From: Candidatus Kaiserbacteria bacterium
Lineage (GTDB): Bacteria > Patescibacteriota > Minisyncoccia > Phycocordibacterales > Phycocordibacteraceae
Reading direction: 5' to 3'
DNA: 57,631 nt
Assembly: GCA_011322135.1 (NCBI GenBank)
Contig: DRNP01000043.1
Coordinates: 1 to 57,631, forward strand
Shown: positions 1-57,631 of the stretch, one piece after another
Numbering within the stretch: position 1 is the stretch's first letter
How the letters are laid out: each line of letters opens with the position of its first letter
Translations under genes and position numbers: made by a program
Notes under the pieces: model-generated
What the model was told of the DNA's origin: nothing
Databases searched by the model: none
Seen by the model: the letters and a program-made list of their open reading frames with translations, nothing else

Positions 1-5
1 ATATT

Positions 6-839
6 TTATTGCTTATGTTGCAATGACTCGATTTTTAAATCTATAGCTTTTTGTTGCTCTTCCCCTACGACAAGACGGACCGCACGCCAATCAGAAATTG
101 CCTTTGTAATATTTCCTATCGATTCTTCCCATTGCGCGCGTGCAATGCGTATGTCAGTAGCGTTGTCAGTAGCACTCATTGCTTCAGCAAAAACACGCGC
201 GGTTTCTTTGGAAGATTTTTCGTGTACTGAAAGAAAGTTTAGATACGAGAGCCAATACAATTTAATCGAAGGCTTTAATTCTACTGACTTTGCATACGCA
301 TTATTCGCAGTGTTATATGCTCCCAGTTTGGTCATAAGATTACCTAAATTATTAAACGCGAGCCCATTTTGAGGAGAATCTTTAATCGCGAGTATGTAAA
401 AACGATACGCGGAATGCCCATCGCCAAGCATTTCATACTCCTGTGCAATTTGTATATACACCGCATAGTTTGGATATTTACCGGAACCGATTTCCCTTGA
501 AAAGGCTACGATTTTATTTTGAATACTTGTTGTTGCGACACCTGATGCAGGCGTGAAATCCCACGATGATATTGAATCCCTTTTATCAATCGGCAATATA
601 TTGTCTGACGTTTTATTAAAAGAATATGTAATTACTTTTGAGACATTTCTATCACGCTCGTCGGTAGCGCGAGCTTTCGTGGAAGATGCGTTGTAATTCG
701 TCGAAAGCGCTTCGTTTTGTTTTATTTCTTTAGTAACAAGATGAGCAGGTCTCGCGTTTTCCACTAAAAGAACAACGAGCACGGCAATAAGTGCGCTCGC
801 CACAATACTCCCGATAGCTATCTCTTTATGTATTTTCAT
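6..839 (-). CDS. TPR-repeat protein with N-terminal membrane anchor
   Basis: ORF 6..992. Preferred start is MKIHKE at 839, because the longer N-terminus runs into the 975-1022 terminator hairpin. Hydrophobic anchor IAIGSIVASALIAVLVVLLV. TPR-like C-terminal repeats (AYRFYILAIKDSPQNGLAFNNLGNLMTKLGAYNTANNAYAKSVELKP). Confidence 0.6.
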   Translation of the reverse strand: MKIHKEIAIGSIVASALIAVLVVLLVENARPAHLVTKEIKQNEALSTNYNASSTKARATDERDRNVSKVITYSFNKTSDNILPIDKRDSISSWDFTPASGVATTSIQNKIVAFSREIGSGKYPNYAVYIQIAQEYEMLGDGHSAYRFYILAIKDSPQNGLAFNNLGNLMTKLGAYNTANNAYAKSVELKPSIKLYWLSYLNFLSVHEKSSKETARVFAEAMSATDNATDIRIARAQWEESIGNITKAISDWRAVRLVVGEEQQKAIDLKIESLQHKQ

Positions 840-974
840 AACAATGAGCATATCACAATATGCGTTTATATATAAAACACTACGCACATACCACCACGCA
901 TCATTTTGTACTCCGATTACGTACACATTTTGAAAAATATTGTTGAAAGTAACACTGTCATCAAACCAAAACAA

Positions 975-1022
975 CACAAACACAAAAACCACCCCCGAAG
1001 GGGGGTGGTTTTTGTGTTTGTG
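975..1022 (-). terminator. Intrinsic terminator hairpin (22-bp perfect stem, GAAG loop, A/T tracts inside the stem ends)
   Basis: cacaaacacaaaaaccaccccc-gaag-gggggtggtttttgtgtttgtg. It lies 89 nt downstream of the stop of the 1111..4506 gene. Confidence 0.7.
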
Positions 1023-1110
1023 AAGGATTAACCTCCACCGGACGTCCTTTCTTTTTTGGGAGAGTTAAACTTTCCCAAAATAAAGAGGGTGCGCGAAACC
1101 TAATCTAAGA

Positions 1111-4100
1111 CTAGTAGTTGAACGACGTTGTGTCGGACGTAAAGTCTTTAAGAAGGTAACCGTTTGTCCAGTCAGTTGCTGCAGTACCAAGCGTTGCGTG
1201 ATCAGAAGCTGAACGGTCAGACCACACGACCTTGTTGCCGGAGGTAAGACTTGTAGCTGCTGCATTTGAAGCAAGACTTGTGTCCTGTGCAAGCGAGATG
1301 GAAATCGAAGCACCTGTTGTCCAGTTGGAAAGCGTTGCCGAGCGAAGCTCATACGTCTTCGTCTGGCTTGCACCAACTTGCTGAAGGCTGTCGAAAGGAA
1401 TCTTTACGACACCACTGGCATTTGCTTCTACAGCAGTTGCATTAAGCGCAGTTGCCGTTCCGCCGGTCACATCATAGAGAGTGAATCCTGCAACAGTTGC
1501 TGTCGATGTCGAGACATTGAATGTCAACTGGTCAAGATCCACAGCTCCGGCTGCATCTGCGGATACATTCACGCGGTAGAGGGCTTGTCCTGCTGCCGGT
1601 GTTGTACCCACAGACTGCATTGCGAATGTCGGGAATGACTTACGTACATACATTGTACCGTAACCAGTGCTTGTACCAGAAACATTTGCTGTCCCAACCG
1701 ATGTTGTGGCATTACCTGTCGAATCGATTGCCTGGAAGCCTATGTTGTGGATAAGTGTGGTTGTGATACCTGCACCCGAAGTTGCTCCATTTGCAATTGT
1801 CGGAACACCTACGAACACTTTAACGTCAGCCGAGTCATTCTTCGGAACATAGAACGAGAGACCGCTGAATGTAGAAGTTGCAACACTGGTCGACGAGTTT
1901 GTACTAAGCGCGCTCGTAACTGTCTGTGTTGCCCCACTTGCATTCTTGTACTGAAGTGTGACTCCGGTTGTAGAAGTTGCAACATTGTTCGGAAGAGTAA
2001 TCTCGAGTTTCGTCACAGTGTACGGCGAATTCTGCGCCGAGAATGTGTAATTCGAAACCTCTACTTGACTTGCTCCTGCGATAACATTGGCACTAACAGG
2101 ATTCGATGCGCTACGCGCTATCGAAAGTGTTCCCGTACCAACAGTCATGCTTTGCAATGCTTCAGAACTCGAAAGCGAAGAACTTGTCGAAGTTACAGCA
2201 CCTGTTCCTGTTGTACTTGTGGTGAGTGTCGCTTGGATACTACCGGTAGCAGTAGAGAGCAAGTTGCCGTAAACATCGATAGTCTTCGTACCAGACTCCG
2301 GAATAGTGAAGTTCACCGAGAAGGTGTTCCCCGTTGCCGAAGGCGTTGTGATTGCTGTACCGATTGTTGCTCCTGTTGCGTGATCCTTAAGAGTAAGATT
2401 TGTCACACCGGCATAACCGGAAAGGTCTACCGCAATTGTGTTGACATTAATCCCTTCTGTAGATCCTGCAGAAAGAGTAAACGAACCAAGTCGAGCATTC
2501 TGGGTTCCTGCAATCATTGTCTGATCACCATAACCCGTGAACTTTGATGCCGTAAGTGCAGAACTGGATACAGTTACCGCATTTCCGGAAACATTTGTCG
2601 AAGGAACATTTGTCGAATTAAGAGAGCTCTGGCCCTGACCATTGCTGGTTGCCGCCTTCAAGCTAACTTGAATCGTACCTGTTGAAGGAATATTTACACC
2701 GGCAGATGTCTTTGCGTCAGCATAGATATCTACAGTTGTTACAGTCCCCGCAGGAATTATCAGTGATGAACCGAGCGAGAAATCCATTGCCTGACTTGCT
2801 GCATTTGTTGAGCTACCACCAATTGTCTTAGTAGAGCCAATTTGTACACCATTTACCATAATCTTACCATTGGCAAGGTTATATGATGCATCCGTAGAAC
2901 CATCACTTGTAGTCGAAGCAAAGACATAAAGGTCGTTTATCTTTACAGCCTCACCGGAAGCGAGGAAGTTAAAGGATGCGAGCTTTACACCTGTTGTTCC
3001 AAGGGCAATGTCGTTAATAGGAGAAGCTGCCGCTTTTGTGACAGAAACTCCATTTGCACCAACAGAAGCGATTGTCTGAACACCGGACGATGCTGCAGAG
3101 AAACTTGTTGATGTGTTCGATGTGTTCAAGGTAACCGGCTGATTGAGCTGGTTATCTACAAACATAGCATCCGAGCTACGCTGGAGAGAAAGCTCTAGCG
3201 TACGGCTTGAACCCCCAACAACGTTTGCCATAACTTTGATGATGTGGCTAGACGTCGAGAGAAGTACCGGATTGCTCGAAAGGTCAAACGTGACTGTTCG
3301 GTCAGCGCTCAACTGTGATACAGCTGAACCAACCTGAGTTCCGTCCACATAGAGACGGAGGTTCTGCACATCTGATGCATCAATCGAACCGAGGTTCGTA
3401 AGCTTAATCATCGAGAGGTTTACAGGGTTTGTAGAAACGGAGACCGTATTCTGCCAAACGATGTAATCTGCCGTCGGGCTCAAACTTGTGTTTGTAGACG
3501 GAAGCGTGGTGCTGTCAAAGACAACACTCGCGAGGTCCGCTGCCGAAATAGTTTGCAATCCGCCACTAATCGGGAACGAAACACTTGAGTCAAGTGTTCC
3601 TGTGCTACCGACTGCCGTAAGCGATACGCCTACTTGCTGACCGGAAGTGCTGTCTGCAATGTCAGATCGAACAGCTACCGTGTAGGTACCACCTGCCGGA
3701 ACAGTAAAGAGTCCGGAAGCGTTGCTGAACGAGAATGATGAATTGCTGACACCTGCCGAGTCGGTAATACGGTTTACACCATTATATAGGTACACGTTCG
3801 TAAGAGTCGTGTCATTTGACACTCCTGTGCGATTGAACGTAAGGCTCGTCACATTGATTGAAGCCGACGTTGGGTTGCTGAACGTGAACTCACCGAGGTC
3901 TGCAATACCCTGTTTTTGAACGATAACCGTTCCGGACGGAGACGTAGCGGAAAGGGCGACCTTAAGGCCGTTACCTGTCATTGCTGTAGTCCCGCCTGTA
4001 TTTCCACCAGTGTTCCCACTTGTAGAAGAAGTACTTCCGAGATTCCAATGCGCACGGGAAATCGGACCAAAGTACCCTACTGCCGGAGAAATACTATTTG

Positions 4101-4506
4101 CAGACTGCCATGCAGCTACTGCCGACTGTGTCTGGCTACCGAAGTATCCTGTTGCACCTGCCGGAATTGTATATCCTGCTGCGATAAGAGCGTTTTGAAG
4201 GCACGTTACATCAGCACCTTTTGCACCAATGGTGAGACTTGCTGTGAAATTGCAAGACGATGTTGTTGTGGTTGTGCCGCCTGTCGAGCCGGTGTTTACC
4301 GAAGTACCGGTAAGTGCCGACTGAACGTTTGAGATCGTAGCGCTGTCTGCGCCAAACGAAGAAAGTAGCGAGAGGATGGACTGGACCTGTGCGCTGGTGA
4401 GCGATGCAGCATGTGCCGGAGCAACAACTGCAAATGAAGCTACCATCGCAAGACCTGTCGCAACCGCTGCAATCTTCGCGATCACATTATTGGTTACTGT
4501 AGTCAT
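1111..4506 (-). CDS. Large secreted Ser/Thr/Gly/Ala-rich cell-surface protein with N-terminal peptidoglycan-binding domain (S-layer/adhesin-like)
   Basis: ORF 1111..4539; likely start MTTVTNN at 4506. Signal/anchor IAAVATGLAMVASFAVVAPAHA. PG_binding_1-like segment GADVTCLQNALIAAGYTIPAGATGYFGSQTQSAVAAWQ (about 4045-4242). The remaining ~950 aa are low in charge and look like repetitive beta-sandwich. Confidence 0.7.
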   Translation of the reverse strand: MTTVTNNVIAKIAAVATGLAMVASFAVVAPAHAASLTSAQVQSILSLLSSFGADSATISNVQSALTGTSVNTGSTGGTTTTTSSCNFTASLTIGAKGADVTCLQNALIAAGYTIPAGATGYFGSQTQSAVAAWQSANSISPAVGYFGPISRAHWNLGSTSSTSGNTGGNTGGTTAMTGNGLKVALSATSPSGTVIVQKQGIADLGEFTFSNPTSASINVTSLTFNRTGVSNDTTLTNVYLYNGVNRITDSAGVSNSSFSFSNASGLFTVPAGGTYTVAVRSDIADSTSGQQVGVSLTAVGSTGTLDSSVSFPISGGLQTISAADLASVVFDSTTLPSTNTSLSPTADYIVWQNTVSVSTNPVNLSMIKLTNLGSIDASDVQNLRLYVDGTQVGSAVSQLSADRTVTFDLSSNPVLLSTSSHIIKVMANVVGGSSRTLELSLQRSSDAMFVDNQLNQPVTLNTSNTSTSFSAASSGVQTIASVGANGVSVTKAAASPINDIALGTTGVKLASFNFLASGEAVKINDLYVFASTTSDGSTDASYNLANGKIMVNGVQIGSTKTIGGSSTNAASQAMDFSLGSSLIIPAGTVTTVDIYADAKTSAGVNIPSTGTIQVSLKAATSNGQGQSSLNSTNVPSTNVSGNAVTVSSSALTASKFTGYGDQTMIAGTQNARLGSFTLSAGSTEGINVNTIAVDLSGYAGVTNLTLKDHATGATIGTAITTPSATGNTFSVNFTIPESGTKTIDVYGNLLSTATGSIQATLTTSTTGTGAVTSTSSSLSSSEALQSMTVGTGTLSIARSASNPVSANVIAGASQVEVSNYTFSAQNSPYTVTKLEITLPNNVATSTTGVTLQYKNASGATQTVTSALSTNSSTSVATSTFSGLSFYVPKNDSADVKVFVGVPTIANGATSGAGITTTLIHNIGFQAIDSTGNATTSVGTANVSGTSTGYGTMYVRKSFPTFAMQSVGTTPAAGQALYRVNVSADAAGAVDLDQLTFNVSTSTATVAGFTLYDVTGGTATALNATAVEANASGVVKIPFDSLQQVGASQTKTYELRSATLSNWTTGASISISLAQDTSLASNAAATSLTSGNKVVWSDRSASDHATLGTAATDWTNGYLLKDFTSDTTSFNY

Positions 4507-4587
4507 AACTATATTTTTCTGAATTCCTAGTCTGCACATTCGCCGACATACTTAAAAATAATAAAGTGCCGGTGAGTGTACAGGGTT

Positions 4588-4616
4588 TTAATAAGTATCG
4601 CTTTCGCGATTTTCAA
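4588..4616 (-). promoter_or_regulatory. Candidate sigma70-type promoter for the surface-protein gene
   Basis: Minus strand reads TTGAAA (4611-4616), 17-nt spacer, TATTAA (4588-4593), about 80 nt upstream of the 4506 start. Confidence 0.3.
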
Positions 4617-5001
4617 TTTTTCAATTTGTGATTTCAATCACTACCTCACAGTGTGCAGTGTCGACGCACACACCATGAGCTAGCTGGTAAGGGTCACATC
4701 GTACTGGATTTGTCTTTCATGATCTGAGCAGTGTCTTTCGTACTGATCCTATTTCAGTATCTTTTGTGAGAATACTGTTGCGCGCGACAATAGGAAATCG
4801 CGCAATGCGAGGCACTGCGAAACGCGCAGACAACTGGTCCTGGTTGCTATTCAGTTATCAAAGACCCCGCCCACCGGAACGACTGTATTAACATATTCCG
4901 CGGGACTAGATTTAGTATAGCGGAATATTGCAATACAGTCGAAGCAAAACGGTGGCAACATGTGTGGATAACGACAATGTGCGATATTATTTTAGGTACA
5001 C

Positions 5002-5023
5002 AAAAAAGACCGTTTCCGGCCTT
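5002..5023 (-). terminator. Candidate intrinsic terminator for the 5240..6052 gene
   Basis: Minus strand reads aaggccg-gaaa-cggtctt followed by tttttt. One stem mismatch. It lies ~215 nt past the stop. Confidence 0.4.
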
Positions 5024-5239
5024 AAAGCTCCCTTATAATCCAGTCGTCATCGCTCGGTTATACTATGAAAAAATGAACCTTAAGTCAATACGCTGACATG
5101 CCAACAGTATTTATTAATATATGTACTTAAACTTTTAGGTTAAAAACACAATGACTCCACGCTCAAGCACTTCTAAAAAGAGACTGCCCAATATCACGAA
5201 AATGTGTACCCGTGAGCCGAAAAACTAATCTGTATACAG

Positions 5240-6052
5240 CTAATTTGCAAGCGAATATGATGTCCACCGACGGGTTCCTTTACGCACCAATATACCTTTA
5301 TTAACGAGATACACGAGTTCCCTTTGGATTGTTTTTTCACTCACGTTACGTATGACAGTGGAAATGTCCTTTATATATGCGTCCCCTTTCTTTCTTATTA
5401 TGGACACTATTGCATCTCGACGAGACGTCTTAACAGTATTGTCCTTTAGCATTTGTCCTTTAGCAACTTTCACTACACGTGCGTCTTTTTTTACTTTTGT
5501 CGTTATTGTATTCTGTGAAAAAGATTTGACATACGCACTCTCATTTTTTGCCACGCGCTCACGAGAGCTGAGAGAAGATGATGCATTTCGCGCCAGCTCG
5601 GCAAGTGACGGAGTTTCTTCTAGGAAAAGTCTCGGTTCTTCATAAGAAGCAACTTCTTGAAGCAATGCATGAGCTTCTTTTGCTATTATCTCCGCATTCA
5701 TACCGGAAAGCATCCCTCCGGTGCGCGCGATAGAAAGCACACTGGAAAGAGCGAGCAGTTCACGTGAAAGAGACTCTCTTGCGGAAGCCGGCGGAAGTAT
5801 CGCGTATTCAACCAAACTGACCGCTATCGAATCAATCTTGTTTCGAAGTGTTGGTGAATTTGTAAACGCAGGAGTAATCAGATGTATTGCTTTTGCGAGT
5901 CTTTCGGCTTTTTTGTATATAAATACTCTTTTAATGTCTTTGGCAAATATGTTTGAAAATATATGACTATCTAGGACAATATCATTTATATCCGCATTTC
6001 TTGCGCGTTTTGTTGAGATAGTTTTGTCTTTTAGTCGTCCTTTATCAGACAT
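5240..6052 (-). CDS. Hypothetical protein with C-terminal winged-helix DNA-binding domain (DeoR/MarR-like wHTH)
   Basis: C-terminus RDAIVSIIRKKGDAYIKDISTVIRNVSEKTIQRELVYLVNKGILVRKG fits a wHTH pattern. The N-terminal part looks helical. Confidence 0.5.
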   Translation of the reverse strand: MSDKGRLKDKTISTKRARNADINDIVLDSHIFSNIFAKDIKRVFIYKKAERLAKAIHLITPAFTNSPTLRNKIDSIAVSLVEYAILPPASARESLSRELLALSSVLSIARTGGMLSGMNAEIIAKEAHALLQEVASYEEPRLFLEETPSLAELARNASSSLSSRERVAKNESAYVKSFSQNTITTKVKKDARVVKVAKGQMLKDNTVKTSRRDAIVSIIRKKGDAYIKDISTVIRNVSEKTIQRELVYLVNKGILVRKGTRRWTSYSLAN

Positions 6053-6183
6053 GGCGTCTTTAGATTTCTGTACTTGTATTGTATGTCCTTAAAAGAATGT
6101 CCGCAAGCCCCTAAGATAAGGAGCTCTCAAAAAAAATAAACGAAGTATCCGCAAGCGGTGTTACAAGTGTTACAATGTAGCCC

Positions 6184-8448
6184 ATGACACGTAGACGAAA
6201 ACGTAGGGTCTCTCGAGCGCGTACTATCACCGAGTACGAAGATGTTATCCGCTGGACAAGTGCTGTTGTTCTCATAGCATGTGGTACTCTGCTTGCGCTT
6301 GGTGCGTTTGGAGCGTCGGGACCAATGGGCGATACCGCTTTTTTGATTACACAAGCAACCATTGGTATCGGCGCATTTGTCTTACCTCTGGGAATAATAG
6401 CTCTTGGACTTTATGCGGGATTTCGTCGTCCTGCCATAGAGCCCGTTGTTGCCGGAGGCGCCACACTTTTTCTAGCGGCGGTACTTGCTTTCGCGGGACT
6501 TTTCCCAACAAGTACATGGGGTGGACATGTGGGTTCTTTCACCGGACATTTTCTTGAAAGTCTTTTCGGTTTTTGGGGAGCGCTTGTACTTCTACTCGCA
6601 CTTACACTTATTGCACTCGCAACAATTACCGATGTTGCAATACTCCTTGAAGGAGTTGGAGAATTCGTAAACCGTATATTCAACTCAATGATGGGTGTCA
6701 AAATTTCTCTTCCTCACAAAGATACACAAACAAAAGATAGTGCCGAGGATGATACAGATGATGAAGAAGCTGACAAAGAGTACGGCACGGATAATGCAGA
6801 AGAGGACGAGGAGGAATACTCCGAGAATGAACCCGTACACAAAGACACAGAACCGACTGTGACTATTTTTAATAAAACAGATATGTCCGACTCTCCTACC
6901 GGAGCTATAGCAAATTTTGACGCTGAGTACGAAGCCCCTACTGTTTCACTTTTAGGAACCGACAAAGGCAAACCCGGTGTCGGTGACATAAAAGCAAACA
7001 CAAACATTATAAAACGTACATTCCAAAATTTTGGCATCTCTGTTGAAATGGACGAAGTATCTGTCGGTCCTACAGTTACGCGCTACGCGTTTAAGCCTGC
7101 CGAAGGAGTACGTCTTTCACGTATTGTTTCTCTGCACAACAATCTGGAGCTGGCACTGGCGGCGCACCCTGTACGAATCGAAGCTCCTATTCCCGGTAAA
7201 TCACTTGTTGGAATCGAGGTTCCAAATACATCAAAGACTACTGTTGGACTTGGCGGACTTATAAGTGCTAGAGAATGGAGCGCTAACAAAAAACCACTCC
7301 TTGCAGCTCTTGGTCGCGACATTACCGGCAGACCTCATTATATTGATATCGCAAAAACACCACATGCTCTCGTTGCAGGTGCAACAGGAGCCGGTAAGTC
7401 AGTTGCTATACATGCATTAATCGCTTCTCTTCTCTACAGAAACGGTCCAAACCAGCTTCGATTTATGATGATTGACCCTAAACGCGTCGAGCTAACTCTT
7501 TATAATGGTATCCCTCATCTGCTCACACCTGTTATAACCGATCCTAAAAAAGCTATTCTCGCACTGAAGTGGGCTGCAAAAGAAATGGAACGCAGGTACA
7601 ACATACTCGAAGCAGAGCAAGTACGAGACATAGAGTCCTACCACGATACAATCGTCGAGCCGGCAAAAAAGCGCGGAGACGAAGAACTCCCTGAAGCGAT
7701 GCCCTACATTGTGATAGTTATCGATGAACTTGCGGATATTATGCAAGCATACCCACGCGAGCTAGAAGCGGCCATTGTACGTCTTGCACAAATGAGCCGA
7801 GCTGTTGGTATACACCTGCTTCTTTCAACACAACGCCCTTCTGTGAATGTAATCACCGGACTTATTAAAGCAAACGTGCCGACACGTATGGCTCTCCAAG
7901 TAGCTTCACAAATTGATTCTCGCACAATTCTTGACAGTGCCGGAGCGGAACAATTGCTTGGTGCAGGCGACATGCTTTATATTTCAAGTGACATGCAAAA
8001 ACCAATCCGTATTCAAACGGCATACATAAGCGAAGCAGAAGTAAAAAAAGTCACGCAATATATTAAAAAACATAATGCCGGAGACCTTATATCTCTAAAT
8101 CTTGACGGCAAAGGTACTGCTCACGAACCAAACGATGCCATAATGCTCACCGACGATGCCGATGATGATGCGGACGATGAACTATACAGCGAAGCGCGCG
8201 CCACTGTAGAAGAAGCCGGGCGAGCTTCTACGAGCTATCTTCAAAGGAAACTCCGTATCGGTTATTCGCGCGCTGCAAGACTTATGGACATTTTGGAAGA
8301 ACGAGGAATTATAGGACCGGCTGATGGCTCACGTCCGCGGGAAATTCTCGCACATACAGATGACACAGCAGACATTGACGATATGGAAACTGCACCTGAG
8401 TCTGAAACGGAAGAAGCAGATACCGACGACACTGCAAAAGAAATATAA
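6184..8448 (+). CDS. ftsK: DNA translocase FtsK/SpoIIIE
   Basis: N-terminal TM helices and an acidic linker. Walker A GATGAGKS, Walker B VIVIDELAD. C-terminal gamma wHTH STSYLQRKLRIGYSRAARLMDILEERGIIGP. Confidence 0.9.
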   Translation: MTRRRKRRVSRARTITEYEDVIRWTSAVVLIACGTLLALGAFGASGPMGDTAFLITQATIGIGAFVLPLGIIALGLYAGFRRPAIEPVVAGGATLFLAAVLAFAGLFPTSTWGGHVGSFTGHFLESLFGFWGALVLLLALTLIALATITDVAILLEGVGEFVNRIFNSMMGVKISLPHKDTQTKDSAEDDTDDEEADKEYGTDNAEEDEEEYSENEPVHKDTEPTVTIFNKTDMSDSPTGAIANFDAEYEAPTVSLLGTDKGKPGVGDIKANTNIIKRTFQNFGISVEMDEVSVGPTVTRYAFKPAEGVRLSRIVSLHNNLELALAAHPVRIEAPIPGKSLVGIEVPNTSKTTVGLGGLISAREWSANKKPLLAALGRDITGRPHYIDIAKTPHALVAGATGAGKSVAIHALIASLLYRNGPNQLRFMMIDPKRVELTLYNGIPHLLTPVITDPKKAILALKWAAKEMERRYNILEAEQVRDIESYHDTIVEPAKKRGDEELPEAMPYIVIVIDELADIMQAYPRELEAAIVRLAQMSRAVGIHLLLSTQRPSVNVITGLIKANVPTRMALQVASQIDSRTILDSAGAEQLLGAGDMLYISSDMQKPIRIQTAYISEAEVKKVTQYIKKHNAGDLISLNLDGKGTAHEPNDAIMLTDDADDDADDELYSEARATVEEAGRASTSYLQRKLRIGYSRAARLMDILEERGIIGPADGSRPREILAHTDDTADIDDMETAPESETEEADTDDTAKEI

Positions 8449-8450
8449 AC

Positions 8451-8780
8451 ATGCCCACCTTCAGACTTTTTTTGATATTACTCATTGTTATAGTAGTTGG
8501 CTATGGTTTTAATGAGGCGTTTCCTCTTCTCTCCGGACCAAAAATAAAATTGTCTTCTCCTGTAAATGGCATGACAACAACGTCCGATATCGTAACAATT
8601 GCCGGAACGGCAAAACGCGTAGTGGCTCTTTCTTTTGATGGAGAGCCTATTCTGCCAAACCGTACCGGTACATTTTCCAAAACACTCGCACTTCCGCGTG
8701 GAGGAGCTATACTTACACTAACGGCAATGGATCGATTTGGACGTACTGTTACAAAAAAACGAACCATATTCGTTCAATAA
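8451..8780 (+). CDS. Small membrane-anchored hypothetical protein (Ig-like ectodomain)
   Basis: Starts 3 nt after the ftsK stop. N-terminal TM FRLFLILLIVIVVGYGF. No recognisable catalytic motif. Confidence 0.5.
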   Translation: MPTFRLFLILLIVIVVGYGFNEAFPLLSGPKIKLSSPVNGMTTTSDIVTIAGTAKRVVALSFDGEPILPNRTGTFSKTLALPRGGAILTLTAMDRFGRTVTKKRTIFVQ

Positions 8781-8801
8781 TTACTTCTTATAAAATTACG
8801 T

Positions 8802-9845
8802 ATGCGAGCAAAGAAACCGGCTAAAGCCCCGAAGACCACAGCACCAAGTGCTAAAACAAAAGATGAAAAACAAAAATCAATAGAGCTTGCGCTCCAGGAA
8901 ATTCGTACGAAATTTGGTGATGAATCTATTATGACATTTGGAGCCGGAAAACCTTCCGCCATTCCATCAATCCCCACAGGTTCTATCGGTCTCGATAACG
9001 CACTAGGAGTGGGCGGACTTCCTTGCGGACGCATTATCGAAGTTTATGGTCCTGAGTCATCAGGAAAGACAACACTAACACTCCACTCAATAGCACAAGC
9101 GCAAAAGAAAGGTGGCGTATGCGCATTTGTAGATGCGGAACACGCTTTTGACCCTGAATACGCACGCCGTATCGGTGTAAAACTAAAAGAACTTCTTATT
9201 TCACAACCGGACACGGGAGAGCAAGCACTTGAAATAGTCGAATCTTTGGTACGCAGTGGAAATATAGACATGATTGTTATAGATTCTGTCGCAGCACTAA
9301 CTCCAAAAGATGAAATTGAAGGAGACATGGGTGCCACTCATGTAGGGAAACAAGCGCGCTTAATGAGCCAAGCCCTCCGAAAATTAACGGCGATTACAGC
9401 GAAAAGCAAAACTATCGTTATATTTATCAATCAAATTCGTATGCAGATTGGTGTTATGTTTGGAAATCCTGAGACAACGCCCGGAGGAAAAGCACTCAAG
9501 TTTTATACATCGGTACGTTTGGATATTCGCAGAATTGCACAAATTAAAAAAGGCGACGAAGTTGTCGGTGGGCGCGTGCGCGTAAAAGTCGTAAAAAACA
9601 AAGTCGCGGCACCTTTCAAAACTACGGAATTCGATTTGCTTTATAACGAAGGCATAAGCCACGAGGGAGAACTTCTGGCGCTCGGTGAAAAATACGATCT
9701 CTTAACAAAAGCAGGCGCATCGTATAGATTTGGAGAGATTAAACTCGGGCGCGGATACGATGCAGCTCGCACATTCCTACGTGAAAATCCAAAAGTTTCG
9801 GAAGATTTGTTGAAACAAATACAAGAACAATTTAAAAATCAATAA
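8802..9845 (+). CDS. recA: Recombinase RecA
   Basis: [13 protein letters not shown] Walker [37 protein letters not shown]. Confidence 0.95.
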
Positions 9846-9849
9846 TTAC

Positions 9850-10188
9850 TCAAGCGACCCTCGGTTTCGATCCGTCTGCAATTTGCATTTGAACAACGCG
9901 CGCTATTGTGTGTGCAATATAAATACTCGCTACAAGCGCTACAAACGCTAAGAATTGCACTACGAAGTGCGTATGCACAAAAGCATAGACAAGATACCTT
10001 GCATGCCCCAAAAAGTCATGTGGACCGTTTGTGAAAACTTTTACCACCCACACTTCCCTACCTATAAACCACAAAGTTACCCCGAGAGCGAATATTGAAA
10101 GTACGCAAGATGAAAGAAATAGTCTAAGCATGCGCACAATATAAACACGACGCATAACTTTTCTTTGTATTGTAGAGTCAGTTATCAT
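9850..10188 (-). CDS. Membrane protein, possible anti-sigma partner of the upstream ECF sigma
   Basis: Its start overlaps the sigma gene stop by 11 nt. Three predicted TM segments. No zinc-binding anti-sigma motif seen. Confidence 0.45.
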   Translation of the reverse strand: MITDSTIQRKVMRRVYIVRMLRLFLSSCVLSIFALGVTLWFIGREVWVVKVFTNGPHDFLGHARYLVYAFVHTHFVVQFLAFVALVASIYIAHTIARVVQMQIADGSKPRVA

Positions 10189-10795
10189 GTTGTTTAAGTT
10201 TATCTTTAAGTATCTTTTTAGCTCTGTGCACTCTCGTTTTTACAGCTGAAACTGACACACCTTCATCACTCGCTATTTCTTCTTGTGTCTTCCCGTCTAA
10301 AAATTGCAACCTCAACATACGCGAAGCTGTTTCAGGAAGTTTTGAAAGTGCATACAGCAACTCATTTCGAAGTGAAATCCTTTCAACAAAACCGTCTGCG
10401 AGCATGTCCGGAAATGATTCATACTGCTCCGTATTCAAAACGGCGAACCTCTCACTTGCTCGCTTTAGTTTTGCATATCTCGTAAGTGCTACTCGCGTAA
10501 GTATTGCATAAGCCCACGAAGCAAACGTGGCTCCTTCTTTATCTTTATAACTATCTGCATAAAGATATATACGTGTAAATGCGTCTTGCACCACTTCTTC
10601 AGCATCTTCTTTGGTATAAACTATCTTTCGCGCTTTACGCAAAAAAGGTATCTCGTATCTTTTTACCAGTATTTCAAACAGTGCCGGCTCACGTCGAGAG
10701 CGACGCAAAACCTCAACATCACTAATAGATGTGTCTGCAATACTTGAAATACTCATCACGCCCTGTATCATACCTTTATTCGCCTTGTCGGACAT
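10178..10795 (-). CDS. RNA polymerase sigma-70 family (ECF-type) sigma factor
   Basis: Region 2 (EEVVQDAFTRIYLYADSY..FASWAYAILTRVAL) and region 4 HTH (KTQEEIASDEGVSVSAVKTRVHRAKKIL). Confidence 0.85.
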   Translation of the reverse strand: MSDKANKGMIQGVMSISSIADTSISDVEVLRRSRREPALFEILVKRYEIPFLRKARKIVYTKEDAEEVVQDAFTRIYLYADSYKDKEGATFASWAYAILTRVALTRYAKLKRASERFAVLNTEQYESFPDMLADGFVERISLRNELLYALSKLPETASRMLRLQFLDGKTQEEIASDEGVSVSAVKTRVHRAKKILKDKLKQHDN

Positions 10796-10862
10796 TTTTC
10801 TTATAATTGGTATCAGTCATACCTCTTTTTATTATAACCGTCGATAAGGTAGCAAAAGTTAC

Positions 10863-11438
10863 ATGGCAACACTTTCATACAACGAAATAACTCCAAAAAC
10901 AGTTATCAATTTTAATGACGAGCCGTACGAAGTGCTCTCGTCACATGTTTTTCGAATGCAAAAAAGAAAACCTGTAAACCAAACCAAACTACGACACCTC
11001 GTTTCCGGTAAAGTAATCGAAAACTCATTCCACCAAAACGAAACTGTAACGGAAGCCGACATTGATACAATGAACGCAAAGTATCTTTACACAAATCACG
11101 ACGAATCGTGGTTTTGCGAAGAAGGAAATCCAAAGAATCGTTTTTCTTTCCCCGAAAATACAGTTCACACAAAAACAAAATGGCTCGTGCAAGATGCTCC
11201 CTGTTCTATTCTTTTGTACAACGATGAACCTGTTTCTGTAAAAATACCGATCAAGGTCGAGCTTGTTGTCGTAGACGCTCCGCCTGCAGTAAAAGGCGAT
11301 ACTGCAACAGGAGGGACAAAACAAATTACTCTTGCTTCAGGAGCGACAATAAACACCCCTCTCTTCATAAACGAAGGTGATGTCATTCGTATCAATACGG
11401 AAACCGGCGAATACGTTGAGCGAGTAACGAAAGCGTGA
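10863..11438 (+). CDS. efp: Elongation factor P
   Basis: Typical EF-P length and N-terminus (YEVLSSHVFRMQKRKPVNQTKLRHLVSGKV). C-terminal OB domains. TGA stop. Confidence 0.9.
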   Translation: MATLSYNEITPKTVINFNDEPYEVLSSHVFRMQKRKPVNQTKLRHLVSGKVIENSFHQNETVTEADIDTMNAKYLYTNHDESWFCEEGNPKNRFSFPENTVHTKTKWLVQDAPCSILLYNDEPVSVKIPIKVELVVVDAPPAVKGDTATGGTKQITLASGATINTPLFINEGDVIRINTETGEYVERVTKA

Positions 11439-11740
11439 ACTGCAAAAATGGAAATGGAAAATGGGGTCAGGATCCATTTTATCCAATGTTGGAAAGTTGG
11501 GAGAGTCGGACTCTCCCATATTGGATTAAAGTGAATATTTAACTACTTAAAATAAGTTGGATGAGGTGTTCTCAAGACCGCGAGCAACATGTCTAGGGAC
11601 AAGTGTAGATAATTAAATTATTTTAGTTATCTACACTTGTAATGTGACAAAACAAAAACCGGATTTTTACACCGCGACAAAAAATATCCGGTGAGTGGGG
11701 TTTAACCTCACTCACTTTCTTTAACTCTAATTCAAAAAGC

Positions 11741-11779
11741 GTGAAGGATATTCCTTCACGCTTTTTGAATGTCTTCACA
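11741..11779. terminator. Bidirectional intrinsic terminator
   Basis: ttcaaaaagcgtgaagga-ta-tccttcacgctttttgaa. It lies 20 nt downstream of the rpsR stop. Confidence 0.6.
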
Positions 11780-11798
11780 AACTTTTTAGACAAAAAAT

Positions 11799-12005
11799 CT
11801 ACGATGCAATATATGGTAAAAGTGCCATGTATCGTGAACGTTTTATTGCTTGAGTAATCTCACGCTGACGTTTTGATGTAACTCCCGTGCGCTTTCGCGG
11901 AAGAATCTTTGCGTGCGGATTTGTAAAGAGTTTTAAATACGCGACATCTTTATAGTCGACAAATTTTTTCTGCTCTATTTCTTCTCGTTCTGCTTGATGT
12001 GCCAT
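11799..12005 (-). CDS. rpsR: 30S ribosomal protein S18
   Basis: [33 protein letters not shown]. Confidence 0.9.
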
Positions 12006-12023
12006 GTTGTATTTAATTAAGTA

Positions 12024-12485
12024 CTAAAACGGAATATCTTCCGGGTTAATATCCTCATCAGGATATTGAATCGCTTCGCCCTTTGCGGGAGCATCTTGTG
12101 AAGCTTGTTCGCCTGTCGGTTGGGTTTGTGTTTGCGAAGGAGTGCTTCCTCCACCACGATTTCCACCGTCACCAAACTGGAAATTATCAACAACAATCTC
12201 TGTGCGATAATTTTTACGACCATCCGACTCCCATGAACGCGTTTGCAAACGTCCTTCCACAAAAATAGGTCGTCCTTTTTTCATGTACTGACTTATAAGC
12301 TCTGCAGGACGTCCAAAAGCAACAATATTATGAAACTCTGCCACCTCTTTCTTGTTTCCTTCTTTATCTTTGTAGACGCGATTTGTAGCAAGACTAAATG
12401 TAGCTACCTGCTGACCGGAGGGAAGCGCTCGCAACTCAGGGTCGCGAGTCAAATTACCATATACAAGTGCTTTGTTGATATACAT
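12024..12485 (-). CDS. ssb: Single-stranded DNA-binding protein
   Basis: OB-fold N-terminus MYINKALVYGNLTRDPELR, Gly-rich linker, acidic tail ending DIPF. Confidence 0.9.
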   Translation of the reverse strand: MYINKALVYGNLTRDPELRALPSGQQVATFSLATNRVYKDKEGNKKEVAEFHNIVAFGRPAELISQYMKKGRPIFVEGRLQTRSWESDGRKNYRTEIVVDNFQFGDGGNRGGGSTPSQTQTQPTGEQASQDAPAKGEAIQYPDEDINPEDIPF

Positions 12486-12548
12486 CTCGTTAAAAATTAT
12501 ATTGAATAATATTCTTTACCATTATACATCACGCTTACTTCACGCAAA

Positions 12549-13049
12549 TTATACAGCCACTTCTTTTAGTGCGGCATCAAGTTGCTCTTCGGAAACATTT
12601 TCCTCCTTCGGTTTATCTGATGTTTTATCTAAAACCTTGGTGCGCATCTCGTGCTCTTCCGCCGTGTGCTCTGCAGACTCTTTAGTCGTTAAAATATCTA
12701 TAAAACGGAAAATACGCTGTTCAGATTCCGCCTCTTCGAGTACTTTTTTGTGACCTTCTGCAGTAGTCTCGTATGCAATCCACGAAAAGAATGCTGAGGA
12801 AAAGTCGTGACGCCCCGTATGCTCCATACGCGAAATGGTATATGCAAGCGCTATTTTTTCCGGCTTGCCGGTAGCCACAACTGTTCCAACGGAAGCAATC
12901 GTTTCCTTCATTGTTTGATACACCGTTTTCACATCATCTTGTGAAAGATCGGGGTCAATATGAAAACCCAACTCGTACACATGCGGTTCATTGCGACCTT
13001 CATCAACAACTGCGTCTTTAGCAGTTTCTTCTTTCTGTTTCTTTACCAT
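12549..13049 (-). CDS. rpsF: 30S ribosomal protein S6 with C-terminal acidic extension
   Basis: Position at the head of the rpsF-ssb-rpsR operon. YELGFHIDPDLSQDDVKTVYQTMKETI fits the S6 fold pattern. Confidence 0.8.
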   Translation of the reverse strand: MVKKQKEETAKDAVVDEGRNEPHVYELGFHIDPDLSQDDVKTVYQTMKETIASVGTVVATGKPEKIALAYTISRMEHTGRHDFSSAFFSWIAYETTAEGHKKVLEEAESEQRIFRFIDILTTKESAEHTAEEHEMRTKVLDKTSDKPKEENVSEEQLDAALKEVAV

Positions 13050-13161
13050 AATATCGCAATCCTAACACGCGTTCGACCCTGAAGCAAGGTTGCCAATATC
13101 TTTATATTATTTTCTAACATACAAATACATGACTAATCTAAAAAACACTTCGTTAAAACTT

Positions 13162-13959
13162 TTATACCAACTTAAAAAGTCTCATGGCGTTTTCAACTGT
13201 GGAAACTCGCATTGATTCTTCACTCTCTCCGCGAATACCGGCAAGAGCAGAAACCACATCTTTTACAGCAAGCGGGTCATTCCTCGTTCCTCTGCGTGAA
13301 GCGGGGGCAACATACGGCGAATCGGTTTCAGAAAGAATCATGTCGCGTGGAGCAAAGCGTATTGCTTCATCATAGTCTCTAGCAAAAGTTATAACCGCCG
13401 TATACGAAATTGTAAAACCTAGCTCGAGAAATGCTCGCGCCTCGTCAACGCCTCCTGCGAAAAAGTGCATGTTGCCTGTTAGAGAATCTCCATATTCCCT
13501 CTTCGCACTTTTTAGTAAATCGATAATGTCATGGTACGCATCCATCGACTTTTCAGATGGACGTGCATGTATCATTAAGGGTTTGTTTACTTTTACAGCG
13601 AGAGCAATCTGCGCTTCAAAAAGAGGCACCTGCTTCGAGCGTGCTTCCGCAACATTATCAATACGAAAATACTCGAGACCGCACTCTCCTATTGCAACGG
13701 TACGATTATTATTTGCGAGCTTCATGAAAGCGTGGTCGTCAAAGACATTGTTTGTTTCTATCGGATGCTGACCAACCGCTGAAAAAACATGTTCGTATTT
13801 CTCAGCAAGCGCCACCGCCCTCTCGGAAGACTCCTCATCTACACCGACAGCAACCGTACCGATATTTTCTTTCATCATTTTCGACAAAAGTTCTTCTCTA
13901 TCCTCATTAAACTCATCGCCTTCTATATGGCTGTGTGCGTCAAAGTATTGAAATGACAT
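13162..13959 (-). CDS. tatD: TatD-family metal-dependent hydrolase (DNase)
   Basis: FDAHSHIEG N-terminal metal motif, ECGLEY, MIHARPS, HFFAGG, ETDSPY. Confidence 0.85.
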   Translation of the reverse strand: MSFQYFDAHSHIEGDEFNEDREELLSKMMKENIGTVAVGVDEESSERAVALAEKYEHVFSAVGQHPIETNNVFDDHAFMKLANNNRTVAIGECGLEYFRIDNVAEARSKQVPLFEAQIALAVKVNKPLMIHARPSEKSMDAYHDIIDLLKSAKREYGDSLTGNMHFFAGGVDEARAFLELGFTISYTAVITFARDYDEAIRFAPRDMILSETDSPYVAPASRRGTRNDPLAVKDVVSALAGIRGESEESMRVSTVENAMRLFKLV

Positions 13960-13977
13960 AAAAAGAGCGTAGCACGT

Positions 13978-14229
13978 CTACTGATACACGTCATGCGTGC
14001 CAACATCAATGTAATATGAAGCTTTCTTTGTCATCTTCACGACGACACGATACGAAAAATTCGCTGAAAACGCATGGTACGCTCGCATTCTGCCATGCAG
14101 TCTGTGTAGTCCAATCGATTCACGCTCGCCCGCCTCAAATAAACGAATTGCACGTGCTATATCTTGTCGAACAGGCGATTCATATTTCTGAAGAGTACGA
14201 AGAAACTTCCCTGTCGAAAAATATCGCAT
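13978..14229 (-). CDS. Type II toxin, RelE/ParE superfamily
   Basis: 83 aa. C-terminal pattern LHGRMRAYHAFSANFSYRVVVKM...YYIDVGTHDVY. Its start overlaps the antitoxin stop by 1 nt. Confidence 0.6.
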   Translation of the reverse strand: MRYFSTGKFLRTLQKYESPVRQDIARAIRLFEAGERESIGLHRLHGRMRAYHAFSANFSYRVVVKMTKKASYYIDVGTHDVYQ

Positions 14230-14450
14230 TACTCGAAGTGCTTGATGAGTTCGAGTACGTCGCCCTCGTAGACTCGTCCTGTCTTAATATCTTCTTCTGC
14301 TTCACGAATGCGTGCAAGAGCACGCTCCTCTCGAAGCCGTCTGAGTGCGTAGCGCACGAGATGTGCTTTTGACTCACTCGTTCCTTCGGCGAGCTCTTGC
14401 TCAATGAACGCCTCAAGGTCTTTTGTAATTGGTACGGTGATAGTTGACAT
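14229..14450 (-). CDS. Ribbon-helix-helix (CopG/ParD-like) antitoxin
   Basis: 73 aa. MSTITVPITKDLEAFIEQE (RHH strand plus helix). Located upstream of and overlapping the toxin. Confidence 0.6.
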   Translation of the reverse strand: MSTITVPITKDLEAFIEQELAEGTSESKAHLVRYALRRLREERALARIREAEEDIKTGRVYEGDVLELIKHFE

Positions 14451-14489
14451 GTACTAAAGTATAGTACTATGGCGTAGTATATGCAAGAC

Positions 14490-14624
14490 CTACAGCAGTC
14501 CTTCTTTTATTAGAGCGTCTTGGATGCGCTCGAACATGAGGCGATGACCTTCGGCATGTAGACGATTCGCCCAACCGCCGTATTCACTATCAAAGAACCC
14601 TTGCGTGATACTGTCGCCGAAAAT
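14490..14624 (-). pseudogene. N-terminal remnant of an SGNH/GDSL hydrolase gene (about 44 codons, no ATG)
   Basis: Minus-strand frame reads (INIL)IFGDSITQGFFDSEYGGWANRLHAEGHRLMFERIQDALIKEGLL*. This includes GDS(I/L) block I of SGNH hydrolases but is truncated. It is wedged between the metG stop and the TA pair. Confidence 0.4.
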
Positions 14625-16069
14625 TAGTATATTAATACGGCACGTTCTAACCGCGGGAACAGGTTCTCGGGCTTGGTGTTGGCGATGACAGCCTTTTTTA
14701 CGGCGTCACTCGTGTGTGGCATGAATGGCTGTAGAAGGTGTCCAATGTGGTAGAGCTCGGTCGCGCAGTCAGCGATGATTGACTTCCCTTTCTCCGGGTC
14801 GGTCTTTACCACTTTAAACGGCTCTTGTTTTGTAATTTTTTCATCTAGATTCTGAATCCTGCTCCAAATATAATCAATCATCTCATTCAAGCGATAATTT
14901 TCGAGCGCATCTGTGTATTCTTTATTAAAAGATGTTTCCTCTTCCGGCTTTGGCGGTTTCTCCAGATACGTTTCTGCCAGCTTCATTACTCTGGCAACGA
15001 GATTACCAAGACCGTTTACCAAATTTGCCGTGTACCATTCGTCCATACGCTCCCACGTAACATCCGTATCATCTGTCGGATGTATATGTCGTAAAAGAAT
15101 ATACCTCGTAGCATCAGTTCCATATTTTTCGATAAGTTCGTACGGGCTTATTACATTGCCTAAACTTTTACTCATCTTGTGTCCATTGGACGTGATAAAT
15201 CCGTGATACAAAACCGTATCCGTAGCAGATAATCCAGCAGACTTAAGCATCGCCTGCCATAAAATTGACTGGAAGCGTATTTGGTCTTTCCCTGCGACCT
15301 GTAGCGTATATCCGTCTTCCCAAAACTTCTTAAAAAGTTCTCCTCCGTCAGCAGTCCAGCCGAGCGCGGAAATATAATTTACCAAAGCGTCAAACCAAAC
15401 ATACATAACTTGACCGTCATCGTCCGGTACGGGTATTCCCCATGATAAACGCGCTTTTTCACGAGAAATACTTAAATCTTCAAGTCCGGACCTTACAAAA
15501 TTGAGTGCCTCCGTACGTCTCCAATCCGGCGATACCGTTTCAGACTGTTCAAGATATTCTTCCAGATATTCTTGATATTTTGAAAGTGCGAAAAAATAGT
15601 TTTCCTCCTCTATTTCAACAGGATCCATATTAGGGTGATTTGGACACTTGCCGTCTACCAAATCACTGTCTCGCAAAAACATTTCGTCACCGACACAATA
15701 CAATCCACGATATTTCTTTTTATAAATATCGCCGTTTGCTTTACAAAGGTTCCAAAACTCTTGTGCCACAGCAATATGTTTTTTGTCCGTGGTGCGGACA
15801 AAATTATCATAAGAAAGATTTAGAGCTTTTTTTAGTCGGTCAAATTCACTTGCATAGTGATTGACATATTCTTGTACATCTTGACCTGCTTGTTGTGATT
15901 TCTGAAATATCTTTTGACCATGTTCATCTGTGCCTGTATTAAAGAAAACTTCTTCTCCTTGTTTTCTCCATGTGCGTGCCAACGCATCTGCCTGCAAAAG
16001 CTCCACCGCAAACCCAACATGTGGGTCGGAGTTTACATACGGGAGTGTCGTTGTTATGTAACGCGCCAT
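14624..16069 (-). CDS. metG: Methionyl-tRNA synthetase (short form, no C-terminal tRNA-binding domain)
   Basis: TTTLPYVNSDPHVGFA (HIGH region), KMSKSLGN, anticodon-binding helical C-terminus. 481 aa. Confidence 0.9.
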   Translation of the reverse strand: MARYITTTLPYVNSDPHVGFAVELLQADALARTWRKQGEEVFFNTGTDEHGQKIFQKSQQAGQDVQEYVNHYASEFDRLKKALNLSYDNFVRTTDKKHIAVAQEFWNLCKANGDIYKKKYRGLYCVGDEMFLRDSDLVDGKCPNHPNMDPVEIEEENYFFALSKYQEYLEEYLEQSETVSPDWRRTEALNFVRSGLEDLSISREKARLSWGIPVPDDDGQVMYVWFDALVNYISALGWTADGGELFKKFWEDGYTLQVAGKDQIRFQSILWQAMLKSAGLSATDTVLYHGFITSNGHKMSKSLGNVISPYELIEKYGTDATRYILLRHIHPTDDTDVTWERMDEWYTANLVNGLGNLVARVMKLAETYLEKPPKPEEETSFNKEYTDALENYRLNEMIDYIWSRIQNLDEKITKQEPFKVVKTDPEKGKSIIADCATELYHIGHLLQPFMPHTSDAVKKAVIANTKPENLFPRLERAVLIY

Positions 16070-16077
16070 ATAAAAAA

Positions 16078-17142
16078 CTATTTCCTTGCAAAACGAGCAC
16101 GGCGTCCTTTGTCCAAGTCACCTACAAATTCTTGCAAAATTGCCGCAAGAGGAATGGACAACAATAACCCGAGGAAACCCGCGAGCTCTCCTCCCGCCAC
16201 CATTGCAACAATAACGAGAAGTGGCGGAACTCCGACAATTTTTTTCACTACAAGCGGGTAAATAAGATGTGCTTCAAATTGATTTACTACAATATATAAA
16301 CCTGCCACAATTACAGAAAGTGTTGCTCCGCCGGTTGTAAAAGCAATGGCAATGGCGGGAACTGCGGCAATAAACGAACCAAATATCGGAATAATCTCCA
16401 TCATAGCGGTAAAAATACCGATGAGAAGAGCATAAGGAATACCTATTATAAGCAGTCCCAGATAAACAAGAACTCCGACCAAAACCGAGAGCATAATCTG
16501 TCCCTGCATCCAAAGACCTATTTTCTTTTGTGACCTGCGCCAAAGGTCGATGACGTACTCTTCTTGAGACAAAGGAGTTATCGTACGTAAAAACCCTTCA
16601 ATTCCCTCTTCTTGAACAGCAAAATAAAATGAAAGAACGATAACGAATATCAGAGAAAACAGTCCGCCGAATACGGTAGCCAAAAGACTAAACGCCCCGG
16701 CAGAAGTATTAGTGAAGGCCTTTTGTAGAGAGAACAAAGACTGTACAAACGAAGTTCCCGTTCCGCTTGCGTTTGTCGACAAAAAACTACTTGCTCCGGA
16801 GGAACCAAACGGTGCCGGCAAAGAAAAACTTTGCAAATAGTGCGGTAGAGCATTTATAAAATTACCAACCTCTCCTAAAAGTGGCGGCAGGAAAAAATAA
16901 ATGAAACCAAACAGTGCACCGAACACTGCCGTATACATTCCAAAGACCGCAAGTGCGCGCGGTAATTTATATCGCATGAAAAAAAGAACCCCGGGTCGAA
17001 TAGCGGAAGCCATCACTATCGCTGTTACAACAAGCAATACCAAATCACGAAGAGTCCATAGTGCATATGCGATTAAACCGATTACCAACGCCGTAACAAT
17101 GGTGCCGGAGGTAATAGAAATACTGTAACGAGTATCTTTCAT
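16078..17142 (-). CDS. AI-2E family (PerM/UPF0118) transporter
   Basis: Eight or so TM segments. Family-typical MEIIPIFGSFIAAVPAIAIAF and IYPLVVKKIVGVPPLLV. Confidence 0.8.
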   Translation of the reverse strand: MKDTRYSISITSGTIVTALVIGLIAYALWTLRDLVLLVVTAIVMASAIRPGVLFFMRYKLPRALAVFGMYTAVFGALFGFIYFFLPPLLGEVGNFINALPHYLQSFSLPAPFGSSGASSFLSTNASGTGTSFVQSLFSLQKAFTNTSAGAFSLLATVFGGLFSLIFVIVLSFYFAVQEEGIEGFLRTITPLSQEEYVIDLWRRSQKKIGLWMQGQIMLSVLVGVLVYLGLLIIGIPYALLIGIFTAMMEIIPIFGSFIAAVPAIAIAFTTGGATLSVIVAGLYIVVNQFEAHLIYPLVVKKIVGVPPLLVIVAMVAGGELAGFLGLLLSIPLAAILQEFVGDLDKGRRARFARK

Positions 17143-17303
17143 AATTCGAATAATACCACACGTAGTGCGCGGTTATACTATCGCACTGCAGGACAATACA
17201 AAGAAACAAAATTGTGCGCGAGTAAAACCGGCGAGCTTTATAAAGAAAGACTTTATACAAAGACACAAAATGCACAAAGACTTTTATGTGTGCTTTTTTA
17301 GAA

Positions 17304-17335
17304 AAAGTTTACACAATTAATCTCGTGTAAACTTT
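17304..17335 (-). terminator. Intrinsic terminator after glyQS
   Basis: Minus strand: aaagtttacac-gagattaatt-gtgtaaacttt followed by ttct. It begins 8 nt after the glyQS stop. Confidence 0.5.
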
Positions 17336-17342
17336 TCAATGA

Positions 17343-18746
17343 CTAAATAACGGCTCTTATCTTCGAGGCAAGTTCATTTGCATGGACACGCTCTTGTTCA
17401 CCGCTATCACGATGACGCAATGTAACCGTATTTTCCATCTCCGGTTTTTCTCCCAGAGTATCGAAATCAATTGTAATACAAAAAGGTGTGCCTATCTCAT
17501 CTTGTCTGCGATATCGTTTTCCGATATTTCCATTGTCATCCCACATAATTTGCGGAATATCTTTTTTCAACTCTTCGTAGATTTTTCGAGCCTTATCTAC
17601 AAGTGCCGGTTTATTTTTTAAAAGTGGTGATACCATCGCTTTTACCGGAGCAATCTTTGGAGAGAGTTTCAATACAACGCGCGTCTCATTATTTACAGTA
17701 TCCTCGTAATACGCATCTGTGAGAACCGCCAAAAAAAGTCGCCCGAGCCCCATCGATGTCTCAAGTATCCACGGAGTATATTTTTCTCCTGTTTTCGGAT
17801 CAACATATCGTAAATCAACACCTGAAAACTTTTGATGCTGTGTCAAATCATAGTCACTTCTGTCATGAATTCCTTCCAACTCATCAAAACCCCACGGATA
17901 TTTATATTCAATATCCCATGCATCTTTTGCATAAAATACGAGATTTTCATGTTGCTTAAATCTGAGATTTTCTTCGCGAATACCTAAAGCGAGATACCAC
18001 TCCATGCGCTCTTTTTTAAGAGATTCGTACGCTTCTTTATTTTCGTTCGGCTTTATAAAAAGCTGTGTGTCTGCCTGCTCAAACTCGCGAGTACGGAAAA
18101 GAAAGTTTCGTGGAGAAATCTCATTGCGAAATGCCTTACCTATTTGCGCAACTCCGAAAGGAATCTTCGGGTGCATCGAATCTACTATATTTTTATAATC
18201 GAGATATATACCCTGACTTGCTTCGCCCGGCAGATAAACCGGCTCCGCTTCGTCGGACGTAAAATCACCGAGGTTCGACTTTACCAAAAGATTAAATTTG
18301 CGTACTGCTGAAAAATTATGCTCACCGCATTTCTTACAAGCAATCTCCGCACGGTGAGCGTCAAAAAGAGTATTGATTTCTTCTTCGCTCATTTTTTCAT
18401 CTGCAGTCACACCTATCGCTTCAAGCACTTTGTCGACACGAATACGTGTATTGCATTTTTTGCACTCGGCAAGCGGGTCTGAAAAACCACTTGTGTGTCC
18501 ACTGGCTTCCCATGTGCGTGGATTTTTAAACATGCCGGAATCCAAACCGTACCAATTTTCACGCATCGAAACATTTGCATCCCACCATACTCGCTTTAAA
18601 TTATTTAAAAGCTCGACACCTCTTGGACCAAAATCATATACTCCCGCGAGCCCGCCGTATATTTCAGAACCGGGGAAAACAAAACCGCGTCGTTTGGCAA
18701 GCGAGACAATGGTTTCCATAACAGATTTTTGTGATGATTTTTCCAT
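17343..18746 (-). CDS. glyQS: Glycyl-tRNA synthetase (alpha2 class II type)
   Basis: IVSLAKRRGFVFPGSEIYGGLAGVYDFGPRGVELLNNLKRVWW; class II motifs (FRNEISPRNFLFRTREFEQ); anticodon-binding C-terminus. Confidence 0.9.
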   Translation of the reverse strand: MEKSSQKSVMETIVSLAKRRGFVFPGSEIYGGLAGVYDFGPRGVELLNNLKRVWWDANVSMRENWYGLDSGMFKNPRTWEASGHTSGFSDPLAECKKCNTRIRVDKVLEAIGVTADEKMSEEEINTLFDAHRAEIACKKCGEHNFSAVRKFNLLVKSNLGDFTSDEAEPVYLPGEASQGIYLDYKNIVDSMHPKIPFGVAQIGKAFRNEISPRNFLFRTREFEQADTQLFIKPNENKEAYESLKKERMEWYLALGIREENLRFKQHENLVFYAKDAWDIEYKYPWGFDELEGIHDRSDYDLTQHQKFSGVDLRYVDPKTGEKYTPWILETSMGLGRLFLAVLTDAYYEDTVNNETRVVLKLSPKIAPVKAMVSPLLKNKPALVDKARKIYEELKKDIPQIMWDDNGNIGKRYRRQDEIGTPFCITIDFDTLGEKPEMENTVTLRHRDSGEQERVHANELASKIRAVI

Positions 18747-18781
18747 ATAACAAATACTCTACGATAAAAACACGCACGAAG

Positions 18782-20677
18782 CTACTGCACCATCCCGGAA
18801 CCTGACACTGAAGAGTATTTTGGATCATGCGACATGTTTGTTGTAATTACGTTTGTGTTGGCAGTTATGTGTACTTGTGCAAAACGGTCAAAACCTGAAA
18901 ATACCGGTTTGTTCACCAAAACAGGCTCACTTCCATGCTGGCTTGTGCTTGGAATAAACGACACTTGGAAAGATCCCGTTCGACTTTCACCTGCTGAAAG
19001 ATTGCCGATATTCCACGTAACGGTATGAGCCCCGTTATCATACGATAATGAATTATCCCGTGGCGCTACGGCACCGACAAACTGCACGTACGTCGGCAAA
19101 TTAGCGGTTATTGTGGCTCCGGCAACATCATTTGTCGTATTGTGTACATTCCACATAATCGTATACGTCGTCATTTGGTTTGCTACGGGTGGCACCGGTC
19201 CGGAATTGACAACACCTCCTGTCGAATACAGTGCATACGAGTTAAGCGAAAGAGCTGTCGATATTTTTATCTTTTTACTTACAGTTGAGCTAATTGCTTG
19301 AGCAACATTATCTTGACCCAAACGCTGACCCGACACTGAAACAGTCATGGTGATGGTTTGGTTTGTGCCGATTGCTTCGGTGCTTGTGCTTTGCGGTGTA
19401 ATAGTAAAAGAGCCCACGCCTTGCGCACCCGGAGCAAGCGAAGCAAACGACGGGTCTGAATCTCTGCTAAATACAATGGTTTGCGTAGCTGATTGATATT
19501 GACCTCCGACAACTTGAATATTTTGATTAAATGGTGCTCCGGAAAGTTTCACTTCAATGAGTGCGTTATCAATCGGAACACTGAGTGTATTTTTCCAAGA
19601 AAGCGATATGTGCGCGGTTTCCCCGGCCGAAACAATTGTCGGTCCGGACGTCTTTCCATTAATACTGAGAGTGGTGGCAAGGAACGGTTGCATAATATTA
19701 ACCTCCGCAGTTTGTGTCATATATGAAAGAGCGATGGAAGTATTTGCTCCGTTTGCTGTTCCTACCGAAAAGCGAAATACTCGCAGTTCTCCATCTTGAC
19801 CCGTAAGCTTACCCGAAACTCTCACTGTAACGGTTTGTCCCGGACTGAGAGTCCCGAGTGAAAAAAGCGTTCCGGTTGGGGTTAACGATGTTTTTGTAGG
19901 AGTAAATCCTGTCGGGTATCCAATATTGAGACCGACATTTGATATAGGTTTTGTAGCATTCGACCGCACATTTGCCGTAATGGAAAAGACTTGACCGGAT
20001 ACCGTTTCTGTCGGTGCCTCCACCGATACGGAAAGAGGTGTTGATATTACAGAAAGCGCATACGAAGTATGTTTTACAAAAACAGCATTTGAACCGTGCG
20101 TCTTAAATTGTAATGTAGCAGGTATTTTTATCGTGTCCCCCTGCCCTCCGAAAAGAACAACACGGACGGTACGTTCAACTGAAGCTCCCGGTGCGATTAC
20201 ACCAAACGCCTCGTCATCATGCGTAACTGATTGTGTTACATCTGTAGCCCTACGTGTTCCTGTCGGGAAAACCAAAGAAAGCGTCGTGTCCTGTATCGCC
20301 GTTGGGTTATTGTTTGTAACCGAGATTGAAAGAGCTACGGTATCACCTCCGGCTATCGTCGTCGGTCCCTTGATGGCAACGGAAACATGGTTTACAGAAA
20401 CCGACCGACCTCCGGAAAGAAAAAGATAAGTTGCAATACCAAGAGCAATGACAAAAAAACCGATGGCGCTCCAGAAAAAACCGAGCGCAAATCGCACATG
20501 TTTGTGTGGAATTTTTTTTGTCTTTGCTTTGCCGTCGTTATCCCATTTATGAGGAGTACTCGGTGCCGGAGAACGCGAAAGATGCGCCTCCGGTCTTTCA
20601 ATCTCTTTTCGAGACGAATAAAGCCGACGCCTTTCTTCTTCCAAAGAACCTACTGTATCCTCTTTTTCCGATTTCAT
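18782..20677 (-). CDS. Membrane-anchored protein with repeated beta-sandwich (CARDB/DUF11-like) ectodomains
   Basis: Charged N-terminus, one TM (FALGFFWSAIGFFVIALGIATYLFL), then ~530 aa of repeated Thr/Ser/Val-rich modules. Confidence 0.6.
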   Translation of the reverse strand: MKSEKEDTVGSLEEERRRLYSSRKEIERPEAHLSRSPAPSTPHKWDNDGKAKTKKIPHKHVRFALGFFWSAIGFFVIALGIATYLFLSGGRSVSVNHVSVAIKGPTTIAGGDTVALSISVTNNNPTAIQDTTLSLVFPTGTRRATDVTQSVTHDDEAFGVIAPGASVERTVRVVLFGGQGDTIKIPATLQFKTHGSNAVFVKHTSYALSVISTPLSVSVEAPTETVSGQVFSITANVRSNATKPISNVGLNIGYPTGFTPTKTSLTPTGTLFSLGTLSPGQTVTVRVSGKLTGQDGELRVFRFSVGTANGANTSIALSYMTQTAEVNIMQPFLATTLSINGKTSGPTIVSAGETAHISLSWKNTLSVPIDNALIEVKLSGAPFNQNIQVVGGQYQSATQTIVFSRDSDPSFASLAPGAQGVGSFTITPQSTSTEAIGTNQTITMTVSVSGQRLGQDNVAQAISSTVSKKIKISTALSLNSYALYSTGGVVNSGPVPPVANQMTTYTIMWNVHNTTNDVAGATITANLPTYVQFVGAVAPRDNSLSYDNGAHTVTWNIGNLSAGESRTGSFQVSFIPSTSQHGSEPVLVNKPVFSGFDRFAQVHITANTNVITTNMSHDPKYSSVSGSGMVQ

Positions 20678-20753
20678 TAGTTTTCAGTATACCGCAGAAG
20701 CACAATGCGCAAAAAACTCACAGTACAATATTTCTATATTAAAATGTTCGACT

Positions 20754-21320
20754 TTATAATCCCGAAGCCGTTATGCCACGATTGATACGAGCAATATACG
20801 CTCCCCTATCTTTCTCAATGGTTTCTAAAACATGCACAACATTATCATTATTTACTACAGGTAGTTCTCCCGCATCCAATCCAAGAATTCGCAAGAATCG
20901 AAGCGACACCAAACATTCGGCAGAGTCATGCAATTTTTCCGGCATATCGACAAGTGTTTGAAAGAAATCATGCATTATGTGGAAAAAACGCGAATCGATT
21001 GATTCACAAGGAGCAAGTCGCAACAAGAAACCCGCTACACGCCCTGCACGTTCACGCTCCACTGCTCCCAATAAACTAAACCAGCTCGTATCAAGTACCG
21101 CTCCCGAAATCCTCCAACTTTCTTTTCCACGCAAAAGTATTACATCGGATTCTGTAAATGTTTGTAAAGCGCAAGCGAGTTTTGCTCCCTGTTTTCGCAC
21201 ACTTTGCGCACGTGCGTGTATCAAGCCAAGCTCATCTGTCAAAAGCACTATACCGGCGCTCGCTTCGGATATAGGATAACGTTTAAGTGCAATCGCTTTT
21301 GTAGCGTATCTATGTCGCAT
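20754..21320 (-). CDS. recO: Short RecO-like DNA repair protein
   Basis: N-terminal OB-like pattern AIALKRYPISEASAGIVLLTDELGLIHARAQSVRK. Overlaps the ileS stop by 11 nt. Shorter (188 aa) than typical RecO. Confidence 0.5.
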   Translation of the reverse strand: MRHRYATKAIALKRYPISEASAGIVLLTDELGLIHARAQSVRKQGAKLACALQTFTESDVILLRGKESWRISGAVLDTSWFSLLGAVERERAGRVAGFLLRLAPCESIDSRFFHIMHDFFQTLVDMPEKLHDSAECLVSLRFLRILGLDAGELPVVNNDNVVHVLETIEKDRGAYIARINRGITASGL

Positions 21321-24300
21321 CGTTTGTTATCGAAAAATGTATCTCTCCGAAAGAAAGTTTTGCCGTGTGTTGTGCATCGCTACCTGCATCAAACGTTATG
21401 AGCGATACTCCTGCAATCGTTTCCTTTTCAAGCAGTGCCCTGCCATTTTCTTCGATAGAAATACGTACCGTGTCAGTAGGTGAAAGTCCCGCTGATTTAC
21501 GCGCTTCCGCAAGTGCCCGAGTAAACTCGCGAACGTCACCTTCACGAACCAAGTCATCTGTAATTTTTGTATCAAGAGAAAGTTTTTCAGCTTTTGTGTT
21601 CACTTTTTTTACATTCACTTCATCTGCCAAGATTGTGGCAAATTCTCTTGAGATATTTCCCGGCACGGATAATGCAGAGAGTGGTTGACGTACTTTGATG
21701 CCTTCTTTTTGTCGCAACATAAGAGCTTCCGAAGCGAACGTTCTGACACGCTCCATCTCGGCAAGTGTTTCTTTGTCATGACCTGACACAAAAGAATTCA
21801 CCAAGCGCAGAGCAAATGAAAGTTTTTCTTCCGGCCAACTCGCCAGATGTACGCTTTCCGGATCGGCATCCGTACGTACGTTTTGGAAAACCTCTTCAGC
21901 CATAAAAGGTGCCAGTGGTGCTATCAAAAGTGATATGGTACGTAATGTGTCACGAAGCGTATTTAGTGCGGAAGAATCTCCTTCTCGCGCACGGTCACGA
22001 ATACGTCTCACATACCACTGCGACAAATCTTCTAAAAGTTTTGCGATTGTACGCGATGCTTCGAAAAGTTTGTATTCATCAAATGATTGCGTAACAGTGC
22101 GCACGGTTTCTTTGGTACGTGCAAGCATCCATCTGTCAATTATTTGCATGTTTGTGCTGTCTTTCTTTTGAACATTCTTAAACAGCGAATAAAACTTCGC
22201 ACTGTTTTCAAACCACGACAAAGTGCGCGCCACCTCGCGAATTGTTTTGCCATCAAAACTCTTCGACTCTCCGGGCTGGTTTACGCTATACATCCAGAAA
22301 CGCAAAGTATCCACTCCCCACTTTGCCATTGCTTCCCATGGATTTATTACATTCCCTTTTGACTTCGACATTTTGCGACCCTTATCATCAAGCAAATGCC
22401 CCAGGCAAATGACATTTTTATATGCGTGTCCTCGCCCCGTCAAAGTTCCAACCGCATGAAGTGTGTAAAACCACCCACGCGTTTGGTCAATAGCTTCTGA
22501 AATAAAATCTGCAGGATACCCGTGCCCTTCCACCCACTCTCTATTTTCAAAAGGATAATGTTCTGATGCAAAAGGCATTGCTCCCGAATCAAACCACACG
22601 TCCATGACCTCTTTTACACGATGAAGTTCCTCGCCGTTTTCACTCTCAAGCACAACATCATCTATATACGGACGATGTAAATCGAGCTCGTATTTTTCAT
22701 TATGCGGAAGCGGTACAAAATCAAGAGGAACAACCTCCGCGTTATTGACTTCCGGTATTTCCATAGCTTTCTTCTCAGACAACCCCTGCGCCACCGAGCG
22801 GAGCGCCCATATTGTCCGACCGTGCGATACAAGTAAAATACGCTTTCCGCTATAGCGTGACTCCAGCTCATACAGTAAGGCTCCCGTTCGATGCTTTACA
22901 TCATTTAATGTTTCGCCTCCTTCCGGAGCATTATCAAAACGGTCTTCAAATCTTTCAAAAAAACTCTCATATCCTTTTAATTTCTTTCCGTCAAATATAC
23001 CCGTATCTATCTCTCGCAAACGGTCTTCCAAAAGTACATGCGTTTCTGATACACCGAGTTCTTTTGCGAGTATTTTTGCAGTCTCTCTGGTGCGTGCAAA
23101 AGGTGATGTAAAAATGATGTCAACGCCTCCGTTTTCTTTTAATCCTTTTGCCGTTTCCAAAACTTGTGCTCTGCCCGATTCTGTTAAGTGGTCGGAGCTT
23201 GCGATGTTTGCAGACGTGCTTGTTATTTGTTCAATATTACTCTGCGATTCACCGTGACGAACAGCAACATAAACGTTGTGTCCTGTTTTTGTACGCTCCG
23301 CGAGATCGCTTAAGGAACCGATAACAACGCTCTCGGATCCGTCAGCATTTTCCCACACAGGCAAAGGAGTTCCCCAATACCTCTCACGACTTATCGCCCA
23401 ATCTTTCGCTCCTGCAAGCCACTCGCCGAAACGACCTTTTTTGATATGTTCCGGTTCCCAATGAATATGCTCATTCTCCGCAAGCATTGTCTCTCGTAAA
23501 TCATTCATGCGTATGTACCACGAATCACGTGCATAATAAATGAGCGGAGTCTTGCAACGCCAGCAAAAAGGATAACTGTGCTCATATTTATTTTTTGAAA
23601 AAAGAATTCCTTTCCCTGCCAAATCTTTTATTATGTCGACTGCGACTTCTTCATCTTTTACAAAACGCCCTTCCAGGAAACCTGTACCCGCAATAAACCG
23701 TCCGTCCGCACCAACGACATGTACTTTCGGCAAACCGACTTCCGTACCTAATACAAAATCGTCTTGTCCATACATTATCGCCGTATGTACGATTCCTGTT
23801 CCGTCTTCAGCGGTAACAAACTGTGCCGGATACACTTTGTGAGCTTTTTGAAATTTCGTCTCTTCTTCAGCGGAAGCAAGAGCGCGCGCAAAAGGATAAA
23901 GTGCTTCGTATGACATCCCTACGAGTTCACTTCCGAGCGTTTCTTCAGTGATGCGATATGTCTCGTCACCAAAAACCGCCTCCAATCTATCTTTTGCGAG
24001 AATAAATCTTTTTGTTTTTCCTTCTGTTTCTTTTTCAACCGTAACGTATTTCATTTTCGGATTTACGGCAAGCGCTACGTTGCCCGGAAGTGTCCACGGA
24101 GTTGTCGTCCACGCAAGAAAATACGTATTGTGTTTACCGGAGACCAAAAACTCAACCGTAACTGAAAGGTCTTTTACGTCTTCATACCCCTGCGCAAGCT
24201 CGTGCGAAGAAAGTGCTGTACCGCAACGAGCACACCACGGCACAACTTTATAGTCCTTATATAATCTTCCGCTTTTTGATATGTGCTTCAAAATAGACCA

Positions 24301-24909
24301 GAGCGATTCAATATATGTAGCATCGTATGTAAAATATGCTTTCCCCTGATCAACCCAATATCCCATGCGCTCTGTAAATTTTCGCCACTCATCTATATAT
24401 TTCCAAACGCTTTCCCTGCATTTTTTGTTAAAAGCTCCAATACCGTACGCCTCGATATCTTTCTTGCCGGAAAATTGCAAACTCTTCTCCACTTCCAATT
24501 CAACAGGAAGTCCGTGAGTGTCCCAACCTCCGCGACGACGCACGTGGTATCCTCGCATCGTCTTATATCTCGGTATCGCATCTTTGAAAGCGCGCGCCTC
24601 CAGATGATGAATGCCCGGACGCCCATTTGCAGTTGGCGGTCCCTCGTAAAAAACAAACTCTCCTTTAGGTGACGGCTTCTCCAATGACTTTTCAAAAATA
24701 TGATTTTCTTTCCAAAACTCCAACGTTGCTTTCTCTCGTGTGGCGGTTTTTGATTCTGCAAACGTATCAAAATCTACAGAGTTATCCGACTCGCCACTGT
24801 ACCCGTTTTTTTCAACGTGCTGTGAATTCGAAACCGAATTATTTGCCACTTCAGCGCTTTCAAACGCCGTGTCTGTTCTTTTTGTATGTGACTTTTTCAT
24901 ATAAATCAT
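21310..24909 (-). CDS. ileS: Isoleucyl-tRNA synthetase with an inserted histidine-phosphatase (PGAM-like) domain
   Basis: PPTANGRPGIHHLEAR (HIGH), editing CP1 (TTTPWTLPGN), WAISRERYWGTPLPVW, KMSKSKGN. Residues ~545-728 (22726-23277) carry RHGESQSN...SPFARTRETA...GGETLNDV...VSHGRTI. Confidence 0.9.
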   Translation of the reverse strand: MIYMKKSHTKRTDTAFESAEVANNSVSNSQHVEKNGYSGESDNSVDFDTFAESKTATREKATLEFWKENHIFEKSLEKPSPKGEFVFYEGPPTANGRPGIHHLEARAFKDAIPRYKTMRGYHVRRRGGWDTHGLPVELEVEKSLQFSGKKDIEAYGIGAFNKKCRESVWKYIDEWRKFTERMGYWVDQGKAYFTYDATYIESLWSILKHISKSGRLYKDYKVVPWCARCGTALSSHELAQGYEDVKDLSVTVEFLVSGKHNTYFLAWTTTPWTLPGNVALAVNPKMKYVTVEKETEGKTKRFILAKDRLEAVFGDETYRITEETLGSELVGMSYEALYPFARALASAEEETKFQKAHKVYPAQFVTAEDGTGIVHTAIMYGQDDFVLGTEVGLPKVHVVGADGRFIAGTGFLEGRFVKDEEVAVDIIKDLAGKGILFSKNKYEHSYPFCWRCKTPLIYYARDSWYIRMNDLRETMLAENEHIHWEPEHIKKGRFGEWLAGAKDWAISRERYWGTPLPVWENADGSESVVIGSLSDLAERTKTGHNVYVAVRHGESQSNIEQITSTSANIASSDHLTESGRAQVLETAKGLKENGGVDIIFTSPFARTRETAKILAKELGVSETHVLLEDRLREIDTGIFDGKKLKGYESFFERFEDRFDNAPEGGETLNDVKHRTGALLYELESRYSGKRILLVSHGRTIWALRSVAQGLSEKKAMEIPEVNNAEVVPLDFVPLPHNEKYELDLHRPYIDDVVLESENGEELHRVKEVMDVWFDSGAMPFASEHYPFENREWVEGHGYPADFISEAIDQTRGWFYTLHAVGTLTGRGHAYKNVICLGHLLDDKGRKMSKSKGNVINPWEAMAKWGVDTLRFWMYSVNQPGESKSFDGKTIREVARTLSWFENSAKFYSLFKNVQKKDSTNMQIIDRWMLARTKETVRTVTQSFDEYKLFEASRTIAKLLEDLSQWYVRRIRDRAREGDSSALNTLRDTLRTISLLIAPLAPFMAEEVFQNVRTDADPESVHLASWPEEKLSFALRLVNSFVSGHDKETLAEMERVRTFASEALMLRQKEGIKVRQPLSALSVPGNISREFATILADEVNVKKVNTKAEKLSLDTKITDDLVREGDVREFTRALAEARKSAGLSPTDTVRISIEENGRALLEKETIAGVSLITFDAGSDAQHTAKLSFGEIHFSITNDAT

Positions 24910-24968
24910 ATCCTAGCGGATTCAAAGGAAAAAAGGAAATGCCAAAAACAAAAACTCACGATTTCTCA

Positions 24969-26687
24969 CTACATTTTTTTTGGAGCTTCGATACCGAGAA
25001 TTGCAAGACCGTTTGTCATAGTTTTAATAAATGCACGCGCAAGCGACAATTTGTATGCTTCATATTCTCCTCCAATGATGCGTTCTTTCGCATAAAAAGA
25101 GTTCCACTCTCCCGCAAGCTCCGTGAGATATGTTGTAAGTAAGTTTGGAGCCAGAAGTCTCTCAGCATTTGCAACAATCTCAGGGAAACGCACTATCAAG
25201 CGAGATATGTCGTACGGCGTTTCCGGAGCGTCATCTGTTAAAATAGGAGCATCGATATTTTTTATGTCTTTTGATTTTTCCGCGTTACGCAAAACCGACT
25301 GCGCGCGCACAAGTGCATATTGTAAATAAGGACCGGAATCTCCGTCGAGAGAAAGCGACTTTTCCGTATCGAAAACAATCTCTGCTCCGGGAGACTGACG
25401 AAGAATCATGTATTTTATGGCACCTATCGCAACCTGTTCCGCCACAATGGGGTCTTTATTTCTTTCGAGTGCTTTTTCGATAACTTCTCGAATAAGACCG
25501 GAACCGGTAATCACGTTGCCTTTTCGCGAAGACATTTTTCCTGTTGTAAGTCGCAATAACCCGTGCGGAACATGAGTTGTCTTTTTCGCAATACCCGGCG
25601 CAATCTCCGAAAGCGCCGACAACACGACATTGAAATGCCCTATCTGCTCCGTACCGGTTATGATAATTACTTTTCCCGATGTGATGTGCTCTTCACGCAA
25701 AAAAGCCAATCCAATATCTTTTGTTTCGTATGTCGGTGTACCGCGACTCGTTATAAATACCAGAGTATGCAAGCCGTGTTTTTCTCCGTGATATACCACA
25801 GCCCCATCGCTCTTTTCAAAAATGCCTTTTTTTAATCCGTCATTAACGACTCTCATGCCGGGAGCAACCGTATCACTGTCAAAAAACTCGTAATCAAATT
25901 TTGTACCTATAAGAGCGAACACTCTCCTGTGCTCTTGCATTGAAAGCTCCCGCCCAGTGCGCCACATGGCAAGTAGTTTCCTTTTATCGTTTTGAAGCTC
26001 TGCTTCATTTTCTGCCATGGAAATGGTCTCATACAATGTAACGTTCAGTGAATCTATCTCTTTTTTTGCAGTTTCGCTTTTTTCATAAGCGTTCGATCCT
26101 TTTAGATACGCTTTGCCTATTTCAGTTGCACTTCCCGGCTCTGTAATACCTTCTCTAAGTAACCACCACAAAGCTTTCGCAACATGCGGACCTACGTCTC
26201 CACCAAAAGTATCCCTAACAACGACCGCACCTGAACTTTCTATCAAACGCGAAACGGCTTCACCAATAACGGCACCCATCAAATGCCCTATGTGCATCTC
26301 TTTAAAAGGATTCGGATTGCCGTATTCAATACTCACTCGCTCACCGGAGCGAGTGTTGTTTTTTCCCCATTCTTCATCTTCTGAAACAGCCCCTTCCAAT
26401 TCGCTTAAAATCGCACTCTGTGAAAGTTTAATATTTACAAATCCGGGACCTGCCACACTCACAGAGATTATATCTTTCCCGAGAGCACTCTTGAGATTGC
26501 TCGCGAGCTCATCTGCAATCTCGCGTGGATTTTTAGAAAGTTTTTTCGCAACAACCATTGCCGCATTCACCGCAAAATCTCCATGCTCTAAAGATGCGGG
26601 ATATTCCACTGCAAAATCAATATCTTCCGCTCCCATATCCGCAAGCGAGTTTTTAACGATTTTGTGAATTTTCCCTTTAATACTCAT
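24969..26687 (-). CDS. argS: Arginyl-tRNA synthetase
   Basis: SIEYGNPNPFKEMHIGHLMG (HIGH), MSSRKGN, and a C-terminal DALR-type anticodon-binding domain ending in M. Confidence 0.9.
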   Translation of the reverse strand: MSIKGKIHKIVKNSLADMGAEDIDFAVEYPASLEHGDFAVNAAMVVAKKLSKNPREIADELASNLKSALGKDIISVSVAGPGFVNIKLSQSAILSELEGAVSEDEEWGKNNTRSGERVSIEYGNPNPFKEMHIGHLMGAVIGEAVSRLIESSGAVVVRDTFGGDVGPHVAKALWWLLREGITEPGSATEIGKAYLKGSNAYEKSETAKKEIDSLNVTLYETISMAENEAELQNDKRKLLAMWRTGRELSMQEHRRVFALIGTKFDYEFFDSDTVAPGMRVVNDGLKKGIFEKSDGAVVYHGEKHGLHTLVFITSRGTPTYETKDIGLAFLREEHITSGKVIIITGTEQIGHFNVVLSALSEIAPGIAKKTTHVPHGLLRLTTGKMSSRKGNVITGSGLIREVIEKALERNKDPIVAEQVAIGAIKYMILRQSPGAEIVFDTEKSLSLDGDSGPYLQYALVRAQSVLRNAEKSKDIKNIDAPILTDDAPETPYDISRLIVRFPEIVANAERLLAPNLLTTYLTELAGEWNSFYAKERIIGGEYEAYKLSLARAFIKTMTNGLAILGIEAPKKM

Positions 26688-26713
26688 AGCGCAAAGTGTA
26701 TCAGAAAGTATAC

Positions 26714-28105
26714 TTATACGCTCGTGAGCGCACCGCGTTTTGAAAGAAAATCATAATTGGATAGCGCTTTTTGCACATACATACGTAGACCTCTGTTGTG
26801 CACATGGTTAATCGATTTTTCAAATTCTCGTTTGTATAATTTCGGAGTCTGCGTAAAAACATGTCCAAAATAAGAATACGCTTCTGTCGGGAGATGGTGC
26901 GACATTGCGATAAATGCCAAAATTTCTTTATGCAAAATATCTGGCGGAGTTTTTGCAATCCTTTCCTCAGCAATCACCAGCTCTCTTTGTGAAAGTCTCC
27001 CTGAAAGTTGCGTCAAATGCTCGATTGCAACAAAATAAGCCACCTTGTGATGTTCTATTCCTGAAACTTTTTCAACCGACTTCGGGATTAAACCTTTTGG
27101 TAAAAGTGCCTCCACTTTTTCTGATAAATGACCAACTCCACCGGGAGCAAAGAGCGCCGGAGTTAACTGGTATGGTCCAAATGACGCTAATAAATCGTGC
27201 ACAGACGGAATCGCATCGATAAAATCCGTACCAGCATTACGCAAAAGAAAATCAAGTACGATGGCATTTGTCTCTCCGTCCGCTGAAGGCATAAGCTCTG
27301 TAAGAGAACACGCAATTAATTTTCTGGAGCTTATTCGAGATGCCATTTTTTCAATAAGAGCACGTCTTGCGCGCGGAAACTTTGCATCATTTCTAAGCTC
27401 ATACATTGCGTTCATAAATGCACGCTGTACGCTTTTTGTGGCATGAACTATATCCTTGGAATATTCATCGAGTGAAACTTTTTTAGCTTTACTCTGACTA
27501 TATGAACAATACAAATGTTCTGCCAAATCCATTAAATCTTTGTGTTCTTTCAAAAAAAGCTCGCGCACAATTTTCTCTTTTTCCGGCGAGTCAGTATGTT
27601 TATCGAAGCCAAACTTCATACGCCACAACCGCGCAAGGTTCGCTTTGAAATCTATTTGCAACTTTTCCGGTATAGTGCCCTTTTCATCAACACCTAAATA
27701 CATAGCATACAAGTTCGAAAGTTTTTTACCTTCAAGTGCTCCCACTGAAAAGGAGCGCGTTTTTTCTTTGTCGTGAAGAAAGGTGTACTTTTCTAAACCA
27801 TCGCCCTCCTCCGAAACATTTTGTTCACGTAATTTTTGCTTTAAATCTTTAATCTTTTTATCGGTAATACTTTCCTCTTTTTTCTTTGGTTTATCTTTTC
27901 GAGTGTGAGCGTTTGATGCAAGCTTGTCCGCAGTTTCTATGCCGGTTATCGCACTTATTGCAGTAACGAGAATACCGAGCTCTTTCAAAAACTCTCTGCG
28001 TGTCTTTTTCGTTCCGGTTTTTTCATGCTCCTTGCGCGCATGAGACACTGCGCTTTTGTCATTTTCGTATGCGCGTTGCGTGTTAAACGATTCCATCATA
28101 TACAA
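26714..28105 (-). CDS. Hypothetical protein with twin-arginine-like signal
   Basis: KKTRREFLKELGILVTAISAITG matches (S/T)RRxFLK plus an h-region. The rest is helical with no motif I can assign. Confidence 0.55.
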   Translation of the reverse strand: MYMMESFNTQRAYENDKSAVSHARKEHEKTGTKKTRREFLKELGILVTAISAITGIETADKLASNAHTRKDKPKKKEESITDKKIKDLKQKLREQNVSEEGDGLEKYTFLHDKEKTRSFSVGALEGKKLSNLYAMYLGVDEKGTIPEKLQIDFKANLARLWRMKFGFDKHTDSPEKEKIVRELFLKEHKDLMDLAEHLYCSYSQSKAKKVSLDEYSKDIVHATKSVQRAFMNAMYELRNDAKFPRARRALIEKMASRISSRKLIACSLTELMPSADGETNAIVLDFLLRNAGTDFIDAIPSVHDLLASFGPYQLTPALFAPGGVGHLSEKVEALLPKGLIPKSVEKVSGIEHHKVAYFVAIEHLTQLSGRLSQRELVIAEERIAKTPPDILHKEILAFIAMSHHLPTEAYSYFGHVFTQTPKLYKREFEKSINHVHNRGLRMYVQKALSNYDFLSKRGALTSV

Positions 28106-28117
28106 ATTGTTGCAATT

Positions 28118-29371
28118 TTATACAAATGATTCGGGAATAGGATGCGCGGTTGCCATTTTTTGTACTGTCTTTCGAACATTCTCCACGCTGTCTTTTTTTG
28201 TAAGAATATCTATCATTAGATTAGCTACAAGTGTAACGTCATCTTCTGTAAAACCGCGTGTGGTGAGAGCGGGAGTTCCGAAACGTATTCCGGAAGGGTC
28301 CATCGGTTTTCTTGTATCATTTGGAATGATATTTTTATTAAGAGTAATTCCTGCTTTATCAAGCAATGCCTCTGCATCCGCTCCTGAAACACCAAATGAC
28401 TTCCACGCGTCAAGCAAAATAAGATGGTTTTCCGTACCGCCCGCAACCATTTTCGCACCGTGCTCTGCAAAAACATGTGCCATTGCTTTAGCGTTTTTTA
28501 TAACCTGCAAAGAATATGTTTTGAAACTCGGGCGCAGTGCTTCACCAAAAGCTACCGCTTTCGCGGCAATATTGTTCATGTGCGGACCTCCTTGAAAGCC
28601 CGGGAATACACTTTTGTCTATTTTTCTTGCGAGCTCTGCACTGTTTCGTGTCAATATCATTCCTCCGCGCGGTCCGCGCAAAGTTTTGTGTGTTGTCGTT
28701 GTCAATAAGTCAAAACCGTAATCAAAAGGGTTCTTTACAGCACCTCCTGCAATAAGCCCTGCAATATGTGCGATATCCATCACAGCAAGCGCTCCGGACT
28801 CTTTCGCAATCTCTACAAATTTTGCATAGTCAAGCTCTCTAGGATATGCGGAAAAACCTGCAAGTAGGATTTTTGGCTTCACTTCATTTGCAATGCGACG
28901 CATTTCATCATAATCGATATCTCCGGTCTCTACGTCTTTCATTTGATAATGCGCAAAATTAAAAATCTTTGTGAGATATGTTACCGGATGTCCGTGCGTC
29001 AAATGTCCGCCATGAGAAAGTTCCATTCCGAGCACAGTATCCCCCGGTTCAAGTAAAGCAAAATACATCGCGATATTTGCGTTAGCTCCACCAAGAGGTT
29101 GCACATTTGCATATTCGGCATTAAAAAGTTTTTTAGCACGTTCTATCGCAGTTGTTTCTACCATGTCTGTAAAATCCTGCCCGCCATAATATCGCTTCTC
29201 CGGATAGCCTTCCGCGTATTTGTTTGTAAGTGTTGACGCAAGAGCGTCACGCACCGCATGCGACACATAATTTTCAGATGGTATAAGCTCTAATCCGTTT
29301 TCTTCACGCCCATCTTCTCCGACAACAGCAGTATAAACATCCATGTCTTCTCGTTTAAGAAAATCGTACAT
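28118..29371 (-). CDS. glyA: Serine hydroxymethyltransferase
   Basis: LELIPSENYVS, TTTTHKTLRGPRGG (PLP lysine motif), SHGGHLTHG. Confidence 0.95.
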   Translation of the reverse strand: MYDFLKREDMDVYTAVVGEDGREENGLELIPSENYVSHAVRDALASTLTNKYAEGYPEKRYYGGQDFTDMVETTAIERAKKLFNAEYANVQPLGGANANIAMYFALLEPGDTVLGMELSHGGHLTHGHPVTYLTKIFNFAHYQMKDVETGDIDYDEMRRIANEVKPKILLAGFSAYPRELDYAKFVEIAKESGALAVMDIAHIAGLIAGGAVKNPFDYGFDLLTTTTHKTLRGPRGGMILTRNSAELARKIDKSVFPGFQGGPHMNNIAAKAVAFGEALRPSFKTYSLQVIKNAKAMAHVFAEHGAKMVAGGTENHLILLDAWKSFGVSGADAEALLDKAGITLNKNIIPNDTRKPMDPSGIRFGTPALTTRGFTEDDVTLVANLMIDILTKKDSVENVRKTVQKMATAHPIPESFV

Positions 29372-29387
29372 AATTTTATATTTACAG

Positions 29388-29816
29388 TTATACTCCGGTC
29401 GTACCGAAACCGCCTCTGCTTTTCGTGGCTAAAGTATCAACCTCATCCCATTCGACACGGTTAAAAGGCAGGACAAGTATCTGCACAATACGTTCACCTC
29501 GTAATACTTTTACCGGCTCATGTGTGAAATTATAAATTACAGCATTATACTCATCATCATCCCCTGAAAAATCTTCATCGCAAATACCAACACCGTTTGC
29601 CAGCATCAATCCTCGTTTATGCAGTGAACTTCTGGCAACAAGCAAAACAAAATGACCGCGTGGTGGTTTTATTGCGATATTTAGAGGAACCATTCCGCAA
29701 ACTCCCGGAGCAATCTCCGTATCGACTCGCGCAACACAATCCATTCCGGCGGCACCGGCAGTTTTATATTCCGGAAGTTCTAGTTTTTTATCTATTTTTC
29801 GTATCAGCACTTTCAT
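29388..29816 (-). CDS. dut: dUTP diphosphatase
   Basis: ORF 29388..29834; likely start MKVLIRK at 29816. AGAAGMDC, RSSL..RGLMLANGVGICDEDFSGD, GGFGTTG C-terminal motif. Confidence 0.85.
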   Translation of the reverse strand: MKVLIRKIDKKLELPEYKTAGAAGMDCVARVDTEIAPGVCGMVPLNIAIKPPRGHFVLLVARSSLHKRGLMLANGVGICDEDFSGDDDEYNAVIYNFTHEPVKVLRGERIVQILVLPFNRVEWDEVDTLATKSRGGFGTTGV

Positions 29817-29878
29817 ATAAACGTATTGTAGCACATCACGATTTTTGAAACGTCAAGACTAATTCGCGAGTCTATACT

Positions 29879-30802
29879 ATGTTAAACTGCGATTATTCAA
29901 TAATGAAGTCAATCACCTTAAAGAAGGTTCATTCATTCGGTGCGGTGGAGGACATGCTCCATAACATAATCTTTCGAGGTCTATACAATACTAATGGCAA
30001 AAACATATCCCCGTACAAAAACGCCCACATATCACTTACAAAAGTTTACCCGCAAACATCTCTTGGTACTTCTCCTAACATACACATCGGACGTAAACAA
30101 GAACCTCTTTTTACTCCCCAACCTACAATTTACGAAAACCAAAGCGCCATCATTGAAAAAGTCGACTCTTTCTTACTTGAGCACGATATAAAAATGAGTG
30201 ATTTACATAATGCTATTGAATATACCTGGGAAGGTCGAGGAACATTTCACATTCTTCCTCCTGTTATAGAAAAACACACGTACCAAATGAAAAACGGGTA
30301 TCTCGATATTTCTCAACTTTTAAAACGATTCAAAAATGCATATATAAAAGATGCTCTCGGAAATATGCACACGCTGTCCAGACGATACTTGCGTTCATTT
30401 TATATCGACGAAGTAAGCTCTATAGAACACCTTGATGTTTTTAATTCAAACGTACCAATACTCAACTACGGTCTCGGACATAACGGTGACTTCACTTTTT
30501 ATATAGTATGTGATGGCGCCCACCGTCTTGATTACGTTCTGGAAAAAATAAAAGAACCAATGACAGTGCTGTTGGTCGAGCCTAAAAAAGATGCCTCTCT
30601 GCTATATCCATACTACGCGCTACCTGTTCCCTTTCGTCCATCGATACGTCTTTCAAGCAAAAGATCTGAAAAGATGTACCGCAAACTTGAGCGGGATAAA
30701 ATACATTTGTTAAATGACTTTATAAAAAAGACACTTCACTACGACTGGGAAGCCGGCGGACTAAGCGTAAGTAAACTGAGAAGCAATGTCGACATTTATT
30801 GA
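29879..30802 (+). CDS. Hypothetical protein, ParB/Srx-fold-like (DGxHR motif)
   Basis: FYIVCDGAHRLDYVL (DGxHR, as in ParB/sulfiredoxin/SerK-type domains) and an upstream ISLTKVYPQTS strand-like element. First gene of the operon. Confidence 0.45.
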   Translation: MLNCDYSIMKSITLKKVHSFGAVEDMLHNIIFRGLYNTNGKNISPYKNAHISLTKVYPQTSLGTSPNIHIGRKQEPLFTPQPTIYENQSAIIEKVDSFLLEHDIKMSDLHNAIEYTWEGRGTFHILPPVIEKHTYQMKNGYLDISQLLKRFKNAYIKDALGNMHTLSRRYLRSFYIDEVSSIEHLDVFNSNVPILNYGLGHNGDFTFYIVCDGAHRLDYVLEKIKEPMTVLLVEPKKDASLLYPYYALPVPFRPSIRLSSKRSEKMYRKLERDKIHLLNDFIKKTLHYDWEAGGLSVSKLRSNVDIY

Positions 30803-31613
30803 TAAAAACAATTCTGCTCGTGCTACAACTCGCTCCGGTAATGTCTACACGGGAGTTCACATTGCAAGTACGACACATATTTTAGATATTTCGGCGGAGC
30901 TTTCCGCACTTGTAAATGCCGTGCACAATTCTGATTTGTATGTAACTGAAATGGAAACCGTACAAACCAAAAACACCGCGCCATCGCCACTTGTACTCAA
31001 GATTATTGCAGACCACGGCGCGCGCACGGGCGTACCTATTCATTACATACTGCGAGACGAATACGGAAAGATTCATTTCGAGACAAAAGATGCTAATCAC
31101 GAACTCGGTTCATATATTCAAACAAACTCCATATTAAAATCTTTTGGAAACAGATTTCCGTCTACAGCAAAAATACTCGCAAAAGATGTTGCTCAGGATA
31201 AGCTTGAATCAACATTAAAAAAATATGCCGTCGATGGGATATCACGAAACTTCCCAACATACGATGGAGCATCCGGGTACGGTTCCGCCGTCCGCACAAA
31301 AAACGGAGATATTTATTTTGGTGGTCAATATTCCGCATCAGACCAACGCTTGGGAGTTCATGCAGAAATGGCAGTGCTAACACAAGCAATCTCAGATGGA
31401 GCAACAGGATTTACACATATCGCTCTTGCATCAAGTAAATTTAAAGATGCACCCGCAAGCCCGTGCGGTTGTTGTCGACAATTTATTTCTGAAGCGTCGC
31501 ACGAAACAAACAGCAACCCAAACATTCTTCTATTTGCATCAAACTCAAACTCTTCGAGCGCTTACACTATCGATGAGCTACTTCCTGTACAATGGACTAA
31601 CAGAGCATCATAA
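30786..31613 (+). CDS. Tandem-domain cytidine/deoxycytidylate deaminase-fold protein (N-domain degenerate, C-domain catalytic)
   Basis: C-domain: VHAEMAVL (res 191-198) and SPCGCCRQFI (res 225-234). N-domain has the CDA scaffold but ISAELSAL and SPLVLKII in place of the zinc ligands. Start overlaps the upstream stop by 17 nt. Confidence 0.75.
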   Translation: MSTFIDKNNSARATTRSGNVYTGVHIASTTHILDISAELSALVNAVHNSDLYVTEMETVQTKNTAPSPLVLKIIADHGARTGVPIHYILRDEYGKIHFETKDANHELGSYIQTNSILKSFGNRFPSTAKILAKDVAQDKLESTLKKYAVDGISRNFPTYDGASGYGSAVRTKNGDIYFGGQYSASDQRLGVHAEMAVLTQAISDGATGFTHIALASSKFKDAPASPCGCCRQFISEASHETNSNPNILLFASNSNSSSAYTIDELLPVQWTNRAS

Positions 31614-31627
31614 TACATATTATAAAT

Positions 31628-34039
31628 ATGTCTGCAAAAACAAAACAACCGCATTTTCCAATAGTCGACTCGCTTCTTCTAACTCCAAAAAATGCTGATA
31701 AAGGATATATCGGCATCTGCACAAACACTTCCGCACCGGGTCAAGTTTATAACGACATTCGAGAAAGCTTGCGCGAAAGCGTTTCTGTTCTGGGTCCTTT
31801 GATTGTAAACAGAGACGGAACCGAGCGCATGATTCTAAATACACTTGTGCACCCTACAATGACATACCTGATTCTCTTTTCCGAAGAGTCGCTTACTTTT
31901 TCGCCAAGCACAAACCTCTTGCTCGCACTAAAAAACGGCTTCGATAAAAAACGCTCTAGCAACTATATTGCCGGAGGTAAAGCCATGTCTGCATACTACC
32001 CGAATATCTCACCGGCAATTCTGGATACTTTCAGAAAAAACATTACCGTCATTCCTTTGTTTATGTCTCAAAATAAAGACAGCTCTGATATTATCGAAAA
32101 ATATATAGAGTGGCTTGAGGATTCTTCTCGTCTTCCTAAGAATATTCTAGAGTTTTTAAAAGAAGCAAATACAAAAAAGAAAAAATATTTTGATCAACTT
32201 AATGAACTTGTGGCGATGCTCGATGAACTGCCCAAAAGTCCAAAAGCTACGATAGCTCTGGACCCTAAAGACTTTCAACAACTTCAACCTCCACGAGTCG
32301 ACATAAAGAAAAACGATACCCCCCTTCCGGCTCCTTTTCGAGCAAGTATCGAGGACGGTCACTTACGGCTCGATATACGAATAAATAATCATACTTATTT
32401 TATTCGTGGAGATGATGATTTTCGTATTGAATATACTCTGATGCGTTTTCTCGGCAAAGACAAATCCGCTCTTTCTCCAATTGAGCAATTTTTAATAGGA
32501 GCTGAACTAAATCGCATAAACGTCGAACTCTCTCTTTCGACGAGGACTCCTTCGTTTGTTCTTGAAAACAACATTTCCGGCACCGAGGAAATATTTCTGG
32601 AACCGACATTGTCGCTCATGCCGGACAAAGAATACTATTACAAGATAGGACTGTCTGATGACGAGCTTTCCGTTATGTGTATGGCATTTGACACATGCGC
32701 CGAAGTTTTTGATTTACGTTCAAAGGGCATCACCGGCATTTTTACATGGCTTTCTGAAAAAAACCGTTTCCAAAATTACGAAATGGATATATTGCATCGA
32801 ATGGATATCGGCGGACAAATCGGTCGTGCTCGCATTGCGCTTCGGCTGGGATATTCTTTTATACAAGACTTCCCCAACATATTCAAAATAAACACAAAGG
32901 AGCTTCCTCTCGTCATTGCAGAAAGTGATTCTTTTTTGGACACTCATCGAAACCTTTTAATGAAAGTGTACACAGAAGGGATTACAGAAGCTCACGGAGA
33001 CGAGCGTAAAGGACTTGCTCGCACAGCTATTGCTCTGGCGGTATATCGCGATACAAAAAATGCTTTTTCAAAAATGCCAGCCATCTACGCACAAGGAGAC
33101 CTATCTCCGGAAGCAATGCGCGAATCATACAAAAAACAATTACTTCGTTTTGATTATGACGGCGACTACAGCTATGGAGAACGCACACGAGCACACTTTG
33201 GTTTTGACCAACTTAAAAAAACTCAAGAACTCTTAAAAGACAACCCTTCACAAGCAACTATTGTTCAGCGTTTTGATCCGATAATTGATATGGGTATATC
33301 AAAAAATCCTGATACCGGTCAAATGGAATATACACACGACCCGTGTCTTACACACGACATATTTTTTATAGAGCATGGAAAATTACATTCATTTCACATT
33401 GCTCGTGCGCACAATTTACCAAATGCATATCCTGAAAATGTTTTTGGGCTGTACGACGCCTATGTTTCCACAATACGAGACACGCTAAAACTAAAGCATG
33501 GTGACATGTACATGCTTTCTTCTCGCGGAAATATTCTTTTGCTAACAGAAGAACAGCGCGTGCGAAAAATAATCGCAGAACCTTCGAAACCAATGAGTGG
33601 TGTAAATCGTGAAAGCGGACCGGCGCTCATCGGTAAAAACGTACTCCCCGCAAAGCACTCCGGCGTCTCATATCTAACGGCAAGTCTTACAGATGAGAAA
33701 CTTTTTAATCATTCGTTTATCGAACGAATACGCAATTTTGAAGGAGTTGATACGCTCGAGCGCGCTATAAAATACCTAAAAACAAAAGGTGCGTCTCACA
33801 ACAATCCTATTTTAACTACACACCAAGCAGGTATAACGAACCCGCAAGATGACCATCTCGCTTTCTTTCAAGCAAACGTCTTTGGTAAAAAAATACAAGT
33901 AACCGCCATATTCTCAAACCATAAACCAAACCCTCAAATTGATATACGTATTGTTAGTGCGCTGGCGGGACAATATGCATCCGAACTCTCGACACCTCTC
34001 GGAGAAACAACTATATTTTATATCAATGGAGAATCTTAA
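31628..34039 (+). CDS. 803-aa fusion: MtrA-like/DUF4346-like N-domain + unknown middle + divergent thymidylate-synthase/dCMP-hydroxymethylase-fold domain + C-terminal extension
   Basis: Res ~433-650 align by eye to ThyA: [92 protein letters not shown]. Cys573 codon is at 33344-33346. The N-terminal [33 protein letters not shown]...LLALKNGFD...[10 protein letters not shown] resembles MtrA-like domains. Confidence 0.65.
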   Translation: [803 protein letters not shown]

Positions 34040-34682
34040 TTTTCATGTAATCGGTTTTGATCTTGATCACACTCTTTATCCAAAGTCGAAAAAGATAGAT
34101 GAAAAGATACAGAGTTATCTTTACGGGAAAATTGCCGAAAATAAAAAAATAACATTATCAAAAGCACGGTCACTTTTTGATGAACGTTATAAAAACGGAT
34201 CCGGAACAAGCGGTGGGCAAACACTTCGAGATATTGGAATTGAAAATGGGTCGGAGATTATTCAAGAAGCTCTGGAAAATGCGGATATTTCATCCATGCT
34301 AACCCCCGACAAAAATGTAAACAGTCTTATTTCGCAAATTGTTTCAAAATATAAAAATGTAGATTTAATCACCGGTTCAAACATGCACCAAACTCACATA
34401 AAACTGAACGCCTTGGATATACCTCTAAAAACTTTTTCACACATTATTACCGCAGATGACGGATCAAAATCAAATGGTGATAATTTTAAAAAATGGCTGT
34501 CTCTGTATCCGAGTTACAACCCTAAACATTTTTTGTATATAGGAGACCGCGCGCGTCTTGATTGCGATGTTCCCTCCGCTCTTGGGATACACACTGCTCT
34601 GGTATATGTAAAAGAAGTCGATGAAAAATTACCGTGTACTCAATATCATTCGCTCGTCGACACGCTTCAAGATTTATTATGA
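34026..34682 (+). CDS. HAD-superfamily hydrolase, pyrimidine 5'-nucleotidase-like
   Basis: ORF 33939..34682. Likely start MENLNF at 34026, overlapping the upstream stop by 14 nt. Motif I GFDLDHTLYP, motif II LITGSN, motif IV YIGDRARLD. Confidence 0.75.
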   Translation: MENLNFHVIGFDLDHTLYPKSKKIDEKIQSYLYGKIAENKKITLSKARSLFDERYKNGSGTSGGQTLRDIGIENGSEIIQEALENADISSMLTPDKNVNSLISQIVSKYKNVDLITGSNMHQTHIKLNALDIPLKTFSHIITADDGSKSNGDNFKKWLSLYPSYNPKHFLYIGDRARLDCDVPSALGIHTALVYVKEVDEKLPCTQYHSLVDTLQDLL

Positions 34683-34685
34683 AAA

Positions 34686-34714
34686 ATCGGCTCATGTCTA
34701 AAGACATGAGCCGA
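34686..34714. terminator. Bidirectional terminator hairpin between convergent genes
   Basis: atcggctcatgtct / agacatgagccgat, a 14-nt inverted repeat, 4 nt after the HAD stop. Confidence 0.6.
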
Positions 34715-34734
34715 TGCATGTATAACGTGCATAC

Positions 34735-35316
34735 TTATTCCCATTTGTAAAAGACAATCTTCCCATCCGCTTCTTTTACGATAAGAGGAATAACGATGTT
34801 TTTAGGAACGGTCATTTTGTAAAATAACTTTTTATAAATGGTCGGGAGCCCGGGATAGCTCCCACTTTCTTTTTTTTCAGTTCGGATTTCAATACCATTG
34901 GTCGGCAACCCTACTAAAAAAGGAAGCTCTTCCCGAAGAAGTCTCTCCAAAGATTCGTTTGGGTTTTCACCCTGTTTCATCTTTTCTCCAACAGAGGCAT
35001 CGAGATGCCTCTCCCTTTCTCGACCGTCCTGCAGTATCTGTTTATATTCCCGCAGAACCTTCTCGTTCTGATAAACATAGAGGCAAATTACGCTTATGAT
35101 CCTGACGAGCTCTGCTTGATCTATCGCAAAAACACACTCCCCTGTTTTTGCCTCTTCGAGCAAGCACTCTACACTTTTGGCAGACCCAATTCCATATTCA
35201 TGAATTGGGATTTTGTAAAAGTTCATCAAGCGTAAAAGATCTTCTTTTGACCGCGGTATCTTTGTTTCCCATAACCTGGAATCCATATCACTCCTCCCTT
35301 TTTTGGAAAGTTGCAA
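34735..35316 (-). CDS. Hypothetical protein with degenerate Nudix-box-like segment
   Basis: VGEKMKQGENPNESLERLLREELPF compared with the Nudix box Gx5Ex7REUxEExGU: the GE, R and EE positions are kept, others are substituted. Monocistronic between two terminators. Confidence 0.4.
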   Translation of the reverse strand: MQLSKKGRSDMDSRLWETKIPRSKEDLLRLMNFYKIPIHEYGIGSAKSVECLLEEAKTGECVFAIDQAELVRIISVICLYVYQNEKVLREYKQILQDGRERERHLDASVGEKMKQGENPNESLERLLREELPFLVGLPTNGIEIRTEKKESGSYPGLPTIYKKLFYKMTVPKNIVIPLIVKEADGKIVFYKWE

Positions 35317-35374
35317 AACGATTTTTGCACACCCTTATACTTCTTTTATTATTATAACACAATTTGTATAATTT

Positions 35375-35411
35375 AAAAACTCGTGCATGCCGTAGACATG
35401 CACGAGTTTTT
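35375..35411. terminator. Bidirectional intrinsic terminator after rplK
   Basis: aaaaactcgtgcatg-ccgtaga-catgcacgagttttt. Confidence 0.65.
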
Positions 35412-35459
35412 AAGTTCTGCTAAAACAACGAAGTATTACTTTACGCCCGCACTGCACAC

Positions 35460-35879
35460 TTACTCAACACCAATGCCCATTGAGCGCGCAGTACCTTCAA
35501 TTATTTTATCTGCAGATTCAAGAGTCGACGCATTTAGATCCGGCATTTTCTGCTCTGAGACCTCGCGAACCTGTGCTTTACTTATTGTTCCTGCGCGAGA
35601 AACTCCGGGTTTTTGAGATGCTTTTTCCATTCCGAGTTTCTTGAGAATAAGTCTCGATGCCGGAGGAGTTTTTAAAATGAAGTCAAACGAGCGGTCATCG
35701 TATACCGACAACTCAACAGGGATGATATCTCCCATACGATCACGTGTCGCCTCGTTAAACTTATTTACAAAATCACCAATATTAATACCTGCCGGACCAA
35801 GTGCCGTACCAACAGGCGGAGCAGGTGTTGCCTTCCCTGCGGGAATCTGAAGTTTTATTTTTTTTACTACGTTTGCCAT
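35460..35879 (-). CDS. rplK: 50S ribosomal protein L11
   Basis: [28 protein letters not shown]. Confidence 0.95.
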
Positions 35880-35898
35880 ATATATTCGGAACTCTACA

Positions 35899-36468
35899 CT
35901 AAAGTTTCTTTACTTGCAAAAAATCCAGTTCGACCGGTGTCTCACGACCGAACATTGCGACCATAACTTTTACCTTTCCTCTCTCTTCATCTACCTCACC
36001 AATCTTGCCTTCAAGCTCCTTAAATGGTCCGTCTACAATAGTAACCGGATCATCTTTTACAAGGTCAATCTTGTGTTTCGGAGCGTCTGCATTCATGCGC
36101 TTCATCAAAGAAGCAACTTCTGCCTCGTCCATCGGCACAGGAGTTGTTCCTGAACCGACAAAACCTGTAACACGTGGAGTGTTCCTAACCACAAACCACG
36201 AATCATCATCCACAACCATACGTACGAGAATATATCCCGGATAAATTTTCTCTTCTTCTACAACACGTTTTCCACCTTTTACTCGAATCTTTTTTTCAGT
36301 CGGAACAATAATATCGAATATTTTATTTTCCATTCCAAGTGACTCAACGCGTTGTTTTAGATTACGCTCCACCGCTTTTTCATATCCGGCATACGTATGA
36401 ATTGCGTACCATTGTATACCTTCAGATCCATTTGTGTCTAAGTGTGTTTGTTTGTTTACATTATCCAT
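35899..36468 (-). CDS. nusG: Transcription termination/antitermination factor NusG
   Basis: [21 protein letters not shown] domain; C-terminal KOW ([29 protein letters not shown]). Confidence 0.9.
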
Positions 36469-36479
36469 ACTCGGAAAAA

Positions 36480-36665
36480 TTAAATGCCCACCAAATGACT
36501 AACACCGCTTGTAAAGATGTAATCAAAAAGACCAATCATAACACCTGTCACAATCGATATCGCGATAACAATGAGAGTATGCGCAATGGCTCTGTGCGTA
36601 GGTGGCCATGTTACGTGCGCAAACTCTGTACGAACATTCTTCAAATAAGTAATCAATGCGTGCAT
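36480..36665 (-). CDS. secE: Preprotein translocase subunit SecE
   Basis: 61 aa. YLKNVRTEFAHVTWPPTHRAI followed by a single TM. Position upstream of nusG. Confidence 0.8.
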   Translation of the reverse strand: MHALITYLKNVRTEFAHVTWPPTHRAIAHTLIVIAISIVTGVMIGLFDYIFTSGVSHLVGI

Positions 36666-36684
36666 AGGTCTAAAATTACCAATT

Positions 36685-36707
36685 AAAAAAGCCCTACGGG
36701 CTTTTTA
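36685..36707 (-). terminator. Terminator-like hairpin in the secE leader
   Basis: Minus strand: aaaaagccc-gta-gggctttttt, 20 nt upstream of the secE ATG. Confidence 0.45.
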
Positions 36708-36719
36708 TTCACGTTTCCT

Positions 36720-36748
36720 ATGATAGTACGCAGAGCGTTGCTTGTCAA
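36720..36748 (-). promoter_or_regulatory. Candidate sigma70 promoter of secE-nusG-rplK
   Basis: Minus strand: TTGACA (36743-36748), 17-nt spacer, TATCAT (36720-36725). Confidence 0.4.
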
Positions 36749-36780
36749 CGTACAGTATATCCGTATTTGATATTTTATTT

Positions 36781-36817
36781 AAGTGCGCGGGAGGAGCGTA
36801 GCTCCTCCCGCGCACTT
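36781..36817. terminator. GC-rich 17-bp hairpin downstream of the SIMPL gene (possible terminator; no U-tract on the minus strand)
   Basis: aagtgcgcgggaggagc-gta-gctcctcccgcgcactt. Confidence 0.4.
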
Positions 36818-36887
36818 AAAAAATGTAAACACTCAACCACTCACACCTTTAATGTGTCTTGACGCATGACACACGGTGCACAAAGCA

Positions 36888-37676
36888 CTAGCGTATTTCG
36901 TATGTTATTGAAACATTTACAGCATACTCGTTTTGTCCGGCAGGAATATTTATATTTGTAGATGTTCCCGTTTCTGCGCTTGATTTTACTCCGTACACAA
37001 TAGGATGATTTGCGTAGGTTGTTTCTTTATAGTTTACAATTCGCACAACGTGCACACCAAGTAATTTTGCAAGTTTTTCAGCTTGTGTTTTCGCTTTTCC
37101 GATTGCCTCTGCACGTGCTTCGTTTTTTATGCTTGTCGGGTCATCAACAACAAAATTTGGACCGGATAGATTGCTCACTCCGATATCACCGAGTGCTCCG
37201 ACAACAGAACCGACTATCGAAAGTTTGTGTATTTTCAGAGAAACAGTTTGAGATACTTTGTATCCATCCTTTTTTGTTGGATAACAGTATCCTTTTACAC
37301 AAGGTCTGTATATATAGTTCGGAGAGATTGAATAACTTGTTGTACGTACATCGTTATCTGTAATACCGTTTTTTTTCAGAACATCGAGTGCTTTGTTTTC
37401 AATTTTTGTCACATCGGTCTGCGCATCTGAAACTTTTGGTTCGACTTTTGTAATAGTGTAGCTGACTGTTGCAGTATCCGGTGCGGCATATGCTTTGCCA
37501 TTCCCTGTAACAACTATTGTGTTAGTTGCCGGAGCGGAATACGATACTGTTTTCCTTACAATCAGTACCGTTTCAGCGAGCAAGAAAAATGAAAGCATCG
37601 CCAGCGCGGTGATAAACGCAATACGTATAAACTTGCTCCTCTGTGTTATTTCTTTTGGAAGATTTTCAGTCATCAT
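36888..37676 (-). CDS. SIMPL/DUF541 domain protein (periplasmic immunogenic protein-like)
   Basis: N-terminal TM, VTGNGKAYAAPDTATVSYTI, and VVDDPTSIKNEARAEAIGKAKTQAEKLAKLLG typical of SIMPL. Confidence 0.75.
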   Translation of the reverse strand: MMTENLPKEITQRSKFIRIAFITALAMLSFFLLAETVLIVRKTVSYSAPATNTIVVTGNGKAYAAPDTATVSYTITKVEPKVSDAQTDVTKIENKALDVLKKNGITDNDVRTTSYSISPNYIYRPCVKGYCYPTKKDGYKVSQTVSLKIHKLSIVGSVVGALGDIGVSNLSGPNFVVDDPTSIKNEARAEAIGKAKTQAEKLAKLLGVHVVRIVNYKETTYANHPIVYGVKSSAETGTSTNINIPAGQNEYAVNVSITYEIR

Positions 37677-37747
37677 AAATAAAATACATTTAATTTAAAA
37701 TTATATTAACAGTGTATCAGATACACGCGCGTATTCCCCATCTACTT

Positions 37748-38404
37748 TTAGTTCTTAGATATTTGCAGTGTCTGTAAAAGTGTTCGCATGGCAGAGATGT
37801 CACTTGCATTTACTTCACCCGACTCTTTTATATCAAAACGCAATACGTCATTTTTCCGCAATAAAAAGTACGCCACGTGCATATATTTTTTTGAACTACC
37901 AATTGTAATCTCCTCGAACGTGTTCGCACCGATAGTCACTTTTTTAAAATCATTCATACTTTGCGGTGAAAGACCTGTTGAATCAAACACTGTTTCTCCC
38001 AGCATGATATCTTTTGCCGTATTTTTTTCAGAAAGTGGGTACACTCGTAACGTGATGTTTTGTGTGCTACTATCCTCTTTTGCTAAAGTTGCCTCATATA
38101 CAATTCCCGCACTCTCATTTTTCGGCGAGCTTGTGGCAATTGACTTAAAACCTTTTGGAAGAACAAATGAAACTCCGATATCCTTAAGTTCAGTATTCAT
38201 AACAGGACATGTGGAAAATCTACAAGAAGAACCGGTACGTCCAACGAAGGTACCGTCCGGACACTTTTTTACTTCAAGTGTACATGCGGTAGATTTGGGG
38301 ACATTGAGAATCGGTTGCTCCATCGCATTGCGATACAAAAAACCTGCAATACCAAGAATAAAAATAAGTATGATTCCCGTAAAAAGTTCTTTAAAGTTAA
38401 ACAT
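37748..38404 (-). CDS. Membrane-anchored/secreted hypothetical protein
   Basis: N-terminal TM FTGIILIFILGIAGFLY, Cys pairs in the ectodomain. Preferred over the antisense ORF 37788..38411. Confidence 0.55.
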   Translation of the reverse strand: MFNFKELFTGIILIFILGIAGFLYRNAMEQPILNVPKSTACTLEVKKCPDGTFVGRTGSSCRFSTCPVMNTELKDIGVSFVLPKGFKSIATSSPKNESAGIVYEATLAKEDSSTQNITLRVYPLSEKNTAKDIMLGETVFDSTGLSPQSMNDFKKVTIGANTFEEITIGSSKKYMHVAYFLLRKNDVLRFDIKESGEVNASDISAMRTLLQTLQISKN

Positions 38405-38581
38405 TGCCTAAAAATTATATATTTATTATAACAGGCAATCCACTATAGATGCAGTACCTACAAAAACCCGCTCACCACACTCACACAAGATATATTCCTG
38501 CATAAAATGCGCGTGCTAAAATATTATTCTTTTAGCTGATTAAATTTCTAAAAAGAGAACAATTCTGTTTTTGTATATTTC

Positions 38582-38845
38582 TTATTCTTCAATTGTTTGC
38601 GGAACCGAACTCATCTTATTGTATATCCACGCAATAACAAATCCTGCAAAAAATCCGTCCGCAAAAGCCCATACAGCACCAATAAGCGCGCCGATAATTG
38701 ATGCAGAGAATCCTATATAAAGCGAAGAGAGTGAGATAACAAGCAATGTTCCCCATCCAAACATCGCGGATATACCGATAAACAAAACATAGAATGCCCA
38801 AAGTGCTCCGATAGCAACTCCCAGAGAAATTGGTTTACAAGTCAT
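38582..38845 (-). CDS. Small Gly/Ala-rich integral membrane protein
   Basis: 87 aa, three hydrophobic segments (GVAIGALWAFYVLFIG, LLVISLSSLYIGF, GFFAGFVIAWIY). Confidence 0.5.
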   Translation of the reverse strand: MTCKPISLGVAIGALWAFYVLFIGISAMFGWGTLLVISLSSLYIGFSASIIGALIGAVWAFADGFFAGFVIAWIYNKMSSVPQTIEE

Positions 38846-38940
38846 AATTTTATATAAATGATTATTTTAATATTATATCAGCAATTCTGTTGCAAAAATC
38901 CATTGTACACACGAAACACGCACTGCTAGTTTTATTTTTG

Positions 38941-39014
38941 GGCGACCTATGGGACTCGAACCCATAACCGCTGGTACCACAAACCAGAGCTCTACCAATT
39001 GAGCTAAGACCGCC
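38941..39014 (-). tRNA. tRNA-His (GTG) with encoded G-1
   Basis: Reverse complement: g-gcggtct-ta-gctcaattggtagagc...ctggt-ttGTGgt-accag...gggttcgagtccc...aggtcgc-c. Cloverleaf checked by hand; G-1 pairs with C73. Confidence 0.9.
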
Positions 39015-39062
39015 ATGCGTACATTGCACGCACACTGTTTATAACACAGAAAACCAAAAGTA

Positions 39063-39653
39063 TTAATATTCCGGCACTTCTTCTTTCACTTCACTCGCGT
39101 GGTTTGCAAGACGTGCGAGCGCATAAAGGAGTGATGAAAGACGATTCAAATACACAAGGGATGCTTCTCGTTGCTCTTTTACGGGAACCGTCACTTCCCC
39201 GTATTGTGTTTTAACACCGTCGCGCTCAAAACAAAAAGCTACCTCTCGCCTTTCCGCCCGTCTTGCAATTGCACGCGCCATATCAAAAAGTGCAGACCGC
39301 TCCGTACTACCCGGAATAAAAAAAGAATGTATCGGTGGTAATATTTTTTCAATATCTGCAATAATCTTTTCCATCGTATCCACTTTCTCTTGTGTAATAT
39401 GTTTATCCGCACCCGCAATCTCTGCCTGTATCGTAAAAAGATTTTGTTGTATTTCTGTAAGTATCTCGTACACGCTCCGCTCGCCTACCGCAAACGATTT
39501 GTCTTTTCCTATTTTCGATTTACACAAGCCTATGTACGAATTGAGTTCATCTACAGTTCCCAGTGCTTCAGCGAGTTTTTCGCTTTTTGAAAAACGCTGG
39601 TCACAGCCAAACGCACATGTTGTTCCTGAATCTCCTTTACGTGTATAAAGCAT
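39063..39653 (-). CDS. ATP:cob(I)alamin adenosyltransferase, PduO type
   Basis: MLYTRKGDSGTT N-terminus, DELNSYIGL, and a helical bundle typical of the PduO/MMAB family. Confidence 0.85.
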   Translation of the reverse strand: MLYTRKGDSGTTCAFGCDQRFSKSEKLAEALGTVDELNSYIGLCKSKIGKDKSFAVGERSVYEILTEIQQNLFTIQAEIAGADKHITQEKVDTMEKIIADIEKILPPIHSFFIPGSTERSALFDMARAIARRAERREVAFCFERDGVKTQYGEVTVPVKEQREASLVYLNRLSSLLYALARLANHASEVKEEVPEY

Positions 39654-39658
39654 GTTTT

Positions 39659-40684
39659 TTATAATACACTTTTTTCCTCCGACGAACCCGACCCTACATC
39701 TCCAAGCTCATACACAAGAACATGCTTCGACGAAAGATATGCAAAGAAAATAAGCATCACGCCAATACTTGCAACAAACCATTCAGGCAATGGTGTCAGA
39801 AGAGCAACAAACATACATATCGCTAGAGCGAATATCGCCCAGTGAGCTCCGTTTTCGAGATAAAGCATTCTTTTTAAAGTCCCTCCGCGCACCAGCATTA
39901 ACGTTAGCGTGCGAACAAAATATGCTCCTATTCCCAATCCTGCAACTATCACAGGTACTGAAGTTGTGATGGCAAAAGCCCCGACGACACTATCCAGAGA
40001 AAACGCCATATCAAGCACACTTAAGTACAAGAAAAAAGCCACACCGGAGTGTACGACATTTTTTGCTTCTACACCAAGCGCTCTGGTAACACCTTCCATC
40101 GCAATAAACAGAACCGTCCCGAACAAACCACTCTCCAAAATAATCTCTGACTGGTGTTTTGAAAGTATCGCAACCAAAAGAAGTACTGAAAGCGCCAAGG
40201 CAATATTTATTGCTTCAAGCTGTCCCCAGCTCGCAAACTTTCGTTCTATTATTGTGAACCAATGCACGTCTTTCTTTTCATTAAAGAAATATCGGAGCGC
40301 TATAAGCAAAAGAAATGTTCCCCCAAACGCTTTTATTGCAGGCTCTGCTGCAGCTATTAACACTGCATATTTTGCAGGCTCTGTAAAAATGAGCACCGCT
40401 ACTGTGGATGGCGAAAGTGCCAAAACCACACTCACGATAAGCACCGGCAAAACAAAACGAACAATTCCTACAGACACCAAAACTCCCCATGTAAGAAAAA
40501 ACTGTTGCCAGCGCAATGGCATCTTTTCCAAAATCCTGGCATTGATAACAGCGTTATCAAATGAAAACGTTATTTCCAATACGGCGAGAGCAAGTGTGAT
40601 GAGAAAAGCCGGAAGACCTCCCCACACATACATTATTGAAAGCACAACCACTGATATGAGCACGGGAGTAAAAAGTAACTTCAT
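39659..40684 (-). CDS. DUF475/TerC-like integral membrane protein
   Basis: LEITFSFDNAVINARIL and a second FSLDSVVGAF repeat; about 9 TM segments. Confidence 0.7.
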   Translation of the reverse strand: MKLLFTPVLISVVVLSIMYVWGGLPAFLITLALAVLEITFSFDNAVINARILEKMPLRWQQFFLTWGVLVSVGIVRFVLPVLIVSVVLALSPSTVAVLIFTEPAKYAVLIAAAEPAIKAFGGTFLLLIALRYFFNEKKDVHWFTIIERKFASWGQLEAINIALALSVLLLVAILSKHQSEIILESGLFGTVLFIAMEGVTRALGVEAKNVVHSGVAFFLYLSVLDMAFSLDSVVGAFAITTSVPVIVAGLGIGAYFVRTLTLMLVRGGTLKRMLYLENGAHWAIFALAICMFVALLTPLPEWFVASIGVMLIFFAYLSSKHVLVYELGDVGSGSSEEKSVL

Positions 40685-40783
40685 TGAAAATTGAAAAAAT
40701 TAAAGATACGCCAATATGTTTATAAAGTATAGCAAACAAAAAACGTGGCGAGCCGACGGCTCGCCACGTTTTTTGTTTTTTTG

Positions 40784-40865
40784 TGCCCAGGAGAGGACTC
40801 GAACCTCCAAGCCTTGCGGCATATGCACCTCAAGCATACGCGTATACCAATTCCGCCACCTGGGC
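40784..40865 (-). tRNA. tRNA-Leu (GAG), type II long variable arm
   Basis: Reverse complement: gcccagg...tatgc-ttGAGgt-gcata-tgccgcaaggct-tggaggttcgagtcctct-cctgggc-a. Confidence 0.9.
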
Positions 40866-40927
40866 AGGTGTATCGCTACTATACCGAGAACTCGGCTTTT
40901 TTACAAACAAAAGCAATATGAGCTCCC

Positions 40928-41506
40928 CTATTCAGAAACTTTTTCTTCTTTGCTTTCCGAATCTTTTACTGTCTCTTTTTTGTCTGATGTTTCCGGATTT
41001 TCTTTTTCCGAATCTTTTACTGTCTCTTCAGAAGTTTTTTCCGATACTTCTTCCGAAACAGATTCTTCATTTGCGTTTGTATCGGAATCAGATTCTTCTG
41101 CTTTTTCTTGCGTTTCTTTTTCAGCAAAGTCATCGGTGGAGATATTCATTATGCGTGCATTGCGAAGCTGGCGACGCACAGCCTTTGCAGCTTTCTCACG
41201 AATAAAGTATAGCTTTGATCTGCGTACTTTCGAGCGCTTTACAATCTCAATTTTCTCAATGAGAGGTGTATACAGTGGAAATGTCTTTTCCACACCGATA
41301 CCTGAAAGAGTTGTACGTACTGTAAAAGTACCGCCTGCTTCAGATCCGTGCTTCACAGAGATAACGAGACCTTCAAAAATCTGAATTCGTGTTTTTCCAC
41401 GCTCAATAACTTTTTGATGAACTTTTACTGTGTCACCGGACTTTATACCGAGCTTGCTACGCTCCTCGCTTTTAACGGGAGAAATAATAGTATTCATGAG
41501 TGGCAC
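40928..41506 (-). CDS. rplS: 50S ribosomal protein L19 with acidic C-terminal extension
   Basis: GDTVKVHQKVIERGKTRIQIFEGLVISVKHGSEAGGTFTVR. About 70 aa Glu/Ser/Asp-rich tail. Confidence 0.9.
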   Translation of the reverse strand: MPLMNTIISPVKSEERSKLGIKSGDTVKVHQKVIERGKTRIQIFEGLVISVKHGSEAGGTFTVRTTLSGIGVEKTFPLYTPLIEKIEIVKRSKVRRSKLYFIREKAAKAVRRQLRNARIMNISTDDFAEKETQEKAEESDSDTNANEESVSEEVSEKTSEETVKDSEKENPETSDKKETVKDSESKEEKVSE

Positions 41507-41564
41507 AGTATCATATTAAAGGACAAACGCAAGCGTTTACACTAAAATACCTCTCTGAAAATAC

Positions 41565-42314
41565 CTATTTTATATGTATTTCTTTCTGTAAAAAGTCTGT
41601 ATTTTTAAAACGAGCGATGGCTATTTTAAATTCGTCCGGAATAGAAGCGATGAACACTTTACGGTCTCCGGAAATAAAAGGTACGTCCAGCATCCAAGCA
41701 TGAAGTCCGAGCCTGTTGAAACCCATGTCACACGCGTGGTTTGGAGCGTATAAGGAGTCACACACCACGGGGTGATGAATTGCTTTAAAATGTGTACGAA
41801 TTTGATGTGTTCGCCCGGTTTCCGGCATTGCTTTTACAAGAGCATGCGAACCTATTTCGCTAACAACTTCATACCGAGTCAGTGCTTCTCTCAGACGTCC
41901 TTTTGCTTTGGGTTGCGCACTTCTTAAACGAAAATCTTTTCTGGAGCGTCCTATTGGAAAACTGATTTTCCCGACTGCAGGTTTTGGCACACCATAAACA
42001 AAAGCAAGGTACGTTTTTTTTACATTATGGTTTTTAAATGCATTTTTTAGAAAATCATATGCATGCTTACTTTTTGCAAGAACAAGAGCTCCTGAAGTGC
42101 CTACGTCTAGGCGATGCACGATTCCCGGTCGCATAATAGTTTTTCCTGTGCGAAGCGTCATGGATTCGCCAACGTCTACAGCTTGTGGATATTTCTTTGC
42201 AAACCAATCTGAAACAGTTTCGCTTTCGTTATGACCATCCGGGTGTGTCATAATTCCGGACGGTTTATTTATAACAACAATATCTTCATCTTCGTATAAG
42301 ATTTCCAAATCCAT
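41565..42314 (-). CDS. RluA-family pseudouridine synthase (no S4 domain)
   Basis: HRLDVGTSGALVLAK catalytic Asp motif; KTYLAFV; HQIRTHF. Confidence 0.85.
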   Translation of the reverse strand: MDLEILYEDEDIVVINKPSGIMTHPDGHNESETVSDWFAKKYPQAVDVGESMTLRTGKTIMRPGIVHRLDVGTSGALVLAKSKHAYDFLKNAFKNHNVKKTYLAFVYGVPKPAVGKISFPIGRSRKDFRLRSAQPKAKGRLREALTRYEVVSEIGSHALVKAMPETGRTHQIRTHFKAIHHPVVCDSLYAPNHACDMGFNRLGLHAWMLDVPFISGDRKVFIASIPDEFKIAIARFKNTDFLQKEIHIK

Positions 42315-42322
42315 AATAATTT

Positions 42323-42399
42323 TGGTGGGCGCTGGAGGATTCGAACCCCCGACCTACCCGGTGTAAACGGGTTGCTCTGACCAACTGAGCTAAGCGCCC
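42323..42399 (-). tRNA. tRNA-Val (TAC), CCA encoded
   Basis: Reverse complement: gggcgct-ta-gctcagttggtcagagc-a-acccg-ttTACac-cgggt-aggtc-gggggttcgaatcctcc-agcgccc-acca. Confidence 0.9.
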
Positions 42400-42456
42400 T
42401 TCTTCAATATTTAGGCAATGGTCGCAAACTACTTTGCGCTTCCTGCATTGCCTTTG

Positions 42457-42538
42457 TGGGCATGAGAGGACTCGAACCTCCAAGCCTTGCGGCATACGCA
42501 CCTGAAGCGTACGTGTATACCAATTCCACCACATGCCC
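42457..42538 (-). tRNA. tRNA-Leu (CAG), type II
   Basis: Reverse complement: gggcatg...tacgc-ttCAGgt-gcgta-tgccgcaaggct-tggaggttcgagtcctct-catgccc-a. Close paralog of the Leu-GAG gene. Confidence 0.9.
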
Positions 42539-42735
42539 GTGAGCATACTGTGCCACACTTATGAGTTTTTTTCTACTATTTCAATGTGCAGATATATCAA
42601 AATGCTTTTTAGATTTGCACATAACATTATATGATATTAGCTTTACAAACGTGATATTGTTTAAATATCGGAAATATGTATTTTCGATATTAGTGGAATA
42701 GTCCACTAAAAAGTTCTTTCATATGGAGGTGCATC

Positions 42736-42993
42736 ATGAAAAAAATTTTTATATTATTTTTCTGTGCAGTTGTTGTTGTTGCTTTTGTAACAGCAACGAC
42801 GCATCAAGCTCAAATAATATGTCTGTCTGGCGGGTTTCTTGGAATCCTAATCGGTAACAGATACGCGGTCGTCTTAAAGCGATTACGTCGCAGGGAAAAG
42901 CTCCGTTTAAAGTTGTTTTATTACACGGCTTTTTGGAGTCTAACGGGCTTTTTGCTGATATCAAAAGCACTTTCTGCAATGGCACACCCGTAA
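42736..42993 (+). CDS. Small membrane protein (hypothetical)
   Basis: Strong SD ggaggtg 6 nt upstream of the ATG. Signal/TM FILFFCAVVVVAFV plus two further hydrophobic segments. Followed by a terminator. Confidence 0.45.
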   Translation: MKKIFILFFCAVVVVAFVTATTHQAQIICLSGGFLGILIGNRYAVVLKRLRRREKLRLKLFYYTAFWSLTGFLLISKALSAMAHP

Positions 42994-43024
42994 TCCTGGA
43001 AAAATTTCTACCTCTAAAAACTTG

Positions 43025-43063
43025 AAGACCTCTGATGTTTAATTAAACAGAGGTCTTGTTTTT
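43025..43063 (+). terminator. Intrinsic terminator
   Basis: aagacctctg-atgtttaattaaa-cagaggtctt followed by gttttt. Confidence 0.6.
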
Positions 43064-43171
43064 GCAAAATCAATATGCTTGCACACTTAAATTAAGTACC
43101 GTGAATATTCATATTCAATAAATACTCTAAACATTGAACGCTCACGATTTTTATAAAAAAGATTATCTCAC

Positions 43172-43201
43172 ATGCACGGCGCGGGCGCCCGCGCCGTGCA
43201 T
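43172..43201. repeat. Perfect 30-nt GC-rich palindrome
   Basis: atgcacggcgcgggc|gcccgcgccgtgcat. Embedded in AT-rich intergenic DNA, immediately next to repeat copy A. Confidence 0.7.
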
Positions 43202-43236
43202 AATGCTCCGCATTGTGCTCGTTATTTTTGGTGCCC
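43202..43236. repeat. 35-nt direct repeat copy A (tRNA-Arg 3' end plus its downstream flank)
   Basis: aatgctccgcattgtgctcgttatttttggtgccc, identical to 43403-43437. The period is 201 bp. Confidence 0.85.
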
Positions 43237-43402
43237 GCATTATTTAGGAATCGGTCACTCTCGCGGGTTTTTCTTTCACGCTTTGCGCTCATAAAAACCT
43301 CGCTCCCTCGACCCCCACTCGTCGTCACTTGTTCGCTTCGCTCACAAGGCTTCGCGACGACTCGGTTCGATTCCTACCGGTGCCACAAAAATATACTCAC
43401 CC

Positions 43403-43437
43403 AATGCTCCGCATTGTGCTCGTTATTTTTGGTGCCC
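43403..43437. repeat. 35-nt direct repeat copy B (overlaps the true tRNA-Arg 3' end)
   Basis: Identical to 43202-43236. Confidence 0.85.
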
Positions 43438-43504
43438 CCAGTAGGAATCGAACCCACATCAAGAGCTTAGAAGTCTCCTGTTCTATCCATTGAACTATGG
43501 GGGC
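43430..43504 (-). tRNA. tRNA-Arg (TCT), CCA encoded
   Basis: Reverse complement: gccccca-ta-gttcaatggatagaac-a-ggaga-ctTCTaa-gctct-tgatg-tgggttcgattcctac-tgggggc-acca. One A.G mismatch closes the anticodon stem. Confidence 0.85.
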
Positions 43505-43540
43505 GTTTTTTTATTTAAGCACATTCACTAAAATAATGCT

Positions 43541-43849
43541 CTATATGGAAGGATCTCTAAATACATATCCTCCCGATTCATATTTTTCTTGTTCTACTGC
43601 GCGAGTGTCAAATATTTTTTGAACATTCCTAAGGGCTTGATTATTTATAATGGTTGCCGAAGCTTGTATAGGAGCTATCGGTGTTTTCTCTGTAACAGTA
43701 TTGAAAAAAGTTACAGCTCCCCACGCAATTCCAACAATAAAAGCAATCGCGGCAAACGAAAGTAGCGTGAGCCAGTCACGCGCCGGTCGCAAACGCGAAC
43801 CATATCGAAGTTTCTTTACAAGAGCTGTTAGTGAAAATTGTGTTTTCAT
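43541..43849 (-). CDS. Single-pass membrane protein, last gene of the pilMNO-like operon
   Basis: TM WLTLLSFAAIAFIVGIAWGAV. Start overlaps the upstream stop by 4 nt. Confidence 0.5.
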   Translation of the reverse strand: MKTQFSLTALVKKLRYGSRLRPARDWLTLLSFAAIAFIVGIAWGAVTFFNTVTEKTPIAPIQASATIINNQALRNVQKIFDTRAVEQEKYESGGYVFRDPSI

Positions 43850-44388
43850 GATTTTTTTATTGTACTCGTTCCGGCAACAGAACCAACCTCCATTGTAAAC
43901 ACGGCAGACCAGTATGTTTTTTTCAAAACTGTTGCATGTTCAAGAGTTATTGTTTTAATGATGGCGTAATACGGAACGTTTTCTATTGCTCCCACCGTTC
44001 GCATAACCGCATCAAAGTTCCCTTTTACTTTTACAGACACGGTTAACATTGGTCTTTTACTGTCCGTCTTTGGAGATACAGATGCAACAGAAACTTTAGC
44101 GCCGGAAGCGCGTCCTGCCGTTTCCAGGACGTTCAAAAATGAAACAATATCAGTATCTGCCACAAAATACGATTTTATTGATGACTCTTCTCCGGAAAGA
44201 CCTGAAAGTATCATTTTTTCGGTATCTGCATGTTTTAAAGCTCCGTGCGTATTTTGTATTTCTTGTGAGAGAACGTTAACAGATGCAACAACTTCATTGA
44301 CATGATTGTGCCACCACCAAAATGCTCCAAGTACTACAATCAAGATTGTAAGCATTAAACTGAACAGATTACGTGCTGATTTTTTCAT
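43846..44388 (-). CDS. pilO: PilO-like pilus assembly protein
   Basis: N-terminal TM, a coiled segment, then an alpha/beta domain. Position after pilN with a 4-nt overlap. Confidence 0.55.
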   Translation of the reverse strand: MKKSARNLFSLMLTILIVVLGAFWWWHNHVNEVVASVNVLSQEIQNTHGALKHADTEKMILSGLSGEESSIKSYFVADTDIVSFLNVLETAGRASGAKVSVASVSPKTDSKRPMLTVSVKVKGNFDAVMRTVGAIENVPYYAIIKTITLEHATVLKKTYWSAVFTMEVGSVAGTSTIKKS

Positions 44389-44963
44389 GATTTAAATGCT
44401 CCAATAAGTGTAATTGTAAAAGGGATGCTCGAATCTTTAGCATAAGCATCGATAGGTAGCTTTACATCGCTGATAAAAGAGACTTTTTTCAAAGCGCGCT
44501 GGTATCTTTGCAAAGTGTCTCGCGTCAATGCAGTACCTGTAAGCATCATCTTTCCGTTCTTTTCTGCATCTGGTGCTGAATAAACAATTTGTCTCAAACT
44601 AATTCCATTATGTGGAACACTCAAAACCAAACGAATCGCTGTGCCACTCATAGACACCTTCCCCAGAGTTGATAAAAATACCGCATTTTGCTTTAGCACA
44701 CGCAGTCTGACTTCTGTATCTGTTATGTCTTGCGTAGCAAGTTGCGATTTAAGATTTTTTAAAACTTGTTGTTGATCTTCAGATTTACTTTTTAAAGATA
44801 AATATGTAGGGATCAACACAAGTCCGTATATAAAGACAAGTGTTGCTGTTACTGCAGTTGCTATTGTCGCAAACCGTACAAAGTACGATATGCGTATGGC
44901 GCGCAAGCGTGTCGACGGGAGAAGATTTATATTTTTATTTGTCATAATAGTCACGCAGTGCAA
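44385..44963 (-). CDS. pilN: PilN-like fimbrial assembly protein
   Basis: INLLPSTRL motif followed by a TM (FATIATAVTATLVFIYGLVLIP) and a coiled region. Confidence 0.7.
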   Translation of the reverse strand: MHCVTIMTNKNINLLPSTRLRAIRISYFVRFATIATAVTATLVFIYGLVLIPTYLSLKSKSEDQQQVLKNLKSQLATQDITDTEVRLRVLKQNAVFLSTLGKVSMSGTAIRLVLSVPHNGISLRQIVYSAPDAEKNGKMMLTGTALTRDTLQRYQRALKKVSFISDVKLPIDAYAKDSSIPFTITLIGAFKS

Positions 44964-46047
44964 GTCCTATTGTCGTTGCATATGCAAAAGACTGAGAATA
45001 ATCCACTGTTGGTAGCCATGTATCTCGAGATGCAAGATTTAAAAACACATCCCCCAGCTCGACCGGCAAGTTAAAGGAGCTTGAAAAATATTCAGGGAAT
45101 CCGCGCACAGTTGCATTTCCTCCAACAATCAAAACTCGCGAAATTGTTAGACAATCTTTTTCCGTGCGTGCGCGCGTCTGCCAATAGTCAATACGTCTCT
45201 TTATCTCTTCACGAATAACCGAGGCGGTTGAAAGCATCGCTTCAATATAATCATCATTTCCGCCAGATGAAACAATACCGTGTTCCATTTTTACCTTACG
45301 TGCCTCTTTTTCGTCTACACCAAAATATTTTTGCACAGCTTCTGTTAAGGCGTGTCCTCCTACATCAAGTGTAGTTGCAAAACGTGGAAGTCGGCGCTCT
45401 GTTATGACTATTTTTGTTGTCATTTTCCCGATATCGACAACCATAACTGTTTCGTTTATGTCCGCCGGCAAGATAGCTCTCATACTCGCAAACGTCTCAC
45501 TTTCCAGTGAGCGAGGCTCTATGTTCACATCATCAATAATTCGTAAAACGTTTTCTACAACCTTTCGTGCATATCCGACTCCGACCACCAGCGTCTTGTC
45601 ATCTATTTTATGAAGTGGAGAAATATCAAAAGATACTTCATCAGGCGGAAGTGGCACAAACTCATCTATGTGTTGCTCAACTTCCGTATACCATTCTTCT
45701 TGCGAATCACCTGAAACCAAGGTCTCGAACAAATATGATTTCGACTCCGGCAATGCAATATGTGCTGATTTAATTCCACGTTCTTTTGCCAGTTCACGCA
45801 AATGTTCCGCAACGGGCTCCGGTTCTACAATCTCTCCACTTGCCACAGCACCTTTTGGAAGTTTTTTTTCATCAAACGACGCCACTTCGAGACCGTATCT
45901 GTGCTCTTTCAAAAAAATCGCTTTGATACTGCTTGTCGATATTTCAAGACCTGCCGCAGGTAAAACAAGATAACGCGGAGGTGGAAAATAAATATGTACA
46001 AAACGTGACAGTGCGCTTTTATGCATCACGTACAGTATACAGAGCAT
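44935..46047 (-). CDS. pilM: Type IV pilus assembly protein PilM (actin-like ATPase fold)
   Basis: GLEISTSSIKA, VVDIGKMTTKIVI, VLIVGGNATVRGFPEYF. An alternative start is at 46026. Confidence 0.8.
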   Translation of the reverse strand: MLCILYVMHKSALSRFVHIYFPPPRYLVLPAAGLEISTSSIKAIFLKEHRYGLEVASFDEKKLPKGAVASGEIVEPEPVAEHLRELAKERGIKSAHIALPESKSYLFETLVSGDSQEEWYTEVEQHIDEFVPLPPDEVSFDISPLHKIDDKTLVVGVGYARKVVENVLRIIDDVNIEPRSLESETFASMRAILPADINETVMVVDIGKMTTKIVITERRLPRFATTLDVGGHALTEAVQKYFGVDEKEARKVKMEHGIVSSGGNDDYIEAMLSTASVIREEIKRRIDYWQTRARTEKDCLTISRVLIVGGNATVRGFPEYFSSSFNLPVELGDVFLNLASRDTWLPTVDYSQSFAYATTIGLALRDYYDK

Positions 46048-46100
46048 GTGCGCTCTATAAAAGTTTCAACTGGGTATAGCGATGCGTTAATTACAATATT

Positions 46101-46427
46101 TTAGTGTGCACCTGTTCCGGGTGGTACCGGACGACTTGGTGTCAAAAAAGCAAACGTGTCGTTTTTTCCAACAGCAAAAAGCATGCCGTTTGATTCGACT
46201 CCGCAAATTGTGCGTGGTTCGAGATTTGTAACAAATGCGAGTTGTTTCCCCACAAGCTCATCCGGTGACTCCACGTATTCCACAACACCGGACACAATTT
46301 GACGCGGTTCTTCCTCGCCAAAATCGACCATCAACCGAATAAGTTTATCTGTATTCTCTACTCGTTCCGCGCTCTGTACAGAACCGATACGCACTTCTAT
46401 TTTTTCTAAATCGTCAATTGTTGCCAT
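46101..46427 (-). CDS. Stand-alone tRNA-binding domain protein (Trbp111/CsaA-like)
   Basis: IEVRIGSVQSAERVENTDKLIRLMVDFGEE-PRQIVSGV...LAFVTNLEPRTICGVESNGML. Confidence 0.8.
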   Translation of the reverse strand: MATIDDLEKIEVRIGSVQSAERVENTDKLIRLMVDFGEEEPRQIVSGVVEYVESPDELVGKQLAFVTNLEPRTICGVESNGMLFAVGKNDTFAFLTPSRPVPPGTGAH

Positions 46428-46812
46428 TTTTTGAAAGATAACTTGTAAGTATTAAAGCGGCGGCGGCGGCGTCTACGACGCCGCCGGACACACGCTCACC
46501 CGTTGGTAAACGTCTGGCTTCTTGGGTTGTAAATATTTCCGTCTCGAAAAAAATCGGGACATTCGCGCGCGAGCGAAGCTCGCGCGCGAATGTTCGAGCT
46601 TCCGTGGCTATCGGATTATCGGTTCCATCAAAATTTTTAGACTCTCCGATGACAACCGCTCCGACTTTTTCTTCACCAATAAGTTTCGACAATCTCTCTG
46701 CGAGATTCTTGTCTGTAAAAATAACACCTCTCGGGAAACCCATTGTGCCGGCATCGTCTGAAAAAGCGATACCTGTTTTTTTGCTTCCATAATCTATACC
46801 AAGATAACGCAT
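46414..46812 (-). CDS. ruvX: Holliday junction resolvase-like RuvX/YqgF
   Basis: MRYLGIDYGSKKTGIAFSD, VVIGESKNFDGT, DAAAAALIL. Confidence 0.85.
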   Translation of the reverse strand: MRYLGIDYGSKKTGIAFSDDAGTMGFPRGVIFTDKNLAERLSKLIGEEKVGAVVIGESKNFDGTDNPIATEARTFARELRSRANVPIFFETEIFTTQEARRLPTGERVSGGVVDAAAAALILTSYLSKNGNN

Positions 46813-46883
46813 GCTTTTATCCTACCAGAATGCGCACGGTCGTGCTTCGCGCGACCATACGCACATGATATACTTTCATACAT

Positions 46884-47174
46884 ATGATGAATATTTTTGG
46901 TCCTATTTCCGGGTTTAGTTTTGCTTTAATATTTTTATTTATTACGCTGGTCATTGCAGTCATTGTTTTAAAATATTACGCACTCTGGTACAGTGCACGT
47001 GGTAACCAAAGAATGTGGTTTATAATTATGTTGGTTGTAAACACTATAGGCATCCTTGAAATAATTTATCTTATCTGGTTCCGTCCGAAAGATGATTCTG
47101 TTATTCAGGATACAGACAAAGACACCGCTACAAAAGCAATCACACCATCGCAAGACGATTCGCAACCGGAATAG
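46884..47174 (+). CDS. Small two-TM membrane protein (DUF5652-like)
   Basis: YALWYSARGNQRMWFIIMLVVNTIGILEIIYLIWF pattern. Confidence 0.5.
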   Translation: MMNIFGPISGFSFALIFLFITLVIAVIVLKYYALWYSARGNQRMWFIIMLVVNTIGILEIIYLIWFRPKDDSVIQDTDKDTATKAITPSQDDSQPE

Positions 47175-47220
47175 ATATACTATATAAATAAACCCACGGG
47201 CTTCGCCCGCGATTATTCAT

Positions 47221-47307
47221 GGAGGGATGGCAGAGAGGTCGAATGCGCCGGTCTTGAAAACCGGAGTCTCAAAAGGACCGTGGGTTCGAATCCCACTCCC
47301 TCCGCCA
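47221..47307 (+). tRNA. tRNA-Ser (TGA), CCA encoded
   Basis: ggaggga-tg-gcagagaggtcgaatgc-g-ccggt-ctTGAaa-accgg-agtctcaaaaggacc-gtgggttcgaatcccac-tccctcc-gcca. Confidence 0.9.
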
Positions 47308-47341
47308 ATTTGTACGAAATCCGAACAGTACCGCAGATTAA

Positions 47342-47363
47342 GGTTATCTTGTATAAGATAACC
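47342..47363. terminator. Hairpin between convergent tRNA-Ser and truB (weak terminator candidate)
   Basis: ggttatctt-gtat-aagataacc. No clear U-tract. Confidence 0.3.
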
Positions 47364-47434
47364 AAACAGTTATCAAAAGCATAACCTGTGTTGCACTTAT
47401 TATCTTATCTCAAGCACATAAAGAAAAATGGTAT

Positions 47435-48253
47435 TTATATCCCATAAAATCTACGACTCCACAGCTTCCCTATCCACGTGCGTTTAATTGAAAAAGCGAG
47501 TCCTTCTGTTCCCAAATCGTGCGCAATTACTTCAGAAAGCGACCGCATGTACGTTCCTGATGAGCACAAAACGCTCACGCGAACAATCACATATTTTTCT
47601 TTTTTATTATTCGCTAACACACGCATCCATGAATCAATAACATCTTTTCTGCGAAAATCTCGTCCGAGAGCTTTTGACTTTTCCGTTACTCTCGGCAACA
47701 TCGATATCTGTTTCAGTGCGCTTTGCACAATATCGCCGGTAGACATTGTACGTACAGAAATGAGCTTCGCACGATATATACGAGAATGCTGTAACGGTAT
47801 TTTTATTTCGTTTAATCTGCCTTCAAGCGCCCACTGAAAAAGATGCTTCCCATCGAAAGTTTTTGATGAATATGCAGGATACGGGAAATTGAATTCTCCG
47901 ACGCGCGCGCGAAGCGCGCGATTCACTTTTTCCGGAGTTATTTTCGGTGGTGGAAAAGAACTCACAATCCCCAAAATATCCCCCGTATCACTTGCCATGC
48001 CAAAAAGTATTTCTACTTCGTATTTTTTATCAAGACCTAAATACCGCTTCATTCTACGACACTCTTTTCCAACAACAACGAGCATTTTTCCACTTGCCAT
48101 CGGGTCAAGTCTTCCTGCATACGCAAGTTTTTTGTTGCGTAGCCACGGATACCTGTCTCGAAGTTTATTTAGTGCGATGAGTGGCGTCTCACCTGTAAGT
48201 TTCCATACGGTAAGTGTTTTTGGTTTTAATAACCACATTACAGCAGTATACAT
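47435..48253 (-). CDS. truB: tRNA pseudouridine(55) synthase TruB
   Basis: LAYAGRLDPMASGKMLVVVG catalytic Asp motif; SSGTYMRSL. Confidence 0.85.
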   Translation of the reverse strand: MYTAVMWLLKPKTLTVWKLTGETPLIALNKLRDRYPWLRNKKLAYAGRLDPMASGKMLVVVGKECRRMKRYLGLDKKYEVEILFGMASDTGDILGIVSSFPPPKITPEKVNRALRARVGEFNFPYPAYSSKTFDGKHLFQWALEGRLNEIKIPLQHSRIYRAKLISVRTMSTGDIVQSALKQISMLPRVTEKSKALGRDFRRKDVIDSWMRVLANNKKEKYVIVRVSVLCSSGTYMRSLSEVIAHDLGTEGLAFSIKRTWIGKLWSRRFYGI

Positions 48254-48257
48254 AAAC

Positions 48258-48298
48258 TACGATGTAATATCTTTCACACATTACTGCAAAAATAAAGC
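48258..48298. repeat. Island direct repeat, left copy
   Basis: See 57231-57273. One substitution plus a 2-nt indel between the copies. It starts 5 nt upstream of the truB start codon. Confidence 0.85.
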
Positions 48299-48300
48299 TC

Positions 48301-48323
48301 GGAAATCGTGACTGTCCCTATTT
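48301..48323 (+). repeat. 23-nt inverted repeat, left arm (contains the TCGTGACTGTCCC core)
   Basis: ggaaatcgtgactgtccctattt, a perfect reverse complement of 48988-49010. Confidence 0.9.
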
Positions 48324-48345
48324 ATTCAATATTCTTAGTTTTAAG

Positions 48346-48588
48346 TTATAGGTTTTTATATGTTTTTTCGTTGCGCAAACGTATTGAATCTATAATGAGT
48401 ACTTTCCCTTTTTCATAATGAAAAATAATTCTGAAATTTCCTTTTCTGAGTTTAAAGAAATCTGTATCTTTTACTTTCGTAATATTTAAACCTATTTTGT
48501 GTCCGTTTGTAAGCTGACTAATTATTTTAGATAAAAATAAACGGTCTTTAGCCGATATTTTTCTAAATAATTTCTCTTTTTTATCCAT
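48346..48588 (-). CDS. Type II toxin, RelE/ParE family
   Basis: 80 aa. FFKLRKGNFRIIFHYEKGKVLIIDSIRLRNEKTY pattern. Confidence 0.7.
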   Translation of the reverse strand: MDKKEKLFRKISAKDRLFLSKIISQLTNGHKIGLNITKVKDTDFFKLRKGNFRIIFHYEKGKVLIIDSIRLRNEKTYKNL

Positions 48589-48599
48589 ATACTATTTCT

Positions 48600-48851
48600 C
48601 TATCCGTCTATTTTCTTAAGAATTTTTTGTAGTTCGCTAGCCCTTAATCCTTTTCTACTGTTATCACGAATAGCGTCAAATACCGTATATTCATCTATAT
48701 CTTTTTTTGTATAAGAAACAGGGTTAATGATAATAGAATCACCTTTTGAATCAATGGAAATGTATTTAGTTTTCATCGCTCTACGCCACTCTATTGGAAG
48801 TGTTATTTGCCCTCTCTCTGTGACTTTTTGTATTTTTTGTATTGATTTCAT
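48600..48851 (-). CDS. AbrB/MazE/SpoVT-type antitoxin
   Basis: VTERGQITLPIEWRRAMKTKYISIDSKGDSIIINP swapped-hairpin motif. Upstream of the toxin. Confidence 0.7.
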   Translation of the reverse strand: MKSIQKIQKVTERGQITLPIEWRRAMKTKYISIDSKGDSIIINPVSYTKKDIDEYTVFDAIRDNSRKGLRASELQKILKKIDG

Positions 48852-48987
48852 CGTATTCTTATTATAAGAATTTCATATTTTCTGTCAACAAGTGTATTTA
48901 ATCACCTCGGGGTCGAATGAGATCAACGCCTGTTTATTACAGAAATTATCTTTTAAACTTCGCTGACTAAAGTGTCTACTTTTTGGA

Positions 48988-49010
48988 AAATAGGGACAGT
49001 CACGATTTCC
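48988..49010 (-). repeat. 23-nt inverted repeat, right arm
   Basis: aaatagggacagtcacgatttcc. Confidence 0.9.
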
Positions 49011-49092
49011 GTGGTCTGCCAACTCCCCGACGAGTAGTCTCGAACCCGTGACGATCGACCATTATGTCCACCTGGCGCGCTCTCCCATATAT

Positions 49093-49116
49093 AAAATCGT
49101 GACTTCCCACCATTTA
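49093..49116 (+). repeat. Degenerate copy of the motif plus island right-junction sequence
   Basis: aaaatcgtgacttcccaccattta resembles 57202-57233 (aaaatcgtagctgtcccacccttaccattta). Confidence 0.5.
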
Positions 49117-49136
49117 CTCGAATGCTTGGCGCACCT

Positions 49137-49583
49137 CTAAGCCGTATTCTTGGATGCCCGTGTGTTCGCACGATGCGCTTTGAAATATTTCCAAGCGATG
49201 AGTAGAAATGAGATGACGGTGACAATCTCAGCCATCTGGCGTGCGGCATCGTCACGGGTGTAGGGAAAGAGATCCATACCAAGCCCCTGAGATGAAGTGG
49301 TATTTGTCAGAGCAACAGAGATGAAGGCGAGCGGGAGTAGCCACACCGCGAGCTTGAGCCAGGATTTGAAGACTGCGCGCGAGACGAAGATAAGGACAAT
49401 GGCAAGCGGGAGGGAGTAGAGGGCGAAGAAGTATGAGGGTTGAGTGAAGTAGAAGTATATATGATCCATCCAGGAGCCATAGCAAGACGAGATTGTTTCT
49501 GTACACCAACGACTGAAGTAAAGAAATCCTATAGCTAATAGCGTGCCCAGCACTGGTATAAATTGGACGATTTTTGTTTTCAT
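49137..49583 (-). CDS. Four-TM membrane protein (hypothetical)
   Basis: CYGSW...FKSWLKLAVWLLPLAFISVALT. Distant paralog of 49669..50088. Confidence 0.55.
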   Translation of the reverse strand: MKTKIVQFIPVLGTLLAIGFLYFSRWCTETISSCYGSWMDHIYFYFTQPSYFFALYSLPLAIVLIFVSRAVFKSWLKLAVWLLPLAFISVALTNTTSSQGLGMDLFPYTRDDAARQMAEIVTVISFLLIAWKYFKAHRANTRASKNTA

Positions 49584-49668
49584 ATCAATCTGAATAATTA
49601 ATAATTAAATTCCCCTTCTTTGTTTTTATATATGGTATCACCAAACCAGGGAGTATTTGTCGTTTGCG

Positions 49669-50088
49669 CTATTTCTTCAACCAGTAAATGCGAATTGACT
49701 GGATTAGAATAATGAAAAAAGATATGAGGATGTAGAGTGCGTACAATCCAAGTATCACATAAAATTTGATCGGGGTGGAAATGAAACCCGCACCGGCGTC
49801 TGGAGTCAAAACCGAAATAATCAAAGAGACAGTTACCCAAGGAACAGAGACACGAATCCAACTTGAAAAAATCCTATTATCAAGAAACCAGACAATTCCT
49901 AAGAATACTAAAATTATCGGTGCCCAAAAAAAGTCCATTTCGAGATAAAATAATAAGCCGTAATATGGGTAACACCACTTTGACGCATAACAGACATTAT
50001 CGTATCCAAGTGTGAGGAACGCTACTAACAGTAATGTAAACACCGCACTCCATATCAGTACATTTTTTTTAGAGATGATACGATACAT
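49669..50088 (-). CDS. Four-TM membrane protein (hypothetical), paralog of 49137..49583
   Basis: CYASKW...FSSWIRVSVPWVTVSLIISVLT. Starts 8 nt after the orphan fragment stop. Confidence 0.55.
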   Translation of the reverse strand: MYRIISKKNVLIWSAVFTLLLVAFLTLGYDNVCYASKWCYPYYGLLFYLEMDFFWAPIILVFLGIVWFLDNRIFSSWIRVSVPWVTVSLIISVLTPDAGAGFISTPIKFYVILGLYALYILISFFIILIQSIRIYWLKK

Positions 50089-50096
50089 AGCTTTTA

Positions 50097-50405
50097 TATT
50101 TTAATTACTAATATTCCTTCCAATGTTTTCACACTCGGCACATACAAACCATTATACGTCTTTAAGTGCTCGCGATGGAAGCGTGGTTTTGTGAACAAGT
50201 TTATTCTGTGTTTGTATGCAGATGAAACGACATACGTTTTATTGAGGCGTGGAAAATATGTAGCGATAATATTGTTGGTCGGCGTTTTGATATCCGAGAC
50301 AAGGGTTGTGTAGTTGCCTTGTCTATTTGTATTCCAAAAGTAATGGAGCGTAGCGGTGGCGTTTGTTGTAGTGCCATTTGAATAACTGAGAGAACGTATT
50401 ATATT
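50097..50405 (-). pseudogene. Orphan 3'-terminal fragment of the giant lipase-like gene
   Basis: 50125-50396 aligns ungapped with 51135-51406 (offset 1010; about 14 mismatches in 272 nt by eye). The frame stays open (IRSLSYSNGTTTNATATLHYFWNT...VKTLEGILVIKI*) but there is no start codon. Confidence 0.65.
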
Positions 50406-50487
50406 TTGATTTAGATAAAATCAATAGAATCACATATTACTTAGCCAGCAACACTCTGTTATAAGCACATCCAAGAACTTGACTTAA

Positions 50488-51081
50488 TTAAAGCAGTCCA
50501 AAACTTGGTATAGTAACAAAGAAAATTGGCAAAAGTATTATCCCTGCACTACTTATCGCAAGAACAAGCATGGTAAATACAGTAGCCCAGCTCATTGAAT
50601 GTGCATATCGTATTTTTTTATAAGTTGCCACTACGAATTCAACAAGAAAGAAAAGGGACTGAGTAATCGCGAGAATTAAAAATGCAATAAGAATCCAGAG
50701 AAACGCTGCGCTCGATACAACATACAAAAACCCTTGCGGTATGATTTCGGGTGACATACCCCATAGAACGAACAGAGCTATAAATATTGCAAGAAAAACA
50801 CTAACAACAGCGCCTGCACGCGAGAAAACTTTGGAACCAAGTTTTGATGGCAATATAAAGTGTCGATAGAGCATCAATACAACATATCCGTTAACTAGAT
50901 AGGTCACCACAGCAAGAAAGGCGCTCCATACCAAAGATCCCCCTTCAGCCTGCGCTTGCGACTGCACATATTGATTAAAACTTAAAACAAAAATTGTCAG
51001 CAATATGCCACCAATAATTGATAGTAAAAGCAGTAGTCGTGAAAACTTCGTTGGTTTTTTGATTAAGTAAGAGACTGACAT
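50488..51081 (-). CDS. Multipass membrane protein (hypothetical)
   Basis: About 6 TM segments. Starts 22 nt after the giant gene stop. Confidence 0.6.
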   Translation of the reverse strand: MSVSYLIKKPTKFSRLLLLLSIIGGILLTIFVLSFNQYVQSQAQAEGGSLVWSAFLAVVTYLVNGYVVLMLYRHFILPSKLGSKVFSRAGAVVSVFLAIFIALFVLWGMSPEIIPQGFLYVVSSAAFLWILIAFLILAITQSLFFLVEFVVATYKKIRYAHSMSWATVFTMLVLAISSAGIILLPIFFVTIPSFGLL

Positions 51082-51103
51082 AATATGAGTTTAATTACTT
51101 GAA

Positions 51104-54100
51104 CTAATAATCTATCTGCACAAATCCCTTCTCCGTTTTCACACTCGGAACATACAATCCATTATACGTCTTTAAGTGCTCGCGACGGAAGTGTGGTTTT
51201 GTGAACAAGTTTATTCTGTGTTTGTGTGCAGATGAGATAACATACGTTTTATTAAGGCGTGGAAAATATGTAGCGACAATGTTTTTGGTCGGCGTTTTGA
51301 TATCCGAGACAAGGGTTGTGTAGTTACCTTGTCTGTTTGTATTCCAAAAGTAATGGAGCGTAGCGGTGGCGTTTGTTGTAGTGCCATTTGAATAACTGAG
51401 AGAACGCATTGTAAGTATTGCGAAACCCGGACCAAATGAATGGCGAACAAGTTTGCTGTGGTAATTTCTGTGATGACGTTTGCGGTCACGTCTATAATCG
51501 CGATCATGATTATTATCGTGGGGTATCTTTTTCGCGAATAAATTTGGAATATGTAAGTTGTTGAAACTCCTCTCTATAGATCGTCCGTCCTTATGCCACG
51601 AGTCATCTAATTTTAAAAATGGAAATATTTTATGATATTTGTGATGGCGACTAAAACTTGGATATTTAGCTGTGGCAATAGTGAGCCAATTGCCAGCCTG
51701 GTCGGTAATCGTGGTGGAGGTTGCGGTAGAAGTGACTGTTGTTGATGATGTCTCATCTATGCCTGTAATTTGTATGCTTTTGGTAGAAGTACTGAAACCA
51801 ATTATAGCTTCTGGCGGAATGATGTCAGGAATTACAATACTTCCCTGCTTTGCATTATATTGAGTGTACGTTACACCGTCGCCACTGTAATTAACTTTTA
51901 GAGTACTACTTGCGGTCGGGTCGGTCGCCGGGTTGATTGCCAGCGTAGCAATAGTTGATGTCGCTGAAGGAATAGCGGCGAAAGTGGTAGACGCAACGAC
52001 AGTGTTTCCATTTTGTTCTTTAATATCTAGTGCAAAGGAACCGCTACCGATACCACGCATCACCACCTTTCCTGTCATACTTTGAGGCACCGAGAGCCAT
52101 TGCACTTCACCGAAACGACGATAATCAACTCCTGGAATATTGAACTCTGTTGATGTTGCGGTAGCACCGGTATAATTACCGGAAGTATTTATGAAACCGA
52201 GTGTGAGTGGAGAATGAAGAATAAAATGAAGCCGTGCCATGTTACCTGTGTAAGCGGGAGTTGAAGTACTAATGTATTTTGGAAGTGATGCAGTGGTTGA
52301 TGCTGTGATAATGGATGATAGAAGTGTACGAAGTTCAGAGACGTTAAATATATTGTCATGATGAGTACCAAAAAGTGCATCTGCTTTTTTCGAGTATCTA
52401 AGCCACCCATTGTATTTATTTAGATTCACCCAATACCTAGTATCCTTTCCACCATCAGCCCATAGTGCGCTTGGTGTTACAACTGTTCCATCTCCATCCA
52501 TGACCATCCTTGGTATGTATGATATGTGCGTTGATAAATTACAGCCATTGGATAACCATACTTTTGACTCTTCTGCGAAAGCCAGACATTTAAAAAATGG
52601 CAACTTCTCGTAATGAATCCCAGCTACAGTCTCATTTCCCCATCCAGCTATCGTGTAAAGATGTACACTGGTGGGTGGCGTCCATTTATCCAATGAAGCA
52701 TGGGTTGCTTTTGCGGCATGTAGAAGATTTACATTTGCTATCTGTGGATCAATTAGATCGTCATATGCGGGCACGTTACGCGTGCCTGCAGAATCGGTCA
52801 TAAAATTATACAAACCCTGAGCCCAGTTGATATTGCTTCCATAAGCATTGCTCCATGTTGGCAAAGTTGATGAAGAAATTGTAACGACAGGAGTAGAAAC
52901 GAGTTGGTTGTCGCTGTTTTTGAAATTATCAGCGTAAGAAAAATATGATTGCGATGGTAGAAGGTCATAAGTCATCGGCATGTTTTGTGCCAAGTCACGA
53001 GCTTTCTTGTTAGAAAGAAGAGTCGGTATACCAGCACCATATCCGTTAAGAAGAACCCCTATTGCGTCTGGTGTTCCGAGTTGTGGCGTGGCAATGAGTA
53101 TGACGTTATCAATGAGCCGTGCCGTGGTTGTCGCTCCAAGTTTTTGCATAAGTGCTTTGGCAAGTAATCCTCCGTTGCTGTGAGCAATGATTGTAACTTT
53201 TCCGGTTGGTGAAGTTGAGGCGAGATGTTTTAAGGTCTCAATAATGTATGGGTCATGCCCGGGCTTTGGTGCCTCAATATAACTAATGTGCCCATCTGCG
53301 AGTTTCCTTCCCTTGGTAATAAGGGTGTTGTATCCAAGTCGCCAGTCATAGGGAGTTGACGTCGCAATAATGTGGTACTTGGACTGCCAGTTTTTCATTT
53401 CTTGCAATAAATCTTTGTATACCGTATGATGAATCGCTTTATACACCATATGTACAGTCACTTGGGAAATAACTTTTGAAACTGCAATATTCTGGTCAAT
53501 GCTCGTTCCATCTGAGTTTAGTTTTAGTGAATTAGCTACAGTATCACTTGCAGGAGTCCACACTTTTTGATGAATCGCTTCGTCGTATAATGTGCTTCCC
53601 TCAATGCCGGGGAGGAAGAGGACGTTGGAGACTTTGGGGACTTTTGGCAAGCTCGTATCTTTGACGACAATAGTTCCTGCAGTGCTACAGTAATAATCAC
53701 CAACCCACGTATTGCAATAACCATTTGCAACTATGGTGCCTGTAAATGTAGAAGTCGCACCTTCTGCGTATAGCGCGATGCGACCGCCACCGCCAGCTCC
53801 AGAGACAATAGCACTACCTCCCCCGCCACCGTTTGCGTTAAACACGCCATTTCCAACGAGTGTCTTGGTGTGCACGAGTATGCTTCCACCGCTCCCGGAG
53901 GTATCGCCTTCGACGGAAATCGTACCGTTGTTAGTGAGCGTATCTGCGATATTGAGTGCGATTGCGCCACCACCGGCTCTGTAGCCACCGCTCCCAAAGT
54001 CGGTCGGGTTGTCAGCACTGCCATACGTCGAGGTTGCGCTGTTTCTGTACCCGATGCCACCATAGCTTGCTCCTGCGTATTGGTCACCATGTGCTGTGCC

Positions 54101-55231
54101 AGGTCCTTCTCTCGCCGGATAGCCCTTTCCCGAGAGGTCGATTGTTGAGCCGTTTGAAACGGTGAGGTCGGTGAGCGAGAGATCAAGCCGATGCTCCGGA
54201 GCTGTAGTGAGTTTCGAGGATCCTGAGATGTCGAGATTGCGTATAGTCGTGTCGGTTGCGTCCGCAATGCTAAGTGTCGACTTGCCACCCAGCGTCACGT
54301 TGGTTGCATTGAGGTGAACGCTATCGCCCAGAGTCACGTTCGACGCATTTGATAACGTGAAATTGGTTGCGGAAATGGTTGCTCCCGGTTCACTCGTTAT
54401 CTGTTTGCCCGACAAAAGGATGTTTGTAAATGTCGTGGTTTTGTTTGATTGGAACTGCCATGCTTTCGGGAGCATGAGTGTGTTTCCGGAGGTGTTTATC
54501 ATTCCCACCGTTCCGTCTCCACCGCATATTTTTGACCCGGATGGAGTTGCGCATTGCCCGGCGGCAGTCACTGTTCCGGAAAAACTAGATGTGGCATACC
54601 GGAGAAGGATGCGACCGCCACCGCCCGGGAAGTGGTATGAGCCATCATCGAAAAGTGCTCCACCCATTGCGGAAAATACTCCGGTGCCTGTGAGCGTATG
54701 AGTAGTGACATAAATACTGCCACCGCTAGACGCTGAGTACCCATCGGCAGATATACGTCCGTCGTTTTGAATCATGCCTGCCACTATGAGTTGCATCGCA
54801 CCGCCACCGGAACCGTATCCACCACTCCCAAGGTCGATTGGATGTAGTGCTGAACCGTATGTTGAAGTGGCGGTATTACCGATACCCACGCCACCATAGC
54901 TTGCACCGCTTCTGTAGTTTGTTGGCGACGGAGCTCCGGGACCTTCTCCAGCCGGGTATCCTTGAGCGTCTGCAGAAATAGACGACCCTTTGTCGACCAC
55001 TATATTATTTGCATGAATGATGACTCCTTTAAATCCCTTGCGACTTGGATCGCCTTGGAGTGTGAGTGTAGAACTACTGGCAACCCTGAGTGTGTCAAAA
55101 AAATACTCGCCCGGAGCAAGTGTTGTGTTGTTTGTGATGACGGTACTTGTGGCGGCGGCGTGTGTTGCTGTGGGGAATGTAACGAAAACGCAGAGCGTTA
55201 GTAACGTGAGGATATATATGCGAGCGCGCAT
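51104..55231 (-). CDS. 1375-aa secreted protein: duplicated Gly-rich beta-helix module + LCAT-like alpha/beta-hydrolase (lipase/acyltransferase) + beta-sandwich region + His/Arg-rich C-terminus
   Basis: Signal peptide LTLLTLCVFVTFPTATHA. Two ~125-aa repeats (GYPAGEGPG..ASYGGVG..GSGGY..GGG..; res ~85-210 and ~366-490). VLFLPGIEGSTL, PYDWR, IIAHSNGG (Ser685 codon at 53177-53179), MDGDGTV, THHDNIF. Confidence 0.8.
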   Translation of the reverse strand: MRARIYILTLLTLCVFVTFPTATHAAATSTVITNNTTLAPGEYFFDTLRVASSSTLTLQGDPSRKGFKGVIIHANNIVVDKGSSISADAQGYPAGEGPGAPSPTNYRSGASYGGVGIGNTATSTYGSALHPIDLGSGGYGSGGGAMQLIVAGMIQNDGRISADGYSASSGGSIYVTTHTLTGTGVFSAMGGALFDDGSYHFPGGGGRILLRYATSSFSGTVTAAGQCATPSGSKICGGDGTVGMINTSGNTLMLPKAWQFQSNKTTTFTNILLSGKQITSEPGATISATNFTLSNASNVTLGDSVHLNATNVTLGGKSTLSIADATDTTIRNLDISGSSKLTTAPEHRLDLSLTDLTVSNGSTIDLSGKGYPAREGPGTAHGDQYAGASYGGIGYRNSATSTYGSADNPTDFGSGGYRAGGGAIALNIADTLTNNGTISVEGDTSGSGGSILVHTKTLVGNGVFNANGGGGGSAIVSGAGGGGRIALYAEGATSTFTGTIVANGYCNTWVGDYYCSTAGTIVVKDTSLPKVPKVSNVLFLPGIEGSTLYDEAIHQKVWTPASDTVANSLKLNSDGTSIDQNIAVSKVISQVTVHMVYKAIHHTVYKDLLQEMKNWQSKYHIIATSTPYDWRLGYNTLITKGRKLADGHISYIEAPKPGHDPYIIETLKHLASTSPTGKVTIIAHSNGGLLAKALMQKLGATTTARLIDNVILIATPQLGTPDAIGVLLNGYGAGIPTLLSNKKARDLAQNMPMTYDLLPSQSYFSYADNFKNSDNQLVSTPVVTISSSTLPTWSNAYGSNINWAQGLYNFMTDSAGTRNVPAYDDLIDPQIANVNLLHAAKATHASLDKWTPPTSVHLYTIAGWGNETVAGIHYEKLPFFKCLAFAEESKVWLSNGCNLSTHISYIPRMVMDGDGTVVTPSALWADGGKDTRYWVNLNKYNGWLRYSKKADALFGTHHDNIFNVSELRTLLSSIITASTTASLPKYISTSTPAYTGNMARLHFILHSPLTLGFINTSGNYTGATATSTEFNIPGVDYRRFGEVQWLSVPQSMTGKVVMRGIGSGSFALDIKEQNGNTVVASTTFAAIPSATSTIATLAINPATDPTASSTLKVNYSGDGVTYTQYNAKQGSIVIPDIIPPEAIIGFSTSTKSIQITGIDETSSTTVTSTATSTTITDQAGNWLTIATAKYPSFSRHHKYHKIFPFLKLDDSWHKDGRSIERSFNNLHIPNLFAKKIPHDNNHDRDYRRDRKRHHRNYHSKLVRHSFGPGFAILTMRSLSYSNGTTTNATATLHYFWNTNRQGNYTTLVSDIKTPTKNIVATYFPRLNKTYVISSAHKHRINLFTKPHFRREHLKTYNGLYVPSVKTEKGFVQIDY

Positions 55232-55318
55232 TGCTTTTACCCTACTCGGTATTGCGTGCGGGTGCGAATGATTGTGTGTGGATAACTGTTAGTTGCAAGC
55301 TGGCGAGAAAGAGTTCGT

Positions 55319-55339
55319 TGCGTCGACTTCGTCGACGCA
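55319..55339. repeat. Hairpin tgcgtcgac-ttc-gtcgacgca (short version of 57115-57157)
   Basis: Same gtcgac-ttc-gtcgac core as the 20-bp stem upstream of the 254-aa paralog. Confidence 0.7.
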
Positions 55340-55356
55340 CGTGTTTAGACTAAGAT

Positions 55357-55399
55357 ACCTCCTTCATCTTTTTCGCCACCTGCAAGATATTAAAATCGT
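55357..55399. repeat. 43-nt block identical to 57167-57209 (shared 5' region of the giant gene and of the paralog pair)
   Basis: acctccttcatctttttcgccacctgcaagatattaaaatcgt. Confidence 0.9.
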
Positions 55400-55434
55400 G
55401 ACTGTCCCCATTTCTTCGTGACTGTCCCCATTTC
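55393..55434 (+). repeat. Two tandem 21-nt units carrying the CGTGACTGTCCCCATTT core
   Basis: aaatcgtgactgtccccattt + cttcgtgactgtccccatttc. Confidence 0.85.
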
Positions 55435-55499
55435 TTTGAGGTATTCCTTACCTTTTTGTTCTTTAGCTCTTTTGAACCCTGCATTGCGCGGGGTTCTTT

Positions 55500-56225
55500 T
55501 TATTCAATAACAAATGTCTTTTCTCCCACTTTTTTGTTGTAAGGGTTTCCGTAAGGCCCTGTATAAGTAACACTGCTATCGAAAACAGATAATTTTATGG
55601 TGTTATCTGTCATGAACGTGGCTTCTATCTCGTCTAGTAATCCATAGGACTTTGCATATGTCTGACTACCAACAAGCCGCGAACCCGGCACGTCTTGTAA
55701 TGCATTCATTCCGGGCTTGTAGTATGTAAGTTTTTTATCTGAAACAAAGACTATCGTAGTGCTACTTTGCAACACATTGTTTGCAAGTGTACTAGAACCT
55801 ACGTACGCTTCTTGCGACAAACTATACACTTGGTAGTACGATCCCTTTGCGTTGAACGATGCAACCAGAGCGAACCCATTATATAGGGCAATCAAAGAGC
55901 TGTTCGCTAGACCTTCTTCTTCGCTAAGACAATATGCTTCGCTCGGATTCGCACACCGCGCGGGCATAAATATTTGCCTCAAGAATGTTTCCCCGACCTC
56001 AGGTAAATTCGCATACTTCCCCTCTTTCTTAGTATAGAGCCGATCTTTCTCAAGAGAAGAGAGGTCAATACCAGCAAGCGGATTGGTCGAGGTTGCGACG
56101 GATGCTTCAGACGTTGAAGTTGCAATCTGGTCTTGAGTGGCTGGCACATGAGGACGCGAGAGTGCATACCAACTGGTACCGATGATTGCTAGCACAATCA
56201 TTCCGAGGGCAATCTTCATTTTCAT
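55500..56225 (-). CDS. Secreted/membrane-anchored hypothetical protein (paralog A)
   Basis: N-terminal TM, then ATSTNPLAGIDLSSLEKDRLYTKKEGKYANLP, shared with paralog B. Confidence 0.6.
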   Translation of the reverse strand: MKMKIALGMIVLAIIGTSWYALSRPHVPATQDQIATSTSEASVATSTNPLAGIDLSSLEKDRLYTKKEGKYANLPEVGETFLRQIFMPARCANPSEAYCLSEEEGLANSSLIALYNGFALVASFNAKGSYYQVYSLSQEAYVGSSTLANNVLQSSTTIVFVSDKKLTYYKPGMNALQDVPGSRLVGSQTYAKSYGLLDEIEATFMTDNTIKLSVFDSSVTYTGPYGNPYNKKVGEKTFVIE

Positions 56226-56346
56226 GTTGTCATAGTATCACAGACAACGTCTGCCTCTGGGAGACGTGCCAGCTCCTCAATTGAGGTATTCCTTACTTTT
56301 TTGTTCTTTAGTTCTTTTGAACCTCGCGCAATGCGGGGTTCTTTTA

Positions 56347-57090
56347 TTACAGCAATCCTAAATCGAACGACACGGTTCGATTTGTTTTTGGGGCAAGCAT
56401 TTCGGAAGATCCTCTGCTATCAAAAAGGCTGATGCTCAACAAGTTTCCATTGAACGAGAATTGCGAGATCTGCATGCCCATGCCAGCGTAGTACCAATAC
56501 GATTCTGATGCAGATAAAGACGACCTTGGGACGAGGGCAAAAGCGGTCATACCCGGACGATAGTAGAGAAGCTCCTCTCTCTGTCCTGGTAGATTGTTTA
56601 TGTATACGACAAACGTCTTGTTCTCTATCTGCGAGCCAAAATACATCAAAGATTGCCCGAGCTTCTCATGGAGCGCGTTATAGGTGACATAATAGGAACT
56701 TCCTTTTCCTGTAGGAACACTAAATAGGAAAATGTTATTTTTAGCAGCAATGATCCTGCTCTCAGGAATGATCTCTTGCCACACATTACAATAGTTACCG
56801 CTAAGATTTTCTACACATTCAGGCGCGAGCGCCTCCCATAATAATTCTTGTCCTGCTTTGGGAAGATTAGAGTATTTCCCTTCTTCTTCGGTATAAAGCG
56901 TATTCTTCTCAAGAGAAGAGAGGTCAATACCAGCAAGCGGATTGGTCGAGGTTGCAACAGGTGCTTCTGGCGTTGAAGTCGCGTTCATGTTTGACGCAAC
57001 CGGTGTGTGTGGATGCAAGAACGCGAACCATGCACCGAAGCCAACAAGAATAATGGCAGCGGTGGTGGCAATGATTGCCTTTCTGTTCAT
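56347..57090 (-). CDS. Secreted/membrane-anchored hypothetical protein (paralog B)
   Basis: ORF 56347..57111; likely start MNRKAII at 57090. ATSTNPLAGIDLSSLEKNTLYTEEEGKYSNLP. Confidence 0.6.
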   Translation of the reverse strand: MNRKAIIATTAAIILVGFGAWFAFLHPHTPVASNMNATSTPEAPVATSTNPLAGIDLSSLEKNTLYTEEEGKYSNLPKAGQELLWEALAPECVENLSGNYCNVWQEIIPESRIIAAKNNIFLFSVPTGKGSSYYVTYNALHEKLGQSLMYFGSQIENKTFVVYINNLPGQREELLYYRPGMTAFALVPRSSLSASESYWYYAGMGMQISQFSFNGNLLSISLFDSRGSSEMLAPKTNRTVSFDLGLL

Positions 57091-57114
57091 GAGCGAATGG
57101 TACCATAGCAATTA

Positions 57115-57157
57115 TGGAGAACGCGCGCGTCGACTTCGTCGACGCGCGCGTTCTCCA
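57115..57157. repeat. Perfect 20-bp GC-rich stem with 3-nt loop
   Basis: tggagaacgcgcgcgtcgac-ttc-gtcgacgcgcgcgttctcca, 25 nt upstream of the paralog B start. Confidence 0.8.
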
Positions 57158-57202
57158 GGCTGATACACCTCCTTCATCTTTTTCGCCACCTGCAAGATAT
57201 TA

Positions 57203-57219
57203 AAATCGTAGCTGTCCCA
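57203..57219 (+). repeat. Degenerate motif copy at the island right end
   Basis: aaatcgtagctgtccca. Confidence 0.5.
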
Positions 57220-57230
57220 CCCTTACCATT

Positions 57231-57273
57231 TACGCGATGTAATATTTTTCACACATTACTGCAAAAATAAAGC
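57231..57273. repeat. Island direct repeat, right copy
   Basis: tacgcgatgtaatatttttcacacattactgcaaaaataaagc. Confidence 0.85.
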
Positions 57274-57313
57274 AAAAAGTTTGCGCACGAGTGTTATAGT
57301 TATATTTACAGTT

Positions 57314-57631
57314 ATGCAACACACACCGCGATTTGTATGGGACGCACAAGAATACGAATTCGACGATAAGCCTGCCGAATGGTATTGGGGTTTGGGTGTT
57401 ATCGCAACGGCTAGTATTATTGCCAGTGTTCTTTTCGGAAATTATCTCCTTGCAATTGTTTTTTTAACAGCAACATTTGCTATCGGACTACAAGCCACGA
57501 AAAAACCTAATACTCATCACATTGTTCTCTCCGAACAAGGACTGGCAATCGAACACCGTTTATACCCTTTTGATATAATGCACTCCTTCAGCATGTTCGA
57601 GCACATTGATAAATCAAAACCTCCCATATTA
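57314..57631 (+). CDS. Hypothetical two-TM protein (3'-partial, runs off the window)
   Basis: Not in the supplied track (no stop in the window). ATG at 57314; hand translation MQHTPRFVWDAQEYEFDDKPAEWYWGLGVIATASIIASVLFGNYLLAIVFLTATFAIGLQ... is open to the end. Confidence 0.5.
   Translation, partial: MQHTPRFVWDAQEYEFDDKPAEWYWGLGVIATASIIASVLFGNYLLAIVFLTATFAIGLQATKKPNTHHIVLSEQGLAIEHRLYPFDIMHSFSMFEHIDKSKPPIL

What the first reader, a model, noticed from the sequence alone, without database searches (positions are those of the whole stretch)
22726..23277. Complete histidine-phosphatase (PGAM-like) domain inserted in-frame inside isoleucyl-tRNA synthetase
IleRS motifs are intact (PGIHHLEAR, WAISRERYWGTPLPVW, KMSKSKGN). 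The segments ...VVIGSLSDLAERTKTGH and ...ELDLHRPYIDDV are only a few tens of residues apart in the IleRS sequences I know, where the gap often holds a Cys cluster. Here ~185 aa sit between them, carrying every catalytic element of branch-1 histidine phosphatases: VRHGESQSN (RHG), SPFARTRETA (Arg), PEGGETLNDV (Glu) and LLVSHGRTIWAL (His). There are no stop codons or frame breaks and no intein-type junction residues. The protein also has a ~55-aa N-terminal extension. A phosphatase module embedded in the catalytic body of an aaRS is unusual. It could act on a tRNA 3'-end phosphate, on nucleotide by-products, or on an unrelated metabolite.
Basis: partly seen in the sequence, partly recalled or inferred. 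Interest (0 to 1): 0.7.

Follow-up and report, generated by a model that had tools for sequence, protein, structure and literature searches.

The report
Phosphatase domain built into IleRS
An apparently active histidine-phosphatase enzyme sits in-frame inside the isoleucyl-tRNA synthetase of this candidate-phyla-radiation bacterium; in sister lineages the same phosphatase is a separate gene directly in front of ileS, so this looks like a widespread, apparently undescribed partnership of unknown biochemical purpose.

Summary
ORF 21310-24909 (-) is a 1199-aa type-2 IleRS (TIGR00392, 850 bits). A complete Pfam His_Phos_1 domain (E 3e-33) occupies aa 549-731.

Alignment to solved IleRS2 structures shows about 200 residues (aa 538-739) where those enzymes have about 8. 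The insert lies at the tip of a zinc-knuckle hairpin.

It is neither an assembly artefact nor an intein. All 120 closest IleRS (57-73% identity, Kaiserbacteria/Paceibacteria MAGs) carry it. Arg-His-Arg-His is invariant and the Glu is 89% conserved.

There is wider context.
- Sister Patescibacteria encode the same phosphatase as a free ~190-aa gene directly upstream of an insertion-free ileS. This held in 49 of 72 assessable loci, with stop/start spacing mostly -8, -4 or +1 nt. It is embedded in 11 more.
- Gracilibacteria and Peregrinibacteria carry it in three other IleRS loops, in up to three copies. It often accompanies GNAT, P-loop kinase or other inserted domains.
- One IleRS has two HAD phosphatase domains instead.
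- ArgRS-, TsaC- and ValRS-fused forms also occur.

The closest structures are small-metabolite phosphatases (PspA, GpgP, PhoE). The best reading is an active accessory phosphatase tied to IleRS that has been internalised. The substrate is unknown. I found no paper describing it.

The parts
21310..24909 (-). ileS: type-2 isoleucyl-tRNA synthetase, 1199 aa, host of the insertion
   Evidence: ORF. TIGR00392 scores 849.6 bits. Best PDB sequence and fold matches are IleRS2 8c8w/8c8v and 1ile.
22693..23298 (-). The insertion (aa 538-739): histidine phosphatase domain plus short linkers. It replaces an ~8-aa hairpin tip of insertion-free IleRS2.
   Evidence: Alignment break at query 537/740 against 8c8w 475/484. 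AF2 pLDDT is 92-96 in the full model and 95.9 alone.
22717..23265 (-). Pfam His_Phos_1 (PF00300) match, aa 549-731
   Evidence: E 3.1e-33, 115.5 bits, profile positions 3-181 of 194. Foldseek TM 0.74-0.78 to PspA, Rv2419c, PhoE and HFP.
23254..23259 (-). Arg551-His552 of the RHG motif. His552 is the predicted phospho-acceptor nucleophile.
   Evidence: 100% conserved in 121 IleRS. Invariant in every context examined.
23092..23094 (-). Arg606, second phosphate-binding arginine (SPFARTRET)
   Evidence: 100% conserved.
22912..22914 (-). Glu666, predicted general acid (GGE)
   Evidence: 89% conserved in the 121 close homologues. Glu in 76 of 79 domains across contexts.
22822..22824 (-). His696, second catalytic histidine (VSHG)
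   Evidence: 100% conserved.
23329..23355 (-). WENADGSES (aa 519-527): position of the first CxxC pair of the zinc knuckle, with the cysteines lost here
   Evidence: Insertion-free relatives and many insert-bearing relatives have WxCxxC at this point.
22624..22650 (-). LESENGEEL (aa 754-762): position of the second CxxC pair of the zinc knuckle, with the cysteines lost here
   Evidence: Relatives have LKCPxCG at this point. This is also insertion site A' in other lineages.
24604..24615 (-). G99-I-H-H102: non-canonical GXHH form of the class I HIGH signature
   Evidence: Sequence. Present in 118 of 120 close homologues. Meaning taken from PMC10485003.
22360..22374 (-). KMSKS loop (aa 846-850), intact
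   Evidence: Invariant K846 M847 S848 K849 S850 in alignment A1.
24763..24909 (-). N-terminal ~45-50-aa extension, low complexity, predicted disordered
   Evidence: pLDDT below 50 for residues 1-49. Homologues cover 96% of the query and start near aa 47. No start codon at that position.
24969..26687 (-). argS (ArgRS, 572 aa) 59 nt upstream of ileS. In sister genomes the free phosphatase gene lies between argS and ileS.
   Evidence: Pfam Arg_tRNA_synt_N, tRNA-synt_1d and DALR_1. Synteny.
20754..21320 (-). recO-like gene overlapping the ileS stop. It is the downstream anchor of the conserved cluster.
   Evidence: RecO_N. The same order is seen in L010, L016, L018 and L020.

Best explanation
The segment is a genuine histidine phosphatase domain of the small PhoE/PspA/GpgP-like kind (branch 1), and it is predicted to be catalytically competent. 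It sits at the tip of the zinc-knuckle hairpin in the second half of the Rossmann fold of a type-2 IleRS.

It is the same protein that sister Patescibacteria encode as a separate ~190-aa gene. That gene lies between argS and ileS and is translationally coupled to ileS. In this lineage the partner has been internalised (argS-HP-ileS became argS-ileS::HP), and the zinc ligands were lost afterwards.

Shown:
- The domain identity, the insertion point and its conservation.
- The invariant Arg-His-Arg-His, plus a Glu kept in 89% of close homologues and 76 of 79 domains across contexts.
- The tight HP-ileS gene linkage.
- The complementary free and embedded distribution.
- Recurrence at other IleRS loops, in several copies.

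Inferred:
- The domain works as a tethered phosphomonoesterase. Arg551, Arg606 and Asn558 bind the phosphate, His552 takes the phosphoryl group, and Glu666 and His696 assist departure of the leaving group and hydrolysis. It is made 1:1 with IleRS.
- Its substrate is a small phosphorylated ligand connected with adenylate-forming chemistry, not the body of tRNA. Candidates are a by-product such as PPi or AMP, or a phosphorylated inhibitor or analogue.
- The variable insertion geometry argues that co-production and proximity matter, not a fixed channel to the synthetic site.

The substrate itself is unknown.
For: Domain and insertion point.

Conservation: all 120 best IleRS homologues carry PF00300. 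R551, H552, R606 and H696 are 100% conserved, E666 89% and N558 93%. The core is invariant in free, fused, multi-copy and all-site versions.

Free-standing relatives: more than 100 free ~190-aa relatives occur in Parcubacteria, Nealsonbacteria and other Patescibacteria.

Linkage:
- All 5 looked-up free genes lie next to argS and/or ileS.
- Of 72 assessable metagenome loci, 49 have the gene directly upstream of ileS, 3 within 2.3 kb, 11 embedded and 9 unlinked.
- Spacing from the HP stop to the ileS ATG is mostly -8, -4 or +1 nt.
- Embedded loci have argS abutting ileS with no free copy.

Recurrence:
- Sites A, A', B and C, with up to 3 copies, in Gracilibacteria, Peregrinibacteria and Peribacteria.
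- Two tandem HAD domains with intact DxDG motifs occupy site B in an IleRS that lacks the HP domain.
- ArgRS-HP and TsaC-HP fusions exist.

Small-ligand leaning:
- Best sequence and fold neighbours are metabolite phosphatases: PspA, Rv2419c GpgP, PhoE and the riboflavin-pathway HFP.
- The region that forms the cap in those phosphatases is retained and confidently modelled as helices 107-121 of the domain model. Calling it a cap is my reading, not a tool result.
- Net charge ranges from -21 to +23, with no conserved basic surface.
Against: - No enzymatic data exist and no substrate can be named.
- The argS-HP-ileS-recO cluster also holds unrelated housekeeping genes. Part of the linkage may therefore be inherited gene order rather than function.
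- The 80 metagenome loci were chosen by similarity to one ileS-linked protein, which biases the synteny count.
- Nine loci have the phosphatase without ileS nearby.
- A freely diffusing small substrate gains little from tethering.
- CPR IleRS loops also tolerate domains that look like mobile-element cargo, such as an IS200-type transposase domain and DUF559. Permissive loops may therefore explain the location without any coupling.
- I could not obtain model coordinates, so the distance and orientation of the phosphatase pocket relative to the IleRS sites are unknown.
- The ValRS case is a single low-coverage contig with an in-frame TAA.
- The ArgRS fusion may be a simple fusion of neighbouring genes.
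Confidence: 0.55

Rival explanations
1. Passenger enzyme. The phosphatase has its own housekeeping job, for example a metabolite or nucleotide phosphatase, with no mechanistic link to isoleucylation. It ended up inside ileS because it was the neighbouring gene in a streamlined genome and class I aaRS loops tolerate insertions. Catalytic residues are conserved simply because the embedded copy is the only copy.
For: - The conserved cluster mixes unrelated genes (SmpB, IF3, L20/L35, RecO).
- Nine loci are unlinked to ileS.
- CPR IleRS also host IS200-type transposase and DUF559 endonuclease-like domains.
- Closest relatives are generic COG0406-type metabolite phosphatases.
- Variable sites and copy numbers show no geometric constraint.
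Against: - Adjacency would give terminal fusions, not insertions into four different internal loops.
- The same domain recurs in IleRS of distant CPR classes whose locus context differs (L102).
- Unrelated HAD phosphatase domains occupy the same loop in an IleRS without the HP domain.
- Two other fusion partners (ArgRS, TsaC) are adjacent or fused adenylate-forming tRNA-pathway enzymes, and a weaker ValRS case points the same way.
- -4 and -8 nt overlaps with ileS are kept across 41-100% identity.
Confidence: 0.27
2. tRNA end-healing. [quoted passage not shown] Such phosphates could be left by nucleases or installed by toxins. Together with the P-loop kinase domains seen in some relatives, this would resemble phage T4 Pnkp repair.
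For: - The fusion partners are tRNA-pathway enzymes.
- AAA_33-type kinase domains co-occur with HP in some IleRS (P0458, P0473, P0479).
- That T4 Pnkp combines an AAA_33-type kinase domain with a HAD-type phosphatase is my recollection, not tested here.
- The best NCBIfam hit is the bifunctional RNase H/acid phosphatase model (86 bits, below its cut-off), a precedent for this domain type on a nucleic-acid enzyme.
- The single-stranded CCA end could reach a closed pocket.
Against: - No branch-1 histidine phosphatase is known to me to act on RNA ends.
- No conserved basic surface; the window's clade is acidic, -3 to -14.
- Four different insertion sites and a free-standing form argue against a fixed path for A76.
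- TsaC does not handle the CCA end.
- Nearest structures are metabolite phosphatases.
- No class II aaRS partners were seen among the 150 representatives.
Confidence: 0.12
3. In-cis countermeasure on an antibiotic or toxin target. IleRS carries its own detoxifying or reversing enzymes. These would be a phosphatase, GNAT, kinase and hydrolase that neutralise inhibitors mimicking Ile-AMP, or that reverse inhibitory phosphorylation of the synthetase by HipA-like kinases.
For: - Variable, modular domain content and copy number resemble an arms race.
- GNATs are documented immunity enzymes against aaRS-targeting Trojan-horse warheads (bioRxiv 10.64898/2025.12.02.691738).
- The window's IleRS has the GXHH motif linked to mupirocin hyper-resistance (PMC10485003).
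- NCBIfam already curates an IleRS-with-GNAT variant, NF040702.
Against: - I know of no phosphorylated IleRS inhibitor.
- The HP-ileS pairing is ancient and broadly conserved, more like housekeeping than an arms race.
- HP presence is not tied to GXHH: the Gracilibacteria-type set shows canonical PHYGH in the eight examples printed, and free-HP neighbours are mostly HxGH.
- No PADLOC defence family matches.
- Closest folds are metabolite phosphatases, not protein phosphatases.
Confidence: 0.1
4. Structural filler or pseudo-enzyme. The domain merely replaces the zinc knuckle as a scaffold or docking surface and has no catalysis.
For: The window's clade has lost all four zinc-ligand cysteines around the insert.
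Against: - Arg-His-Arg-His is invariant and the Glu nearly so in every context, including free-standing genes and third copies.
- Many relatives keep the intact 4-Cys knuckle together with the insert.
- The rest of the domain evolves faster (about 35-45% identity) than the IleRS body (about 60%) while the catalytic residues stay fixed.
Confidence: 0.03
5. Artefact or selfish element: a chimeric assembly join, an intein, or a recent mobile insertion.
For: An imperfect 14-nt inverted repeat brackets the insert (22713-22726 and 23281-23294). Other CPR IleRS contain transposase and endonuclease-like domains.
Against: - The same architecture appears in more than 100 independent assemblies from NCBI, JGI, ENA and Logan.
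- There is no composition shift.
- No Hint/intein family matches, and the junctions lack the intein pattern: Asn545 at the start, and His736-Asn737 is followed by Glu, not Cys, Ser or Thr.
- The repeat is at chance level: 5 such pairs in 1.2 kb, and about 2 expected for 12/14 matches by my estimate.
Confidence: 0.01

Closest known systems
Type-2 (eukaryote-like) bacterial IleRS, e.g. Priestia megaterium IleRS2 (PDB 8c8u-8c9d) and Thermus thermophilus IleRS (1ile)
   Same: The whole body matches: Rossmann fold, CP1 editing domain, KMSKS, anticodon-binding and type-2 C-terminal domains. Scores are 749 bits and E 1e-223 to 8c8w, and Foldseek E 1.5e-69. The GXHH signature variant is described for IleRS2 (PMC10485003).
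   Different: About 200 extra residues forming a complete phosphatase domain sit where IleRS2 has an ~8-residue hairpin tip. The zinc-knuckle cysteines are lost in this clade. There is also an N-terminal disordered extension.
NCBIfam NF040702 'isoleucine--tRNA ligase, N-acetyltransferase domain-containing' (ileS_w_GNAT)
   Same: It is a curated example of a bacterial IleRS with an extra catalytic domain inserted in the body. Gracilibacteria and Peregrinibacteria IleRS with GNAT also carry the phosphatase domain.
   Different: The window protein has no GNAT and scores 306 bits against a cut-off of 1999. No curated family names the phosphatase-bearing form.
Small branch-1 histidine phosphatases of the PhoE / PspA / GpgP (Rv2419c) / CobC / HFP group (COG0406-like)
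   Same: Same fold (TM 0.74-0.78, rmsd 2.1-3.0 A, about 25% identity). Same catalytic set (RHG, Arg, Glu, His). Same size (~190 aa). The region that forms the cap in these enzymes is retained.
   Different: It is embedded in another enzyme. It scores below the curated cut-off of every named equivalog: CobC 66.6/162.9, PspA 54/350, archaeal dPGM 80/225, SixA 28.5/74.5. No substrate can therefore be transferred from them.
Bifunctional RNase H / acid phosphatase (NF005567, Rv2228c-type)
   Same: It is a precedent for a CobC-like histidine phosphatase domain joined to a nucleic-acid-processing enzyme. It is also the best NCBIfam hit of the insert (86 bits).
   Different: It is a terminal fusion, not an internal insertion. 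The partner is RNase H. The score is far below the cut-off of 326.
CP1 editing domain of IleRS/ValRS/LeuRS
   Same: It is a second hydrolytic active site carried as an insertion in the Rossmann fold of a class Ia synthetase. This shows that such loops accept whole catalytic domains.
   Different: CP1 is universal in these enzymes and acts on mischarged tRNA or adenylate. The phosphatase is lineage-specific, belongs to an unrelated fold, has different chemistry, and also exists as a free gene.
Phage T4 Pnkp-type end-healing enzymes (functional analogy only)
   Same: Some related IleRS combine a phosphatase (HP or HAD) with an AAA_33-type P-loop kinase domain on a tRNA-binding protein.
   Different: There is no homology between the HP domain and the Pnkp phosphatase, no ligase partner was seen, and no evidence of RNA-end activity exists. 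The window protein has no kinase domain.

Membership tests
Histidine phosphatase superfamily, branch 1 (Pfam PF00300) | Profile match above the curated threshold over most of the domain | tested here: met
   115.5 bits against a cut-off of 21.7, E 3.1e-33, profile positions 3-181 of 194.
Histidine phosphatase superfamily, branch 1 (Pfam PF00300) | Catalytic core: RHG motif (nucleophile His), second Arg, second His, acidic proton donor | tested here: met
   R551-H552-G553, R606, H696 and E666 are present. The first four catalytic residues are 100% conserved and Glu is 89% conserved in 121 sequences. The core is invariant across contexts.
Histidine phosphatase superfamily, branch 1 (Pfam PF00300) | The alpha/beta fold of dPGM-like phosphatases | tested here: met
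   AF2 pLDDT 95.9 and pTM 0.92. Foldseek probability 1.00 and TM 0.74-0.78 to 4ij5, 4qih, 1h2e and 9mmh.
Histidine phosphatase superfamily, branch 1 (Pfam PF00300) | Phosphatase or phosphotransfer activity through a phospho-histidine intermediate | not testable with these tools
   This needs an enzyme assay with H552A and H696A controls.
Cofactor-dependent phosphoglycerate mutase (dPGM) | Score above the equivalog cut-offs, with dPGM-specific substrate-binding segments | tested here: not met
   NF038349 79.7/225, TIGR01258 32.5/81.7, PRK14115 32.5/305. dPGM structures align with lower target coverage, TMt 0.57-0.66.
Named small phosphatases: CobC, PspA, GpmB, SixA | Score above each family's curated cut-off | tested here: not met
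   TIGR03162 66.6/162.9, NF045917 54.3/350, NF002901 62.7/261, TIGR00249 28.5/74.5.
Isoleucyl-tRNA synthetase (TIGR00392), type 2 | Equivalog score above the cut-off, with a type-2 C-terminal organisation | tested here: met
   849.6 bits against 621.4. Anticodon_1 and DUF5915 are present. Best matches are IleRS2/MupA/MupB-like and 8c8w.
Isoleucyl-tRNA synthetase (TIGR00392), type 2 | Class I signature motifs (HIGH-type and KMSKS) and CP1 editing motifs | tested here: met
   GIHH (the GXHH variant documented for IleRS2 in PMC10485003), KMSKS at 846-850, and the editing-domain motifs WTTTPWTLPGN and GTGIVHTA..YGQDD are all present.
Isoleucyl-tRNA synthetase (TIGR00392), type 2 | Aminoacylation activity retained despite the insert | not testable with these tools
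   This is inferred only, from conservation of the body (60% mean column identity) and from ileS being the only copy seen at this locus.
IleRS with GNAT domain (NF040702) | GNAT domain present and score above the cut-off | tested here: not met
   306 bits against 1999. There is no GNAT Pfam hit in the window protein.
Intein | Hint-domain similarity and junction residues (Cys/Ser at the N-terminus, His-Asn followed by Cys/Ser/Thr) | tested here: not met
   There is no Hint/intein Pfam hit. The insert starts at Asn545, and His736-Asn737 is followed by Glu738.

The most novel reading that the evidence does not exclude
Candidate-phyla-radiation IleRS would be an 'armoured' synthetase: an essential antibiotic and toxin target that carries its own repair or detoxification enzymes in cis. 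Those enzymes are a histidine or HAD phosphatase, GNAT and P-loop kinase.

On this reading the phosphatase reverses a phosphate-based block of isoleucylation. The block could be a phosphorylated or pyrophosphorylated tRNA-Ile CCA end, a phosphorylated synthetase, or a phosphorylated Ile-AMP mimic.

This would be a previously unrecognised layer of translation quality control or defence. It would be ancient enough to exist as a two-gene module (HP-ileS) across Patescibacteria.
Probability: 0.2. Interest if true: 0.88.

Novelty: new variant of a known kind. Interest (0 to 1): 0.72.

Why it matters
Aminoacyl-tRNA synthetases are among the best-studied enzymes, and I know of no phosphatase partner for any of them.

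Here, a phosphatase predicted to be active is tied to IleRS across several major candidate-phyla-radiation lineages, which are a large share of bacterial diversity. The tie is either a translationally coupled upstream gene or an insertion into one of at least four loops, in up to three copies. In one protein, unrelated HAD phosphatase domains take the same place.

That pattern suggests an unrecognised phosphate-dependent step or hazard in isoleucylation, or in adenylate-forming tRNA enzymes generally, in these minimal episymbiotic cells.

It is directly testable with recombinant protein. It also provides:
- A natural series of free, inserted and multi-copy forms for studying how whole enzymes get inserted into other enzymes.
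- A reason to improve annotation. NCBI names many of these proteins only 'class I tRNA ligase family protein', and JGI named one free phosphatase 'isoleucyl-tRNA synthetase'.

Tried and rejected
- **Assembly chimera.** Rejected: the same architecture occurs in more than 100 independent assemblies and there is no composition break.
- **Intein.** Rejected: no Hint match and the wrong junction residues.
- **Recent mobile insertion.** Flanking repeats are at chance level. The insert is old: HP domains are only about 35-45% identical among hosts whose IleRS bodies are about 60% identical.
- **dPGM, CobC, PspA or SixA identity.** All are below their curated cut-offs.
- **Link to the GXHH mupirocin-resistance motif.** Rejected: HP-bearing Gracilibacteria-type IleRS show canonical PHYGH in the examples printed, and most free-HP neighbours have HxGH.
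- **Anti-phage defence family.** No PADLOC hits.
- **Conserved basic RNA-binding surface.** Not found; net charge ranges from -21 to +23.
- **Metagenome scan with the diverse profile A2.** A narrower profile, A3, worked.
- **HP-domain NJ tree.** It is star-like and cannot order events. Only the site-B, site-C, site-A' and ValRS copies each cluster.
- **IleRS N-half NJ tree.** It interleaves free-adjacent and embedded forms, so the number of insertion events is unresolved.
- **Model coordinates.** Not retrievable, so no distance or orientation analysis of the two active sites was possible.
- **Literature.** Eight full-text searches and five papers read gave no description of a phosphatase in or next to IleRS.
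- **ValRS with four HP domains.** Kept only as a weak lead: a single ~2x-coverage contig with an in-frame TAA.


Full report
**1. The observation**

The window carries one uninterrupted ORF on the minus strand, 21310-24909, of 1199 aa. Pfam finds the class I synthetase catalytic domain (tRNA-synt_1, 383 bits), Anticodon_1 and DUF5915. Between the two halves of the catalytic domain it finds His_Phos_1 at aa 549-731 (E 3.1e-33, 115.5 bits against a gathering score of 21.7). NCBIfam identifies the host as IleRS (TIGR00392, 849.6 bits against 621.4), and its nearest specialised models are the type-2 MupA/MupB enzymes.

The phmmer alignment to the solved Priestia megaterium IleRS2 (8c8w) breaks cleanly. 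Query 537 pairs with residue 475 and query 740 with residue 484. So about 200 residues (aa 538-739, window 22693-23298) stand where IleRS2 has about eight.

GC content is flat across the junctions.

**2. Not an artefact, an intein or a decayed relic**

All 120 best homologues in a 5.8-billion-protein collection carry PF00300 at the same place. They are 57-73% identical and come from independent NCBI, JGI, ENA and Logan assemblies. The named ones are Kaiserbacteria, Paceibacterota and Parcubacteria.

In a 121-sequence alignment, Arg551, His552, Arg606 and His696 are 100% conserved. Asn558 is 93% conserved and Glu666 89%. The rest of the domain is much more variable than the IleRS body, at about 35-45% identity against about 60%. 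This is the pattern expected under selection for catalysis.

There is no Hint/intein match, and the junction residues are wrong for an intein: Asn545 at the start, and His736-Asn737 followed by Glu. Short repeats around the insert are at chance level.

AlphaFold2 models the domain at pLDDT 92-96 within the full protein and 95.9 on its own. The full model matches IleRS2 structures best.

**3. Where it sits**

Insertion-free relatives have a four-cysteine knuckle at this point: W-x-C-x-x-C ... C-I-G-S-x-E-E-L ... D-L-H-x-P-Y-I-D-E-x-x-L-K-C-P-x-C-G. The phosphatase is inserted at the tip of that hairpin, between GSxxEL and DLHRPYIDD.

Many insert-bearing IleRS keep all four cysteines around the domain, for example P0127, P0176, P0193, P0209, P0480 and L092. 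The window's clade has lost both pairs (WENADGSES and LESENGEEL). Loss of the zinc ligands therefore followed the insertion, and the domain is not simply a substitute for the knuckle.

I believe this region corresponds to the CP3 insertion named in class Ia structures. PMC11685878 lists CP core, CP1, CP2 and CP3 for IleRS. The assignment of this loop to CP3 is from my memory and was not tested.

**4. The same phosphatase is a separate gene next to ileS in sister lineages**

A phmmer search of the insert against 1.84 billion cluster representatives gave 1085 hits at E<=1e-10. Most of the best 150 are IleRS or IleRS fragments. Genuine free-standing ~190-aa proteins also appear, with their own start and stop. 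A profile of these finds more than 100 further free-standing members in Parcubacteria, Nealsonbacteria and other Patescibacteria.

All five that I looked up lie in the window's own gene neighbourhood (L20-L35-IF3, SmpB, argS, ..., recO, a DUF7619-like protein, a class II aaRS).
- In four, the phosphatase gene sits between argS and an insertion-free ileS of 956-982 aa.
- In the fifth, it directly follows argS and ileS is adjacent on the opposite strand.

A metagenome scan returned 80 loci at 41-100% identity. Of the 72 with enough flanking DNA:
- 49 have the phosphatase gene directly upstream of ileS on the same strand, and five of these have two tandem copies;
- 3 have it within 2.3 kb;
- 11 have it embedded at the window's site;
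- 9 show no ileS nearby.

The distance from the phosphatase stop to the ileS ATG is mostly -8, -4 or +1 nt, the signature of translational coupling. Where the domain is embedded, argS abuts ileS and no free copy is present, as in the window, where the spacer is 59 nt.

The two states are therefore complementary at one locus: argS-HP-ileS against argS-ileS::HP.

One caveat applies. The loci were selected by similarity to an ileS-linked protein, and the cluster also contains unrelated genes. The linkage therefore overstates functional evidence to some degree.

**5. The phenomenon is broader than the window's clade**

Local domain mapping found IleRS with the phosphatase at other loops.
- Site A' lies just after the second Cys pair (about query 757).
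- Site B lies between HYPFEN and GYPADFISEAIDQTRGWF (about 790).
- Site C lies at the start of the helical anticodon-binding domain (about 915).
- Combinations occur: A+A', A+B, A+C and B+C.

A search with a B+C protein recovers Gracilibacteria, Peregrinibacteria and Peribacteria IleRS, nearly all with PF00300. My approximate map of 116 of them gives site C about 56 times, A' about 25, B about 21 and A about 18, with up to three copies per protein.

Many of these also carry other in-frame domains:
- GNAT, which is the architecture NCBI curates as NF040702;
- AAA_33/Zeta-toxin-like P-loop kinase;
- DUF559;
- an alpha/beta hydrolase;
- in one case, an IS200-type transposase domain.

One IleRS, P0457, lacks the histidine phosphatase. 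It has two tandem HAD domains with intact DxDG motifs at site B. This looks like a non-homologous phosphatase substitution, but it is a single case.

The same phosphatase subfamily is also fused to the C-terminus of ArgRS. In that locus (L010) the fusion gene is followed by recO, so the fusion may derive from gene adjacency. It is fused to TsaC/Sua5, the threonylcarbamoyl-AMP synthase. It is inserted three to four times into a ValRS, though that case rests on one ~2x-coverage contig with an in-frame TAA.

The catalytic Arg-His-Arg-His is invariant in every one of these contexts, and the Glu is kept in all but a few.

**6. What kind of phosphatase**

The insert scores below the curated cut-off of every named equivalog: dPGM, CobC, PspA, GpmB and SixA. 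The best PDB sequence matches are PspA and PhoE.

Foldseek places the domain model with Rv2419c glucosyl-3-phosphoglycerate phosphatase, PspA, PhoE and the riboflavin-pathway histidine-family phosphatase (TM 0.74-0.78, about 25% identity). The larger dPGMs align less completely. It is thus a small phosphatase of the COG0406 kind and not a mutase.

The segment that forms the cap in those enzymes is retained and confidently modelled. Calling it a cap is my reading of the model, not a tool result. Net charge ranges from -21 to +23 across members, and the window's clade is acidic. There is no conserved RNA-binding surface.

**7. How it most likely works**

Shown:
- A complete phosphatase domain with an intact catalytic set.
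- Produced 1:1 with IleRS.
- Derived from, or interchangeable with, a translationally coupled upstream gene.
- Maintained for a long time across CPR classes.

Inferred:
- It is a tethered phosphomonoesterase using the standard histidine-phosphatase mechanism. His552 is phosphorylated, Arg551, Arg606 and Asn558 bind the phosphate, and Glu666 and His696 assist.
- Insertion site and copy number vary and a free form works too. The benefit is therefore co-production and proximity, not a rigid channel.
- The nearest relatives, the retained cap region and the lack of a basic surface favour a small ligand.
- The partners (IleRS, ValRS, ArgRS, TsaC) share ATP -> AMP + PPi adenylate chemistry and amino-acid substrates. 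Candidates therefore include PPi, AMP or a phosphorylated analogue or inhibitor.

I give this coupled, small-ligand reading 0.55 overall. The domain identity and evolutionary origin parts alone are about 0.9, and any single named substrate is at most 0.15.

The main rival (0.27) is that the enzyme is a passenger with an unrelated housekeeping role, fused because of adjacency and permissive loops. tRNA end-healing (0.12) and an in-cis countermeasure against inhibitors or kinases (0.10) remain open and are the most interesting alternatives. Filler and artefact readings are essentially excluded.

**8. Comparison with what is known, and novelty**

The host is a member of type-2 IleRS and the insert is a member of branch-1 histidine phosphatases. 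Both memberships were tested and met. The insert is not a member of any named phosphatase family that was tested.

Accessory domains on aaRS are well known: CP1 editing, GST, WHEP and NCBI's IleRS-with-GNAT. I recall no phosphatase among them. AARS Online's text contains no occurrence of 'phosphatase'.

Eight full-text searches and the IleRS phylogeny and structure papers I read mention no phosphatase in or beside IleRS. Automated pipelines have seen the architecture, for example the JGI product name 'isoleucyl-tRNA synthetase/phosphohistidine phosphatase SixA/...'. It is therefore visible in databases but, as far as I could find, not described or explained.

I rate it a new variant of a known kind, with interest 0.72.

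Noticed in passing
window 24604-24615 (-), aa 99-102 of IleRS: The class I HIGH signature is the swapped form G-I-H-H. PMC10485003 links GXHH in IleRS2 to mupirocin hyper-resistance. It is present in 118 of 120 close homologues, but not in the HP-bearing Gracilibacteria-type IleRS examined (PHYGH). HP-adjacent IleRS are mixed, so it is not tied to the phosphatase.
   Followed up: partly
window 24763-24909 (-), aa 1-49 of IleRS: A low-complexity N-terminal extension is absent from homologues and predicted to be disordered (pLDDT 24-37). There is no in-frame start codon at the homologous start. Possible starts are the ATG at 24909, the ATG at 24900, or the GTG at codon 21.
   Followed up: partly
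window 14624-26687 (-): Four aminoacyl-tRNA synthetase genes lie within 12 kb: a MetRS-like gene at 14624-16069, a class II HGTP-type gene at 17343-18746, IleRS and ArgRS. RecO and a 631-aa DUF11/NEW3-like surface protein (18782-20677) are interspersed. The same order recurs in many Patescibacteria loci.
   Followed up: partly
window 26714-28105 (-): A 463-aa ORF directly upstream of argS has no Pfam match at E<=1e-4. It is followed upstream by serine hydroxymethyltransferase (28118-29371).
   Followed up: no
window 1111-4539 (-) and 51104-55231 (-): There are two very large ORFs. One is 1142 aa with only a peptidoglycan-binding domain hit. The other is 1375 aa with a central LCAT-type lipase/acyltransferase domain. 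Most of each protein is unannotated.
   Followed up: no
window 38940-47307: A loose cluster of six tRNA genes: His-GTG, Leu-GAG, Val-TAC, Leu-CAG, Arg-TCT and Ser-TGA.
   Followed up: no
P0479, P0473, P0458, P0408, P0409 (relatives of L102 6001-10260): Gracilibacteria and Peregrinibacteria IleRS reach 1400-1860 aa by carrying several in-frame domains in the same loops. These are GNAT, AAA_33/Zeta-toxin-like kinase, DUF559 endonuclease-like, an alpha/beta hydrolase and even an IS200-type transposase (Y1_Tnp) domain inside the CP1 region. IleRS appears to be a general landing pad for whole domains in these lineages.
   Followed up: partly
P0457 aa 566-960: This IleRS lacks the histidine phosphatase. 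It has two tandem HAD-superfamily domains at site B, with motif I intact (FDFDGVL and FDNDGVL). It looks like a non-homologous phosphatase replacement.
   Followed up: partly
L010 6001-8070; L015 977-2140; L011 366-3851: The same phosphatase subfamily is fused to the ArgRS C-terminus (followed by recO, with no ileS between). It is fused to TsaC/Sua5. It is inserted three to four times in a ValRS, whose last copy is cut by an in-frame TAA on a ~2x-coverage contig.
   Followed up: partly
L061, L062, L063, L064, L076 (about 1.1 kb upstream of ileS): Five loci have two tandem phosphatase copies directly upstream of ileS. I did not determine whether they are one di-domain protein or two genes.
   Followed up: no
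L018 7652-8819: An RHH antitoxin, a ParE/YafQ/YoeB-like toxin and an HD_3 phosphohydrolase gene are wedged between the free phosphatase gene and ileS in one lineage.
   Followed up: no
window 22713-22726 and 23281-23294: An imperfect 14-nt inverted repeat (12/14) brackets the insert almost exactly. Five such pairs occur in this 1.2-kb stretch, and about two are expected by chance for this quality by my estimate, so I treat it as coincidence.
   Followed up: yes
P0273; P0031, P0044 and others: Annotation is inconsistent. JGI names a free 195-aa phosphatase 'isoleucyl-tRNA synthetase'. NCBI names many insert-bearing IleRS only 'class I tRNA ligase family protein' or 'hypothetical protein'.
   Followed up: no

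What the first reader, a model, noticed from the sequence alone, without database searches (positions are those of the whole stretch)
29879..34682. Translationally coupled four-gene pyrimidine-processing operon built from non-canonical enzyme architectures
The four plus-strand ORFs are packed like a single operon. The 30786 start lies 17 nt before the 30802 stop, a 14-nt gap leads to 31628, and the 34026 ATG lies 14 nt before the 34039 stop. The operon ends at a strong hairpin (34686-34714). Motif reading gives four products. (i) A 307-aa protein with IVCDGAHRLD, i.e. DGxHR as in ParB/Srx-fold nucleotide-binding or kinase-like domains. (ii) A two-domain cytidine-deaminase-fold protein in which only the C-terminal half keeps HAE...PCGCCRQ. 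(iii) An 803-aa thymidylate-synthase-fold fusion. (iv) A HAD hydrolase with FDLDHTLYP, as in pyrimidine 5'-nucleotidases. The neighbours fit the same theme: dUTPase is divergently transcribed ~60 bp upstream, SHMT (the methylene-folate source) is the next gene, and a Nudix-box-like protein lies convergently downstream. Every function converges on (deoxy)pyrimidine nucleotides, yet none of the three central enzymes has the textbook form. I see two hypotheses: a lineage-specific route to dTMP or thymidine, or a pathway producing a modified pyrimidine (hydroxymethyl or other C5 adduct) analogous to phage base-hypermodification clusters. This is my best candidate for an undescribed system in the window.
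Basis: partly seen in the sequence, partly recalled or inferred. Interest (0 to 1): 0.85.

Follow-up and report, generated by a model that had tools for sequence, protein, structure and literature searches.

The report
Conserved CPR/DPANN deoxyuridylate-modifying four-gene operon
Four tightly packed genes in this Kaiserbacteria genome form an uncharacterised operon, shared by many ultra-small bacteria and archaea, that feeds cytosine-derived deoxyuridylate to an unusual thymidylate-synthase-like enzyme whose product (thymidylate or a modified base precursor) is still unknown.

Summary
Four plus-strand genes (29879/29903-34682) overlap or nearly abut. They encode: A, a divergent ParB-CE-family protein; B, a tandem cytidine deaminase whose N-terminal half is degenerate; C, an 803-aa thymidylate-synthase (TS)-like protein; D, a HAD phosphatase.

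C consists of an MtrA-like domain, a PterinBD-DUF4346 domain, an active TS domain and a degenerate second TS repeat.

The quartet is syntenic in 44/45 (A+B) and 48/49 (D) related loci from Paceibacteria and from DPANN archaea. dUTPase, dCTP deaminase, SHMT, Nudix/MazG, Tmk or Ndk often lie beside it. Two gene fusions (B+C and C+D) link three of the products.

The quartet is an elaboration of a widespread three-gene operon, MtrA-TS-PterinBD + HAD + ParB-CE, seen in 33/36 environmental loci.

TS-like proteins linked to ParB-CE keep the residues matching E. coli C146, Y94, R166 and N177. They have lost the 3'-OH ligands H207 and Y209, and most, including C, carry D169N. A 2026 paper reports D169N as diagnostic of flavin-dependent C5-hydroxylating TS homologues.

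I favour a lineage-specific route from dC/dCTP through dUMP to dTMP (about 0.45). A modified deoxyuridylate pathway is the main rival (about 0.3). I could not test whether these genomes lack thyA/thyX.

No experimental description was found in the library searched. I rate it a new variant of a known kind, interest 0.7.

The parts
28118..29371 (-). Serine hydroxymethyltransferase (GlyA), the source of 5,10-methylene-THF. It lies downstream of dut on the divergent strand.
   Evidence: Pfam SHMT 484.6 bits; NCBIfam NF000586 549.9 bits, above the cut-off of 335. SHMT is adjacent to the cluster in many related loci and next to the triad in L081 and L114.
29388..29834 (-). dUTPase (Dut), transcribed divergently from gene A.
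   Evidence: Pfam dUTPase 66.7 bits; TIGR00576 98.2 bits. A dUTPase or DCD is present beside the quartet in 14 of 29 loci that have at least 5 kb on both sides.
29835..29902 (.). Short divergent intergenic region between dut and gene A, the presumed promoter region.
   Evidence: Sequence read. No strong sigma-70 consensus match here. The promoter role is an inference only.
29903..30802 (+). Gene A: a 299-aa (ORF 307-aa from 29879) divergent ParB-CE-family protein with an invariant CDGxHR motif and a conserved C-terminal tail.
   Evidence: Pfam PF24392 23.0 bits, equal to the cut-off. hhalign against a bona fide ParB-CE protein (144 bits) gives 93.7%, E 1.8e-7 over residues 14-242. AF2 model pLDDT 82, with no Foldseek hit in PDB or BFVD.
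30786..31613 (+). Gene B: tandem cytidine-deaminase-fold protein. The N-terminal half is degenerate (SAE, no PCxxC). The C-terminal half is catalytic (HAE...PCGCCRQ).
   Evidence: TIGR01354 68.5 bits for residues 166-271; PDB 1ux1 E 1e-10. hhalign N-half vs C-half 95.8%, C-half vs B. subtilis CDA 98.8%. Zn-ligand and Glu motifs are conserved in 49 sequences.
31685..32137 (+). Gene C, residues 20-170: MtrA-like Rossmann-type domain lacking the cobalamin His ligand (F91 instead).
   Evidence: PDB 5laa E 1e-5 with alignment. NF002126 40 bits. hhalign vs the MtrA-like domain of the short family 98.9%.
32294..32542 (+). Gene C, residues 223-305: small alpha+beta domain, possibly a second, degenerate DUF4346-like module.
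   Evidence: hhalign vs DUF4346 41%, E 2.8e-4, which is weak. AF2 secondary structure.
32543..32872 (+). Gene C, residues 306-415: PterinBD-DUF4346 (putative pterin-binding) domain.
   Evidence: hhalign 97.3%, E 2.6e-11. Pfam PF14251 hits the equivalent region of relatives P0245, P0266 and P0269.
32885..33592 (+). Gene C, residues 420-655: catalytic thymidylate-synthase-fold domain. It has C573, Y516, R593 and N604, with variant N596 (D169N), N635 and L637.
   Evidence: TIGR03283 58.4 bits, E 7e-16. Foldseek PDB TS-fold hits at E ~1e-8, top hit 9iqu. hhalign vs E. coli ThyA and the A3 alignment.
33593..34039 (+). Gene C, residues 656-803: degenerate second TS half-repeat with no Cys and no Arg. 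This makes an intramolecular pseudo-dimer.
   Evidence: hhalign vs the TS profile 96.5%, E 7.4e-10 over 95 columns.
34026..34682 (+). Gene D: HAD-superfamily phosphatase (FDLDHTLY = DxDxT), nearest to pyrimidine 5'-nucleotidases.
   Evidence: Pfam HAD_2 26 bits, above the cut-off of 23.8. TIGR01993 39.8 bits, below its cut-off. The motif is invariant in 50 orthologues. Fused to C in P0247.
34686..34715 (.). 13-bp perfect hairpin between the convergent genes. The T-run is on the minus strand, so it terminates the Nudix-like gene and is possibly bidirectional.
   Evidence: -29.1 kcal/mol, z -6.8.
34735..35316 (-). Convergent 193-aa Nudix-like protein, a frequent accessory neighbour.
   Evidence: No Pfam hit itself. 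35% identity, E 3e-13 to the L003 orthologue, which hits Pfam NUDIX at 26.2 bits. A Nudix is present in 12 of 29 full loci.

Best explanation
The four genes are one operon. It encodes a lineage-specific pyrimidine deoxynucleotide conversion line that ends in a C5 one-carbon transfer onto deoxyuridylate. In these reduced genomes the product is most probably dTMP.

Proposed flow:
- Cytosine deoxynucleos(t)ides scavenged from the host are dephosphorylated by D, the neighbouring Nudix or A.
- B deaminates the resulting nucleoside.
- dUTP is cleaved by the adjacent dUTPase.
- The resulting deoxyuridylate is attacked at C6 by Cys573 of protein C.
- C transfers a methylene unit from a pterin cofactor. 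Its MtrA-like and PterinBD-DUF4346 domains would hold the cofactor, and the neighbouring SHMT would charge it.

C works as a single-chain pseudo-dimer. Its degenerate C-terminal TS repeat replaces the second subunit of ThyA.

A (ParB-CE family) and D (HAD) set the phosphorylation state of substrate or product. A is either a pyrimidine (d)NTP phosphohydrolase or a phosphotransferase.

Shown here: the operon structure, domain identities, conservation of catalytic residues, synteny, gene fusions, and linkage to a wider TS/HAD/ParB-CE triad.

Inferred: substrate identities, the order of steps, the C1 donor, the product, and the activity of A.
For: Operon and synteny:
- A+B are present in 44/45 loci and D in 48/49 loci with enough flank. 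These loci span Paceibacteria and DPANN.
- Fusions B+C (P0245) and C+D (P0247) exist.

Catalytic competence of C:
- TS fold; TIGR03283 E 7e-16.
- Equivalents of C146, Y94, R166 and N177 are invariant in 48 sequences.
- The uracil-type Asn at the N177 position fits the upstream C-to-U deaminases.

dUMP and C1 supply genes cluster with the quartet:
- dUTPase and SHMT in the window.
- DCD in L014 and L059; Nudix, MazG or an extra HAD inserted in DPANN loci.
- SHMT next to the triad in L081 and L114.

dTMP-consuming genes lie nearby:
- Thymidylate kinase is beside the cluster in L016 (Pfam 61.5 bits).
- Ndk is present in L054 and L059.

Other support:
- Core-genome position next to L11-NusG-SecE in 20/29 loci argues for housekeeping.
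- No ThyA, ThyX, DHFR or Tdk was found in the window or in 0.92 Mb of related loci.
- Paceibacterales are reported to carry functional folA, glyA and folD (PMC11974145).
- JGI annotates several family members as thymidylate synthase.
Against: - C and most other ParB-CE-linked TS-like proteins have D169N and lack H207 and Y209.
- D169N is reported as diagnostic of flavin/O2-dependent 5-hydroxylating TS homologues (PMC13326640). From my own recollection of L. casei TS mutagenesis (not checked here), Asp-to-Asn at this position abolishes classical activity.
- C scores far below curated TS cut-offs (58 vs 174.55; Pfam 12.6 vs 24.3).
- The core triad coexists with canonical ThyA+DHFR on contig L135. 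A canonical-signature short form, without HAD or ParB-CE, sits beside ThyA+DHFR in L008. The triad is therefore not simply 'the' TS everywhere.
- A plain dTMP route needs neither a ParB-CE protein nor a HAD phosphatase, yet both are almost obligately linked (33/36 loci).
- Absence of thyA/thyX from the whole genomes could not be tested.
Confidence: 0.45

Rival explanations
1. The operon makes a non-canonical C5-modified deoxyuridylate (5-hydroxymethyl-dUMP or 5-hydroxy-dUMP) rather than dTMP.
- C would be the hydroxymethylase or hydroxylase.
- A would be the dedicated kinase that host-type kinases cannot replace.
- D would be the nucleotidase that removes the competing canonical nucleotide or releases the nucleoside.
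- B, DCD and dUTPase would supply dUMP.

This is the same parts list as phage base-replacement pathways. The product would enter DNA or serve as a nucleoside metabolite or signal.
For: - D169N is present in C and in all 13 ParB-CE-linked short-form TS-like proteins whose motif was captured. This is the published signature of 5-hydroxy-dCMP synthases (PMC13326640).
- The best Foldseek match by TM-score is the HY126 dCMP hydroxylase AfhB, 9iqu, TMt 0.73.
- The nearest phage TS domains include ones annotated as dUMP hydroxymethyltransferases.
- A polar His570 sits at the L143 position, which is hydrophobic in methylating TS and acidic in hydroxymethylases.
- The triad coexists with ThyA+DHFR in L135.
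- Pairing a TS homologue with a cognate kinase is the phage paradigm.
- Tight TS/HAD/ParB-CE linkage in 33/36 loci.
Against: - The quartet sits in conserved core-genome synteny in very small genomes.
- The SHMT and PterinBD context argues for folate or pterin C1 chemistry, not flavin/O2 hydroxylation.
- From my own knowledge, many hosts of the quartet (hydrothermal and groundwater CPR, Woesearchaeota) live without oxygen, which disfavours an O2-dependent hydroxylase.
- The characterised hydroxylases have N177D and L143E, which C lacks.
- Tmk is adjacent in L016.
- The long-form relatives P0269 and L067 are ParB-CE-linked but keep RSHD.
- No evidence exists that A is a kinase.
Confidence: 0.3
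2. The module is a nucleotide-targeting conflict (immune) system. ParB-CE and HAD would act as sequential (d)NTP-degrading effectors. The TS-like protein would sense or generate a modified nucleotide signal.
For: - From my recollection of Nicastro et al. (NAR 2023, paper not held), Pfam's ParB-CE family comes from their analysis of nucleotide-degrading effectors.
- A Calcineurin-CE + HAD pair is an experimentally shown dNTP-depleting defence (PMC12871103 abstract).
- Three triad loci are followed by a ~1050-aa protein with a C-terminal ParB-CE-like region (HMM hit). By eye its N-terminal part looks like a metallophosphoesterase, which was not tested.
- ParB-CE genes also occur on phage-like contigs.
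Against: - The CPR/DPANN quartet has a fixed position next to ribosomal and NusG genes across classes and across two domains. This is unlike variable defence islands.
- No PADLOC or PHROG hit for A, B or D; C hits only PHROG thymidylate-synthase families and no PADLOC family.
- The neighbours are anabolic (SHMT, Dut, Tmk, Ndk).
- Catalytic residues of B and C are strictly conserved.
Confidence: 0.07
3. The module acts mainly on the cofactor side, in pterin, folate or flavin salvage. HAD and ParB-CE would dephosphorylate and phosphorylate a pteridine. The TS-like and PterinBD protein would bind it.
For: - Two or three putative pteridine-binding modules are present in C.
- Nudix plus HAD resembles the dihydroneopterin triphosphate dephosphorylation steps of folate synthesis (established pathway knowledge).
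- FolB is nearby in L001.
- The C+D fusion P0247 is labelled 'FMN phosphatase YigB' by JGI.
Against: - The conserved pyrimidine-specific partners (CDA, DCD, dUTPase) and the intact nucleotide-activating Cys, Tyr, Arg and Asn of C point to a pyrimidine substrate.
- No reductase or pterin-synthesis gene is consistently linked.
Confidence: 0.05

Closest known systems
Methanogen-type thymidylate synthase (NCBIfam TIGR03283; MJ0757-like) and its MtrA-TS-PterinBD(DUF4346) fusion form of ~470-500 aa
   Same: - The TS domain of C is closest to this family (E 7e-16; hhalign 99.8%).
- It shares the same accessory MtrA-like and DUF4346 domains.
- It has the same PCL, YxYGxR and GKL motifs.
   Different: - C is 803 aa and the domain order is rearranged, with DUF4346 before the TS domain.
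- C has an extra degenerate TS repeat.
- The (S/T)RR pair is lost.
- RSHD becomes RAHN and SAHIY becomes SRGNIL.
- It scores 58 bits against a cut-off of 174.55.
- It is obligately linked to ParB-CE, HAD and CDA genes.
Canonical ThyA (E. coli/human thymidylate synthase, PF00303)
   Same: - Same fold (Foldseek E ~1e-8).
- Covalent-catalysis residues matching C146, Y94, R166 and N177 are present.
- dUMP- and CH2-THF-supplying genes are nearby.
   Different: - Not detectable by the Pfam model (12.6 bits).
- D169N, and H207, Y209, R126 and R127 are absent.
- A single-chain pseudo-dimer rather than a homodimer.
- Three extra N-terminal domains.
Flavin-dependent 5-hydroxy-dCMP synthases of phages (RB69 gp48, DLP3 gp80, HY126 AfhB; PDB 9iqu)
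   Same: - TS fold.
- Best TM-score match (0.73).
- Shares the published diagnostic D169N.
   Different: - Those enzymes carry N177D and L143E and act on dCMP. C keeps Asn604 and has His570.
- C has pterin-type accessory domains and an SHMT neighbour.
- C occurs in cellular, often anaerobic, lineages.
Phage thymidine-replacement pathways (SPO1/SP8-type 5-hmdU; dUMP hydroxymethylase + dCMP deaminase + dUTPase + dTMP nucleotidase + hmdUMP kinase). The parts list is from my own knowledge.
   Same: Same functional parts list: a C-to-U deaminase, a TS-family enzyme, a nucleotidase, NTP pyrophosphatases and a candidate phosphotransferase.
   Different: - The operon is in a cellular core genome.
- The enzyme families differ: tandem CDA rather than dCMP deaminase, ParB-CE rather than a P-loop kinase.
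- No modified base is known in these organisms.
TS/HAD/ParB-CE three-gene operon of environmental bacteria (e.g. Magnetococcales GCA_015233905; soil metagenome contigs)
   Same: - The same three protein families in one operon.
- The same variant TS active site (RxHN, loss of H207 and Y209).
- A C-to-U deaminase (DCD) and SHMT are sometimes attached.
   Different: - Those operons use the ~500-aa short TS form and a ~200-aa ParB-CE protein, in the order TS-HAD-ParB-CE.
- The window has the 800-aa long form, a 300-aa extended ParB-CE relative and an added tandem CDA, in the order A-B-C-D.
- As far as I could find, that triad is itself uncharacterised.

Membership tests
Thymidylate synthase ThyA superfamily (PF00303 / TIGR03283) | TS alpha/beta fold | tested here: met
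   Foldseek of the AF2 model (pLDDT 85.5) against PDB gave 402 matches with E <= 0.001. All 50 listed are TS-fold enzymes at E ~1e-8 with probability 1.00.
Thymidylate synthase ThyA superfamily (PF00303 / TIGR03283) | Catalytic Cys in a P-C motif, plus equivalents of Y94, R166 and N177 | tested here: met
   C573, Y516, R593 and N604 are invariant in 48 sequences and align to E. coli C146, Y94, R166 and N177.
Thymidylate synthase ThyA superfamily (PF00303 / TIGR03283) | Pterin-binding Asp169, 3'-OH ligands H207 and Y209, and the inter-subunit R126/R127 pair | tested here: not met
   The equivalents are N596, N635 and L637. SRR is replaced by SQAT (consensus xRAT).
Thymidylate synthase ThyA superfamily (PF00303 / TIGR03283) | Score above the curated model cut-off | tested here: not met
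   TIGR03283 58.4 bits vs 174.55; PF00303 12.6 bits vs 24.3.
Thymidylate synthase ThyA superfamily (PF00303 / TIGR03283) | Converts dUMP plus CH2-THF to dTMP plus DHF | not testable with these tools
   Needs an enzyme assay or complementation of a thyA mutant.
Flavin-dependent pyrimidine C5-hydroxylating TS homologues (5hodCMP synthases) | D169N signature | tested here: met
   N596 is invariant. The signature is described in PMC13326640.
Flavin-dependent pyrimidine C5-hydroxylating TS homologues (5hodCMP synthases) | N177D and L143E (cytosine substrate, open active site) | tested here: not met
   N604 is retained, and the L143 position is His570.
Flavin-dependent pyrimidine C5-hydroxylating TS homologues (5hodCMP synthases) | Bound FMN and O2-derived hydroxyl | not testable with these tools
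   Needs spectroscopy and 18O2 labelling.
Cytidine deaminase (TIGR01354 / PF00383) | (H/C)AE and PCxxC zinc and catalytic motifs in a CDA fold | tested here: met
   HAE and PCGCCRQ lie in residues 142-272. The motifs are conserved in 49 orthologues. hhalign vs B. subtilis CDA 98.8%. PF00383 32.5 bits, above the cut-off of 25.
Cytidine deaminase (TIGR01354 / PF00383) | Equivalog-level score, i.e. the same function as characterised CDA | tested here: not met
   TIGR01354 68.5 bits vs 113.65. The degenerate domain precedes the catalytic one here. From my own knowledge, E. coli dimeric CDA has the opposite order.
HAD superfamily phosphatase / pyrimidine 5'-nucleotidase (TIGR01993) | DxDxT nucleophile motif and HAD core | tested here: met
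   FDLDHTLY is invariant in 50 sequences. HAD_2 26.0 bits, above the cut-off of 23.8.
HAD superfamily phosphatase / pyrimidine 5'-nucleotidase (TIGR01993) | Equivalog score for pyrimidine 5'-nucleotidase | tested here: not met
   39.8 bits vs 142.9.
ParB-CE (PF24392) / ParB-Srx fold | Sequence membership in the ParB-CE family | tested here: met
   The direct hit is 23.0 bits, equal to the cut-off. Many orthologues carry the precomputed hit. hhalign to a 144-bit member gives 93.7%, E 1.8e-7 over 179 columns.
ParB-CE (PF24392) / ParB-Srx fold | Structural similarity to ParB N-terminal domain or sulfiredoxin | tested here: inconclusive
   No Foldseek hit in PDB or BFVD (best E 0.13-0.16). hhalign vs Srx and Spo0J aligns the strand-DGxHR-helix core, but only at E 0.15-0.34.
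ParB-CE (PF24392) / ParB-Srx fold | NTP binding, hydrolysis or phosphotransfer | not testable with these tools
   Needs biochemistry.
MtrA (PF04208) corrinoid-binding subunit | Rossmann-like MtrA fold similarity | tested here: met
   PDB 5laa E 1.1e-5; NF002126 40.4 bits; hhalign 98.9% to the short-family N-terminal domain.
MtrA (PF04208) corrinoid-binding subunit | His lower-axial ligand of cobalamin | tested here: not met
   In the alignment to 5laa, the MtrA 'qgHivgq' His aligns to the invariant F91. That this His is the ligand is from my own knowledge of the MtrA structure.
PterinBD-DUF4346 (PF14251) | Profile match to the domain | tested here: met
   Residues 306-415: hhalign 97.3%, E 2.6e-11. 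Pfam hits fall in the same region of relatives.

The most novel reading that the evidence does not exclude
Paceibacteria and Woesearchaeota/Nanoarchaeota-type DPANN, two large radiations of ultra-small symbionts, may use this operon to make a non-thymine C5-modified deoxyuridine nucleotide (5-hydroxymethyl- or 5-hydroxy-dU).
- The D169N TS-like enzyme C would make it.
- The ParB-CE protein A would phosphorylate it.
- It would then be incorporated genome-wide.

This would be the first lineage-wide DNA base replacement in cellular prokaryotes. It could, for instance, shield their DNA while they digest host DNA.

A slightly less radical version: C is a third mechanistic class of thymidylate synthase (ThyA fold, non-classical cofactor use) and is the only one these organisms have.
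Probability: 0.15. Interest if true: 0.95.

Novelty: new variant of a known kind. Interest (0 to 1): 0.7.

Why it matters
Thymidylate supply is a universal requirement, and only two enzyme solutions (ThyA, ThyX) are established.

This operon is conserved across CPR bacteria and DPANN archaea. It is built around a TS-fold protein with a rearranged multi-domain architecture, an internal pseudo-dimer and a changed cofactor and sugar pocket. That protein is always partnered with a ParB-CE protein and a HAD phosphatase.

If it is their thymidylate synthase, it revises metabolic reconstructions of these lineages and defines a new TS class. It also gives ParB-CE a housekeeping role.

If it makes a modified nucleotide, it would be the first such pathway fixed in cellular lineages.

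Either way it assigns a testable function to four 'hypothetical protein' families. It also points to a widespread TS/HAD/ParB-CE operon in soil bacteria.

Tried and rejected
- PDB sequence searches for A, with a single sequence and with a profile, gave nothing meaningful.
- Foldseek of the A model against PDB and BFVD gave no hit. I could not confirm the ParB/Srx fold. hhalign against recalled Srx and Spo0J sequences was not significant.
- A profile of C against PDB sequences found only MtrA, not TS.
- PHROGs and PADLOC gave no hits for A, B or D.
- tblastn of canonical ParB-CE against cultured phages found nothing.
- Literature searches for ParB-CE, DUF4346/PterinBD and MtrA+TS in Patescibacteria/DPANN found no description of the system. 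The Nicastro et al. 2023 paper, which probably defines ParB-CE, is not held.
- Searches for ThyA, ThyX, Tdk, Tmk and FolA in the window and in 0.92 Mb of related loci found only Tmk in L016.
- The first ParB-CE alignment was too divergent for a metagenome scan and was redone with a subset.
- Cobalamin dependence was considered because of the MtrA-like domain and a PduO-type adenosyltransferase at 39063-39653. I rejected it as unsupported, since the His ligand is absent.
- Chance adjacency is rejected by synteny.

Full report
**1. Observation**

- A is 29879-30802. Orthologues begin at its ninth codon, so 29903 is the likely start.
- B is 30786-31613, overlapping A by 17 nt.
- C is 31628-34039, after a 14-nt gap.
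- D is 34026-34682, overlapping C by 14 nt.

Upstream and divergent lie dUTPase (29388-29834) and SHMT (28118-29371), both with strong profile hits. Downstream and convergent is a 193-aa ORF (34735-35316). It has no Pfam hit of its own, but it is homologous (35%, E 3e-13) to a protein at the same position in another genome that does hit Pfam NUDIX.

The hairpin at 34686-34715 is real: a 13-bp stem, -29 kcal/mol, z -6.8. Its T-tract is on the minus strand, so it is first of all the terminator of the Nudix-like gene.

The organism is a Candidatus Kaiserbacteria bacterium. Protein C is 100% identical to NCBI ENJ75_02825, annotated 'hypothetical protein'.

**2. The four proteins**

*Protein D* is a HAD phosphatase. 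HAD_2 scores above its cut-off and the DxDxT motif FDLDHTLY is invariant in 50 orthologues. Its nearest named family is pyrimidine 5'-nucleotidase, but far below the equivalog cut-off.

*Protein B* is a tandem CDA.
- Residues 142-272 match tetrameric cytidine deaminases (PDB 1ux1, E 1e-10; hhalign 98.8% to B. subtilis CDA).
- HAE and PCxxC are conserved in 49 orthologues.
- The N-terminal half is a degenerate copy (hhalign to the C-terminal half 95.8%). It keeps a Glu but has lost the zinc ligands.

*Protein A* gives only a borderline Pfam ParB-CE hit, at 23 bits. However, a profile of 35 orthologues aligns over residues 14-242 to a bona fide ParB-CE protein (144 bits) at 93.7%, E 1.8e-7. The alignment includes the CDGxHR and PYYA(F/Y)P motifs.

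Its AlphaFold model is confident (pLDDT 82, pTM 0.82) but matches nothing in PDB or BFVD. Alignment to sulfiredoxin and Spo0J picks the expected strand-DGxHR-helix core without significance. Family membership is therefore supported, and the ParB/Srx fold is plausible but unproven here.

*Protein C* is the centrepiece. Profile-profile dissection, together with Pfam, NCBIfam and PDB hits, gives this layout:
- Residues 20-170: MtrA-like domain (98.9%). The cobalamin-ligating His of MtrA is replaced by the invariant F91.
- Residues 223-305: a weak DUF4346-like module.
- Residues 306-415: PterinBD-DUF4346 (97.3%).
- Residues 420-655: a TS domain (99.8% to the methanogen-type TS of related fusion proteins; TIGR03283 E 7e-16).
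- Residues 656-803: a second, degenerate TS half-repeat lacking Cys and Arg (96.5%, E 7e-10).

The AF2 model (pLDDT 85.5) hits TS-fold structures at E ~1e-8. The top hit, and the best by TM-score (0.73), is the phage HY126 dCMP hydroxylase AfhB (9iqu). Both B and C are thus single-chain pseudo-dimers with one live active site.

**3. Active site of C**

Alignment with E. coli ThyA and with relatives shows invariant equivalents of the nucleophile C146 (C573), Y94 (Y516), R166 (R593) and the uracil-specifying N177 (N604).

Several other positions differ:
- D169 is Asn (N596; RSxD becomes RAHN).
- The 3'-OH ligands H207 and Y209 are N635 and L637.
- The inter-subunit R126/R127 pair is gone, while a new invariant Arg appears in QRFDP.
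- The L143 position is His570.

**4. Conservation and context**

C has about 800-aa full-length homologues at 48-73% identity throughout Paceibacteria.

A scan of one genome per GTDB species returned 53 loci. They come from Kaiser-, Nomura-, Zambryski-, Vogel- and Sungbacteria and others, and also from DPANN archaea (Woesearchaeota, Nanoarchaeia, Iainarchaeum) at 40-46% identity.

In a BLAST census of these loci:
- A+B accompany C in 44/45 loci with enough upstream sequence.
- D accompanies C in 48/49 loci with enough downstream sequence.
- Among the 29 loci with at least 5 kb on both sides, L11/NusG occur in 20, dUTPase or DCD in 14, and a Nudix in 12.

SHMT is adjacent in many loci. Tmk lies between SHMT and dut in L016 (Pfam 61.5 bits). 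Ndk follows the cluster in two DPANN loci. In some DPANN loci an opposite-strand Nudix, MazG-like or second HAD-like gene is inserted between B and C.

Rosetta-stone fusions exist: P0245 is B+C and P0247 is C+D.

No ThyA, ThyX, DHFR or Tdk was found in the window or in 0.92 Mb of these loci. This says nothing about the rest of the genomes.

**5. A wider system**

More distant long-form TS-like proteins (26-33% identity; P0269 and the L067 protein) also sit next to ParB-CE, and in L067 next to HAD as well.

In a Magnetococcales genome the operon is MtrA-TS-DUF4346 (492 aa) - HAD - ParB-CE - dCTP deaminase.

A metagenome scan seeded with canonical ParB-CE returned 80 loci. Of the 36 that are at least 5 kb long, 33 have the order TS-like, HAD, ParB-CE. 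DCD or SHMT is occasionally attached.

All 13 ParB-CE-linked short-form TS-like proteins whose motif I could read carry R(S/T/A)HN and lack SAHIY. By contrast, 30 of 37 context-unknown short forms keep D, H and Y. Two short forms with known context and no linked ParB-CE or HAD (archaeal L007, Parcubacteria L008) also keep them.

The triad coexists with canonical ThyA and DHFR 2 kb away on contig L135. A canonical-signature short form sits in a row with NDK, ThyA and DHFR in a Parcubacterium.

The window's quartet is therefore the CPR/DPANN elaboration of a conserved TS/HAD/ParB-CE module whose TS has a distinct active-site signature. The elaboration consists of the long-form C, an extended A and an added tandem CDA.

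**6. What it does**

Several lines all say that a uracil deoxynucleotide, derived from cytosine or dUTP, is activated at C5 by Cys573:
- the partners: C-to-U deaminases acting at different phosphorylation levels, dUTPase, Nudix/MazG, SHMT, Tmk and Ndk;
- the uracil-type Asn at the N177 position;
- the intact covalent-catalysis residues.

The pterin-type domains and the recurrent SHMT neighbour favour a one-carbon transfer. In genomes this small, with the operon fixed in the core next to L11-NusG-SecE, the simplest product is dTMP. Paceibacterales are reported to have functional DHFR, GlyA and FolD (PMC11974145). I give this reading about 0.45.

Against this reading:
- A 2026 study found D169N to be the diagnostic signature of FMN/O2-dependent 5-hydroxy-dCMP synthases within the TS superfamily (PMC13326640).
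- The nearly obligate HAD and ParB-CE partners are not needed for plain dTMP synthesis.
- The triad coexists with ThyA elsewhere.
- The parts list mirrors phage base-replacement pathways.

A modified deoxyuridylate (5-hm or 5-ho) is the main rival, at about 0.3. Strict hydroxylation is disfavoured for CPR/DPANN. The reasons are the SHMT and PterinBD context, the retained Asn604, the ParB-CE-linked relatives that keep RSHD, and (from my own knowledge) the anoxic habitats.

Two minor alternatives remain: a conflict-system reading, in which ParB-CE plus HAD act as nucleotide-depleting effectors, and a cofactor-salvage reading.

The activity of A is unknown. It may be a pyrimidine (d)NTP hydrolase, as I recall was proposed for ParB-CE, or a phosphotransferase like sulfiredoxin and SerK.

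**7. Known or new**

NCBI calls all four proteins hypothetical. JGI sometimes labels C 'thymidylate synthase / MtrA'. I found no paper describing the operon, the long-form architecture, the pseudo-dimer or the TS/HAD/ParB-CE linkage.

The Pfam names ParB-CE and PterinBD-DUF4346 show that the domains have been catalogued. The likely source paper (Nicastro et al. 2023) could not be read, so a prior computational mention cannot be excluded.

I classify the system as a new variant of a known kind, namely TS-superfamily pyrimidine C5-modification pathways. Interest is 0.7.

Noticed in passing
window 21310-24909 (-): The isoleucyl-tRNA synthetase (1199 aa) carries a complete histidine-phosphatase (His_Phos_1, 115 bits) domain inserted at residues ~549-731, between the two halves of the catalytic domain. 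The same insertion is annotated in the orthologue in L003.
   Followed up: partly
window 39063-39653 (-): A PduO-type ATP:cob(I)alamin adenosyltransferase (Pfam 146.6 bits) sits in this reduced genome. I found no link to the MtrA-like domain of protein C, which lacks the cobalamin His ligand.
   Followed up: partly
L135:7270-10431, L140:7668-10943, L102:619-3735: In three soil-metagenome loci the TS/HAD/ParB-CE triad is followed by a ~1050-aa protein. By eye, its N-terminal part looks like a calcineurin-type metallophosphoesterase, and its C-terminal part is ParB-CE-like (VCDGNHR, PYYARPF). This could be a nucleotide-targeting conflict effector next to the metabolic triad.
   Followed up: no
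L008:5772-9425: A Parcubacteria contig has NDK, a canonical 334-aa ThyA (312 bits), DHFR and a 474-aa MtrA-TS-PterinBD protein with the canonical D/H/Y signature, all in a row. Two TS-family genes therefore lie side by side.
   Followed up: partly
L011:7001-7594, L012:3690-4289: Stand-alone ParB-CE genes occur on phage-like contigs (terminase, portal and capsid genes nearby in L011) with no TS-like or HAD partner.
   Followed up: no
window 51104-55231 (-) and 1111-4539 (-): Two very large secreted or surface proteins. One is 1375 aa with an LCAT/lipase-like alpha/beta-hydrolase domain after a Gly/Ser-rich N-terminal part. The other is 1142 aa with a peptidoglycan-binding domain and long Ser/Thr-rich repeats. 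Both are candidates for host interaction.
   Followed up: partly
window 38940-47307: Six tRNA genes (His, Leu-GAG, Val, Leu-CAG, Arg-TCT, Ser-TGA) are scattered among genes that look, by eye, like a type IV pilus assembly set (PilM/N/O-like, 43541-46047). A MazE-type antitoxin pair lies at 48346-48851. Several mechanical ORFs here are only translations of tRNA genes.
   Followed up: partly
window 26714-28105 (-): A 463-aa protein between ArgRS and SHMT has a Tat-like N-terminal signal (weak TIGR02811 hit) and no family assignment. Its position is conserved only loosely in relatives.
   Followed up: no

Follow-up and report, generated by a model that had tools for sequence, protein, structure and literature searches.

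Organization of the locus and the four-gene cassette

The window analyzed here (the whole stretch of 57,631 nt, contig DRNP01000043.1, from a Candidatus Kaiserbacteria bacterium) was found to encode an 803-aa protein that NCBI labels 'hypothetical'. The modules of this protein are, in order, an MtrA-like module, two DUF4346 repeats, a catalytic archaeal-type thymidylate synthase (TS) domain, and a C-terminal Cys-less half-TS. Its gene is the third of a four-gene cassette with the order ParB/Srx-like, cytidine-deaminase-like, five-module TS-like, and HAD nucleotidase-like. The cassette and its neighbors are located in the window as follows:

28118..29371, minus strand: serine hydroxymethyltransferase (SHMT), within 5 kb in 18/48 CPR loci
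29388..29834, minus strand: dUTPase, divergent from the cassette and within 5 kb in 23/48 CPR loci
29879..30802, plus strand: cassette gene 1, 307-aa ParB/Srx-like protein with a CDGxHR motif (weak PF24392 ParB-CE match)
30786..31613, plus strand: cassette gene 2, two-domain cytidine-deaminase-like protein, with invariant HxE and CxxC in its C-terminal domain
31628..34039, plus strand: five-module TS-like protein (ORF of 803 aa)
34026..34682, plus strand: cassette gene 4, HAD hydrolase, pyrimidine-5′-nucleotidase-like (profile matches, neighborhood)
34735..35316, minus strand: 193-aa protein, a frequent neighbor of the cassette (17/48 CPR loci)

The four cassette genes overlap or almost abut, with the HAD gene overlapping the stop of the TS-like gene by 14 nt. 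The five-module TS-like protein was detected at 53 loci in CPR and DPANN genomes, and the cassette was kept in 39 of 39 CPR and 9 of 10 DPANN loci. The ParB/Srx-like gene was positioned 5′ of the TS-like gene in all 39 of the CPR and 8 of the 10 DPANN loci, and 3′ of it in DPANN locus L049. The Zn site and catalytic Glu of the deaminase were invariant, and this protein was found to be nearest to nucleoside cytidine deaminases rather than dCMP deaminases; in P0125, the deaminase was fused in frame to the TS-like protein.

Beyond the cassette, the dUTPase was its commonest neighbor, and one locus displayed an SHMT-Tmk-dUTPase arrangement. The identity of the SHMT is based on Pfam SHMT matches of orthologous neighbors in related loci, which were recovered when the window ORF was used as the query. 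An ortholog of the 193-aa protein had a weak NUDIX match. A PduO-type cobalamin adenosyltransferase was encoded 5 kb away, thus suggesting the organism handles cobalamin. The surroundings were of a housekeeping nature (nusG-rplK, argS, dut, and glyA). SHMT is the source of methylene-tetrahydrofolate, and dUMP is the product of dUTPase. Overall, the genomic context (the dUTPase, the SHMT, and, in one case, a thymidylate kinase) points to ordinary thymidylate metabolism, as do Tmk fusions among the archaeal relatives (P0275, MFB6089089.1, carries a fused thymidylate kinase).

Modules of the 803-aa protein

The following modules and sites were assigned within the protein:

31685..32122, plus strand: MtrA-like Rossmann-type module, about residues 20-165 (NF002126, Pfam MtrA, PDB 5laa)
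32330..32551, plus strand: DUF4346-like repeat a, about residues 235-308, three strands and two helices (hhalign)
32603..32875, plus strand: DUF4346-like repeat b, about residues 326-416 (hhalign)
32903..33577, plus strand: catalytic TS domain, about residues 426-650 (TIGR03283, hhalign, Foldseek)
33344..33346, plus strand: TGT codon of Cys573, the presumed nucleophile, in a DPC motif (invariant in alignments)
33722..34036, plus strand: Cys-less half-TS domain, about residues 699-803 (hhalign, HMM, manual alignment)

A preliminary description, made from the sequence alone, had assigned residues ~433-650 to the TS fold, and this assignment was upheld by profile and structure comparisons. The NCBIfam model of methanogen-type TS (TIGR03283) matched residues 435-610 at an E-value of 6.8e-16, with a score (58.4 bits) that did not reach the curated cutoff of 174.55 bits, while the Pfam TS model (PF00303) gave no significant match (12.6 bits versus a gathering cutoff of 24.3, and on the wrong region). 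Alignment of the catalytic domain by hhalign with 100 archaeal-type TS domains was at 99.7% (E-value 1e-26). The family profile was also aligned with E. coli ThyA (hhalign E-value 1.6e-3), which placed YGERTR/YGKQWR, FDQL/IDQI, DPC/APC, and PEN/PFN in register, in agreement with the by-eye alignment of the preliminary description. When an AF2 model (pLDDT 86.6, pTM 0.77) was compared with the PDB by Foldseek, it matched TS-fold entries; the best 50 matches listed were all of the TS fold, with E-values down to 6e-9, a probability of 1.0, and about 250 aligned columns.

The active site was found to be a mixture of retained and replaced residues. Cys573, which aligns with the P145-C146 motif of ThyA, was invariant in 57 of 57 orthologs and in 48 of 48 CPR and DPANN sequences, and R593, Y516, and N604 (equivalent to ThyA R166, Y94, and N177) were invariant in the latter set; thus, the nucleophile, the R166-equivalent Arg, and the base-specifying Asn are retained as initially reported. 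The replacement of many dUMP and folate ligands was likewise confirmed, with RR, S167, D169, H207, and Y209 all changed. S167, H207, and Y209 correspond to A594, N635, and L637 (fixed across the family), the folate contact D169 corresponds to an invariant N596, and both the W80/W83 folate-contact segment and the C-terminal lid of ThyA are missing, as in all archaeal-type TS. The residues listed in the preliminary description were found as stated (C573, L574, R593, A594, N596, N604, Q542-A543, and S632-R633-G634-N635-I636-L637), except that QA as the replacement of the RR pair proved to be peculiar to this one sequence. At the RR position of the catalytic half, Q542-A543 of the 803-aa protein was replaced by RA in four and KA in one of six sampled CPR sequences (a sample that counts the 803-aa protein itself), and ten sampled DPANN orthologs had residues other than QA, RA, or KA. 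No conserved Glu was seen at the helix aligned with the general acid-base E58, a region where the alignment is uncertain. Three basic residues (K461, R465, and R633) were newly invariant and could rebuild a phosphate site, and H570/D571 were found at the positions of ThyA L143/A144. In all, about 800-aa orthologs numbered 139, and 104 residues were invariant at about 40% overall identity in the alignment of 48 CPR and DPANN sequences, including D571-P572-C573, R593, N604, Y516-G517, and H724-N725-N726. The 803-aa protein is therefore considered to be an enzyme under selection.

The N-terminal module is, as judged from its profile matches, homologous to MtrA and outside the MtrA family by curated thresholds. 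Matches were found to NF002126 (E-value 2e-10, 40 versus a cutoff of 161 bits), Pfam MtrA (PF04208; E-value 7e-4, 19.7 bits, below the cutoff of 25), and PDB 5laa (E-value 1e-5), by which the MtrA-like character proposed for the N terminus was borne out, if weakly. The similarity to MtrA (5laa, 8q3v) is of the Rossmann type and extends over about 110 residues, with the G-x-E-(K/R)-x-I-x-N...P motif and the equivalents of N64/G57 kept. In MtrA, a His84-Glu54 dyad ligates cobalt and Tyr18 stacks on the base (PMC4915002). All three of these residues are replaced in the 803-aa protein: His84 aligns with the invariant Phe91 (by the 5laa alignment, with invariance judged from 48 sequences), Glu54 with Asn61 (Ser in most orthologs), and Tyr18 with L17 (by extending the 5laa alignment to the N terminus by eye). 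Also unlike MtrA, the 803-aa protein has no membrane anchor and is fused to a TS domain.

The DUF4346 assignment was the part of the preliminary description that required revision. DUF4346 had been placed at the N terminus and about 270 aa in the middle had been left unassigned, whereas hhalign located two tandem DUF4346 (PF14251) repeats in this middle region; the rest of the anatomy (TS fold, nucleophile, replaced ligands, MtrA-like fusion, and degenerate second TS) stood. Compared with the DUF4346 of 28 archaeal fusions, repeat a scored 84% (E-value 7e-6) and repeat b, which carries the motif LHRxDxGxQIGRAxIA..[8 protein letters not shown], scored 97.7% (E-value 1.9e-12). An HMM of repeat b also matched the C-terminal DUF4346 of archaeal MtrA-TS fusions. 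A direct Pfam PF14251 match was not found on the 803-aa protein, but PF14251 was above the cutoff in the relatives P0175 and P0153. The model of the middle region (residues 166-432) had no fold match in the PDB. DUF4346 is otherwise joined to pterin-binding, DHPS/MtrH-like proteins (TIGR00284 C-terminal match).

The C-terminal module matched archaeal-type TS over about residues 699-800 by hhalign at 97.4% (E-value 1.4e-11), in agreement with the second, Cys-less TS-like segment described earlier but longer than the ~80 aa given there. This half-TS was colinear with ThyA, with Gln740 at the Cys position and the invariant His724-Asn725-Asn726 (nt 33797-33805) at the position of the cross-subunit R126′-R127′, such that the Arg pair is replaced by N725/N726 in the pseudo half. 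Two relatives appear to show the same pseudo-dimer logic, namely (i) P0217 (394 aa), with a TS and a degenerate TS on a single chain, in which RR is missing from the catalytic half and kept in the pseudo half; and (ii) P0173 (786 aa), with two tandem TS domains on one chain. P0217 differs from the 803-aa protein in having this RR, in keeping H207/Y209 in its catalytic half, and in having an Asp at the N177 position. The suggestion of an intramolecular pseudo-dimer was strengthened by the colinear half-TS, the position of H724-N725-N726, and P0217. We infer a packing in which the C-terminal half-domain would stand in for the partner subunit of a conventional TS homodimer to form one composite active site, with His724-Asn725-Asn726 reaching into the site where ThyA R126′/R127′ would.

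Distribution and comparison with other TS-fold proteins

The full architecture was found in Paceibacteria-type CPR bacteria and DPANN archaea, and no published description of this family was found. The bacterial and archaeal copies formed two clean clades; the cassette is therefore considered to date to an old exchange or to shared CPR/DPANN ancestry. The nearest relatives were archaeal MtrA-TS-DUF4346 thymidylate synthases, as exemplified by P0175 (MFB6076482.1, Aenigmatarchaeota), which is named thymidylate synthase by NCBI and has MtrA, TS, and DUF4346 all above the Pfam cutoffs. The TIGR03283 cutoff was passed by P0175 (203.6 bits) and by P0159 (190.8 bits), of which P0175 was the one scanned against Pfam. 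These archaeal fusions are homologous to the 803-aa protein in all three modules, and share with it an MtrA-like module without the cobalamin His and a minimal, ~200-aa TS that has the P-C nucleophile, YTYG, R166, and N177. In contrast to the 803-aa protein, which has two DUF4346 repeats preceding its TS domain as well as an extra pseudo-TS half, they are about 470 aa in length, with a single DUF4346 after the TS domain and no second TS half, and they keep RR, S167, D169, H207, and Y209, all of which are changed in the 803-aa protein.

A second tier of uncharacterized relatives (P0147, P0151, P0153, P0156, P0158, and P0166) ranged from 811 to 906 aa. The module order of the 803-aa protein (MtrA-like, DUF4346, and TS) was also seen in P0147 and P0153, while only MtrA-like and TS modules were detected in P0151, P0156, P0158, and P0166. 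The C-domain HMM did not match a degenerate TS half in any of the six, and such a half was indicated only in P0147 and P0153 by manual C-terminal alignment (and in P0153 also by the extent of the profile match). P0153, the one second-tier protein examined further, keeps D169 and is without the four-gene cassette.

When compared with ThyA (E. coli; PDB 1aiq, 4xsd), the 803-aa protein has the same fold (Foldseek E-values 6e-9 to 1e-7), and the nucleophile Cys, R166, N177, Y94, and Q111 fall in register between the two. However, ThyA is a two-site homodimer, whereas the 803-aa chain combines a catalytic domain with a dead half-domain, has about 430 extra N-terminal residues, lacks the W80/W83 segment and C-terminus of ThyA, and has R126′/R127′, S167, D169, H207, and Y209 replaced. 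The TS fold is also shared with the CMP hydroxymethylase MilA (5jp9) and the phage flavin-dependent dCMP hydroxylase AfhB (9iqu/9iqc), a homolog of phage 5-hydroxy-dCMP synthases that was crystallized with dCMP. MilA and the phage 5-hydroxy-dCMP synthases have an Asp at the N177 position and act on cytosine nucleotides, and hydroxymethylases are recognizable by an acidic residue at the position of L143 (PMC13326640). The family of the 803-aa protein differs from MilA and AfhB in its invariant Asn and its housekeeping context.

Proposed function and alternative explanations

Thymidylate synthesis, which provides the DNA base thymine, is essential, and the textbook classes of thymidylate-forming enzymes are only ThyA and ThyX. 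The comparisons above establish the fold, the domain homologies, the conserved residues, the conservation of the cassette, and the kinship with archaeal TS. We propose, at a probability of about 0.5, that the five-module TS-superfamily protein is the thymidylate-forming enzyme of Paceibacteria-type CPR and several DPANN, acting by TS-type uracil-C5 methylation as a single-site pseudo-dimer. Because the protein resides in a fixed four-gene set common to both groups, it probably provides a thymidylate route of CPR/DPANN that is unlike the textbook one. The sugar-phosphate pocket is best read as rebuilt relative to ThyA. The following scheme is an inference as to catalysis, the one-carbon carrier, the sugar-phosphate moiety of the substrate, and the roles of the partners. 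Cys573 would add to C6 of the uracil ring, as in TS chemistry, and Asn604 (ThyA N177) would select uracil; the C5 carbanion would then capture a one-carbon unit from methylene-pterin made by the neighboring SHMT, with Tyr516 (Y94) and Arg593 (R166) keeping their usual roles, to generate a thymine (5-methyl-uracil) nucleotide. Holding or presenting the pterin carrier, rather than binding cobalamin, would most likely be the task of the MtrA-like and DUF4346 modules, which are presumably inherited from archaeal MtrA-TS-DUF4346 TS. Together with its three co-inherited partners (the ParB/Srx-like NTP-binding, cytidine-deaminase-like, and HAD nucleotidase-like proteins), the enzyme may convert cytosine-derived (deoxy)nucleosides or nucleotides to thymidylate. 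Counter to this proposal, (i) the canonical dUMP ligands R126′/R127′, S167, H207, and Y209 are lost, as is D169; (ii) the scores are far under the TIGR03283 and Pfam TS curated cutoffs; and (iii) a nucleotidase in the operon is unexpected for a simple dUMP-to-dTMP step.

Such an enzyme would represent a third architectural solution on the ThyA fold, in which a live and a dead TS half share a single chain behind modules that are otherwise associated with pterin and corrinoid enzymes. Its four-gene cassette appears fixed in CPR bacteria and DPANN archaea, two radiations that belong to different domains of life and consist of ultrasmall microbes dependent on hosts. If the protein is the thymidylate synthase of the cell, it would fill a gap in metabolic models of CPR/DPANN organisms. 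If the substrate or carbon carrier is not dUMP or methylene-folate, this would be new enzymology and would suggest functions for DUF4346, the His-less MtrA-like domains, and the ParB/Srx-like family.

A substrate other than a plain 5′-monophosphate, as hinted at in the preliminary description, is possible. Here, the same Cys573-driven C5 chemistry would act on a nucleoside (deoxyuridine/uridine), a ribonucleotide, or an altered phosphate arrangement; the HAD phosphatase would generate the nucleoside, the deaminase-like protein the uracil form, and the ParB/Srx-like protein would re-phosphorylate the product methylated by the TS-like protein. We regard this as a possible, though somewhat unlikely, alternative. 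A substrate other than plain dUMP is suggested because the cross-subunit Arg pair is changed to an invariant Asn-Asn preceded by His (P0217 keeps RR there) and the 3′-OH ligands H207 and Y209 are changed to the invariant N635 and L637, with S167 replaced by Ala. It is also consistent with the relationship of the deaminase to nucleoside enzymes, the locking of HAD nucleotidase-like and NTP-binding-fold genes into the cassette, and the P0125 deaminase-TS fusion, which suggests consecutive steps. However, R593 is kept and K461, R465, and R633 may restore phosphate binding, the commonest neighbor is an enzyme that makes dUMP, the ribose-contact residues of the deaminase also differ from those of nucleoside deaminases, and a kinase role for the ParB-like protein is conjectural; moreover, no TS-fold enzyme is known to act on nucleosides. 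A broader formulation, which we offer tentatively, is that the cassette is a previously unrecognized four-protein CPR/DPANN pyrimidine module, in which the pseudo-dimeric TS-fold enzyme would methylate a uracil substrate different from plain dUMP (a nucleoside or other sugar-phosphate form) and/or use a one-carbon carrier on its own MtrA-like and DUF4346 modules, not free methylene-tetrahydrofolate, with the partners supplying the flanking steps of a new route by which cytosine compounds would be salvaged for thymidylate formation.

A C5 hydroxymethylase or other non-methylating TS-family enzyme (similar to dCMP/dUMP hydroxymethylases, MilA, or flavin-dependent dCMP hydroxylase), making a modified pyrimidine for DNA, RNA, or a metabolite, would account for the polar H570 and D571, the fused cofactor-type modules, and the best target-normalized TM-score among the Foldseek matches listed (0.76, to AfhB 9iqu). 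This reading is improbable, as N604 is an invariant Asn (uracil) and not Asp, the context is housekeeping, and a search of 2.9 million viral contigs yielded no homolog. AfhB is a minimal TS fold comparable in size, which accounts for the 9iqu match, and polarity at the L143/A144 positions is not diagnostic in this subfamily because archaeal MtrA-TS domains, including one with a Tmk-fused close relative, are also polar (Q, K) before Pro-Cys. A corrinoid-dependent TS, in which methyl-cobalamin on the MtrA-like module would donate its methyl directly to the C5 carbanion with no dihydrofolate formed, is consistent with the homology to cobalamin-binding MtrA, the PduO-type adenosyltransferase, and the attachment of DUF4346 to pterin-binding proteins elsewhere, yet appears very unlikely given the replaced His84-Glu54 dyad and Tyr18, a neighboring SHMT that provides methylene and not methyl units, and a cassette without an MtrH-like gene. 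The least probable reading is that the protein has lost catalysis and keeps only a TS-like shape, as a scaffold or regulator; the many lost ligands and the scores under the family cutoffs would fit, but DPC, R593, N604, Y516, and about 100 other positions are invariant across two domains of life, and the operon closely links the gene with a deaminase and a HAD hydrolase that are both intact.

The thymidylate-synthase domain and its substrate pocket

The open reading frame that the preliminary description had placed at 31628..34039 on the + strand was found exactly there, encoding an 803-aa thymidylate synthase (TS)-like protein with the residues that description had named (C573, L574, R593, A594, N596, N604, Q542-A543, and S632-R633-G634-N635-I636-L637). 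The databases contain an identical protein under the name 'hypothetical protein ENJ75_02825 [Candidatus Kaiserbacteria bacterium]'. In a word-seeded search, 139 relatives were recovered, nearly all of ~800 aa and of 48-73% identity, from Kaiserbacteria, Zambryskibacteria, Sungbacteria, and other Paceibacteria-type CPR bacteria; these were named hypothetical at NCBI and sometimes 'thymidylate synthase' at JGI. Several of the MAG taxon labels ('Saccharibacteria', 'Peribacteria', 'Gammaproteobacteria', and 'Methanosarcinales') are probably loose bin labels. The literature was searched for DUF4346, PF14251, MtrA-like, MJ0757, ParB-CE, and CPR/DPANN with thymidylate synthase, and no paper was found that describes the TS-like protein, its gene cassette, DUF4346, or the ParB-CE partner.

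Four lines of evidence agreed that residues ~426-650 have the thymidylate-synthase fold. The Pfam TS model did not detect the protein, while NCBIfam TIGR03283 (methanogen-type thymidylate synthase) matched residues 435-610 at an E-value of 6.8e-16, with a score far under the trusted score of the model. The ThyA register previously set by eye was reproduced when a 57-orthologue profile was aligned to E. coli ThyA (E-value 1.6e-3). An AlphaFold2 model was built on the 57-orthologue alignment (mean pLDDT 86.6, pTM 0.77), and the best 50 Foldseek matches listed from the PDB were all TS-fold enzymes (E-values to 6e-9, probability 1.0), including viral, bacterial, and human ThyA, the CMP hydroxymethylase MilA, and the phage flavin-dependent dCMP hydroxylase AfhB. 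Comparison of the TS domain with an alignment of 100 archaeal-type TS domains by hhalign gave 99.7% (E-value 1e-26). Since PDB sequence searches with the protein and its family profile matched only MtrA and never TS, the TS kinship was taken from the NCBIfam, hhalign, and fold searches.

The catalytic core was found to be strongly conserved. Cys573 and its DPC motif were invariant in the 57 orthologues and in 48 CPR and DPANN sequences, the latter also sharing R593 (ThyA R166), N604 (N177), Y516-G517 (Y94-G95), and ~100 more positions. The N177 position holds the residue that chooses uracil over cytosine (PMC13326640). A graded alignment, running from ThyA through stand-alone methanogen-type TS, archaeal fusions, and an intermediate tier to the TS-like protein family, revealed ligands lost in this last family only, namely R126/R127, S167 (A594), D169 (N596), H207 (N635), and Y209 (L637). 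The R126/R127 pair is QA in the window protein and RA in 4 of 6 sampled CPR sequences. Where the archaeal enzymes conserve Lys-Glu, this family has Ala-Arg (R465). New invariant basic residues have also appeared (K461, R465, and R633). The segments with which ThyA closes over folate are missing from the minimal archaeal TS core. By fold and catalytic core, the window protein is a member of the TS superfamily; however, its scores do not reach the curated cut-offs of either Pfam TS or TIGR03283, and several of the defining dUMP- and folate-binding residues of ThyA are missing from it. It is therefore not to be annotated as a regular ThyA or as a TIGR03283 equivalog.

Accessory modules and the C-terminal TS half

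The resemblance of the N-terminal ~165 residues to MtrA, proposed earlier, was recovered with NF002126 (E-value 2e-10) and PDB 5laa (E-value 1e-5), with the Pfam MtrA model matching at 7e-4, under its cut-off. The cobalt ligand of MtrA is His84, which Glu54 holds in position, and Tyr18 is the residue on which the base stacks (PMC4915002). On alignment, His84 fell on the invariant Phe91, Glu54 on Ser/Asn61, and, when the alignment was extended by eye to the N-terminus, Tyr18 on Leu17. With all three residues replaced, cobalamin binding was considered unlikely, and the module very probably does not bind this cofactor in the manner of MtrA.

DUF4346 (Pfam PF14251, 'PterinBD-DUF4346'), the domain that ends the archaeal fusion proteins, had been put at the N-terminus in the preliminary description and the middle region left unassigned; both statements need revision. 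Profile comparison matched DUF4346 to residues 326-416 (97.7%, E-value 1.9e-12) and to residues 235-308 (84%, E-value 7e-6), by which both middle repeats are assigned as copies of this domain. When modelled apart (residues 166-432, pLDDT 89.5), the region displayed a repeated unit of three strands and two long helices, and Foldseek found no structural match to this model in the PDB (best E-value 0.19). A third TS copy was also considered for the middle region and rejected, as hhalign of residues 171-425 with the TS domain gave short, chance-level matches only.

The second, Cys-less TS segment suspected at the C-terminus was borne out by comparison with the 100 archaeal-type TS domains (97.4%, E-value 1.4e-11 over 90 columns). 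The segment also showed a weak but colinear likeness to the TS domain of the same protein over 93 columns, and an HMM of the segment alone matched genuine TS domains in the correct register. This half-TS extends over residues ~699-800 and comprises the helix after the YG-R motif, the central beta hairpin, a long J-like helix, and the following strand; Gln740 stands at the Cys position in CPR sequences, and the R166 position is deleted. In ThyA, R126 and R127 of each subunit reach across into the active site of the other. Multiple alignment placed the invariant Asn725-Asn726, after an invariant His724, in the columns of this pair. Two proteins from an exhaustive HMM search show the same design principle, a single-chain double-TS: (i) P0217 (394 aa), in which a TS domain without the Arg pair precedes a dead half-TS where 'SRR' is retained; and (ii) P0173 (786 aa), with two tandem TS domains. 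Based on the half-TS homology, the His-Asn-Asn at the Arg-pair columns, and these double-TS relatives, we infer that the window protein may form a pseudo-dimer within one chain and have one composite active site, the contacts between its domains being deduced from homology to the ThyA dimer. The TS domain of P0217 has Asp at the N177 position and is perhaps cytosine-specific.

The gene cassette, its relatives, and its distribution

The TS-like gene stands third in a closely packed run of four, with overlaps of 17 nt and 14 nt and a single gap of 14 nt, and three further uncharacterised proteins share the cassette with it.

Genes of the cassette
Gene 1: protein of 307 aa, ParB/Srx-type motif CDGxHR; weak Pfam match to ParB-CE in 17/17 members tested
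Gene 2: 30786-31613, + strand, two-domain cytidine-deaminase-like protein
Gene 3: 31628-34039, + strand, TS-like protein
Gene 4: HAD hydrolase resembling pyrimidine 5'-nucleotidases

The C-terminal domain of the deaminase-like protein kept the HxE and CxxC zinc/catalytic residues in 15/15 sequences. Its nearest solved relatives were nucleoside cytidine deaminases (E-value 1e-14), with no RNA- or DNA-editing deaminase among its PDB matches. The N-terminal half is deaminase-like and degenerate and the C-terminal half catalytic, the opposite order to that of E. coli cytidine deaminase; what we take to be the ribose-contacting N-x-E of B. subtilis Cdd aligned to Q-Y-S. When the profile of the ParB-like partner was searched against the PDB and 5.8 billion proteins, the best 120 of 242 matches were all of ~300 aa and, where named at all, 'hypothetical'.

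Conservation of the cassette was surveyed with HMMs from the window's genes, the upstream pair (ParB/Srx-like and deaminase-like) being counted at CPR loci with enough sequence. This pair was found at 39/39 CPR and 9/10 DPANN loci, in one DPANN locus lying downstream, and the HAD gene at 37/45 and 10/11, respectively. A dUTPase gene was located within 5 kb at 23 of 48 CPR loci, SHMT at 18, and a Nudix-like gene at 17; in one locus, SHMT-thymidylate kinase-dUTPase adjoins the cassette. On one metagenomic contig, the deaminase-like and the 800-aa TS-like sequences are joined in a single reading frame (P0125, 1111 aa; L008 1568-4903). The upstream ParB-like gene of this contig is seemingly split into two ORFs of 115 and 185 aa. 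The 10-kb flanks of 60 loci (~1 Mb of DNA) were searched for ThyA, the ThyX motif, and FolA, and none was detected save one ThyX-motif regex match in an ORF of locus L042, which was taken to be chance.

The exhaustive HMM search, performed over 1.84 billion representative proteins, returned 327 matches in four groups: (i) the full-length TS-like protein family; (ii) a second tier of 811-906 aa, with MtrA-like, DUF4346, and TS in the same order in the two members scanned (P0147 and P0153); (iii) a large set of ~470-aa archaeal proteins (Aenigmatarchaeota, Thermoprotei, and others); and (iv) stand-alone TS of ~210 aa. The cassette was absent from the context of P0153. In P0175, an archaeal fusion, MtrA is followed by TS and then DUF4346, each Pfam model scoring over its threshold. 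There is good circumstantial evidence that this parent architecture makes dTMP, as P0175 and a second archaeal fusion, P0159, are both over the TIGR03283 cut-off, P0175 is named thymidylate synthase at NCBI, and a further fusion, P0275 (660 aa), ends in a thymidylate kinase. The window protein is a derived offshoot of these archaeal MtrA-TS-DUF4346 thymidylate synthases, from which it differs in that DUF4346 is duplicated and moved before the TS domain, a dead TS half is added, and the substrate pocket is remodelled.

When one genome per GTDB species was scanned, the full five-module protein was identified at 53 loci; besides CPR bacteria, the carriers include 11 DPANN archaeal genomes (Woesearchaeota, Nanoarchaeia, and Iainarchaeum) at 40-46% identity. 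Two of the DPANN contigs are truly archaeal, since archaeal Spt5 adjoins the TS-like gene on both and archaeal-type L11 on one. With the second tier as root of a neighbour-joining tree, bacterial and archaeal copies were reciprocally monophyletic. The cassette adjoins nusG-rplK in 33/48 CPR loci (35460-36468 in the window) and, in two Woesearchaeota contigs, archaeal Spt5 (L051 13071-14465, with archaeal L11, and L056 10848-11477), the same neighbourhood in two domains of life. No relative of the TS-like protein was found in 2.9 million viral contigs.

Proposed function, and other genes in the window

We suggest, at a probability of about one half, that the window protein is a thymidylate-forming enzyme working as a one-site pseudo-dimer, given its retained catalytic core, the dUTPase and SHMT neighbours, and the thymidylate kinase link of its archaeal parents. 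The conserved Cys573, Arg593, Asn604, and Tyr516 are what a TS-type reaction needs. In the proposed reaction, the Cys573 thiolate would add to C6 of uracil, C5 would attack an activated one-carbon unit, and this unit would then be resolved to a methyl group. Both classical substrates could come from the products of neighbouring genes, dUTPase providing dUMP and SHMT providing methylene-tetrahydrofolate. The pterin carrier may be held by the enzyme itself, through its MtrA-like and DUF4346 modules. As the TS-like gene is strictly co-inherited with those for a deaminase, a phosphatase, and a protein of NTP-binding fold, the cassette may form a small pathway from salvaged cytosine nucleosides or nucleotides to thymidylate, which would fit CPR and DPANN organisms, as these lack de novo nucleotide synthesis. 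There is a fair chance, though well short of even, that the substrate or the carbon carrier is new.

The idea, already raised in the preliminary description, that the substrate is not a plain 5'-monophosphate is the main rival reading, though less likely than not. It is favored by a sugar-phosphate pocket that is rebuilt and fixed in both domains of life, in that His-Asn-Asn replaces the cross-subunit Arg pair, neither 3'-OH ligand is kept, and S167 is lost; moreover, loss of the Arg pair is not a mere by-product of pseudo-dimerisation, because the pseudo half of P0217 keeps it. The deaminase looks nucleoside-type, and a nucleotidase shares the operon. However, R593 is retained, and the new invariant R633 (two residues before the H207 position), R465, and K461 could form a relocated phosphate site. 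Three further readings are less likely than either thymidylate formation or an altered substrate. Hydroxymethylase-type chemistry is improbable, as the N177/L143 determinants (PMC13326640) do not point to it. Corrinoid-mediated methyl transfer is more improbable still; the source organism evidently handles cobalamin, with a PduO-type ATP:cob(I)alamin adenosyltransferase (39063-39653, - strand; PF01923, E-value 9.7e-43) encoded 5 kb from the MtrA-like fusion, though the MtrA-like module is without the cobalt-ligating His. That a protein with this conserved core is a dead scaffold is the least credible. An origin in phage or DNA modification was rejected, no relative having been found in the viral contigs searched and the N177/L143 determinants not pointing to a hydroxymethylase. 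A polynucleotide substrate was also considered and seems unlikely, as the window protein is slightly acidic (pI 6.4) and strongly basic only in two short linkers, and the cassette deaminase is nearest to nucleoside deaminases.

Elsewhere in the window, a 1199-aa class I (IleRS-type) aminoacyl-tRNA synthetase (21310-24909, - strand) has a histidine-phosphatase domain, His_Phos_1, inserted at residues 549-731 (E-value 3e-33), an insertion also present in two other CPR genomes (L003 1-1466 and L006 14055-17867). Between argS and glyA lies a 463-aa ORF (26714-28105, - strand) with no Pfam match, whose N-terminus resembles a twin-arginine-type signal (RREFLK). Two large proteins each had a sole Pfam match at E <= 1e-4.

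Large proteins with a sole Pfam match
51104-55231, - strand, 1375-aa protein, LCAT-type lipase/acyltransferase domain
1111-4539, - strand, 1142-aa protein, peptidoglycan-binding domain

Over 10000-48000, the GC skew stays negative and the - strand carries nearly all of the genes; among the few units on the + strand is the four-gene cassette.
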